Below are positions 1 through 29,465 of a DNA stretch of 29,465 nucleotides, piece after piece. Each line of letters begins with the position of its first letter. Position 1 is the first letter of the stretch. Origin of the DNA: Myxococcota bacterium (GTDB taxonomy: Bacteria; Myxococcota; UBA727; VGSZ01); assembly GCA_044349155.1 (NCBI GenBank), contig JBIKRQ010000029.1, positions 1 through 29,465 on the forward strand. The letters run 5' to 3'. The position numbers were made by a program, and so were the translations under genes. The notes beneath the pieces are model-generated. The model made no database searches. It was not told the DNA's origin and saw only the letters and a program-made list of their open reading frames with translations.

Positions 1-1213
1 GCGGTGCACTAGACGGTGCCAACGTTGGCGGTGGTGGCGGGGGGGCGGCAGCGGCAACCACCTTCGGTGCAGGTGCGGGTGCGGGTGCGGGTGCGGGTGC
101 GGGTGCGGCAGGTGCCGCCTTCGGCAACGGCGACGACGGTGCAGGTGTGGGCTTGCTCTTGTCGACGGCGCGACCGACGTAGGTGGGAAAGCGCGGCACG
201 CCGTCTTTGGTGAGTTCCTGGTAGCGGTAGGTGACGATGTCGCCGATCTGCGGTGGGTCTTCGCGCTCGGCGTCGGTGAAGCCCGTGCCGACGTTGAAAC
301 GCACGCCGCTGTCCATCATGCACACCAGCGCCCCCAGACGACCCTTGTGCTTGCCCTTGCCCGGCTCGTGGTCGATGACCTTCGCCTCGGCGTCGTGGAA
401 GGTCTTGACCTTCAGCAACGTCGAGCTGCGGCCTGACTCGTACTTGCTGCCAGGCTGACGCAGCATGAGCCCTTCACCGCCGAGGGCTTCAACGCGCGCA
501 AGCTCGGCACGCAGGTGGTCAGTACCGTTGCACACGATCTGCTCCAACGCGCGCGCGTACGGGTGTCGACCTTCGCCGAAGTGCTCCATCATGAAGGCGA
601 TGCGATCTTCGAATGGTGATTCGAGGTGGGGCGCGTCGAAGATGATGTAGCGCAGCTGCTTCCACTGCTCGCCCGCATCTTGTCGACGGACAATCGACAC
701 GCACTTTTGGAATTCCTGGCGCGCCAACCACAGCTCACCATCGAGCGGGTGCTTCGGCAGCGTCGAGGTAAACCACTCGGGCGCGTAAAACGCGTTGCCC
801 AACCGCGACATGAACCGCACGCCATCCCAATACGCGCGCACACCATCGAGCTTCTCGCTGAGCCACCAGCCGGTGAGGTCGACATCGCCTTCCCACTTGT
901 GGGCCAACAACACCGCGGGGCCGTCGTCGCCGTCGTCGTCACCAGCCGGCGTGCCCGCCGACGTCGACGTGGCCTTCTTCTTTGGCGCTGGCGACGGCGT
1001 GACGACCTCGCCAAACGCCGCGAGCCGTTCAGTTTCGGCTTCGAGGCCGCGATAGGCTTTGAGGTGCTTGCAGGTGCGGCGCTCGATGCCACCGCCGACG
1101 TTGCGCCACGCGGGGCACGAACACGAGTACACGCCGCCGACGTTTTTGAGTTCGTAGGGGTCTTTGGCCGAGCCCTTGACGTAGGCCACTTCTCCGTCGG
1201 CGATGTCTGGCAT
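1..1213 (-). CDS. ATP-dependent DNA ligase. N-terminal CxC..CxH (SWIM-like) zinc-finger module, C-terminal Pro/Ala-rich tail. The 3' end runs off the window start (partial).
   Basis: Minus-strand frame from ATG ~1213 (track coordinates) translates to MPDIADGEVAYVKG..YSCSCPAWRNVGGGIERRTCKHLKAY.. (CxC-X15-CxH). It continues with ..LTGWWLSEKLDGVRAYWDG.. (adenylation motif I KxDG), ..EGLMLRQPGSKYESGRSSTLLKVK.. (motifs IV/V) and an OB-like C-terminus ..GDIVTYRYQELTKDGVPRFPTYVGR... It ends in (PA)n encoded by the (GTGCGG)n repeat. It is absent from the ORF track only because no stop codon lies inside the window. Confidence 0.8.
   Translation of the reverse strand, partial: MPDIADGEVAYVKGSAKDPYELKNVGGVYSCSCPAWRNVGGGIERRTCKHLKAYRGLEAETERLAAFGEVVTPSPAPKKKATSTSAGTPAGDDDGDDGPAVLLAHKWEGDVDLTGWWLSEKLDGVRAYWDGVRFMSRLGNAFYAPEWFTSTLPKHPLDGELWLARQEFQKCVSIVRRQDAGEQWKQLRYIIFDAPHLESPFEDRIAFMMEHFGEGRHPYARALEQIVCNGTDHLRAELARVEALGGEGLMLRQPGSKYESGRSSTLLKVKTFHDAEAKVIDHEPGKGKHKGRLGALVCMMDSGVRFNVGTGFTDAEREDPPQIGDIVTYRYQELTKDGVPRFPTYVGRAVDKSKPTPAPSSPLPKAAPAAPAPAPAPAPAPAPKVVAAAAPPPPPPTLAPSSAP
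67..108. repeat. Hexanucleotide microsatellite (GTGCGG)x7 (one variant unit). It encodes (Pro-Ala)n in the ligase C-terminal tail.
   Basis: Direct reading gives gtgcag then gtgcgg x6. The minus-strand ligase frame gives APAPAPAPAPAP. Confidence 0.9.
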
Positions 1214-1337
1214 GTGCGCTGCTCCTTCGTGTGTCGACGGCGCACCATGCCGACATCAGCGGGTGTTTTGGAAGTGACGGCGATCGCCCGCCGCGGCGCC
1301 TTGTGCTGGCCGTGCACGTTGCGCATCATCGACCTGG

Positions 1338-2498
1338 ATGGAGCGTGTGATGAAGAAGGTCGTGCTCGGCTTGGTCCTTGTGCTGGTCGTGGTTGCCGTC
1401 GCACTCGGCGGTTTGTGGTGGTCGGCGGTGAGCAGTGCACGCAAAGCCGTCGCCGAACTGCGCGAACAAAAGGACGAAGCGTTTCGCAGCATCGAAGCTC
1501 GCATCGTCGCCGACGAAGCACTGCTCGACCTGCCGTCGCTCGCCCTCACCGACGGGCCCGATGCTGGGCCGCTCTTGCTGAAACACATCCGCTTCGGCGA
1601 CGCGCAGAAGGCCCCGACGATCTCCGACGCGCTCGCCGAACGGCTCGCGCTGTGGACCGCCGTGATGAACGATGAGGAGCTCGCCTCCGTCGACCTGAGC
1701 TGGATGGCGCAGCTGCCCACCTACGGCTTTTGGGACCTCGAAGGTGCCGGCAGTCCGCTTGAGCATCGGCCGCTTGCGGTCTTCACCGAAGACCGACCCG
1801 TGTTCGCTGACCTCAACCGGATCGCCCACGCACGATTGCTGCAGGGCCTGCGAACCCGCACGACCAGCACCGCTGCCGCCGAAGTCCGCGCGCTTGCCCG
1901 ACTCGCGTTGTCGACGGAAAACATGGTCGGCGAGATGACTGCCATTGCCCTGCTCAAGAAGGAACAGCGCGCCTTCGAAGAAGCCAAAGCCATCGGCGAA
2001 GACACCACCGGCTGGACCCCGCTGTCGAGCGCCCAAACCGAGGCCCTCAAGCGCGTGTTGCTCGCTGCGCTGTCGCAGCACACGCTGTTGTCGTCGACGT
2101 CGATGACAGCGCACCGCTTCCCGGTGGGCACCTGTGCTGCGCTGAGCGAAGGCCTGGGCGGCGCTTTGTACTTCTCGAACTTTGCGCGCGACGAGTTTGC
2201 TCAGCGCTACGTCGAACTCGGCGATGCGTTGCGGACGAGCCCCTGCCGCTTGCGTCGTCTGCGCGCCGCGTGGGCAAATCCCTCCCCGACCACCGCCGTC
2301 GTGCTCAACTCGGTCTGCGTCGACGAGGACATGCAGGCAACCGGCGACTGCTCAGCTGACGCGGCACTCGGAGCTCCCGGTGTGCGCTCGTTTTTGACCA
2401 ACACGCTGTTGATGATTTCGACGCCAGACACCCTCAAGAGCTACACCTCAAGCGCGTCGCCGACGACGACACAGGCGCCGTCGGCGACTCCGCCCTGA
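1338..2498 (+). CDS. Hypothetical membrane-anchored protein (N-terminal TM helix, 386 aa).
   Basis: ORF MERVMKKVVLGLVLVLVVVAVALGGLWW... has a hydrophobic N-terminal anchor followed by a balanced, non-repetitive composition. It is divergent from the ligase (125-bp spacer). Its stop (2496-2498) directly abuts the MVP stop (2499-2501). No recognisable catalytic motif. Confidence 0.55.
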   Translation: MERVMKKVVLGLVLVLVVVAVALGGLWWSAVSSARKAVAELREQKDEAFRSIEARIVADEALLDLPSLALTDGPDAGPLLLKHIRFGDAQKAPTISDALAERLALWTAVMNDEELASVDLSWMAQLPTYGFWDLEGAGSPLEHRPLAVFTEDRPVFADLNRIAHARLLQGLRTRTTSTAAAEVRALARLALSTENMVGEMTAIALLKKEQRAFEEAKAIGEDTTGWTPLSSAQTEALKRVLLAALSQHTLLSSTSMTAHRFPVGTCAALSEGLGGALYFSNFARDEFAQRYVELGDALRTSPCRLRRLRAAWANPSPTTAVVLNSVCVDEDMQATGDCSADAALGAPGVRSFLTNTLLMISTPDTLKSYTSSASPTTTQAPSATPP

Positions 2499-4892
2499 CT
2501 ACTCGGCGTCGGCGCGCTTCAGCAGCGGAAAAGCGGGAGAAGGCGCAAAATCGAGAAACTTCTTCGCGGTTTCGAGAAGCCCGCGCCCTTCAACCGCCGC
2601 AAGCTCGCCGAAGTTTTCCGACAGCGAACTCAACAACTGCGCATCGCCCAACCGCTGCAACGACGCCGACAACTCCGGCGACACCGCCTGCGCCTGCCGC
2701 ACGCGGGCATCGGTGTGCGCCAACAAGAACGCGACCTCGAGGCGTTGGCGTTGCTCGAGCTCGTCGATCTCGACGGCGGCTTCCTTCGCCTTCGTCGCCA
2801 ACCGCAGCGCGCGCAGCGCACCGTCGGCCTGCACCGCCGACAACTCCTGCTCCGCCTGCATCGCCTGCACCGCGCGCTTGTGCTGCACACGACGACGCTC
2901 GAGCTCCCACGTGCCTTCTTCGAGCTCGGTCTCCAACTGCAGCGCCAACAGCTTCGTTTGCTGGTCCTGCTGCAACAACTGACGTGCCACTTCTTCGAGG
3001 CGTTGCTTGTCGCTCAGACTCGCCGTGGTCGAGGCCACGGTGACCGCGGCGCGCACGGTTTCCAGCTGTGAAGCATCGAGCAGATCGCGGACCCGCTCGT
3101 CGACGATTTCGCATTCGTGCACTTCGACATCGAACACGCACAGGCCGTTTTCGGCGAAGCGCAGACCTTTGCGTTCACCATCAGTGCGCTCGCCGAGCAC
3201 TGCATCGCGCACCAGGTCGACCACCTCGGCACGCAGCTGACGAATCGGCGTTTTTCGTGCGCGCCCCTTCACGATCGAGCCGGCGTGTTCGCACAACAGC
3301 TTCACGTAGTTGTCGACGACGAACCAGCGATCGGCATCGCCGTCGAACGACACGCGAAACGTCACGTGCACGCGCGCTTCCACCAGATCGGCCGACACCA
3401 CCTCGATGATGTCGCTGACCTGATTGCCCTGCACCTTCAGGTACACCGTGGGCAACAAGCGCTGGGTGGTCTTGGGCTTTCCCGTCGACAACGTGAGCGC
3501 TTCCAGGGTTTCGTCAAACGCGAGCAGCACCGTGTGCGGCCCCTGCACCACGCGCCGTTGTCCTCGACGGTCTTTGACGCACACGGCGTAGCCCGACCAC
3601 ACATCCACGCTCACCGCGCCGTCATACTTGCTGTCGAGCAGCAGCGTGGCGGGCTTGGTGAACGAGCGCGAGAAGGTATCGACACCGTCGTGGCTCGTGG
3701 CTTTTGTCGTCGTCGGCTGGACCCCCGACGCTGGGGCCACGACTGTTTTGGGCACCGTGCCGTTTCTGAGCGCGCGGTTGTGTTGCAGCGCTTCGTCGTT
3801 GCCCGGATACAGCAGCACGCTTTCGCGATCGGACAACGCGCGGCGCACCATGACCTCGTGGCGCGGGTCGGCGAGCAGCATGCGCGGGCCCACCACCAGG
3901 CGCACATCGCCGCTGGTTTTGTCGAGGACATAGCGGCCCTCGCCGGCGGGAATGGCCACCGCGTGGTGCTGCTCGGCACCGTTGCCCGGGCGGACCATCG
4001 CGTGCTCTTCGCGCGGGAAGTACAGGCGCGTTTGCGTGCCGGTGACGAAGAGCTCGTCGCCTTCGGCATGAGCAACGCCGTCGTCGTCGACGTACGGGGC
4101 GATCACCTTGATGTGCACCCCGGTGGTGGGGCTGAGCTCCAACGCGCGAAAAGCGCGCCGGCCGTTCACCTCGACGAAGCGCTCGTCGGGGGCGGGGAAC
4201 ACCACGGCCTCGCCGCGCACCATGCGCTTCTTGCCGTTTTCCTTGGCGAGCACGCAGTACTCGAGGCGCTGCAGGGTGACCGCATCACGCACGAAGCGCC
4301 CGTGCTCGTCGGCGACCACCTCCACACCATTGACGGGCATGTAGAAGCCAGCGCGATCGCCCTGCACCACAAACCGCTGGCCCACCTCAAACGTGAAGTC
4401 ATCGGCCACGACGTCGACAGCAAGGGCCAACGCGGCGTCCTTGTTCGCCAACGCTGCGTCGTAGACCTGCACGACCACGTACTGCGACGACGCCAGCCGG
4501 TGGCCCTCGACGACGCGCGCCATCTGCCCCGGCCACAGCGCAAAGCTCGTGGGCCCACGCACCACCACCTTCTTGCCGACGTGCAACTCCGCCAGCCCCG
4601 AGGCGACACCGACGCGTGGATGGCCGCCGTCCTGGGCGGGGTTCTTCAACACGAGGTACCAGTTCTCTGGTGCGGTCGCGAAGAGCTGAATCGCCGTGGA
4701 GAGTTCCATCGCGTGCACGAAGCGCCTGGCCTCGTCGTCGAAGATCACGGGTTGGTCGGTTTGCGCGAGCGACGTTTTGTTGGGGCCGACGTAGCAGTTG
4801 ATGTGGCCCTTGGTCGTGTCGAGCACCCAGGCGTATTCGTTGGGCGCGAGCACGAGTTCACGTTCGCGCGGGAGGCGGCGTTGCTCTTCCAT
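2499..4892 (-). CDS. mvp: Major vault protein (MVP) homologue: MVP repeat domains, SPFH/band-7-like shoulder, long coiled-coil cap helix (797 aa).
   Basis: Translation aligns by eye with eukaryotic MVP. MEEQRRLPRERELVLAPNEYAWVLDTTKGHINCYVGPNKT matches the MVP N-terminus (..YIHVLDQN..VEVGPKTY..). GEGRYVLDKTSGDVRLVVGPRMLLADPRHE matches human [28 protein letters not shown]. Repeated G[DE]E[WL]..G..Y.P units are present. The shoulder segment ..IVKGRARKTPIRQLRAEVVDLVRDAVLGERTDG..CVFDVEVHECEIVDERVRDLL.. is followed by an E/Q/L/A/R-rich cap helix. Start is at the internal Met (MEEQ..) with GAGG 7 nt upstream. The upstream 39 codons of the track ORF (MGQRARSRCRW..) look non-coding. Confidence 0.85.
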   Translation of the reverse strand: MEEQRRLPRERELVLAPNEYAWVLDTTKGHINCYVGPNKTSLAQTDQPVIFDDEARRFVHAMELSTAIQLFATAPENWYLVLKNPAQDGGHPRVGVASGLAELHVGKKVVVRGPTSFALWPGQMARVVEGHRLASSQYVVVQVYDAALANKDAALALAVDVVADDFTFEVGQRFVVQGDRAGFYMPVNGVEVVADEHGRFVRDAVTLQRLEYCVLAKENGKKRMVRGEAVVFPAPDERFVEVNGRRAFRALELSPTTGVHIKVIAPYVDDDGVAHAEGDELFVTGTQTRLYFPREEHAMVRPGNGAEQHHAVAIPAGEGRYVLDKTSGDVRLVVGPRMLLADPRHEVMVRRALSDRESVLLYPGNDEALQHNRALRNGTVPKTVVAPASGVQPTTTKATSHDGVDTFSRSFTKPATLLLDSKYDGAVSVDVWSGYAVCVKDRRGQRRVVQGPHTVLLAFDETLEALTLSTGKPKTTQRLLPTVYLKVQGNQVSDIIEVVSADLVEARVHVTFRVSFDGDADRWFVVDNYVKLLCEHAGSIVKGRARKTPIRQLRAEVVDLVRDAVLGERTDGERKGLRFAENGLCVFDVEVHECEIVDERVRDLLDASQLETVRAAVTVASTTASLSDKQRLEEVARQLLQQDQQTKLLALQLETELEEGTWELERRRVQHKRAVQAMQAEQELSAVQADGALRALRLATKAKEAAVEIDELEQRQRLEVAFLLAHTDARVRQAQAVSPELSASLQRLGDAQLLSSLSENFGELAAVEGRGLLETAKKFLDFAPSPAFPLLKRADAE

Positions 4893-5034
4893 GGTGGACC
4901 TCGGTGTGTGTTCGCCGACGTCAAAGCAGCCGCTGTGCCAACGGAGCTTGCGCATCACGACGCGCACACGCGCACCCCACCTGCATCGTGATCGAGCGCG
5001 TTGCCCCACGCCTGCACCGCGATGGTGCAGCGAG

Positions 5035-5526
5035 CTAGCCCCGGTGCTTCACGACGATCTCGTGCGCTGCCGCCGCTGCGACGTAGAACGCCCGAACGCG
5101 GTCAAAGACCGTGCGCAACAGGCCACATTCGACCATGTCGAGCACGCGATCGGGCTCGCCCCAGCCCTCGAAGGAATACACGGGCAGGCTGTCAGCACCC
5201 TTGAAGAGCCGTGGGTAGCGCGCGGCGAGGAGGCCCTCGAAGGAGACCTCGTACGTCAGGTACGCGGCGACGAACGACACCTCTTCCGTCGACACCACCA
5301 CGGGTGTGAGGGCCAGAGCGCCAGGACCAACGACCCACGACGCAGGCGGGTCACCTTCGGCGGAGGTGCCGGTCAGCAGCACGTGCAGGGCGTGCCACGC
5401 GCGGTGCGTGTTGATGGTGGCCGTGGCGTGCGTCTCGAGCCAGTCCAGGTCGACGCTCGGGCGTGACGCCGCGTCGGGGAGGTCGTGAGGCAAGCGGTGA
5501 AGCCACGTCCACATCGCCATCAGCAC
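5035..5526 (-). CDS. Hypothetical protein (163 aa), encoded between the SAHH-fold giant and MVP.
   Basis: ORF MLMAMWTWLHRLPHDLPD..YLTYEVSFEGLLAARYPRLFKGADSLPVYSFEGWGEPDRVLDMVECGLL.. has globular-looking composition with W/Y/F content. There is a 24-bp gap to the upstream gene stop, suggesting a translationally coupled operon. No known motif recognised. Confidence 0.5.
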   Translation of the reverse strand: MLMAMWTWLHRLPHDLPDAASRPSVDLDWLETHATATINTHRAWHALHVLLTGTSAEGDPPASWVVGPGALALTPVVVSTEEVSFVAAYLTYEVSFEGLLAARYPRLFKGADSLPVYSFEGWGEPDRVLDMVECGLLRTVFDRVRAFYVAAAAAHEIVVKHRG

Positions 5527-5550
5527 CGTCCGTAGCGTCGACGTCGTTGC

Positions 5551-8401
5551 TCAGTCGTAGGCGGGAACGGTGCCGCCGAGCGGTGACTCGACCCAGGCCT
5601 TCTTGCCGAGCGGCTCCGCACCACGGTGCTCGCGCTGGGCGCCAACGACGTAGTCGAGGCCGCGTTGGGCTTCGGCAATCAGCGCGTCGTCGGCCGACGG
5701 GTGATCGATGAAGGCCTGCAACACGTCGATGGCGTAGGCCGCGCGCTGCGGCTTCTCGTTGCCCAGCGCCCACAAGAACGAAGCACCGTCGTTCAACATC
5801 GTCGTCAACTGCTCAGCAGTCCACGTCGGGTTGTTGATGGCGTGGACGTTGGCCTGGTGCTCGAAGCGCAGCTTGCTGCCCGTACGGTTGTCGAGCATGT
5901 GCTGCTTGAAGCCCTCGGGGCAGCGTGGGTGTGCAAACAAGATCTCGCCGAGCTGTCGCGACACGAGATCGCGCTCGTACGTTGTGCCCGTCGGCATCGT
6001 CTTGTGCCCGCGGGCGGCCTCGTCGACGGTGGGCTCGCGCACACAGGTGGTAAACGCCCACTTGCCGTCGGGACGCTTGTCGACGCCCCAGATGCTTGCA
6101 GGTGGGACTTCGTCGATGCGTGAAGCGTTGATGCCGGTGTAGGCGCGCGTGCACCAGTCAACGAGGCGGTCTTCTTGATCGCCGCGCACGTCTTCGTTTT
6201 TCATCAAGCGGGCGACGTGGGCGAGGATGCCGAGGTCGAGCACCTTGTCGAGGGCGGCGTCGGAAATCTCCTTCGGCTGCGCGAGTGCCTCGAGCAGGAT
6301 CGGGTTCATCGGCTCCTTCTCGAGGAAGGTGTCGATGAGGGCTTCGGTGACGGCTGGCGGGGTCGCCGGCGACTTCGCAATCGCCAACCACGCGGCCTTG
6401 CTGCCAAAGAAGCTCAAGTCGCCGACGCGCAACTCGATGTCGGACGACGCCGCGCGCGACTGCGTGAGGCCTTCCATCTGCGCCTGCAACTCAAACTGCT
6501 GACCAGCGTCGAGCTCGACGAGACCCGCAGCTTTCGTGCGCGAGCGCACGGCTTTTTCCGCACCCAACAACATCAGCGCCATCGTGTGGTCGATGAGCTC
6601 AGGGGCGATCGAATTCACGTCCTGGAAGTTTGCGGGCAAGCCATCGGCCACGGCGGTGACGATGCGGTTGTCTTTCGTCCAGTAGTGCCACGTCTCCTGC
6701 TCGTTGACCTTGGCCGCAAGGATACGGCGCATCACGCCGTCGTCGCCGCGGGTGAGGTCAGCGAGGCCCAGCGTGTCGATCTCGACGCGCTTGCTGGAAG
6801 CACTCGCCACAAACACCGGCGAGCTCATCGCGAGGAAGTCCTTCATGTCGATGCTGCGATGACCGCTGCAGCCGACAACGAGGAACTTCTTGTTGAGCGC
6901 ATCGCCCTTGTCGGTGAGCACCGTGTAGCCAAGGCCTTCGAGTTCCTTCTTGCGCGCGGGCGTGACGTACGGATCGAAGAAGGTGACGCGCGCGCCATCG
7001 CCCTTGAAGCTGTCGGCGACACCGAGGCCGACTTTGCCGCCGCCAACGATGAGCACTTCTTTGCGCGTGGGCGTGGTGGCCACTTCGTCGAGCACGCGGC
7101 GCACACACTGCACCACCGCATCACCGACCTGGGCACTCTCGAAGCGCTTGCCGTAGCTGCCAGCCACGTTGGCGATCGCGAACGTGGGCTTCGGATCGAT
7201 CTGCGAAATCTCGGTGAGGCCGCGCGTGGTCTGCTCGACGACGCAGAACAGGTGCGCGTGCTCTTTGTACTTCGTCGCGATGTACTTGCTGGCGTAGCCA
7301 CCGTCGTCGAGCACGAGGATGGGCTGGCCGTTTGCTTGATGACGCTCAAAGGCGCGATCGACCGCGGCGCACACGTGCTGCCACATGCCGTCGATGTCGC
7401 CGCGCTCGGGCACGGTGACCTTCAGGCCCATGCCGCGCTCGAGCGAGAGCTTCACCGCGGGGTTCTTTTGGTACGGCACGCCGACGTACTCGGCGTTGTC
7501 CATGTTCATGCCGCCACGCGCGAGCTCGGCGCACAACGGCACCGCCTGCCCCAGCATGTGCTGCACCATGACGACGTTGTGGTTCTTGAACGGCTTGCTC
7601 GACTCGAGGCGCGTGCCCACCGAGTTCGACAGCGGCAGCGTGAGCGGGACTTCGCTGATGCTTTGCAGGGCCGCATCGAGCTTCTGCGTCCAGACGTCGG
7701 CTTCGGTGGGCAGCGAGGTCCAATCGTCGTCGACGACCTTGCGCTGCGGCGCCGTCTGCCACTGCGGCATGAAGTCGTAGACCTTCTGCAACGTCGCGAT
7801 GAAGGCACCATCGAGGAAGGGTGCGGCCTTGGCACCAAGCAGGTTTGAAGCCTTGAAGCTGCGCGCCACGTCGTCGAGCGACATCCCCGGCGAGTCGATG
7901 TTGCGCATCCAGCGCGTGAGCTGGGCCGCGAGCAGCCAGTTCGGCTCGTTGCCCATGCCCACTTTGAAGGGCGCGCCAGGGTTCACCGCCGCGGGCGCGC
8001 CGTGCAGGCCCGCGGCGCGCAGAAACTCCGACTCCGACAGCTGCGACACGTGCTTCGGGTACGCCTTCGAAAACGCCGTCTTCATGGGGTTGTGCGCACC
8101 GAACTGCGGGCTGGCCACGCTTGGTGAGGTCACCAACGACTTCATGACCTCCTGCGGCGGCAGTTCGAGTGTGGCCGGGGCAAGGACCGCTGCGAGCAGC
8201 GGTTTTGCCGTGGTGCTCAGCTTGATGTCGGGCACCTGGCGGGCGACGGCGTCGAAGGAGAAGCGATCGACGGGGCGAGCCGGCCGAGGACTCCGTCGTG
8301 CTGGTCGACTCGGTGGCCTTCGCTGCTGCCTTCGCAGCGGCCGCTTCGGCACTGCGGCGGAAGCGTTCTGCATCGGCAGGGCTCTGAAGTCGGATCGCCA
8401 T
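5551..8401 (-). CDS. Large (~950 aa) protein with a complete S-adenosyl-L-homocysteine hydrolase (AdoHcyase)-like fold embedded between ~270-aa N- and ~280-aa C-terminal extensions (paralogue 1). The frame is interrupted by a +1 nt frameshift near 8272-8275.
   Basis: KPFKNHNVVMVQHMLGQAVPLCAEL matches AdoHcyase [44 protein letters not shown] matches NMILDDGGDLTNLIHTKY. VVEQTTRGLTEI matches ISEETTTGVHNL. The Rossmann segment VLIVGGGKVGLGVADSFKGDGARVTFFDP matches [53 protein letters not shown] matches NIFVTTTGCIDIIL..HF.QMK. The plausible N-terminus MAIRLQSPADAERFRRSAEAAAAKAAAK..SAGSP (ATG 8401, frame of ORF 7346..8410) joins ..VDRFSFDAVARQVPDIK.. (frame of ORF 5551..8508) only if one G is removed from the G4 run at 8272-8275. 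The uninterrupted frame 5551..8508 begins with ~85 junk-like codons. Confidence 0.6.
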
Positions 8402-8523
8402 GGTGAACAAATAGCAGCCACGACGTCGATTTGGCTCGTCGCCGCCGGCCAGATCCCCGCCAGGCTGTTTCGAGAACGCTTCAGAGCTTTCTGCCGATAT
8501 ATCAACAACTTAGCGTGAAACCA

Positions 8524-9783
8524 TCAGTCGCACGTGACGTAGAGCGGCTCGCTCGGAAACGGGCAGTCGGCGCCGTAGACCTCCAGGCCGAAGGTGTCGA
8601 CGGTGCAATCGCTCACGTCGCTTGTGCGGCAATCGTAGGCGAAGCCCCACGTGGGCAGCTCGCGGCTGCGGTTCTCGCCGACACCGCTGGTGCCAAACAA
8701 CTCGGAACACCACAGCTCTTCGGGGTGTGACGAGATGCTGCCGGTGCACACCTGGTGGTAGGCGCCGTCGACTTCGACCTCGAGGAAACCGTCGCGCGCG
8801 TTTTCGCCCTCGACGAGCCGCCCCGCCCCCAACGCGAGGCAGACGTAGCCGTGCAAGCCCGGTTCGATTTCGGCGTTGTAGCAGGTGCCAGCACCCTCGG
8901 GTGACGTGCAGCTCTCGTCCTCTTGCGCCGAGTCGCACGAGCAACTGCCCGAGTAGCACTGCTGATCGGCACCACACTGCCGACCACACGCGCCGCAGTT
9001 GTCTTCGTCTTCGCCGAAGTCGACGCACGTATCGCCGCAGCGATCGAACTCGTGCGCGGAGGTTGAGACGTTGTCGGCGCACAAGCACGTGGGCTCGATC
9101 GAGTCGCGCGTGATCGGGTCTTCGTCGACGCAACGCAACTGTGACGGGCACGCAACATCGCAGCGGCCGCAGTGATCGTCGTCGACAAAGCTGTCGTCAA
9201 CGCAAACGTCACCGCAGCGCACCTCGTTGCACACACCAGCACACGCGGCGGGTCCCTCGCACGTCAACGTGACGGTGAGGTCTTGCAGGGTTTCGTGGCC
9301 CGCTTGATCGAAGAAGCGCGCGCGCAACGGACGCGACGCGCTCGCCGCGAAGTCGATGGCGCGGGTGGTGTTGACCTCGTCCCAGCCAAGGCGAAGCTCG
9401 TACGCACCCTCGGCAGCGGAGGTTTGAAATGCGCCGTACGTGGCGTTGGTGACGGGGTCGAGCAGCACGCCGCCGATCAGGTCGTCGATTCCATCGGGGT
9501 CGGTGACGACGGCAGAGATCACGATGGTCGTCGACGGCGTGAACGTGGTGGTGTTGGCCGACAACGTCAAAATCGTGGGGCACCCGGCATCGAGACACGC
9601 GCCAGGCGGCGGCACATTTTCGCCTTCGCCTTCGCCGCTTTCGCCTTCGCCTTCATTGCCGTCGTCGTCGTCGTCGTCGTTGTTGGATGCGGGACGTCGC
9701 CCCGTTGGCTCGTCTTCGGTCGCCGGCGCACACGACACCACACACGAGATCAGCACAAGGCCAGGCAGGACACGCATTCTCAA
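8524..9783 (-). CDS. Secreted lipoprotein: lipobox, poly-Asp/(Gly-Glu) acidic linker, Cys-rich CG.C..C repeats, C-terminal SRCR-like domain.
   Basis: MRMRVLPGLVLISCVVSC (signal peptide plus L-I-S-C / V-V-S-C lipobox), then NNDDDDDDGNEGEGESGEGEGE. Multiple ..CGRCDVACPSQLRC.. and ..CGACGRQCGADQQCYSGSC.. motifs follow. The terminal ~100 aa RLVEGENARDGFLEVEVDGAYHQVCTGS..EELWCSELFGTSG..WGFAYDCRTSDVSDCTVDTFGLEVYGADCPFPSEPLYVTCD fits the SRCR pattern (RLV.G...G.VEV...G.WG.VC...ak.vC..LG...W.ddv.C.G.E..L.dC....G...C.h.EDagV.C). Confidence 0.7.
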   Translation of the reverse strand: MRMRVLPGLVLISCVVSCAPATEDEPTGRRPASNNDDDDDDGNEGEGESGEGEGENVPPPGACLDAGCPTILTLSANTTTFTPSTTIVISAVVTDPDGIDDLIGGVLLDPVTNATYGAFQTSAAEGAYELRLGWDEVNTTRAIDFAASASRPLRARFFDQAGHETLQDLTVTLTCEGPAACAGVCNEVRCGDVCVDDSFVDDDHCGRCDVACPSQLRCVDEDPITRDSIEPTCLCADNVSTSAHEFDRCGDTCVDFGEDEDNCGACGRQCGADQQCYSGSCSCDSAQEDESCTSPEGAGTCYNAEIEPGLHGYVCLALGAGRLVEGENARDGFLEVEVDGAYHQVCTGSISSHPEELWCSELFGTSGVGENRSRELPTWGFAYDCRTSDVSDCTVDTFGLEVYGADCPFPSEPLYVTCD

Positions 9784-9876
9784 ACTCCCGCGATGGCCAC
9801 GTCGTGCGCACCGTAGCGTGAAATCATTTCATTTGGCGCAGATCTTCGTGGTGTTATCGCTGGCATTCCGTCGGAG

Positions 9877-12594
9877 ATGTTGAACTCCAACCTTGCGCTC
9901 ACGTCGACAGCACGGAAGTCTGTTGTCGTGACCAAGGCCTCTGCCGACTCTGTGCAGCCTGTCGACACCGGCGGTCAAACGCTGGTGGCGAAGTCGCGGC
10001 CCACCACCGAGGCGCCCAACCTCGACGGCGAAGCGGTGCGCACGATCATCGAGCTCGAAGCCGCGCGCCCCACGTTGTCAGCGCAGCCGACGTTCACCGC
10101 ACGCCCCACCATCACGGTGCGGCCCACGTTCACCGCGCGCTCAACGCGATCGCTTACCCCCGAGGTCGATGGCTCCGCCGAGCTGCAAAACGCTGGCACC
10201 ATCGTCGAGCTCGCAGCGGGGGCGATCACGTCGGTGGTCGCGTCGTCGGAAGGCATCGCTGCTCCTGCCGCGCGAGCCACGTCGCAGGTCCGCTACGACC
10301 TCGTTGGCGAGATCGGACGCGGCGGTGGTGGCGATGTCTTCGAGGTCAAAGACAACGACCTCAAGCGCCACGTTGCGCTCAAGCGCTTGCGCAAAGAGCA
10401 CATTGATCGCGGGCTGCTCGCGTTGTTTCTGCAAGAGGCACAGCTCACCGCACAGCTCGAACACCCGAACATTGTCCCCGTGCATGAGCTGGGTTGCACC
10501 GCCACGGGCGAGCCATTTTTCACGATGAAGCGTGTGATCGGCCAGACGTTGCACGACGTGCTGGTGGGCGTTGCTCGTCGAGAACCGGCGTTTGTGGCGC
10601 GCTTTTCACGCACGCGGTTGCTCGTGGTGTTTTTGGAAATCACCCGCGGTGTGGCGCACGCGCATGCCCGTGGTGTGGTGCACTGCGATCTCAAGCCCGC
10701 CAACATTCTCATCGGCAACCACGGCGAAACCCTCGTCGCGGATTGGGGGTTGGCCACGCCCGATCGCCTGACGCCCGAGCCCATTGTTGGTGGCGCGCAG
10801 CTCTCGACCGTTGAGTGGCCCGGCGAACTCATCGACATGGGCGTGAGCGGCACGTTGCATGCGTTCGCGCCGGAGCAGGCACAGCATCTGCCCTTCGATC
10901 GCCGCATCGACGTCTACGCCCTCGGCGTCATCCTGTATGAGCTGCTCACCGGCGAGCGCCCGTTTGCGTGGAAGAACCTCGCTGAAGCAGCAGCGCCGCG
11001 ATCGTTGCCCGTGCCGCCGCGCGTGCGTGCGCCGCACAAAGACATCTCCGACGAGCTCGAGGCCATCTGCCTCAAGTGCTTGCAGCCCGATCCCAACAAC
11101 CGCTACGGCGGCGCCGGAGCCCTCAGCCTGGCGATGGAGAACGCGCTCACGGGCTCACGTCGTCGACAACAGGCGCAGCACGTGACCAGCGAAGCGCAGG
11201 TGTATCTCGCCACCATGCGTACGCTGCAGGCGCAGCAACAGCAGGTGCAGCACGAGATCGCCGCCCACCTCGACGTGATCAAACCCTGGGACGACGAAGC
11301 GGTGAAGGCACCCTTGTGGGCGGCCGAGCAGCGGCAGCAGCAGTTGGAGTTCGCCGTCGACGAAGCGCTCGCGTCCACCCTCGACTGCTTCAATCAAGCC
11401 CTCGGCCTCGACCCCGGCTTCGTTGCTGCCGAAGACGCGTTGGCCGACCTGCACCTCGAGCTGTTTCTCGAAGCCGAAGCGCACGGCCGTCATCGGGATC
11501 AACAGTTCCACCGCCGCCTCGTCGAGCGCCACCACCGTGGTCGTCATGCCGCGGTGTTGGCGGGGCGCGGCATCGTCACGCTGCGGCCGCGCATCAACGG
11601 TGTCGACGCCGTGGAGGCGCGCATCAGCGGTGTGGTGCTCGTTGAAGAGGGCAAGCGCATCGTTGCGGGCGAGGCATTGCTGTTGCCTGATGGCGTCGTG
11701 CACGAGTTGTCGGTGCCGATGGGCAGTGCGCTGTTCACCATCACGCCACCAGCACACGAGCCGCCATTGGCCACCACGACGGTGCACGTCTACGTCGGCC
11801 GCTCCGGGCGCGTTGACCTCGACGTGAACCTGGTACCGCAAGCCGTACTCGTTGGTGGACACGCCGGCGGTGTGCACATTCCGGCGGGGCCGTTTCTCGC
11901 CGGTGGCGATGCCGAAGCACAAAACGCGGGCCCGCGTCGCGAGGTGGTGCTGGCCGACTTTGTCATCGCCAAAACGCCGGTCACGTGTGCTGAGTACCTG
12001 GTGTTCTTGAACGATGTGGCGCGCACCGATCTGGCCGCCGCACGTCGTCACGTGCCGCGCACCAAGCCCGAGGGCGGCGCGTTGTGGGAGCCCGACGAAC
12101 ACGGCGTGTACGCGCTGCCGACGGCCGACGCCGACGGCAATCCTGTCATCGCCGACGCTCCCGTGATGGGCGTGAGCTTCTTCGACGCCGAGGCCTACTG
12201 CGCGTGGAAGGCCCGCCTCGACGGCGTGCCCTGGCGTTTGCCGAGCGAAGACGAGTGGGAGAAAGCCGCGCGTGGCGTCGACGGCCGCTTCTTTCCGTGG
12301 GGCAACGGCTTCGATCCCACGTTCTGCAAAATGGCCACGTCACGTCCGGGGCGCCCACAACCCGAAGCGGTGATGAGCTACCCCGTCGACGTCAGCGTCT
12401 ATGGCGTCGCCGACACTGCTGGCGGCATTCGCGAGTGGTGCAACAGCTACTACGACGCCACCAAAGAGACGCGCACGCTGCGGGGCGGGGCCTGGTACTT
12501 CAACCCGAGCTTCTGCCGCACAGCGTTTCGTCACGGGTACCTGCCACACATCGTGTTCACGAACTTCGGCTTTCGCCTCGCCCGCGACGTGTAG
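9877..12594 (+). CDS. Eukaryotic-like Ser/Thr protein kinase fused to a C-terminal FGE-sulfatase (SUMF1/EgtB-type) domain.
   Basis: Kinase motifs: G-loop IGRGGGGDVFEV, VALKRL (beta3 Lys), catalytic loop HCDLKPANIL, DWGLA (DFG-equivalent), APEQ, DVYALGVILYELLTG. The C-terminal region ..ADAEAQNAGPRREV.., ..RGGAWYFNPSFCRTAFRHGYLPHIVFTNFGFRLARD matches the FGE-sulfatase signature (RGGSW...R.A.R......GFR). The ~130-aa N-terminal low-complexity leader precedes the kinase domain. Confidence 0.85.
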   Translation: MLNSNLALTSTARKSVVVTKASADSVQPVDTGGQTLVAKSRPTTEAPNLDGEAVRTIIELEAARPTLSAQPTFTARPTITVRPTFTARSTRSLTPEVDGSAELQNAGTIVELAAGAITSVVASSEGIAAPAARATSQVRYDLVGEIGRGGGGDVFEVKDNDLKRHVALKRLRKEHIDRGLLALFLQEAQLTAQLEHPNIVPVHELGCTATGEPFFTMKRVIGQTLHDVLVGVARREPAFVARFSRTRLLVVFLEITRGVAHAHARGVVHCDLKPANILIGNHGETLVADWGLATPDRLTPEPIVGGAQLSTVEWPGELIDMGVSGTLHAFAPEQAQHLPFDRRIDVYALGVILYELLTGERPFAWKNLAEAAAPRSLPVPPRVRAPHKDISDELEAICLKCLQPDPNNRYGGAGALSLAMENALTGSRRRQQAQHVTSEAQVYLATMRTLQAQQQQVQHEIAAHLDVIKPWDDEAVKAPLWAAEQRQQQLEFAVDEALASTLDCFNQALGLDPGFVAAEDALADLHLELFLEAEAHGRHRDQQFHRRLVERHHRGRHAAVLAGRGIVTLRPRINGVDAVEARISGVVLVEEGKRIVAGEALLLPDGVVHELSVPMGSALFTITPPAHEPPLATTTVHVYVGRSGRVDLDVNLVPQAVLVGGHAGGVHIPAGPFLAGGDAEAQNAGPRREVVLADFVIAKTPVTCAEYLVFLNDVARTDLAAARRHVPRTKPEGGALWEPDEHGVYALPTADADGNPVIADAPVMGVSFFDAEAYCAWKARLDGVPWRLPSEDEWEKAARGVDGRFFPWGNGFDPTFCKMATSRPGRPQPEAVMSYPVDVSVYGVADTAGGIREWCNSYYDATKETRTLRGGAWYFNPSFCRTAFRHGYLPHIVFTNFGFRLARDV

Positions 12595-12608
12595 GCGTGT
12601 CCGTTCGG

Positions 12609-13808
12609 CTACGGCGCAACACACTCGTCGACAGAGCGCGGCCGACACTGCTCATCAGCGCGGCAGTCCGCAGCAACCGTGCAGACCCGGCCGGCTTCAC
12701 CGTCGAGGTTGACGCATCGATCGCGCACGACGCCGTCACAGAGGTCGCTCGCGCACTCGGCGTTCTCGGCGCACCGCTGGCCATCTGGTCGACGACACGT
12801 GCCGTTTGCGCAGAGATCGCCAAAGAGATCCTGCGCGCAGTCCGTGTCTGCGGTGCACGCGTCGCCAATGCTGCCGACCTCGACGCAAACACCTTCACGG
12901 CACTCTTGGGCCACGCCACCAAACAGCCCGAGCAGTGCGCAACGAACGGAATCGGTGCACGTCGCAGCGCACGTGCCGTCGAAGCAGGAATTGAGGCCAC
13001 ATTCGGCGTCGCTGTCGCAGCCTCCATTCAGGGCCTGTGACACACACACGCCGTCGAAGCAGCCGGCGAACACCGATGCGCAGTCGGTGTCGGCGGTGCA
13101 GCTGTCGCCAAGCGAACGCGTCTGGCACTCCCCGTCGTTGCACACCAGATCGCTGGCGCAGTCGTCGTCGTCGCTGCACAAAGCACCGATGTCGCCCGAT
13201 GCGCAGGCATTCGCGACGCAGTGGGTGCTGCTGCAATCGTTGTCGACGACGCAATCAGCGCCATCAGCACCTGAGCCGCAGCGCTCTTCGACGCAAAAGC
13301 CGCTGTCGCAACCGTCGTCATCGGTGCACGCGCCGCCGAGTGCGCTCGAGGCCACCAGGCAACGGTCACCGTCGCTCACGCCGCTGGTGCAGATGTAGAC
13401 GTCGCCTTGAAATGTGGCGCACCCGGTGTCGCGCGAGCACGGTTGGCCCGGCGAAGCACGACACGCGCCGTCGTCGCCGCAGGAATCGCTCGCGCAGTGG
13501 GTATCGGCGTTGCATTCCTCGCCATCGAATCGCGTGTGCTCGACGTAGCAGGTGGGCACAGTGCGTCCGTCGAAGGCTGCGCAAAACAGGTTGGCGCCGC
13601 AGGCGTCTGTGCCAAAGGCGAGGCAGCACGATTCACTGGGGCCGCGGCTGCGCTGAGCAAGGGCGCATGCATCTTCATCGTCGACGTCCACCTCGTCGTC
13701 GTCCACCTCATCGACGCCACTGTCTGGACCAGCGGTGGTGGGCGCTGGACACGACACAACGAGCAACGCGAGCGACATGGCAAACAGCACGGCTGATGAG
13801 CGGGGCAT
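12609..13808 (-). CDS. Secreted lipoprotein with acidic linker and ~10 tandem Cys-rich repeats (C..D.DC.S..C....C type).
   Basis: MPRSSAVLFAMSLALLVVSC (lipobox VVSC), then DEVDDDEVDVDDED. Repeated ..GEECNADTHCASDSCGDDGACR.., ..GGACTDDDGCDSGFCVEERC.., ..GALCSDDDDCASDLVCNDGECQ.., ..GDSCTADTDCASVFAGCFDGVCV.. follow. It is convergent with the kinase gene and immediately downstream (same strand) of SAHH-fold paralogue 2. Confidence 0.7.
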   Translation of the reverse strand: MPRSSAVLFAMSLALLVVSCPAPTTAGPDSGVDEVDDDEVDVDDEDACALAQRSRGPSESCCLAFGTDACGANLFCAAFDGRTVPTCYVEHTRFDGEECNADTHCASDSCGDDGACRASPGQPCSRDTGCATFQGDVYICTSGVSDGDRCLVASSALGGACTDDDGCDSGFCVEERCGSGADGADCVVDNDCSSTHCVANACASGDIGALCSDDDDCASDLVCNDGECQTRSLGDSCTADTDCASVFAGCFDGVCVSQALNGGCDSDAECGLNSCFDGTCAATCTDSVRCALLGLFGGVAQECREGVCVEVGSIGDACTADTDCAQDLFGDLCANGTCRRPDGQRCAENAECASDLCDGVVRDRCVNLDGEAGRVCTVAADCRADEQCRPRSVDECVAP

Positions 13809-13885
13809 GAGACCTCCAAAAAGCGGAAGTCAGTGCTGCCATTTCAACGTGCGACGCAGTGGGACACATGTCCCAGTCTCCGAAC

Positions 13886-16800
13886 TCACCCCAACATGAG
13901 CGGCGCATGCCGGAGCGACTCAAGCTCCACGGCATCTCCCGGGAGCGTGTAGTCGATGACGACGTGGAAGGGGCGCTCCGGATCGGGTCGATGAACGCCA
14001 CGAAACACCGCGTCGTGCGGCAGGCGCACCGCGCGAGCATCGCCACCTGGGACCAACGGCGTGAGCACCAGTGCGCCGTCTGCCGCCCGCCCGACGACCA
14101 GCGGCGTCTCGCTTGCCGGCAGCAGCTGCACGGCTTCCACTTCGACGACGGAGCGCGGCAGTCGGATCTGGGCAAAGTGGCGCCCGACGGTGGTGTCGTG
14201 CACGTCGTGGACAAAGAGGCGCGCTGGTGTGCGCTGCACCTCGACAACGACCTGCTCCGCAGCGCTGACGTACAGCGCTGGCCCTGTGCCCTTGCGTGTG
14301 AGCGTCTCGAGTTGCGCCGTGCCGGGAAACGAACGCTGAAGGGTGGAGCCCACCTCGACGACGATCGATGTCGCAGCGCCGACATCGCGCACAGCCACGC
14401 GGCGATCGAAAGGTTGCGCAGGTGTTGCGGTGAACGCGCTCGTGGCGCGCTCGATCATGGAAAACCACTTGCGTCCAGTACTCGCATCAACGCCGTCGAC
14501 GTACCACGCGTTTGCTTCGGGCTCGGTGAGTGCCACCAGCGACCGGGGCACCGATGGCAACGTCACCGTCAGCGATGCAGCGCCCACGACGTCGCCGCGG
14601 CTCGTGTCGACAGCGCGCACCTGGCCGTCGTCGTCGGCGAAGATGTACAAGCCGGGGCGCTCGCCGACCTGGTTCGGCGGCGGGCACACGCCACGAGGCA
14701 AGCGTGCAAGGTAGGCCATCCACTCGTCGTGCCGTGCGGCGCCAACGACGAGGTCGGGACGCTGTGCAGCTCCGCGCGGCGACGCAGCTGTGCGATCCAG
14801 AACGGGCGTCTGCGGTCCACCGCGGGCGTCCCACGTGTTCTCGGCGAGCGTGCCGAGTGCAGGATCGAGCTCGACGAGACCAGGTGCTGAGGCCGACACA
14901 TCTTGCACGACGGCGGCGAACAACAACGCGCGCGTCAGCGCGATGTTCTCGGCCGTGAGGTTCTCGTATCCGTCGCCGTGAAAGTTGGCGGGACGGCCTC
15001 GATTCAGAATGGTGATGCCCTCGCTGCGGTGGCTGTCGATCTGCACCGCATCGAATTCAATCGCTGCCGACGACCCGCTCATCAACGCACCATCGAAGTC
15101 CTTGAGCATGTCGCCGCGCAGCGAGGTGTGGCCGGTGCACGACAAGATGACGTCGACGTGGTCGCTGATGCGATCGACGGAGTCGTGGGCGACAAAGCCT
15201 GCGGTGGTGGCACGCGCACGTGCTTCGGCCTTGGTGTCGACGAGCTCGACGTCGAAGCCTGCTGCACGCAAGTGCTTCGCCGTGTTGATTCCAATGGTGC
15301 CAGCGCTCACGACGCCGACACGCGCCTGGTCCGACAAGCGGCTGGCCTGCGTTGACTCCAACAGCAGCGCCTCGGCGAGCGCCCAGCCAACAACGTCGCC
15401 TTCCCGCTGTTTTGGCGCCGACGAAGCAACAGCAACCGTGCGGTAGGCGATGGGCTGTTTCTTCAACTCGGTCAGGCCGCGCGTGGTCTGCTCAACAGCA
15501 TCGGTGAACGTGGGGTCGAAGAGCTGTTGCAAGGTGGTCGAAGACGCGCCGCTGTCGGGGACCGGCTTTTGTCCGGCGATGATCGTCTGCAACATGCCGC
15601 CGTCGTCGAGCAGCTTCCACCCGTTGGCTGGGGCGACCGCCGTGCGCACGACTTCGTTGAGAAAGCGGTGCACTTCGCCGATGCGGTGTTCCTCAAACCC
15701 ACGGGTGTTGCCGCCCGTATCGCTGCCCACCATCACGTTGACGCCGAGGGTGCGCAGATACGACGCGACGAGGGGATTCGACGCGTACGGTGTTCCAAGG
15801 ATGAACATCTGCGAAGGGTCCATGCCCTTTTCGATCATCGCCTCGATCATCGGCACGATCGTGGGAAACAGATGCTGCACAGCAACAAGGCCGCGGCCCG
15901 CCACGGCGTCGTGGGGCACCCGATCTTTGACGACGTCGAGGACCGCGAGCTGCTTCGGCACAAGCCCACTGTCGCGCACGAGCACATCGATCAGCGGCCG
16001 CGCCGTGTGCGCTGGCATCGACAGGCGCAGCTCTTCGATCACCCGCGAGGCAAACGTGTAGTTCGGGCGCGCAGGCGTACCGAGGGCAGCAGCATCGTTG
16101 AGCGAGCGGGCGATGGCAGTACCGACGGCGCCAAAGTCACGGCAGAATCGCGGCCAGTCGACCTGGTTTGTCGTCGACGAGGGATAGCGGGCGAGCAGTT
16201 GCACCAACGCTGCGGCCACGACAGCCGGATCGGCGTTCGAGGCGCCCTGGCGCACGAGGGGCGAAAGGGCTGCGCCAAGGCTCTGCTGACCACGCCGAAC
16301 CATGAAGCCGCCGACGCCATCGAGCGTGTGGTTCAGCAGGCCGGGCGCACCCGCAAGTTCACGGGCGGCGATCTGCAAGGCGCCACCGGCACCGTAGCCG
16401 AGCACCTCGAGCAATTTCGTCGACGTCACGCGCGTGCTGATGCCATCGGGGAGCGTTACAGCGGCAGCCGCCGACAACGACGCAGCGCCGGTGACGCGCG
16501 CAGCCTTCGCCGCGGTCGGCGCCTCAACCACATCGACGACGACAGCAGGTGTGCAGAGGGCCGCGAGCACGCGGTCGCACTCGCTCGATGGACACAAGCG
16601 GTCGATCTTTTCGCGCAGGGTGAGCTGCTGCTCGACCCAACGGTCCTGTTGTGTTGTCCAATGTCCCGACGTTGGTGGCGTCGGCAGTCGTTGCAACGTG
16701 CCAGCGGAGAACGCCTCCAGCGCATTCTTCAGCGCCTGGCCAACGACAACGCCTTCGGCGCCGAGCTCCTCGAGAACATCAACGGGGACTGGTTTGTTCG

Positions 16801-17143
16801 CATCGAAGTGAACAGCCCGCGCGAGCAACACGGCCAGCAGCGCAGCGCCGTCGCCGACGTTCGGTTCACCAGCAACAGCGGTGCGCGTCCGCAGCGCCAG
16901 ATCGAGTTTGCTCTCGCGGTGCTTGGTAAGCGCGTTGGCGACGAGCGCGCCCACCTCGGGGGCAGCGTCGAGCACGTCGAGCAGCTGGTGCATTGGCGGC
17001 GTGTGGGACAGGCCCCAGGGGCTGCTGGTGGCGCCAACCACCGGCGGGTCGCGGCTCAGGCCAGCACGCAAAATTCTCGCCTGGAAGTCGTTCGACGACG
17101 ACAACCACTGAGCGGGGATCACCTGCGCGCGAATGACGGGCAT
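13886..17143 (-). CDS. Large (~1085 aa) protein with an AdoHcyase-like (SAHH) fold core, paralogue 2 of the 5551..8401 gene.
   Basis: The same motif series as paralogue 1. DRVPHDAVAGRGLVAVQHLFPTIVPMIEAMIEKG (substrate-domain His). LGTPYASNPLVASYLRTLGVNVMV. WKLLDDGGMLQTIIAG (DDGG). AVEQTTRGLTELK. Rossmann ARVGVVSAGTIGINTAKHLRAAGFDVELVDT. VDVILSCTGHTSLRGDMLKDFDGALMSGSSAAIEFD. Start at MPVIRAQVIPAQW (ATG 17143); the 26 upstream codons of the track ORF look non-coding. Confidence 0.7.
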   Translation of the reverse strand: MPVIRAQVIPAQWLSSSNDFQARILRAGLSRDPPVVGATSSPWGLSHTPPMHQLLDVLDAAPEVGALVANALTKHRESKLDLALRTRTAVAGEPNVGDGAALLAVLLARAVHFDANKPVPVDVLEELGAEGVVVGQALKNALEAFSAGTLQRLPTPPTSGHWTTQQDRWVEQQLTLREKIDRLCPSSECDRVLAALCTPAVVVDVVEAPTAAKAARVTGAASLSAAAAVTLPDGISTRVTSTKLLEVLGYGAGGALQIAARELAGAPGLLNHTLDGVGGFMVRRGQQSLGAALSPLVRQGASNADPAVVAAALVQLLARYPSSTTNQVDWPRFCRDFGAVGTAIARSLNDAAALGTPARPNYTFASRVIEELRLSMPAHTARPLIDVLVRDSGLVPKQLAVLDVVKDRVPHDAVAGRGLVAVQHLFPTIVPMIEAMIEKGMDPSQMFILGTPYASNPLVASYLRTLGVNVMVGSDTGGNTRGFEEHRIGEVHRFLNEVVRTAVAPANGWKLLDDGGMLQTIIAGQKPVPDSGASSTTLQQLFDPTFTDAVEQTTRGLTELKKQPIAYRTVAVASSAPKQREGDVVGWALAEALLLESTQASRLSDQARVGVVSAGTIGINTAKHLRAAGFDVELVDTKAEARARATTAGFVAHDSVDRISDHVDVILSCTGHTSLRGDMLKDFDGALMSGSSAAIEFDAVQIDSHRSEGITILNRGRPANFHGDGYENLTAENIALTRALLFAAVVQDVSASAPGLVELDPALGTLAENTWDARGGPQTPVLDRTAASPRGAAQRPDLVVGAARHDEWMAYLARLPRGVCPPPNQVGERPGLYIFADDDGQVRAVDTSRGDVVGAASLTVTLPSVPRSLVALTEPEANAWYVDGVDASTGRKWFSMIERATSAFTATPAQPFDRRVAVRDVGAATSIVVEVGSTLQRSFPGTAQLETLTRKGTGPALYVSAAEQVVVEVQRTPARLFVHDVHDTTVGRHFAQIRLPRSVVEVEAVQLLPASETPLVVGRAADGALVLTPLVPGGDARAVRLPHDAVFRGVHRPDPERPFHVVIDYTLPGDAVELESLRHAPLMLG

Positions 17144-17258
17144 GTCGAGTTCTACTCTGTTCACGCGATGTGGGGGTGACATTTGCGGGGAAACTTCCCG
17201 CCGATCACCCCGTGAGTTCATGGATTTGTCGTGCCGACAACCCCATGAATATCAACAT

Positions 17259-17284
17259 GAATTCGACCGCCAGCGGTCGAATTC
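17259..17284. promoter_or_regulatory. Perfect 26-bp palindrome GAATTCGACCGC-CA-GCGGTCGAATTC in the divergent promoter region between SAHH-fold paralogue 2 and the Crp/Fnr-family regulator gene. Candidate operator.
   Basis: Direct reading shows 12-bp arms that are exact reverse complements with a 2-nt spacer. Nearby direct repeats catgaat/catgaatt and the inverted pair ttcatgg..ccatgaa occur at 17219-17262. Confidence 0.5.
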
Positions 17285-17329
17285 ATCCATGATATGCGCG
17301 CCTCTTCAGGCGTGCGACGTTCGCCGACA

Positions 17330-18088
17330 ATGAACAGAGCCGCACTCTGCACGCTCCTCCGCGCGCATCCGATCCTGAAGGATGTCGACGACGTTGGCAT
17401 TGATGCCATCGCTACCGCCGGCATCGTCAAGACCTACTGCGCTGGCGACGTGCTCACGCGCGAAGGCGACAAGGCCTGGGCCTATTGGTTTCTCGTCGTG
17501 GGGCACACCCGGGTGTTTTACACGTCGCCAGAAGGCCTCACCGTCACGGTGAAGCTGTTTGCCGCGCCTGCCGCGTGGGCCGAGATGCAGGTGTTGCACG
17601 ACTGGGTACACACCGAGCACTGCGTCGCCGAAGACGACGTCACGTGTGTGTGTCTGCCGAAGCTGGAGTTCGAGCGCCTCCTCGAGCTCCACCCGCGCTT
17701 CATGAAGAACGTGCTGGTCGATGCTGGCGCGCGCTTTCTTATCACAGCACAGCACGAGCGCGCGCTCGCGTTTCTGAAGGTGCCGCAGCGGCTTGCGTAC
17801 CTGCTGCTGTCGTACGCGCGCCTGCATGGCGAAGACGTCGTCGACGGTGTGTTGATCCGCCACCGCCTGTCGCAGGAAGAACTGGCCAACGGTCTTGGCG
17901 TTGCGCGCAAGAGCGTGGTGCGTGCGTTCACCGACTGGATCGACGCCGGTGTGCTCGAAAAGCGCGGCCTCTACTACGTCATCGTTGACGTGCAGCGTCT
18001 GCGCGAAGCAGCGCCCGACGACGTGCTTGGGATCGACTGGGTTGCTGGTGGCCGCCTCGCCGACGGCATCGGAAGCCGTCGGCGGTAA
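17330..18088 (+). CDS. Crp/Fnr-family transcriptional regulator (cNMP-binding-like beta-barrel plus C-terminal HTH).
   Basis: MNRAALCTLLRAHPILKDVDDVGIDAIATAG..TYCAGDVLTREGDKAWAYWFLVVGHTRVFY..GLTVTVKLF..AWAEMQVL.. (degenerate cNMP-binding barrel; GE replaced by AE, no RxA phosphate-binding motif). Crp-type HTH RLSQEELANGLGVARKSVVRAFTDWIDAGVLEKRG. Start at the internal ATG 17330. Confidence 0.75.
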   Translation: MNRAALCTLLRAHPILKDVDDVGIDAIATAGIVKTYCAGDVLTREGDKAWAYWFLVVGHTRVFYTSPEGLTVTVKLFAAPAAWAEMQVLHDWVHTEHCVAEDDVTCVCLPKLEFERLLELHPRFMKNVLVDAGARFLITAQHERALAFLKVPQRLAYLLLSYARLHGEDVVDGVLIRHRLSQEELANGLGVARKSVVRAFTDWIDAGVLEKRGLYYVIVDVQRLREAAPDDVLGIDWVAGGRLADGIGSRRR

Positions 18089-18105
18089 CGCGATGCTGTT
18101 CGCGT

Positions 18106-19353
18106 TCAGCCCTTGATGCACAGCACCTGTTTGAGCACGTGCACCACGTCGACGAGGTCGGCTTGCGCGGCCATCACGGCGTCGATGTCTTTGTAGGCGC
18201 GCGGGCTTTCGTCGATCACCTCTTTGTCTTTGCGGCACTCGACACCAGCGGTGCGCGCGCGGTGTTCAGCGAGCGTGATCTGCTGCCTGGCCATCGCTCG
18301 CGACATCGTGCGACCTGCACCATGTGAGCACGAGCAGAACGACGCGGGCTCGCCCTTGCCGCGCACGATGTAGCTCTTGTCGCCCATCGAGCCGGGGATG
18401 ATGCCGTAGTCGCCCACGCCCGCGCGCACAGCACCCTTGCGCGTGACGAACACCTCCTCGCCGTAGTGCACCTCGGTGGAGACGTAGTTGTGGTGGCAGT
18501 TGACGACGAGCTCGTCGGCGGAGAACCGCGGAATGCCCTTGTGCTTCTTGAGCGCATTGAGGGCCGCGCGCATCATCAGCGCCCGGTTCTCGCGCGCGAA
18601 ATCCTGCGCCCACTGCACCGCACGGAAGTAGGCGTCGAAGTCGGGCTGCCCGCGCTCGAGCCACGCCAGGTTCTCGTCGGGAATCTCTCGGTTCATGCGG
18701 CGCAGGCGCGCGCGTGCCCGATCGATGAACAGCGTGCCAATCGCATTGCCCACACCGCGCGAGCCCGAGTGCAGCATGACCCACACGCGCTGCTCCTCGT
18801 CGAGACAGACCTCGACAAAGTGGTTGCCCGTACCAAGCGTGCCCAGATGATTGCGGTGGTTCGTCTTCTTCAGCTGCGGTGCATCAGCGCACACCGCATC
18901 GAAGCCATCAGCAAGTGTCGCCCACACGTCGTCGACGTTCTTGGGCACGTTGCCCCACGCACCGCGGTCGCCACTTCGGCCGTTGCCACTTCGGCCGTGG
19001 GGGATCGCGGCCTCCATCGCCGTGCGCAGTTGCACGAGTGAGGTGGGCAGCTGCGACGCCGTCAGCGACGTGCGCACCGCCATCATTCCGCAGCCAATGT
19101 CGACACCGACGGCCGCGGGCACCACCGCGTGTTGCGTGGCCACGACGGAGCCGACGGTGGCCCCCATGCCCCAGTGCACGTCGGGCATGGCGGCGACGTG
19201 GTGAAAGGCAAACGGCAGGCGCGCGGTGTTTTCGAGTTGCGCCCAGGCGCCGTGCTCGACTTCAACGCCGTGGGTCCAGCTCACGATGGGCACCCCGTCG
19301 TCGACGACGCGGGTCAGGGCCTGGGGAGGAAGGTCAAGCAGCGGGGCATTCAT
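18106..19353 (-). CDS. rtcB: RNA-splicing ligase RtcB (3'-phosphate/5'-OH RNA ligase).
   Basis: MNAPLLDL..LPFAFHHVAAMPDVHWGMGATVGSVVATQHAVVPAAVGVDIGCGMMAVRT.., GTLGTGNHFVEV, ..HNYV.., ..SCSHGAGR.. are near-identical to E. coli RtcB signature blocks. Length 415 aa. No rtcA or rtcR is visible nearby. Confidence 0.9.
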   Translation of the reverse strand: MNAPLLDLPPQALTRVVDDGVPIVSWTHGVEVEHGAWAQLENTARLPFAFHHVAAMPDVHWGMGATVGSVVATQHAVVPAAVGVDIGCGMMAVRTSLTASQLPTSLVQLRTAMEAAIPHGRSGNGRSGDRGAWGNVPKNVDDVWATLADGFDAVCADAPQLKKTNHRNHLGTLGTGNHFVEVCLDEEQRVWVMLHSGSRGVGNAIGTLFIDRARARLRRMNREIPDENLAWLERGQPDFDAYFRAVQWAQDFARENRALMMRAALNALKKHKGIPRFSADELVVNCHHNYVSTEVHYGEEVFVTRKGAVRAGVGDYGIIPGSMGDKSYIVRGKGEPASFCSCSHGAGRTMSRAMARQQITLAEHRARTAGVECRKDKEVIDESPRAYKDIDAVMAAQADLVDVVHVLKQVLCIKG

Positions 19354-19441
19354 GGCAGCACACGTCGGAAGCAGAGCAGGAAGAACCAGAAGTGGCCCTG
19401 CCGACGTGTGGCACCGCGCGCTGATTCAACCTGGTTTCACA

Positions 19442-21847
19442 TCACATCACGTCCGCTCGCCATCCAGAAGCATCGCGGCGGTAGACCGTGCCGTCGTCGT
19501 CGACCTGCAACAGCGACAGCCACGCGTGACGCACCAGCTGATCGATGTGTGCGTGCCGCGCGAGGATCTGATCGATCGCCTCGCGAGGCGCCATCACAAA
19601 CGCTGCGAGCCGCACCGGCGTGTGCCGCAGGTGTTTGCCGTCGTGCACCGACTGCCAGGGCAAGCCGATGCGCAGGTCGCCGCCGTTGCCTTCGAACACG
19701 CCCAGGCCACCGCCCACGACGTTGTGCAGCAGCTTGTTGCCTGCGCCAAAGCGCTCGGGCGCCACGCTCGACGCGTAGTACTGCGCGTTGATCCAATGGG
19801 TCACCACCAACGGTGCGGTGAGCAACCCCTCGAGCACGCGGTAGCCGCGCGCAGCATCAGCGTCGACGTCGTAGTCGTGCAGAAACGCGCGACCCTCGAG
19901 GTCGAGGTGGGCCGTCCGGCTGCGTGGCCCCATCACAAACGCGGCGTTGTTCACGAGGCCCCACTCGGGGCGCACCTCGGCCCAGTCGACGGCGCGGCGA
20001 GCCACGTCATCGTCGACCTGCTCGGGTGCGACACCCAACGACGGCGCACGCCAGCGACGCACGGCACGTGTCGCCTGCTCGCACGACTGCTGCCACAGCG
20101 CGAGGGTCGCATGGTGCGAGCTCGGCACCTCGTGCTCGTCGAGCACCGCGATCGTGTCGGTGGTCGTGTTGTGCAGAGCCGCCACGACGTGCAGGTCGTG
20201 GGGGAGCGGCAGGTCGATGGCCGCGAGTCCCTGGCGCACATCGACGTCGTTGAGCAGTGCTGCCAGCACGCGCGCATTCACCTCGCCGCTGTGACCACAA
20301 CACGCACCGCAGTCGAGGGTGGCCGCATGGGCGTTGTTGCGCGTTTGGCTGCCATGCCCCGCGACGACCAACAGGCGCGGCATCGATTCCGTCAGCGACA
20401 TGCCGCGCAGCACCGAGGCGGCCAGGTCGATGCGCGCCGCCAACGGCAGCTCAAGCCGCGGGTGCGTCATGCGGCGCTCATCGTCGTCGAGAAACGCGCT
20501 GTCGAGGGGCGATGTCCGCGCCAGCATCAGCGCTTCACGCACCAGGTTTGCGCCGGCGGCGGGTCCGGCGGCTTCGACCATGTTGAACGCGCCCGCTGGT
20601 GCGCGGAAGGTATCGCTCCATGCACGGGCAAGGCCCGCACGGAGTCGACGAAGCGCCCCCAGCTTCACGGGCCCGTCGTCGTGCACCGAGATGCTCGCGG
20701 TGAGCGGCCCCGGCAGCTGCGGACGCGACGCACGCGCGCCCAGTGGTGTGTACGCGATGGGCAAGCCGAAGAAGCCGGCGAACCCCGAGGTGCCCACAGC
20801 GGGGTTCGTTTCGAGCGCGCGGCGCATCGGCTCGGAGCGCACGTCGATGCAGAACACCGCGTGCACGTCGCGACGAGGTGAAACGGTGGCCACGCGTGGG
20901 CCGAAGCGGCGCGCCAACTGCTGCTGCTCGTGGTGCTCCATGGCCTCGAGCAAGACGAAGGCGTCGTCGTCGGCCCTGGCTTCGTTGTTTCGGCGTGCGG
21001 CCCACTGCTGCTGTGCGGCGTGCCATGCGCGGGGCAGGTGGTGGTCCGTCGACGTCGACAACAACGCCCACTCCCACGCCACCCACATGGCCAACAGCTC
21101 TTGCAGGCTGGTGTCTGGTGCATCGGTGCTCGCCTGAATGAACGCGCGGTACCGCAAGGCGGCGGCCCAGCCCGACAGCGACCACAGCAGGCTTGTCAGG
21201 TAGTGCTCTTGTTGCTCGGGCTCGACGTCGAGGGCGCGCAGGCCATCGGCGATCGTGCGCAGCGGATCGTCGGGCAAGGCCTGAAAGAACGCGCGCACAC
21301 CGCTGATGCCGAGCAACGCCTGCACCGATCGGTCTCGCTGTGCTGCGTTCTTCCACGCACTGTACAAACCATGGGCCCGCGACGGCGCGATGGTGGCCTG
21401 GTGCTCGTCGAAGAAGGCCGCACAATGCTGCGACAACGACGCGGCCACCGTGGTGGCCACCGACGGTGTCGTCTCGCGACGTCGATCGATCACATCAACA
21501 AGCCGTGCCTGCGCCAGCGCCGGCACACGGGGTGTTGCCAACAGCGCGCGCACCGTGGTGACCGGCCGACCGTGGCGTTTGCAGACCGCAGCGACGTCGT
21601 CATCGGTGACAGCACCTGTGGCTGCGGCGTGCGCGAAGACCTCGAGAGGTGGCGCCAGGCTCGTGCCGCACCACGCGCGCAAACGACCAGAGACGGTGGC
21701 GAACGGTTCGTCGATGTGGCCCCACAAGGGGTTCACCGCGATGGCCCGATCGAGGGGCCATGATGGTGCGATGCGCGCGCACACGGCGGCAACACAGGCA
21801 GCGATGTCGTCGACGGCGTCGAGCGCAAGGCGAGGAGCAGCAGTCAT
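19442..21847 (-). CDS. dabA: DabA, the DUF2309/UPF0753 subunit of the DAB inorganic-carbon (CO2-hydrating) pump.
   Basis: ~800 aa with ..AVFCIDVRSEPMRR.. (beta-CA-like C.D.R zinc/active-site motif) and a later ..AGHGSQT..LDCGACCGHSG.. His/Cys cluster. The start ATG (21847) overlaps the upstream dabB stop in ATGA (translational coupling). The 38 upstream codons of the track ORF were not used. Confidence 0.85.
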   Translation of the reverse strand: MTAAPRLALDAVDDIAACVAAVCARIAPSWPLDRAIAVNPLWGHIDEPFATVSGRLRAWCGTSLAPPLEVFAHAAATGAVTDDDVAAVCKRHGRPVTTVRALLATPRVPALAQARLVDVIDRRRETTPSVATTVAASLSQHCAAFFDEHQATIAPSRAHGLYSAWKNAAQRDRSVQALLGISGVRAFFQALPDDPLRTIADGLRALDVEPEQQEHYLTSLLWSLSGWAAALRYRAFIQASTDAPDTSLQELLAMWVAWEWALLSTSTDHHLPRAWHAAQQQWAARRNNEARADDDAFVLLEAMEHHEQQQLARRFGPRVATVSPRRDVHAVFCIDVRSEPMRRALETNPAVGTSGFAGFFGLPIAYTPLGARASRPQLPGPLTASISVHDDGPVKLGALRRLRAGLARAWSDTFRAPAGAFNMVEAAGPAAGANLVREALMLARTSPLDSAFLDDDERRMTHPRLELPLAARIDLAASVLRGMSLTESMPRLLVVAGHGSQTRNNAHAATLDCGACCGHSGEVNARVLAALLNDVDVRQGLAAIDLPLPHDLHVVAALHNTTTDTIAVLDEHEVPSSHHATLALWQQSCEQATRAVRRWRAPSLGVAPEQVDDDVARRAVDWAEVRPEWGLVNNAAFVMGPRSRTAHLDLEGRAFLHDYDVDADAARGYRVLEGLLTAPLVVTHWINAQYYASSVAPERFGAGNKLLHNVVGGGLGVFEGNGGDLRIGLPWQSVHDGKHLRHTPVRLAAFVMAPREAIDQILARHAHIDQLVRHAWLSLLQVDDDGTVYRRDASGWRADVM

Positions 21848-23394
21848 GACGACACCCCAACAGCAGTGACAGGAGCAGCGACAACGGCAGGCGCGAGGGG
21901 CCACAGCCGCAACGTGAGCCGCGTGGACATCTCGTCGAGGTACAGGCCCGAAAACAGCCACGGGTGCAGCGTCTGCGCAAACGCGCTGTGCGGAAAGGCG
22001 CGCAGCACTTCAAACACCGCGAGCACCGCGAACAGCACCACACACAACACGATGGCGCCCACGGTGTTGACCACGTCGTCGCCGCGCGGAGCAACACTCA
22101 ACAGCGCGATCTGCGTGAGCACGACGGTGGCAGCGACAACGACCGCGGTGCGCGTCAACAGCGCCACGATGGGAGCGCGACGCGCCGACGGCAGCAGCGG
22201 TGACACGGCGATGGCGACCAACAGCCAACTGCACGCTTGTCGGGCTGTGGCCTCGGTCGCGATGGCGACCACCACCACGGCCACCGCGAGCAGCACCGCG
22301 CCGCCCACGCGAGCGACCGGTGAGACCACAGCGACGGGGGCAAACAGTTGGCGCTGGGTGCGGTCGACGGTCCCCGACGCCGTCAAGAACGCGTGCGCCT
22401 TGTAGAGCGAGTGGGCCACGAGGTGCAGCACCACAAGGTGCCACAGGCCGAGCGCGCACTCGACCAACATGAAGCCCATCTGCGCGATCGTCGACCACGC
22501 CAGAGCCACTTTGACGCTCACGCGCGTCGTCGTCACGAGGGCCGCTATCGCCGTGGTGGGGACGGCGATCAACAGCAGCAACACCTGCGCGCCTGTAGCG
22601 CGATCCAGCAGTGGGGCGGTGCGCAACAACAACAGGCCGCCCATGTTGACCACGCCGGCATGCAGCAGCGCGCTGACGGGTGTGGGTGCTTCCATCACCT
22701 GCGTGAGCCAGCCATGAAACGGCAACTGGGCACACTTCAACGCCGCGGCCACCACGAAGCAGACAGCGGCGAACTGCAGCAGCGGCGGCAGCGTGTCGAG
22801 GGCGGCCACTGACGACGACAACTGCTCGAGATCGCCGCTGCCCGTGCTGCTCACGACCGCAGCCGCGCCGCACGCCAGCACCACGTCGGCCAGGCGCGAC
22901 ACGATGAACTTTTTGCGCGCTGCCACGATGGCCGCGACCCGGTCGGGGAAGAACAACAGCAACCGGTGCAGCGACACGCTCACGCCGATCCAGGCAAGCC
23001 ACAACAACAGCAGATGCCGCGACAACACCAACACCGAAACGCTCGCGAGGGTGAGGGCAAAGGCGCGCGCATACGCCGGAGCACGTGGCTCGTCGCGCAA
23101 CGCGGACTCCGACGCCCGTGCCAGCACTGCAGCGAGGAACGTCACCAGCAGCAGCACCACCACCTGTGGCGCCGTCGTCGAGATCAGCGCTACGGCGCTG
23201 TGGGCGTACAGCGAGAGCACCGCGGTGACGACCGCTGCCACGAGGCTGACCACCGCGGCGCGGCGTGTCGTCGTCAGTGCACTACGGCCGCGGCCCACAG
23301 CGGCTGCACCAACGAAGCACAGGGGCACCGCCAGTGCTGTCAGAGAGAGGAGGAGATCGATCTGCATGGAGGTGTTGTGACGAAAACCGTCCAT
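21844..23394 (-). CDS. dabB: DabB, a NuoL/MrpA-like proton-conducting membrane subunit (PF00361 type) of the DAB pump.
   Basis: Polytopic membrane protein with ..LPFHGWLTQVMEAPTPVSALLHAGVVNMGGLLLLR.. and ..WSTIAQMGFMLVECALG..HLVAHSLYKAHAFL.. typical of complex-I antiporter-like subunits. It lies immediately upstream of and overlapping dabA. The start could alternatively be the second Met (~23366). Confidence 0.85.
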   Translation of the reverse strand: MDGFRHNTSMQIDLLLSLTALAVPLCFVGAAAVGRGRSALTTTRRAAVVSLVAAVVTAVLSLYAHSAVALISTTAPQVVVLLLVTFLAAVLARASESALRDEPRAPAYARAFALTLASVSVLVLSRHLLLLWLAWIGVSVSLHRLLLFFPDRVAAIVAARKKFIVSRLADVVLACGAAAVVSSTGSGDLEQLSSSVAALDTLPPLLQFAAVCFVVAAALKCAQLPFHGWLTQVMEAPTPVSALLHAGVVNMGGLLLLRTAPLLDRATGAQVLLLLIAVPTTAIAALVTTTRVSVKVALAWSTIAQMGFMLVECALGLWHLVVLHLVAHSLYKAHAFLTASGTVDRTQRQLFAPVAVVSPVARVGGAVLLAVAVVVVAIATEATARQACSWLLVAIAVSPLLPSARRAPIVALLTRTAVVVAATVVLTQIALLSVAPRGDDVVNTVGAIVLCVVLFAVLAVFEVLRAFPHSAFAQTLHPWLFSGLYLDEMSTRLTLRLWPLAPAVVAAPVTAVGVSS

Positions 23395-23441
23395 CGTGAA
23401 AATGACATCATTGTGCTCATATCGTTCATCTGGAGCGAACG

Positions 23442-24350
23442 ATGTCGCAGCTCGATGCCTTGAACTTTCATCACCTGCGCTACTTCTGGGCGGTCGCGCA
23501 CGACGGCAACCTCACGCGCACAGCACAACGTCTGCGCGTGGCGCCGTCGGCGTTGTCGTCGCAGATCGGCAGCCTCGAGGAGCAGCTGGGAGCGCTGCTG
23601 TTTGCACGCCGTGGGCGAAGCCTGGTGCTGACCGAAACGGGGCAACTCGTGTTGAGCTACGCCGACGACATCTTCGCGCAGGGCCAGGCGTTGCTCGCGA
23701 CGTTGACGCAAGGGCGCAGTGCCCACGATGTGTTGCGCGTGGGTGCTGAAGCCACGCTGTCGCGCAACTTTCAGGAGTCGTTTCTGAAGCCGTTGCTCGA
23801 CGACGACAGTGTTCGCCTGTCGCTGCGGGCGGGCACGCTTGAGACGTTGTCTGCGGCACTTCGGGCGCACGACCTCGACGTGGTGTTGAGCCACCGCACG
23901 CCGGCCCACGCCGATGAGCTCGTGTGTCGAGCGATCGCCGCTCAAGAAGTGTCGCTGGTGGGCCCGCGCGGCACGCGCTTTCGCTTCCCCGACGACCTCG
24001 CCCGGGTGCCGCTGCTGCTGCCAGGCCACAACTCCGAAGTGCGCCAACAGTTCGATGCGGTGTGTGCCCAGCTCGGCGTGACACCGCTGGTGCGCGCCGA
24101 AGTCGACGACATGGCCACCCTGCGTCTGCTGGCCCGCGATACCCGCGGCGTGGCGCTGTTGCCCGCCGTCGTGGTGCGCGATGAGCTGCGCGCTGGTGTG
24201 TTGCGCGAGTACGGCGTGGTGCCCGGCGTGGTCGAGCACTTCTACGCGCTCACCGCGCGACGGGCCCACCCACATCCGCTGCTGGCACCGCTGTTGGCGC
24301 AGAGTGCCGACGCGTTGCTCGAACGCGCCCGTCGACGTCGTCGAGCGTAA
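23442..24350 (+). CDS. LysR-family transcriptional regulator, divergent from dabBA.
   Basis: N-terminal LysR HTH FHHLRYFWAVAHDGNLTRTAQRLRVAPSALSSQIGSLEEQLGALLFARRGRSLVLTETG plus a C-terminal substrate-binding domain. A 47-bp divergent spacer separates it from dabB. Confidence 0.85.
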   Translation: MSQLDALNFHHLRYFWAVAHDGNLTRTAQRLRVAPSALSSQIGSLEEQLGALLFARRGRSLVLTETGQLVLSYADDIFAQGQALLATLTQGRSAHDVLRVGAEATLSRNFQESFLKPLLDDDSVRLSLRAGTLETLSAALRAHDLDVVLSHRTPAHADELVCRAIAAQEVSLVGPRGTRFRFPDDLARVPLLLPGHNSEVRQQFDAVCAQLGVTPLVRAEVDDMATLRLLARDTRGVALLPAVVVRDELRAGVLREYGVVPGVVEHFYALTARRAHPHPLLAPLLAQSADALLERARRRRRA

Positions 24351-24351
24351 C

Positions 24352-24630
24352 GAGGCTCACATTGATCGGCGGGGAAGTGTCCCCGCCCACCCCTCAAGCC
24401 ATTCGCCTCGGCGACAAAACCGCAAAGCCGGTTTTCTCTTCGAGGCTCACATTGATCGGCGGGGAAGTGTCCCCGCCCACCCCTCAAGCCATTCGCCTCG
24501 GCGACAAAACCGCAAAGCCGGTTTTCTCTTCGAGGCTCACATTGATCGGCGGGGAAGTGTCCCCGCCCACCCCTCAAGCCATTCGCCTCGGCGACAAAAC
24601 CGCAAAGCCGGTTTTCTCTTTGAGGCTCAG
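24352..24630. repeat. Three perfect head-to-tail copies of a 90-bp unit (24352-24441, 24442-24531, 24532-24621) plus a 9-bp partial fourth. Each unit carries a GC-rich hairpin and a terminator-like hairpin. Candidate structured-RNA array or redundant bidirectional terminators.
   Basis: Unit is gaggctcacattgatcGGCGGGGAagtgTCCCCGCCcacccctcaagccattcgcctcggcgacAAAACCGcaaagcCGGTTTTctcttc. It contains an 8-bp GC stem with 4-nt loop and a 7-bp stem with 6-nt loop followed by TTTTCTCTT. The array lies in the convergent intergenic space between the lysR stop (24350) and the patatin stop (24627). 90 is a multiple of 3, which explains the artefactual repetitive ORFs in the track. Confidence 0.9.
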
Positions 24631-26036
24631 ACGGCGAAGAAGTCGATCAGCTGCTGGCGCATCGCATCAGCGTCGCGCATGCCCATAGCCACGAGGTCGG
24701 CAGCGTACTCGCCGTCGAACAGCAGGTAGCTGAGCAGGTCGCCTTCGCGCTCGCCGCCCGTGCCTGCCAGTCGGCGCAACAGCGGCCCCACGATCGGACC
24801 CGCACGCGACACCACACTGCCCAGGCGCAGGTGTTTGGCAGCGACCGCGGCGATGTCTTCGTTGGGGCGCACAAAGAGCGCGTCAACTTTGCGGTACGCC
24901 TGCCCGCGCGTTTTGGTCATCGCCGAGCCCAGTGCATCGGCGAAGCCCTCGCCGTAGGCGGCCACACCAGCGTCGAGCAACGCGTTGAAGCGCTGCAGGC
25001 GTTGCAGGTCGTACTCGGTCTTGTCGGACAAAAACGAGTTGAGGATCTTGCCCAACAAAAACGCGGCCGATGGCGACTGCTCCACCGCATCAGCGCCGCG
25101 GCTGCCCTCGATGGAGCCGAGCATGCCACCGTCGTCGGCGGGTTCTTCTTTGGCGCGCAGGCCGATCACCAACAAGCGATCCGCCCCCAACCGAATTGCC
25201 GGGCTGATGGGCGTGTTCAGCTTCAAGCCACCGTCGCAGTAGACCTCGCCGTCGATGTCGACACAGGGAAAAATCCACGGGATCGCCGCCGACGCCAACG
25301 CGTGCTCGGGGCCAAGCTTCGTGGCGCGCGCCACCACGCCCGGGTCGGTGGTCCACGGGGGCACCTTGCCGTTTTTCGTGTGCACGAAGCTGTGGGTTTT
25401 TCCCGACGCCACATGGGTCGCGTTCAAGCACACGCCCTGCAGCACACCGCTGTTGATGTTGTCTTCGATCGAGCTCCAGCGCATGCCACGACGAATGAGC
25501 TGCTCGAGCGGCGACGTGTTCAACAACCCGCCCAACCGACCCGGCCCCACGACGTCGTCGAGCTCGCCACGACCGCGGCTACCAAACAAGAAGCGCGGCA
25601 GGTTCAACACCTGCTTCAAGCCCACCTGGTACACGCCGTCGATGCGCAAGCGCTCCCACACATCCGACAGCGCGCGGCCCTGCACATCGGGTTGGTGCGA
25701 CGTCGACGCCAGCAAGCACGCGTTGATCGCCCCCACCGACGTGCCGCAGATGATTTCGAAGCGTGCATGGCTGCGCGTACGCGGCGGCAACTCGTTGCGG
25801 ATGTATTTGATGATGCCGGCTTCGTAGCAGCCGCGGGCACCACCGCCCGACAACACCAGCCCCGTCAGTGCTGCGCGTTTGCGACGCGTGGGTGCTTCTT
25901 CGAACTGCGGCGACGGCTCACGGCTGGCAGCGATGGCTTCGTCGATCGCGGCGGCGTCGTCGTCGATGCGGGGCGGGAGATCGTCGAGACCAGCAGGCAT
26001 ACAGCCATGTTCGCTGGTTCGCGCAGGTTGCGCCAC
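24627..26036 (-). CDS. Patatin-like phospholipase (PNPLA family).
   Basis: ..LTGLVLSGGGARGCYEAGIIKYI.. (oxyanion GGG.R/K), ..ICGTSVGAINACLLAS.. (G-x-S-x-G nucleophile), ..YCDGGLKLNTP.. (catalytic Asp in DGG). It sits 40 bp downstream of, and on the same strand as, the vWA gene. Confidence 0.8.
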   Translation of the reverse strand: MAQPARTSEHGCMPAGLDDLPPRIDDDAAAIDEAIAASREPSPQFEEAPTRRKRAALTGLVLSGGGARGCYEAGIIKYIRNELPPRTRSHARFEIICGTSVGAINACLLASTSHQPDVQGRALSDVWERLRIDGVYQVGLKQVLNLPRFLFGSRGRGELDDVVGPGRLGGLLNTSPLEQLIRRGMRWSSIEDNINSGVLQGVCLNATHVASGKTHSFVHTKNGKVPPWTTDPGVVARATKLGPEHALASAAIPWIFPCVDIDGEVYCDGGLKLNTPISPAIRLGADRLLVIGLRAKEEPADDGGMLGSIEGSRGADAVEQSPSAAFLLGKILNSFLSDKTEYDLQRLQRFNALLDAGVAAYGEGFADALGSAMTKTRGQAYRKVDALFVRPNEDIAAVAAKHLRLGSVVSRAGPIVGPLLRRLAGTGGEREGDLLSYLLFDGEYAADLVAMGMRDADAMRQQLIDFFAV

Positions 26037-26076
26037 TCAACACCCGGCGATGGCTCAGCGATCGCTCAGCGACGGC

Positions 26077-27525
26077 TCAGCGCCCGCCGAGAATCTGCAG
26101 CGCTGCGCCCTTGCGCGCGTTTTTGTCGCCGAGCACGTCGGGGGCGATCACGTGGTGGCTGTTGAGGCGGTCGATCCAGTCGAGGGTGAGTTCGTCGTCG
26201 CGCGTGGTGACAAACACCCCCGACAACGTCGCTTTGCCCTTGAGCGTGTCCATGATCTTGCCGTCGACCTGACAACGCCCGTGGGTGATGAACGTGACCA
26301 CCACCTCTTTGGGGCTCTCGCGCATCAAGCGCGACAACTCACGCTCAAGCTCCATGAACACCCGCGTGGTGTTGCGACCGCGTTCGCTGCGAAAGCACAG
26401 CAGGTACGGAATGCGCATCTTTGACGACGACAACTCCTGCCGCTCGTACAACCGCGAATCGAAAAACCGCAGCCACACCGTTTCGCCGCGCAAGGTCATC
26501 TTCTTGGCCAACGCGAGGGCCAACCCGCGCGCAAACACCGTGCGCAGTCCGCGCATCGAGGCCGAAGCGTCGACGAGGATGTAGTGCAAGCGCTCGCGCT
26601 GCGTGTCTTGCTTCTCTCTGCCGTAGTAAAACAGCTCATTGTCGGCGTAGCGGCGATCGAACAAATCGTCGTCGTAGGCGAGCTCGCTGGGCAGGATGTT
26701 GTCGAGGTTGCCCTGCGTTTCGACACTCGCGTAGCCGTCGATGCTGAAGGTCTGTACCCCCGACGACTTCTTCGTTTCGAGCACGCTGGGCAGCAGGTCG
26801 AGCGAGAAGTTGGCGATGTCGTGGGCCGCCGGCGTGGCCAGGGCGCGGTACAGGTCGAGCAGGTCGGCGGCTCCTTCGCCGCCCACACCGCTGTCGCTCT
26901 TGAACATCTCGAGGAGCTTGAGGGTGTCGAGGTCGATTTCTTCGAGGCACACGCGAATGCGGGTGCGCGCATCAACGATGGTGACGAGAATGCTTTTGAT
27001 TTCGTCGGCCGACGCACTCGTGAGGTAGTGGGCGGGCTCGAGGCCGTCGTAGGTGGGTACGGTCAACGGCAGCTTGCGGTTGTGGCCCTTGCGTACGACG
27101 GCGGTTTGCACGGGCTCGACCACTTTGGCGATCACCGCCGCGAGCAGCTCGTCTTGCAGCCCCGCCGACGACGCCTTCTGGCACAGCTCAGAGCGGGCAA
27201 GGTCGACGAGGAGTTCGCCGTAGCCCTGCACCACGCGCTCCCACGTGGCGTCGATCTTGAGGGCACCGCGTTCAACAGCGAGCTTCAGCGACTTGTCACG
27301 ACGCTGCAGGCTGATCTGGCTCAAGGGTTGCGTGAGCAGCAAACCAAGATCGTGCACGAGGAAGTAGGGCAGCCCCAGGCCCAGACCGTCGAGGAGGTTG
27401 TGCCAATGGGCGGTGCGCACGAGCACCATCGGGTTCTCGGTGATCACCCGCGAAAACGTGAGGCTCGCGAGTTCGCGCTCGACGGTGTGGGGATCGACCT
27501 CAAAGACGGTGGCGGTGTTGGCCAT
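26077..27525 (-). CDS. von Willebrand factor A (vWA) domain protein with ~300-aa alpha-helical N-terminal domain. First gene of the vWA-patatin operon.
   Basis: C-terminal ..RERLHYILVDASASMRGLRTVFARGLALALAKKM.. (MIDAS D.S.S) ..VVVTFITHGRCQ.. fits the vWA pattern. Start taken at ATG 27525 (MANTATVFEVDPHTVE..); a GTG at 27540 is possible. Confidence 0.7.
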   Translation of the reverse strand: MANTATVFEVDPHTVERELASLTFSRVITENPMVLVRTAHWHNLLDGLGLGLPYFLVHDLGLLLTQPLSQISLQRRDKSLKLAVERGALKIDATWERVVQGYGELLVDLARSELCQKASSAGLQDELLAAVIAKVVEPVQTAVVRKGHNRKLPLTVPTYDGLEPAHYLTSASADEIKSILVTIVDARTRIRVCLEEIDLDTLKLLEMFKSDSGVGGEGAADLLDLYRALATPAAHDIANFSLDLLPSVLETKKSSGVQTFSIDGYASVETQGNLDNILPSELAYDDDLFDRRYADNELFYYGREKQDTQRERLHYILVDASASMRGLRTVFARGLALALAKKMTLRGETVWLRFFDSRLYERQELSSSKMRIPYLLCFRSERGRNTTRVFMELERELSRLMRESPKEVVVTFITHGRCQVDGKIMDTLKGKATLSGVFVTTRDDELTLDWIDRLNSHHVIAPDVLGDKNARKGAALQILGGR

Positions 27526-27616
27526 GGCGTCGTCTATCACCTTTCAACGCACCGGCGTCGATGACAGGGCCGAGCACACGTGCTATAGGTCGCGCCCCCC
27601 CTTCAAGGAGAACCCC

Positions 27617-28321
27617 ATGTTGCGTACATCGTTGCTTGCTCTCGTCGCTGCCGTTCCGTTTGTCATCGCTGCCTGTGTTTCCGTCGAGTCCGACGGTGAA
27701 GGCGAAGGCGAAGGCGAAGGTGAAGGCGAAGGCGAAGGCGAAGGCGAAGGTGAAGGTGAAGTTCCCGCGGGCGTGGCGGCGTACTGCGCGAAGTTTGCCG
27801 AGTGCGACGCCGAGACAGACGCTGCCGCTTGCGAGCAGGAAAACAGCGCGGGGCTTGTGGCCTCGACGGGCGTTGGTTCTGCGGCCTGCGACGCCGTCAA
27901 CGTCAACTACCTCGCTGCAGTGACCTGCCTGTCGGGCTTGACCTGCGAGGAACTCGCGGCCCAGGCCAGCTGTACGGCCGAGATCGCCGCCCTCGACCAG
28001 GATGCCCTCGGCAGCTGCTTCAACGGTGAAGAGCCCGTTGTGGCGCCCGAAGGCTGGAACTGCCGCGCGTCGTACATCGAGGACGCGGACTGCGATTGCG
28101 GCTGCGGCATCGCCGACCCGACCTGCGCCGGCGCGGGCTACAGCTCGGCCGATGCAGTGGCCGACGTTGGCAGCTGTGACTACTGCTACGACGCCGCCGG
28201 CGAGCCGATCGAGTGCGTTGGCGCGGCCGAAGGCGAAGGCGAGGGCGAAGGCGAAGGCGAGGGCGAAGGCGAGGGCGAAGGCGAAGGCGAAGGCGAGGGC
28301 GAAGGCGAAGGCGAAGGCTGA
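27617..28321 (+). CDS. Secreted Cys-rich lipoprotein flanked by N- and C-terminal (Gly-Glu)n repeats.
   Basis: AAGGAG RBS 7 nt upstream of ATG. MLRTSLLALVAAVPFVIAAC (lipobox IAAC), then (GE)11. A Cys-rich core follows (..YCAKFAECDAETDAAACEQE.., ..DCDCGCGIADPTCAG.., ..GSCDYCYD..), then (GE)15 and stop. The track ORF 27398..28321 starts too far upstream. Confidence 0.7.
   Translation: MLRTSLLALVAAVPFVIAACVSVESDGEGEGEGEGEGEGEGEGEGEGEVPAGVAAYCAKFAECDAETDAAACEQENSAGLVASTGVGSAACDAVNVNYLAAVTCLSGLTCEELAAQASCTAEIAALDQDALGSCFNGEEPVVAPEGWNCRASYIEDADCDCGCGIADPTCAGAGYSSADAVADVGSCDYCYDAAGEPIECVGAAEGEGEGEGEGEGEGEGEGEGEGEGEGEGEG
27695..27760 (+). repeat. (GGYGAA)x11 hexanucleotide repeat encoding (Gly-Glu)11.
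   Basis: Direct reading. A second array of ~15 units lies at ~28226-28318. A similar gccttcgcc array (GEGEGE on the minus strand) occurs at 9617-9660 in the other lipoprotein. Confidence 0.9.
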
Positions 28322-28343
28322 GCGATCGCTACCGATCGATCGA

Positions 28344-28379
28344 ACGCCCGTCGGCTTGCCGGCGGGCGTTTTTCTTTTC
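28344..28379 (+). terminator. Rho-independent terminator downstream of the (GE)n lipoprotein gene.
   Basis: aACGCCCGtcggcttgccggCGGGCGTttttctttt: 7-bp GC-rich stem (with internal CGGC/GCCG sub-pairing) followed by a T5CT4 tract. Confidence 0.7.
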
Positions 28380-28391
28380 AGGGTGGTGCGC

Positions 28392-29231
28392 ATGGCGACG
28401 CGGCTGCTGCACCTGTCGGACCTGCACTTCGGCACTGTTGTCGACAGCGCGCTCGATGCTGTGCGGCGCTTGATCGACCACGAGCGCCCCGACGTCATCG
28501 TCGTCAGCGGCGACGTCACGCAGCGTTCCCGTCGCAGCGAATGGGCGGGCGTCTCGGCGTGTTTGGCGTCGTTGCCAAATCCGCTGTTGGTGTGCGCGGG
28601 CAACCACGACGTCGAGTGGTTTCACCTGTGGCGACGTCTGCACGCGCCACTCACCGGCTTTCACGACGCGGTCGATCCCGAGCTGCAGCACGCGCTCGTG
28701 GTGGGCGATCTTGCCTTGGCCACCACGTCGTCGGTGGCACCGTTGCGGCCGGTCTCGGGGCGCATTGAGGTGGCCACCGTGGCAGCGGCGGCGACGTGGT
28801 GGGACACCGCTGCAGCCCCTGTGCGCATCGCCGTCACGCACCATCCCCTCGCGATCGACCGCCCTGCCCGTCCGCCCGAGGTCTGCCTCGACGCCCACGC
28901 CACCGCGACGGCGATGGCCACCGCCCACGTCGACATCCTGCTCAGTGGCCATGTGCACGTGCCGTTTGCGTGCACCACGGCGGCGGCGTTTTCAGCTTTG
29001 TCGCGGCCTTTTGTGCTCGTGGGAACAGGGACGGCGACGTCGTCACGCACCCGCGGCGCGCCGCGGGCTGTGCAGGTGCTCGATATCGAGCGGGATCGCT
29101 GCGTCGTGCGTCAACACGACCACGTCGACGACGGCTTTTGTCCGGGCGCTGTTTCGCGGTTTCTGCGCACAGAAACGGGCTGGCACAACGGCGCCCCGTC
29201 GACGCACAGCGACCGGACTGAAGTCCTCTAG
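28392..29231 (+). CDS. Calcineurin-like metallophosphoesterase.
   Basis: MATRLLHLSDLHFG (motif I D.H), DVIVVSGDVTQ (GD), VCAGNHD (GNH[DE]), ILLSGHVHVP (GH.H). Start at ATG 28392 with a GGTGG Shine-Dalgarno-like sequence upstream. The track ORF 28002..29231 overextends 5'. Confidence 0.8.
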   Translation: MATRLLHLSDLHFGTVVDSALDAVRRLIDHERPDVIVVSGDVTQRSRRSEWAGVSACLASLPNPLLVCAGNHDVEWFHLWRRLHAPLTGFHDAVDPELQHALVVGDLALATTSSVAPLRPVSGRIEVATVAAAATWWDTAAAPVRIAVTHHPLAIDRPARPPEVCLDAHATATAMATAHVDILLSGHVHVPFACTTAAAFSALSRPFVLVGTGTATSSRTRGAPRAVQVLDIERDRCVVRQHDHVDDGFCPGAVSRFLRTETGWHNGAPSTHSDRTEVL

Positions 29232-29329
29232 CAGGTTGCTGAAAAAGTCGGCAGTCGGTTCTCGACGAGAAATGAGGTGTTCGTCGTCGAGAGCTGCGCC
29301 AAATATCGGGTGTTCCGGATCTACCTGTC

Positions 29330-29465
29330 ATGCGTGGTGATTCGAAGCAGTCGTCGATGCTCTGCCTGATTTCGCCGGCCGACCGGGTGCCGAAGAACCA
29401 TCCTCTTCGACAGGTAAAGATCCTGGCCGACCGGGCGCTGGCCGACCTCTCGAAAGAGTTTGATG
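29330..29465 (+). mobile_element. 5' end of an IS5-family (DDE_Tnp_1 / InsH-N-terminal DUF772-type) transposase gene. The window ends inside it.
   Basis: MRGDSKQSSMLCLISPADRVPKNHPLRQVKILADRALADLSKEFD matches the conserved N-terminal block of IS5/IS1182-type transposases (M..sKQ..mf.y.s.e.rvP..HPLR.i....d.aL..L...Fd). The element inverted repeat is not identifiable in the ~100 bp available upstream. Confidence 0.6.

Follow-up and report, generated by a model that had tools for sequence, protein, structure and literature searches.

The open reading frame at 4892->2499 of the 29,465-nt Myxococcota contig analysed here (the whole stretch is referred to as the window) is, judged from sequence comparison and structural modelling, a genuine full-length protein belonging to the major vault protein (MVP) family. 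The account that we regard as probable, with good but not decisive confidence, is that of a native bacterial MVP, transcribed as its own sigma-54 unit, cytoplasmic and capable of a vault-like self-assembly, with the genes upstream as bystanders.

Identity and domain architecture of the MVP-family protein

The MVP coding sequence (positions 2499 to 4892, minus strand) was defined by its open reading frame, Pfam and modelling. It specifies 797 aa from the ATG at 4892 to a stop codon at 2499-2501, the start being backed by the N terminus MEE..RERELVLAPNEY, which corresponds to the family consensus. A sequence-only reading had recognized a bacterial MVP homologue directly from the translation, and the profile searches bear this out. 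Both Pfam MVP_shoulder (PF11978; E = 1.2e-17, 64.4 bits, cut-off 25; aa 490-598) and Vault_3 (E = 2.7e-10, 40.7 bits against 28.8) exceeded their cut-offs, with Vault and Vault_2 matching below threshold. The protein matched solved rat/human MVP by phmmer (E = 1.6e-21), as did the family profile (E = 2.3e-35). In Foldseek searches with an AF2 model, the top matches were human, rat and rabbit vault chains (best E = 1.5e-32); the first 12 were all vault chains (1e-27 to 1e-32), and SPFH cages came next. Identity to eukaryotic MVP in these alignments was only ~20%, the published figure for bacterial versus eukaryotic MVPs being ~25% (PMC3762200; 10.1101/872010). An identical protein carries the name "major vault protein" at JGI.

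The model is a monomer of medium confidence (pLDDT 73, pTM 0.44), and the MVP beta repeats (aa 10-482), shoulder (490-597) and cap helix (599-734) expected of the fold are all present in it. The N-terminal part (aa 10-486; 3435 to 4865, minus strand) is an array of beta-sandwich repeats, identified by DSSP and Foldseek, in which a helical insert occurs as well as a disordered linker (aa 353-425). The array matches the crystal structure of murine R1-R7 (E = 2.7e-12); the repeat count (~7 versus 9 in eukaryotes) is approximate, as read by DSSP from a medium-confidence model. Across the family, conservation peaks in R1 (aa 10-62). The array is followed by the SPFH-type shoulder (aa 487-598; 3099 to 3434, minus strand; PF11978, Foldseek) and by the cap-helix domain (aa 599-734, ~136 residues; 2688 to 3098, minus strand), predicted by DSSP as a single continuous helix. 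The latter aligns with the rat MVP cap helix up to residue 788 and varies more in sequence across the family than any other segment. The C terminus (aa 736-797; 2502 to 2687, minus strand) forms a conserved, bacteria-specific module with helices at 739-768 and 772-782 (DSSP), a conservation of 0.75 and the motif ENFGELAAVEGRGLLETAKKFLDF in near-invariant consensus columns; it falls outside the alignment with the eukaryotic cap ring. Poor conservation of the cap helix and a C terminus lying off the cap ring weigh against a vault-like cap.

Compared with eukaryotic MVP (PDB 4V60, 4HL8, 7PKZ, 9BW5, 9MXV), domain order and fold are thus shared over the full length (Foldseek, 1e-32); R9, the shoulder and the cap-helix region can be aligned in sequence, and the N-terminal R1 motif is recognizable. 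The differences lie in the repeat number, in the bacteria-specific C terminus that takes the place of the cap ring, in a bacterial sigma-54 type element upstream of the gene and in the NAD+ pocket, which is only partly conserved. A G-x-P-K loop (P473, K474), invariant in the family, aligns with human G503-K506, the NAD+ "keyhole loop" (PMC12280208), whereas most other pocket residues differ (equivalents of R507, P508, H509, R511, W545, P565 and K573). Eukaryotic MVP forms a 78-mer; the bacterial protein is known here from its gene and a monomer model.

An MVP-like fold need not close into a vault. The protein could instead act at the cytoplasmic membrane as an open half-cage or a scaffold in the manner of SPFH proteins, with a gliding or envelope role for example, or serve as a sequestering protein that binds nucleotides, as 10.1101/872010 proposes; we rate this possibility as unlikely. 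Its shoulder and helix do resemble membrane SPFH cages (HflK/C, prohibitin, flotillin, stomatin and erlin, 1e-6 to 1e-4 by Foldseek), where a long helix likewise comes after the shoulder and bundles to form a cap. Membrane-bound eukaryotic vaults have recently been observed (PMC13100048), a correlation of bacterial MVP with gliding taxa has been reported (10.1101/872010), and the invariant G-x-P-K loop would suit nucleotide binding. However, SPFH proteins are membrane anchored and lack MVP repeats, whereas the present protein has neither anchor nor amphipathic N terminus (no signal peptide or membrane segment was detected in the 797 aa; maximum KD(19) = 1.26), and ~480 residues of repeats fill the N-terminal side of its SPFH domain, as in vaults. 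Its best conserved part, R1, is the waist domain of eukaryotic vaults, and the pocket is mostly unconserved beyond G-x-P-K. We therefore retain vault-like self-assembly as the preferred reading.

Genomic neighbourhood and upstream element

Four co-directional open reading frames lie on the minus strand, 9783->8524, a "giant" ending at 5551, 5526->5035 and MVP at 4892->2499, separated by gaps of 24-150 nt. They had been interpreted as an operon ending in MVP, with the giant and/or the 163-aa protein as cargo or partners of a vault-like cage, by analogy with the NAD-using vPARP and with TEP1 of eukaryotic vaults. Strand and gene order stand; the operon does not, given unconserved neighbours and a candidate promoter element belonging to MVP itself. 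When 87 other MVP loci were searched by tblastn (up to ~10 kb of flank per side), the gene for the 163-aa protein was found in none (0/87), and the giant, the lipoprotein and orf386 in a single one, the sister locus L003. There the MVP is 93% identical and the giant-MVP adjacency is retained, with an opposite-strand Abhydrolase_2 gene in the slot of the 163-aa protein. When all ORFs in the flanks were clustered de novo across 27 MVP subclades, no common neighbour emerged except promiscuous Ser/Thr kinases, variable in distance and strand. In L003, L004 and L005 the genes on either side of MVP lie on the opposite strand, as do the downstream ones in L006 and L007.

The same picture emerges from the giant. 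Its family comprises 44 clusters (all those with a taxon name are Myxococcota) versus >3,100 for MVP, and it adjoins MVP only in the window and in L003; no MVP was found within 10 kb of five divergent giant loci (74-38% identity). Three of these five keep a gene that encodes a fusion of a Ser/Thr kinase with an FGE-sulfatase domain and is the orthologue of the window's 9877 to 12594 gene (plus strand; Pfam), with 68% and 54% identity in L090 and L091; in L093, too, the kinase-FGE gene adjoins the giant.

Taken together, these neighbourhood tests largely refute the cargo model, to which we now attach very little likelihood. In its favour are the single strand and short gaps, the adjacency kept in L003, and a giant with an NAD-type Rossmann motif inside its SAHH fold, which recalls that the human MVP shoulder binds NAD+/ADP-ribose and that TEP1 is an NADase (PMC12280208; 10.64898/2026.05.01.722283). 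But the adjacency is kept only between MVPs that are 93% identical, a distance at which synteny carries little information, and is missing at 86 other MVP loci and five other giant loci. The middle gene is swapped in L003, and nothing resembling vPARP, TEP1/TROVE or vault RNA was found within the window. The operon and cargo idea thus fails because the neighbourhood is unconserved in other MVP-encoding bacteria, an outcome that the sequence-only reading had itself named as counting against it. On this comparative evidence, MVP is a solitary gene, not the end of a four-gene vault-plus-cargo operon.

The giant (5551 to 8373, minus strand) has 940 aa from its ATG. Its start is uncertain: besides the ATG at 8373, a TTG at 8508 would give 985 aa and the start called by the pipeline at 8235 would give 894 aa, both in frame. 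The start at 8401 proposed earlier and the stop at 5551 enclose 2,851 nt and so do not share a reading frame. The SAHH fold assigned to it is upheld for a core, by NCBIfam ahcY (E = 7.5e-18) and Foldseek (1e-13 across ~420 columns). The protein retains the two-domain fold along with the motifs DDGG, E-x-TT-x-G and GxGxxG, and has an additional ~260 aa N-terminally and ~300 aa C-terminally. The giant reads S-S-K-x-V-E-I-D at the position that, aligned by eye, we take to correspond to the SAHH motif GHFDNEID. The score (64 bits versus an equivalog cut-off of 497), the long extensions and the recurrence beside the kinase-FGE gene likewise set it apart, and it is no housekeeping SAHH.

The 163-aa protein, previously listed as unknown, is a DUF1877 (YfbM-like) protein (5035 to 5526, minus strand; PF08974, E = 2.3e-6). 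Because its gene is absent from all 87 loci and an opposite-strand hydrolase replaces it in L003, comparison identifies it as a strain-variable insert, not an MVP partner. The first gene (8524 to 9783, minus strand) encodes a cysteine-rich, 419-aa lipoprotein; its lipobox (LISC/VVSC) is confirmed, but the SRCR label lacks Pfam support, the protein scoring as MXAN_6577-like (a family named from a Myxococcus gene) or Stig1-like. A possible SRCR-like C terminus is hinted at only by a neurotrypsin SRCR domain (E = 0.055). On the other side, the convergent orf386 (1338 to 2498, plus strand; 386 aa) abuts the MVP stop codon and is predicted to be membrane anchored by an N-terminal hydrophobic helix (KD 3.09). 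Two more distant features had been linked to vaults. The "vWA protein" amounts to a sub-threshold ivWA match (22 bits versus a cut-off of 35); the tandem ~90-nt repeat array is real (24351-24629; 3.1 copies, 99% matches), but it matched no Rfam family and bears no likeness to vault RNA.

Immediately upstream of MVP lies a sigma-54 type -24/-12 promoter-like element, TGGCACAGCGGCTGCT (4925 to 4940, minus strand), a consensus match that ends 32 nt before the ATG, with a GAGG ribosome-binding site (4899-4902, minus strand) in between. It is the sole match with a score of at least 9 on the minus strand of the window. An equivalent element was present in 17 of 18 testable MVP loci of the close clade, between -35 and -101 (in most cases between -35 and -70). 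Among dereplicated close relatives, 12 of 13 had the element at ≥8 of 11 matches (0.99 expected) and 10 of 13 at ≥9 of 11 (0.18 expected). These consensus matches point to a candidate sigma-54 type MVP promoter kept across the closest clade. Read-through from the upstream genes may also occur, since no more than 24-150 nt separate the genes and a hairpin read from the sequence 4 nt past the DUF1877 stop codon (CTGCACC-atcgc-GGTGCAG; 5012 to 5030, minus strand) has no U tract and was passed over by a consensus terminator scan.

Distribution and origin

Bacterial MVPs had been described as rare, which is an overstatement. At 90% identity the family comprises at least 3,134 clusters (8,000 candidates scored), with 566 representatives at 50% identity (E ≤ 1e-30). 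Nor is their existence new: reports of 2013, 2019 and 2023 (PMC3762200; 10.1101/872010; and 10.1101/2023.11.10.566534, a preprint on phage MVP) had already described them, some from myxobacteria, and together with the JGI name these reports weaken any claim to novelty. Daly et al. (2013, PMC3762200) and Sokolskyi (2019, 10.1101/872010) documented MVP-like proteins in Myxococcales, Cytophagales/Saprospirales and Herpetosiphon, among them Plesiocystis pacifica A6FXM1/A6FXE2, Corallococcus coralloides H8MNI3 and Enhygromyxa salina A0A0C2D5V5; bacterial MVPs were predicted to resemble MVP in folding and docking (PMC3762200). The present protein shares with them the MVP repeats, the band-7/SPFH-like shoulder, the long coiled-coil helix and a home in Myxococcota; it differs in coming from an uncultured Myxococcota contig. 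All are experimentally uncharacterised, as the sequence-only reading rightly said. Genomic context, the absence of a conserved neighbour and an upstream sigma-54 type element are unmentioned in PMC3762200 and in the available part of 10.1101/872010.

A recent horizontal transfer from a eukaryotic donor, or an assembly contaminated with eukaryotic DNA, might be suspected for a protein best known in eukaryotes, for which transfer to cyanobacteria has been suggested (PMC3762200), but is exceedingly improbable given the low identity to eukaryotic MVP, hundreds of bacterial relatives at 36-93% identity, GC and GC3 (0.655 and 0.836) equal to those of the flanking bacterial genes, a bacterial sigma-54 type element and Shine-Dalgarno site, and recovery of the gene with its flanks in separate assemblies of several samples. 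The MVP gene would then be a native, full-length member of a bacterial (Myxococcota/Bacteroidota-type) MVP branch.

Proposed assembly of a bacterial vault-like particle

In the reading that we favour, MVP would form its own transcription unit, turned on via sigma-54 by an enhancer-binding protein. The SAHH-like giant would pair with the divergently transcribed Ser/Thr-kinase/FGE gene and not with MVP, to which the DUF1877 gene and the lipoprotein would be bystanders. By analogy with eukaryotic MVP and SPFH cages, the soluble cytoplasmic protein may self-assemble into a cage, its repeats and shoulders packing side by side and its cap helices bundling into a closed cap, with the highly conserved R1 as a candidate waist contact between the two halves. 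The resulting particle would resemble a vault and would probably be shorter than that of eukaryotes.

Identity and architecture of the bacterial MVP

The 797-aa product of the ORF at 4892->2499 (minus strand) is, beyond reasonable doubt, homologous to major vault protein (MVP), as the sequence-only reading had proposed from the translation: Pfam, phmmer against solved chains and Foldseek all agree. In Pfam, both MVP_shoulder (PF11978; aa 490-598, 64.4 bits against a cut-off of 25, E 1.2e-17, profile positions 3-118 of 118 covered) and Vault_3 (40.7 bits against a cut-off of 28.8) were above threshold, and sub-threshold Vault and Vault_2 matches lay nearer the N-terminus than Vault_3. A phmmer search of all solved chains matched major vault proteins only (best E 1.6e-21, in three aligned stretches), and with a profile built from 26 bacterial MVP relatives the match to solved MVP improved to 2.3e-35.

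The elements of a vault-type monomer, i.e., beta repeats, shoulder and cap helix, are all present in the AlphaFold2 monomer model (pLDDT 73). Small beta domains follow one another over aa 10-482 (approximately seven repeats), then an alpha/beta shoulder at aa 490-597, a single uninterrupted cap helix of 136 residues at aa 599-734, aligned to rat MVP up to residue 788, and two short C-terminal helices. The top 12 Foldseek matches in the PDB were human, rat and rabbit vault chains (1.5e-32 to 8e-27, ~800-900 aligned columns), with the murine R1-R7 fragment ranked directly after them (2.7e-12) and the SPFH cages HflK/C, prohibitin, flotillin, stomatin and erlin ranked below the vault chains (1e-6 to 1e-4). 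The BFVD viral fold search returned SPFH-type proteins only. The domain order and fold of the model are identical to those of eukaryotic MVP, and there is no membrane anchor. No hydrophobic segment was found in the protein, and the gene resembles its neighbours in composition (GC 0.655, GC3 0.836); MVP is a native, soluble, cytoplasmic protein.

Homologues of this kind have been described in Corallococcus, Plesiocystis (two copies), Microscilla, Saprospira, Flexibacter and Herpetosiphon, with ~25% identity to eukaryotic MVP and a predicted ability to fold and dock like it (Daly et al. 2013, PMC3762200). A 2019 preprint analyses Myxococcales, Cytophagales and Oscillatoriales homologues (10.1101/872010), and a 2023 preprint describes phage copies (10.1101/2023.11.10.566534). 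The exact window sequence is already in NCBI, JGI (under the name "major vault protein") and Logan. The family comprises 3,134 clusters at 90% identity among 8,000 candidates scored, and 566 representatives at 50% identity in an exhaustive search at E<=1e-30. The earlier description of bacterial MVPs as functionally uncharacterised stands, as the literature searched yielded no experimental study of any of them. The window copy is a new, uncultured member of an already described family. Since bacterial MVPs have been published and the organism behind this one is uncultured, the window alone contributes little. The question of vault formation by bacterial MVPs, and of their role, is real but predates this window.

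Gene neighborhood of MVP and of the SAHH-like giant

Four co-directional ORFs lie on the minus strand at 2499-9783: a 419-aa lipoprotein with an N-terminal lipobox (9783->8524), a SAHH-like giant ending at 5551, a 163-aa DUF1877 protein (5526->5035) and MVP. This arrangement had been read as an operon ending in MVP, its members possible cargo or partners of a vault-like cage. The four ORFs and their coordinates proved correct except for the giant's start at 8401, which is out of frame with its stop at 5551; candidate starts in frame are ATG 8373 (940 aa), TTG 8508 (985 aa) and, as called by the pipeline, 8235 (894 aa). Gaps within the run are 24 nt, 142 nt and, depending on the giant start chosen, 15-288 nt.

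The surroundings of MVP were compared with those at 87 further MVP loci, each taken with flanks of at most 10 kb, 80 of them from a metagenome search with an alignment of bacterial MVP relatives (A1). By tblastn, the DUF1877 gene was found in none of the 87, and the giant, the lipoprotein and orf386, a convergent ORF downstream of MVP, were found in a single one, L003, whose MVP is 93% identical to that of the window. Even there, an opposite-strand Abhydrolase_2 gene occupies the DUF1877 slot between the giant stop and the MVP upstream region, the flanking DNA being otherwise collinear with the window. When all flank ORFs were clustered de novo across 27 MVP subclades (60% identity), no neighbor family was common to more than two of them, Ser/Thr kinases excepted; these are numerous across MVP loci and vary in distance and orientation. 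A single synteny block was visible (FliG-like, 645-aa DNA ligase, KaiC-like ATPase, FHA-sigma54 activator), and it is restricted to one subclade. Where genes had been called, opposite-strand genes typically lie on both sides of MVP.

Two candidate neighbors were considered and rejected. An ATP-dependent DNA ligase gene, cut near the contig end, is found on the MVP strand (131-1213, minus) ~1.3 kb further downstream, and its L003 counterpart (8767-10185) has DNA_ligase_A_M, OB_2 and WGR domains. This downstream ligase and the 645-aa upstream ligase of the subclade of locus L004 gave no mutual match at 1e-6 and are each confined to one subclade; since they are not detectably similar, the presence of a ligase near MVP is probably coincidence. 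The second candidate, NAPRTase, was seen near MVP in the L004 subclade only.

The giant was also examined from its own side. Its score against TIGR00936 in NCBIfam (64.5 bits) is far below the equivalog cut-off of 497.6; the SAHH fold assigned to it earlier is nonetheless confirmed for the core. The motifs DDGG, E-Q-T-T-R-G and GxGKVG are conserved (DDGGY and VEQTTRGLTE in the family). Family members are ~950-1100 aa long, with large N- and C-terminal extensions around the divergent SAHH-like core, and form 44 clusters, all of those with a taxon name belonging to Myxococcota. None of five divergent giant loci (74, 50, 48, 43 and 38% identity) has MVP within 10 kb. In three of the five, the giant adjoins an orthologue (68% and 54% identical where measured) of the Ser/Thr-kinase/FGE-sulfatase gene that in the window lies at 9877-12594 (plus strand), flanked by the giant and a 25% identical paralogue (13886-17221, minus). 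FHA-domain genes are nearby in three giant loci, and in one, L094, an adenosine deaminase is encoded directly upstream of the giant. As the kinase, not MVP, recurs beside divergent giants, it is the giant's recurrent neighbor; giants and kinase-FGE protein have the look of an enzyme module, so far uncharacterised, with ties to kinase signalling, which constitutes a separate lead.

As to the remaining members of the run, the lipoprotein had been assigned to the SRCR type. The Pfam SRCR profile does not match it even at E<=10, and its sole weak SRCR match by phmmer is the neurotrypsin domain 6h8m (E 0.055); it scores as an MXAN_6577-like/Stig1-like cysteine-rich lipoprotein. The 419-aa and 399-aa cysteine-rich proteins have no detectable relationship to each other. 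The DUF1877 protein has no sequence-detectable relative with a solved structure.

Overall, the cargo or partner proposal is contradicted both from the MVP side (87 loci) and from the giant side (five loci), and the four-gene operon fares no better, its order being conserved at none of these loci and a conserved sigma-54 type element lying directly before MVP. MVP is a solitary gene, placed by chance of local gene order beside an unrelated giant and kinase module. Because bacterial MVP genes have no conserved neighbor, their cargo cannot be guessed from gene context.

Features further along the contig had also been brought into connection with a vault. The structured-repeat array is real: a 90-nt unit in 3.1 copies with 99% matches at 24351-24629, occupying the whole gap between convergent LysR (ending at 24350) and patatin-like (ending at 24627) genes, each unit folding stably (-35.2 kcal/mol, z -3.3) and ending in a terminator-like hairpin with a U run. 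It matches no Rfam family, vault RNA included, even at E<=1, and nothing ties it to MVP, 19.5 kb away. Of the vWA protein reported ~20 kb away there is an ivWA match, but a sub-threshold one, in the product of the gene at 26077-27540 (minus). This gene adjoins that of the patatin-like phospholipase (24627-26036, minus), which matches PADLOC "Effector phospholipase" models (3e-16); together they may form a pair of the defence type. The region 18106-19353 and 19442-23394 (minus strand) encodes an RtcB RNA ligase (Pfam 1.5e-125) and a pair of inorganic-carbon transporter proteins of the DabA/DabB type; these genes appear ordinary, without visible link to MVP. Hexanucleotide repeats at 66-108 (GGTGCG, x7), 27698-27761 (GAAGGC, x11) and 28228-28318 (CGAAGG, x15) probably encode low-complexity stretches.

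A conserved sigma-54 type element upstream of MVP

Window and L003 share a conserved stretch of 50 nt before the MVP ATG, which includes a GAGG ribosome-binding site 7 nt before the ATG and, starting at -48, the sigma-54 type element TGGCACAGCGGCTGCT (4940-4925, minus), which agrees with TGGCAC-N5-TTGCW at 10 of 11 positions and is the sole such match on the whole minus strand of the window. Of 18 testable loci with an MVP at least 49% identical to that of the window, 17 have an equivalent element, at a distance of 35-101 nt (mostly 35-70 nt) upstream of the start codon. After dereplication, 12 of 13 loci had the element at eight or more of 11 matches, compared with 0.99 expected from the same contigs, and 10 of 13 at nine or more (0.18 expected). 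It is absent from more distant MVP loci, many of which are AT-rich. No sigma-70 promoter was detected within 2300-10000, and intrinsic-terminator counts there were about those of shuffled sequence, making that scan uninformative.

Myxobacteria are known to employ sigma-54 and activators of the NtrC type on a large scale. The -24/-12 element is a putative sigma-54 promoter, being a consensus match and not a proof of function, and in conjunction with the neighborhood data it suggests that MVP in its clade would be a transcription unit of its own, dependent on an enhancer-binding protein. In one MVP subclade (L004 and L005, at 3472-4911, and L008, L009 and L011), a gene for an FHA/sigma-54-activator/HTH_8 enhancer-binding protein and a Ser/Thr kinase gene are located 5-7 kb upstream of MVP. 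The enhancer-binding protein is a candidate MVP regulator; MVP in this subclade also has a -24/-12 element. The conserved putative promoter in the clade around the window MVP provides a concrete, testable regulatory lead.

Predicted assembly and relation to eukaryotic vaults

In eukaryotes, the first repeat (R1) makes the waist contact between half-vaults. R1 is the most conserved segment of the bacterial family (mean top-residue frequency 0.84) and the cap helix the least (0.46). Sequence alignments to eukaryotic MVP end at about aa 738-740, the C-terminal 60 aa being conserved among bacteria only, with a bacteria-specific motif in the C-terminal helices (0.75). By analogy with MVP and SPFH proteins, the monomers would self-assemble, repeats and shoulders packing laterally and the long helices bundling into a cap, to give a cage. 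The conservation pattern agrees with an N-terminal interface that is conserved and a coiled coil that is driven by composition, and is no proof of a closed particle. With ~7 repeats in the model rather than nine, the particle, if any, would probably be shorter.

Human MVP has an NAD+/ADP-ribose pocket in which a "keyhole loop" contacts the diphosphate (PMC12280208). Part of this loop, G-x-P-K, is kept at aa 471-474 (nt ~3471-3482), aligned to human G503-K506, with K472, P473 and K474 opposite R504, P505 and K506, and P473 and K474 are invariant in the 26 bacterial MVPs. Conservation of the pocket was nevertheless rejected, as the loop alone is kept and the other pocket residues differ; nucleotide binding is accordingly not claimed. 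Regarding other vault components, the screened ORFs of the 29-kb contig contain no PARP, TROVE or NACHT/WD40 domain by Pfam that would indicate vPARP or TEP1, and the window has no match to any Rfam family, vault RNA included, at gathering thresholds. None of MVP, the DUF1877 protein and the giant was matched by PADLOC or PHROGs, and a link of these to defence systems or phages is not supported.

A tentative reading, which we consider possible and somewhat short of probable, is that Myxococcota MVPs, the window copy included, build true prokaryotic vault-like nanocompartments in the cytoplasm. These would be produced when needed (e.g., in stress or development) through an enhancer-binding protein acting at a sigma-54 promoter, and would represent the eukaryotic vault shell in an ancestral form that does not depend on cargo. 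What purpose vaults serve has been asked since 1986. Bacterial MVP, if cage-forming, would offer a simpler system in which to study vaults and, if this reading is true, a bacterial model for the unsolved question of vault function.

Follow-up and report, generated by a model that had tools for sequence, protein, structure and literature searches.

The lipoprotein gene and its surroundings

The window, meaning the whole stretch of DNA analysed here, is a complete metagenomic contig of 29,465 bp whose GC content is uniformly 62–70%. The ORF list of the window contains a minus-strand ORF at 8524..9783 that encodes 419 aa when read from the TTG at 9783. The ATG two codons in, at 9777, is more likely to be the start, because GGGAG lies about 8 nt upstream of it and because the product in public gene calls is 417 aa long. 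The identical 417-aa protein has been called on four contigs from different metagenomes, and both NCBI and JGI name it only "hypothetical protein". Residue numbers throughout are those of the 419-aa frame with the TTG start at 9783. The features of the gene, followed by those of the neighbouring genes, are:

8524..9777, minus strand: complete lipoprotein coding sequence, 417 aa from the ATG (the TTG at 9783 adds two codons)
9730..9777, minus strand: predicted signal peptide and lipobox (MRVLPGLVLISC/VVSC), residues 3-18, where [LVI][ASTVI][GAS]C fits twice
9601..9729, minus strand: low-complexity tether, residues 19-61, with D36-D41, (G/E)n and VPPPG, read from the translation
9256..9600, minus strand: family-defining conserved domain, about residues 62-176, the best-conserved part, with weak fold matches
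8836..9255, minus strand: Cys-rich repeats, about residues 177-316, with 22 Cys; Stig1 (PF04885) and, in part, NF041328
8527..8835, minus strand: C-terminal divergent SRCR domain, residues 317-419, with six Cys in a group-A-like pattern
2499-5009, minus strand: MVP homologue, 836 aa (MVP shoulder, E 1.3e-17; Vault_3 repeat, E 4.4e-10)
5551-8508, minus strand: large protein of 894-985 aa with an AdoHcyase-type NAD-binding core, downstream of the lipoprotein gene
9877-12594, plus strand: Ser/Thr kinase with a C-terminal FGE-sulfatase (SUMF1-like) domain, 905 aa, divergent from the lipoprotein gene
12609-13808, minus strand: second Cys-rich lipoprotein, 399 aa, with lipobox LVVSC, an acidic tether and DUF7107-type repeats
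13886-17221, minus strand: 1111-aa protein adjoining the second lipoprotein, a paralogue of the 985-aa protein (25% identity, E 2e-16)
17294-21961: Crp-family regulator, RtcB RNA ligase (E 1.5e-125) and DabA, an inorganic-carbon transporter subunit (E 1.4e-228)

The Crp, RtcB and DabA genes confirm that the contig is bacterial. The same kinase gene neighbours the lipoprotein gene on the other contigs that carry it. Around the lipoprotein gene we found no promoter or terminator consensus and no conserved operon partner, and the locus of one relative, P0030, has unrelated neighbours. Two pairs, each consisting of a Cys-rich lipoprotein and a giant NAD-binding protein, flank the kinase gene in opposite gene order. 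The lipoprotein at 12609-13808 was considered as a paralogue of the SRCR lipoprotein and rejected, since the two have no significant similarity (E 0.34). According to the original prediction, the locus carries a eukaryote-like theme. The MVP, the Ser/Thr kinase and the SRCR domain are indeed all in the window, but nothing links them functionally. Genomes of Myxococcota are typically rich in kinases and eukaryote-like in their genes, and the theme does not mark a functional unit.

At the end of the signal peptide, the pattern [LVI][ASTVI][GAS]C is matched by two overlapping lipoboxes, LIS-C14 (MRVLPGLVLIS-C) and VVS-C18, and the lipidated residue would be either Cys14 or Cys18. A Cys is aligned at the lipobox position in at least 90% of 34 relatives, most of which have clear lipoboxes (e.g. 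LSGC, LAAC, LTGC, LIGC). This shared pattern supports the prediction, made from sequence, that the protein is a lipoprotein. The tether that follows reads D36-D41, then GNEGEGESGEGEGEN, with VPPPG later on. A D6-(GE)n tether had been described as lying directly after the lipobox Cys; it is present, but it starts 17 residues past Cys18. Nor is it unusual, as had been thought, since similar acidic or Pro-rich linkers recur in relatives. The tether of P0043 resembles that of our protein ("...RRSNDDDDDGNE"), and GEGEGE followed by poly-Pro is found in P0029, P0030, P0031 and P0037. The acidic tether is therefore a family trait and no oddity.

The domain at residues 62-176 has the signature VVTDPDGIDDLIGG...YGAF.TSAAEGAY...RARFFDQAGH and, with a mean column identity of 57%, is the most conserved part of the family alignment. 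Pfam Big_7 matches it weakly (E 0.023-0.028), and a profile search of the PDB gave weak matches to Fn3-like and filamin domains, all at E>0.27. It is probably an Ig/Fn3-like beta sandwich; because the fold matches are weak, we call it probably Ig-like and go no further. The Cys-rich stalk at residues 177-316 is built on the repeat pattern CG.CG..C.....C..G.C.C. Against a gathering threshold of 24.1 bits, Stig1 (PF04885) reaches 26.1 bits in the full-length protein and 31.3 bits when the region is excised. The NCBIfam MXAN_6577-like model NF041328 scores 33.9 bits (E 2.5e-8), which is below its cutoff of 100 bits and covers the model only in part. There are 30 Cys in the protein after the lipobox, an even number, so all of them could be paired.

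SRCR homology of the C-terminal domain

The proposal that the protein ends in an SRCR-like domain is supported by both profile homology and predicted fold. The outcome that would have refuted it, no significant SRCR profile match and a fold unlike SRCR, was seen in neither respect. All of the motifs on which it was based (RLVEGENARDGFLEVEVDGAYHQVC, ELWCSELFG, WGFAYDCRTSDVSDC and ADCPFPSEPLYVTCD) are present in the translation. The last 98 residues contain exactly six Cys (346, 359, 385, 393, 407 and 418), within the expected six to eight, and these align with the conserved Cys columns of SRCR domains. SRCR domains are about 100–110 aa long and fall into group A, with six Cys, and group B, with eight (PMC7043408). 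On its sequence, the domain is classed as group-A-like with three predicted disulfides, because the extra Cys pair that defines group B is absent. If the connectivity of SRCR domains (C2-C7, C3-C8 and C5-C6) is carried over from group A, C346 would pair with C407, C359 with C418 and C385 with C393.

Direct searches with the single sequence gave sub-threshold or borderline results. When the 99-residue domain was excised, PF00530 was its sole Pfam match (E 0.0024), so HMMER does recognise the SRCR profile, but at 18.6 bits the match is below the gathering threshold of 26.1 bits. A Pfam scan of the full-length protein did not report SRCR, and neither SRCR_2 nor Hepsin-SRCR of Pfam matched the protein. 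A word-index homologue search with the C-terminal 139 aa alone returned nothing, and the full-length protein was needed to find relatives. In a phmmer search of all PDB sequences, SRCR3 of neurotrypsin was the only match for the domain (E 0.043). When a two-sequence profile was made by adding the orthologue P0027, which is 75% identical to our protein, all five PDB chains matched at E<1 were SRCR proteins.

An exhaustive phmmer search of 1.84e9 representatives yielded 22 matches at E<=1e-3, a count that includes the protein itself and one artefact. PF00530 was found in 9 of the 10 matches that we scanned, in multiple copies and at the matched positions, down to E 2.9e-10. The named matches come from algae, molluscs and echinoderms (Chlamydomonas, Aureococcus, oyster and sea urchins). 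Whole-sequence E-values against proteins with multiple SRCR domains are inflated by summing over the repeats, as the artefact illustrates. P0002, a 2110-aa Big_12/beta-helix protein, was the top non-self match (E 1.4e-14); we rejected it as a product of repeat summation because BLASTP resolved it into nine identical weak matches of 21 residues, each with E 0.19. When BLASTP aligned the domain with a single SRCR repeat of P0016, the match covered its full length, with five of the six Cys in register and C407 beside a gap.

We also scored the domain against an SRCR HMM built without it. The real sequence reached 20.6 bits, and none of 10,000 shuffled sequences did so; the maxima were 9.6 bits for 5000 full shuffles and 14.4 bits for 5000 shuffles in which the Cys were held fixed. 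The SRCR resemblance is thus far beyond chance. In an hhalign comparison, the profile of our protein and its orthologue aligned over 86 columns (probability 90.1%, E 1.6e-6) with a profile of 19 SRCR domains, 13 eukaryotic and 6 bacterial, from which our protein's own clade had been left out. Motifs other than the Cys also align with SRCR, namely RLV.G, G.LEVEV.G.Y..VC, C.ELFG and YV.C.

The AF2 model of the domain had a pLDDT of 69, which is moderate confidence. When it was submitted to Foldseek, all of the top 50 matches were SRCR-containing chains, so the predicted structure agrees with the SRCR alpha/beta fold and with no other. This result is not independent of the sequence result, because the AF2 alignment contained bona fide SRCR sequences. 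A single-sequence AF2 run on the whole protein was uninformative (pLDDT 35).

A rival explanation would be that the protein ends in a Cys-rich module of a general bacterial kind that continues the Stig1/MXAN_6577-type repeats, its likeness to SRCR being a coincidence of Cys spacing and composition. This would fit the abundance of Cys-rich repeats elsewhere in the protein, an SRCR score that falls short of the Pfam threshold, and the fact that summing over repeats can make E-values spuriously low. However, coincidence of Cys spacing would not account for the gap between the Cys-fixed shuffles and the real score, nor for the alignment of the non-Cys motifs. With P0002 set aside, the database matches of the domain are SRCR, as are the matches of its predicted fold. 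The excised stalk has no SRCR match in Pfam at E<=10. We find this explanation hardly credible. The comparisons argue instead for true homology between the C-terminal domain, which has evolved fast, and the SRCR domains of eukaryotes, and the annotation of the gene is accordingly improved from "hypothetical protein" to lipoprotein with a C-terminal divergent SRCR domain.

SRCR lipoproteins of the Myxococcota

The full-length protein has 99 homologues, and wherever the source is named it is a Myxococcota, "Deltaproteobacteria" or Nannocystaceae MAG. Four of them (P0030, P0031, P0037 and P0073) combine a tether, the conserved domain and a Cys-rich stalk with a terminal SRCR domain that Pfam scores at 52-62 bits. 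When the HMMER filters were switched off, a further four (P0032, P0035, P0040 and P0029) had SRCR scores of 30-41 bits, and four more members, including our protein, had 13-16 bits. The default filters of hmmsearch dropped P0032, P0035, P0040 and P0029 despite the scores that they reach with --max, presumably because the composition-bias filter reacts to their richness in Cys. The number of SRCR domains in bacteria is therefore probably underestimated by routine annotation. On this spectrum of scores and sequences, the SRCR copy of our protein is placed at the fast-evolving end of the family.

All six Cys columns are kept across 12 SRCR domains of the family. A profile of these 12 members matched 31 chains in the PDB, all of them SRCR, and 61 of 61 matches among 5.8e9 proteins carry PF00530. 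In a set of bacterial genomes with one genome per species, 48 loci have the family signature DPDG[IV][DA]D[LV]I. The named lineages are all Myxococcota, and they include Minicystis rosea, Nannocystis radixulma and MAGs of Bradymonadia, Polyangiaceae, Kofleriaceae and Sandaracinaceae. An SRCR or SRCR-like domain is encoded at 5 of the 48 loci, which makes SRCR one of several alternative C-terminal heads on a shared lipoprotein chassis of myxobacteria. Bacterial SRCR domains had been called sparse; they are less sparse than that implies, as several Myxococcota proteins and genomes have them at Pfam level.

The arrangement of the genes and modules varies among relatives. At locus L004, two family lipoprotein genes lie in tandem (5603-7222 and 7363-8394), both with a Pfam-significant SRCR domain, and the tandem has the bacterial housekeeping neighbours BipA, BolA, MsrA and UvrD. 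The relatives that extend past the SRCR domain include L006, L005/P0032 and P0035, as well as L012, L014, L027 and P0040. One kind of extension is a small motif, YY(G/N)..DGCDC.CGA.DPDC, and others are long extra modules that leave the SRCR domain internal.

The distribution of the family bears on a different origin for the domain, namely recent horizontal acquisition from a eukaryote (or a contig that is itself eukaryotic contamination), with mimicry of a host or prey as its use. The nearest non-self matches in the exhaustive search are all eukaryotic, and the MVP homologue and the eukaryote-type kinase in the same window could be taken to point the same way. However, identity to any eukaryotic SRCR domain is about 26-41%, over partial stretches, and the domain belongs to an architecture that is specific to Myxococcota and includes a bacterial lipobox. 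The contig shows the same 62-70% GC throughout and contains RtcB, DabA and Crp genes, which argues against contamination. Bradymonadia and other Myxococcota MAGs are among the several lineages of the phylum that have related SRCR lipoproteins. We consider a recent acquisition very improbable; given the spread of these lipoproteins across lineages, any transfer looks old and would have been followed by diversification within the phylum.

SRCR domains are usually treated as a eukaryotic, mainly metazoan, module of innate immunity and the extracellular matrix, and our literature searches across 7.7 million papers returned nothing relevant on SRCR domains in bacteria or myxobacteria. Here, a recognisable SRCR fold is predicted at the distal end of a lipoprotein architecture that is widespread in the Myxococcota, with divergent copies that standard annotation misses. 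In the relatives, Pfam already detects SRCR domains. The more interesting outcome is the broader, uncharacterised family of myxobacterial SRCR lipoproteins. It offers a workable system in bacteria for studying which ligands the SRCR fold has outside animals, as well as a data point on the origin of the domain.

The cation site and comparison with known systems

SALSA/DMBT1, MARCO and CD6 bind their ligands through a dual cation site (PMC7043408). In SRCR8 of SALSA, the two sites are formed by D1019, D1020 and E1086 and by D1020, D1058, D1059 and N1081, and changing either D1019 or D1020 alone to Ala abolishes ligand binding (PMC7043408). The dual acidic cluster is absent from our protein, which has T347/G348 at the positions of D1019/D1020 and F381/A382 at those of D1058/D1059; in the hhalign register, only D406 (= N1081) and E412 (= E1086) are kept. 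The SALSA reference sequence used for this mapping agrees with all eight of the published residue numbers. The orthologue P0027 also lacks both dyads and has N at the position of E412. The cation motif VCDD...DD..C...(N/D)C...E is kept in P0031, P0037, L014 and L012, and P0030 differs from it only in having DN as the second dyad. The cation site has been kept in some SRCR domains of this one bacterial family and lost in others.

The domain could still be thought of as a canonical, cation-dependent scavenger module of the DMBT1/MARCO kind that binds polyanions via Ca2+/Mg2+, given that paralogues keep VCDD...LDD..C...(N/D)C...E and that D406 and E412 are retained in our protein. We consider this improbable. 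Both dyads are replaced, the loss of a single Asp is enough to abolish binding in SALSA, and the orthologue shares the missing dyads while also having N for E412. Because both Asp dyads are lost, the canonical cation bridge is probably not used by our protein. With its sub-threshold Pfam score and without the acidic cluster, the domain is filed, on its homology and predicted fold, as a divergent member of the SRCR superfamily and not as a canonical scavenger module.

Taken as a whole, the protein is very probably a disulfide-rich lipoprotein tipped with a divergent SRCR domain that has lost the canonical cation site, by which animal SRCR domains bridge anionic ligands. It would be exported by the Sec pathway and then lipidated at the lipobox Cys, and it may be anchored in the outer membrane, exposed at the surface or periplasmic. 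The flexible acidic/Pro tether would keep three modules off the membrane: the beta-rich (probably Ig-like) domain, the Stig1/MXAN_6577-type Cys-rich stalk and the terminal three-disulfide SRCR domain. The most likely role of the last is as a distal, cation-independent recognition or adhesion head, or else as a structural cap like the SRCR-like domains of hepsin, TMPRSS2 and enteropeptidase. Any partner would be bound via a surface other than the canonical Ca2+/Mg2+ cluster.

A more speculative extension, which we rate as possible but rather unlikely, is that these proteins form an indigenous and diversifying family of Myxococcota SRCR surface lipoproteins for recognising prey envelopes, kin or matrix polyanions, with the window's protein as a cation-independent offshoot. 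If that were true, the SRCR module of eukaryotic innate immunity would have a counterpart in prokaryotes, and conceivably its evolutionary source or an ancient exchange partner. Several members keep the exact dual cation-binding site that serves pattern recognition in animal scavenger receptors, and predatory, social bacteria could be using it in this way; the window's protein would have specialised by switching to a cation-independent ligand.

Compared with known group A SRCR domains (PF00530; MARCO, SCARA5, Mac-2BP, neurotrypsin and complement factor I), that of our protein scores below the Pfam cutoff, lacks the Asp dyads and has a short insertion before Cys407. Group A domains are hosted by eukaryotic receptors or secreted glycoproteins, whereas the host here is a bacterial lipoprotein. 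The SRCR-like domains of hepsin, TMPRSS2 and enteropeptidase (PF15494/PF09272) are among its best structural matches, but at an identity of 9-15%, and our protein has no attached protease domain. The MXAN_6577-like and STIG1-like proteins (NF041328, PF04885) resemble it in the central CG.CG..C repeats, which match both models; unlike our protein, those families have neither the Ig-like nor the SRCR module.

The closest parallel is provided by the Cys-rich lipoproteins of other Myxococcota (P0030, P0031, P0037 and P0073, and L012 and L014 of Bradymonadia). Their SRCR domains score 52-62 bits and mostly keep the cation-binding residues, whereas that of our protein scores below the cutoff and keeps only D406 and E412; identity within the SRCR part is 19-30%, and some of these relatives add C-terminal modules. 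The architecture is nevertheless the same as in our protein: a lipobox, an acidic/Pro tether, the DPDGIDDLIGG domain, Stig1-like repeats and a terminal SRCR domain.
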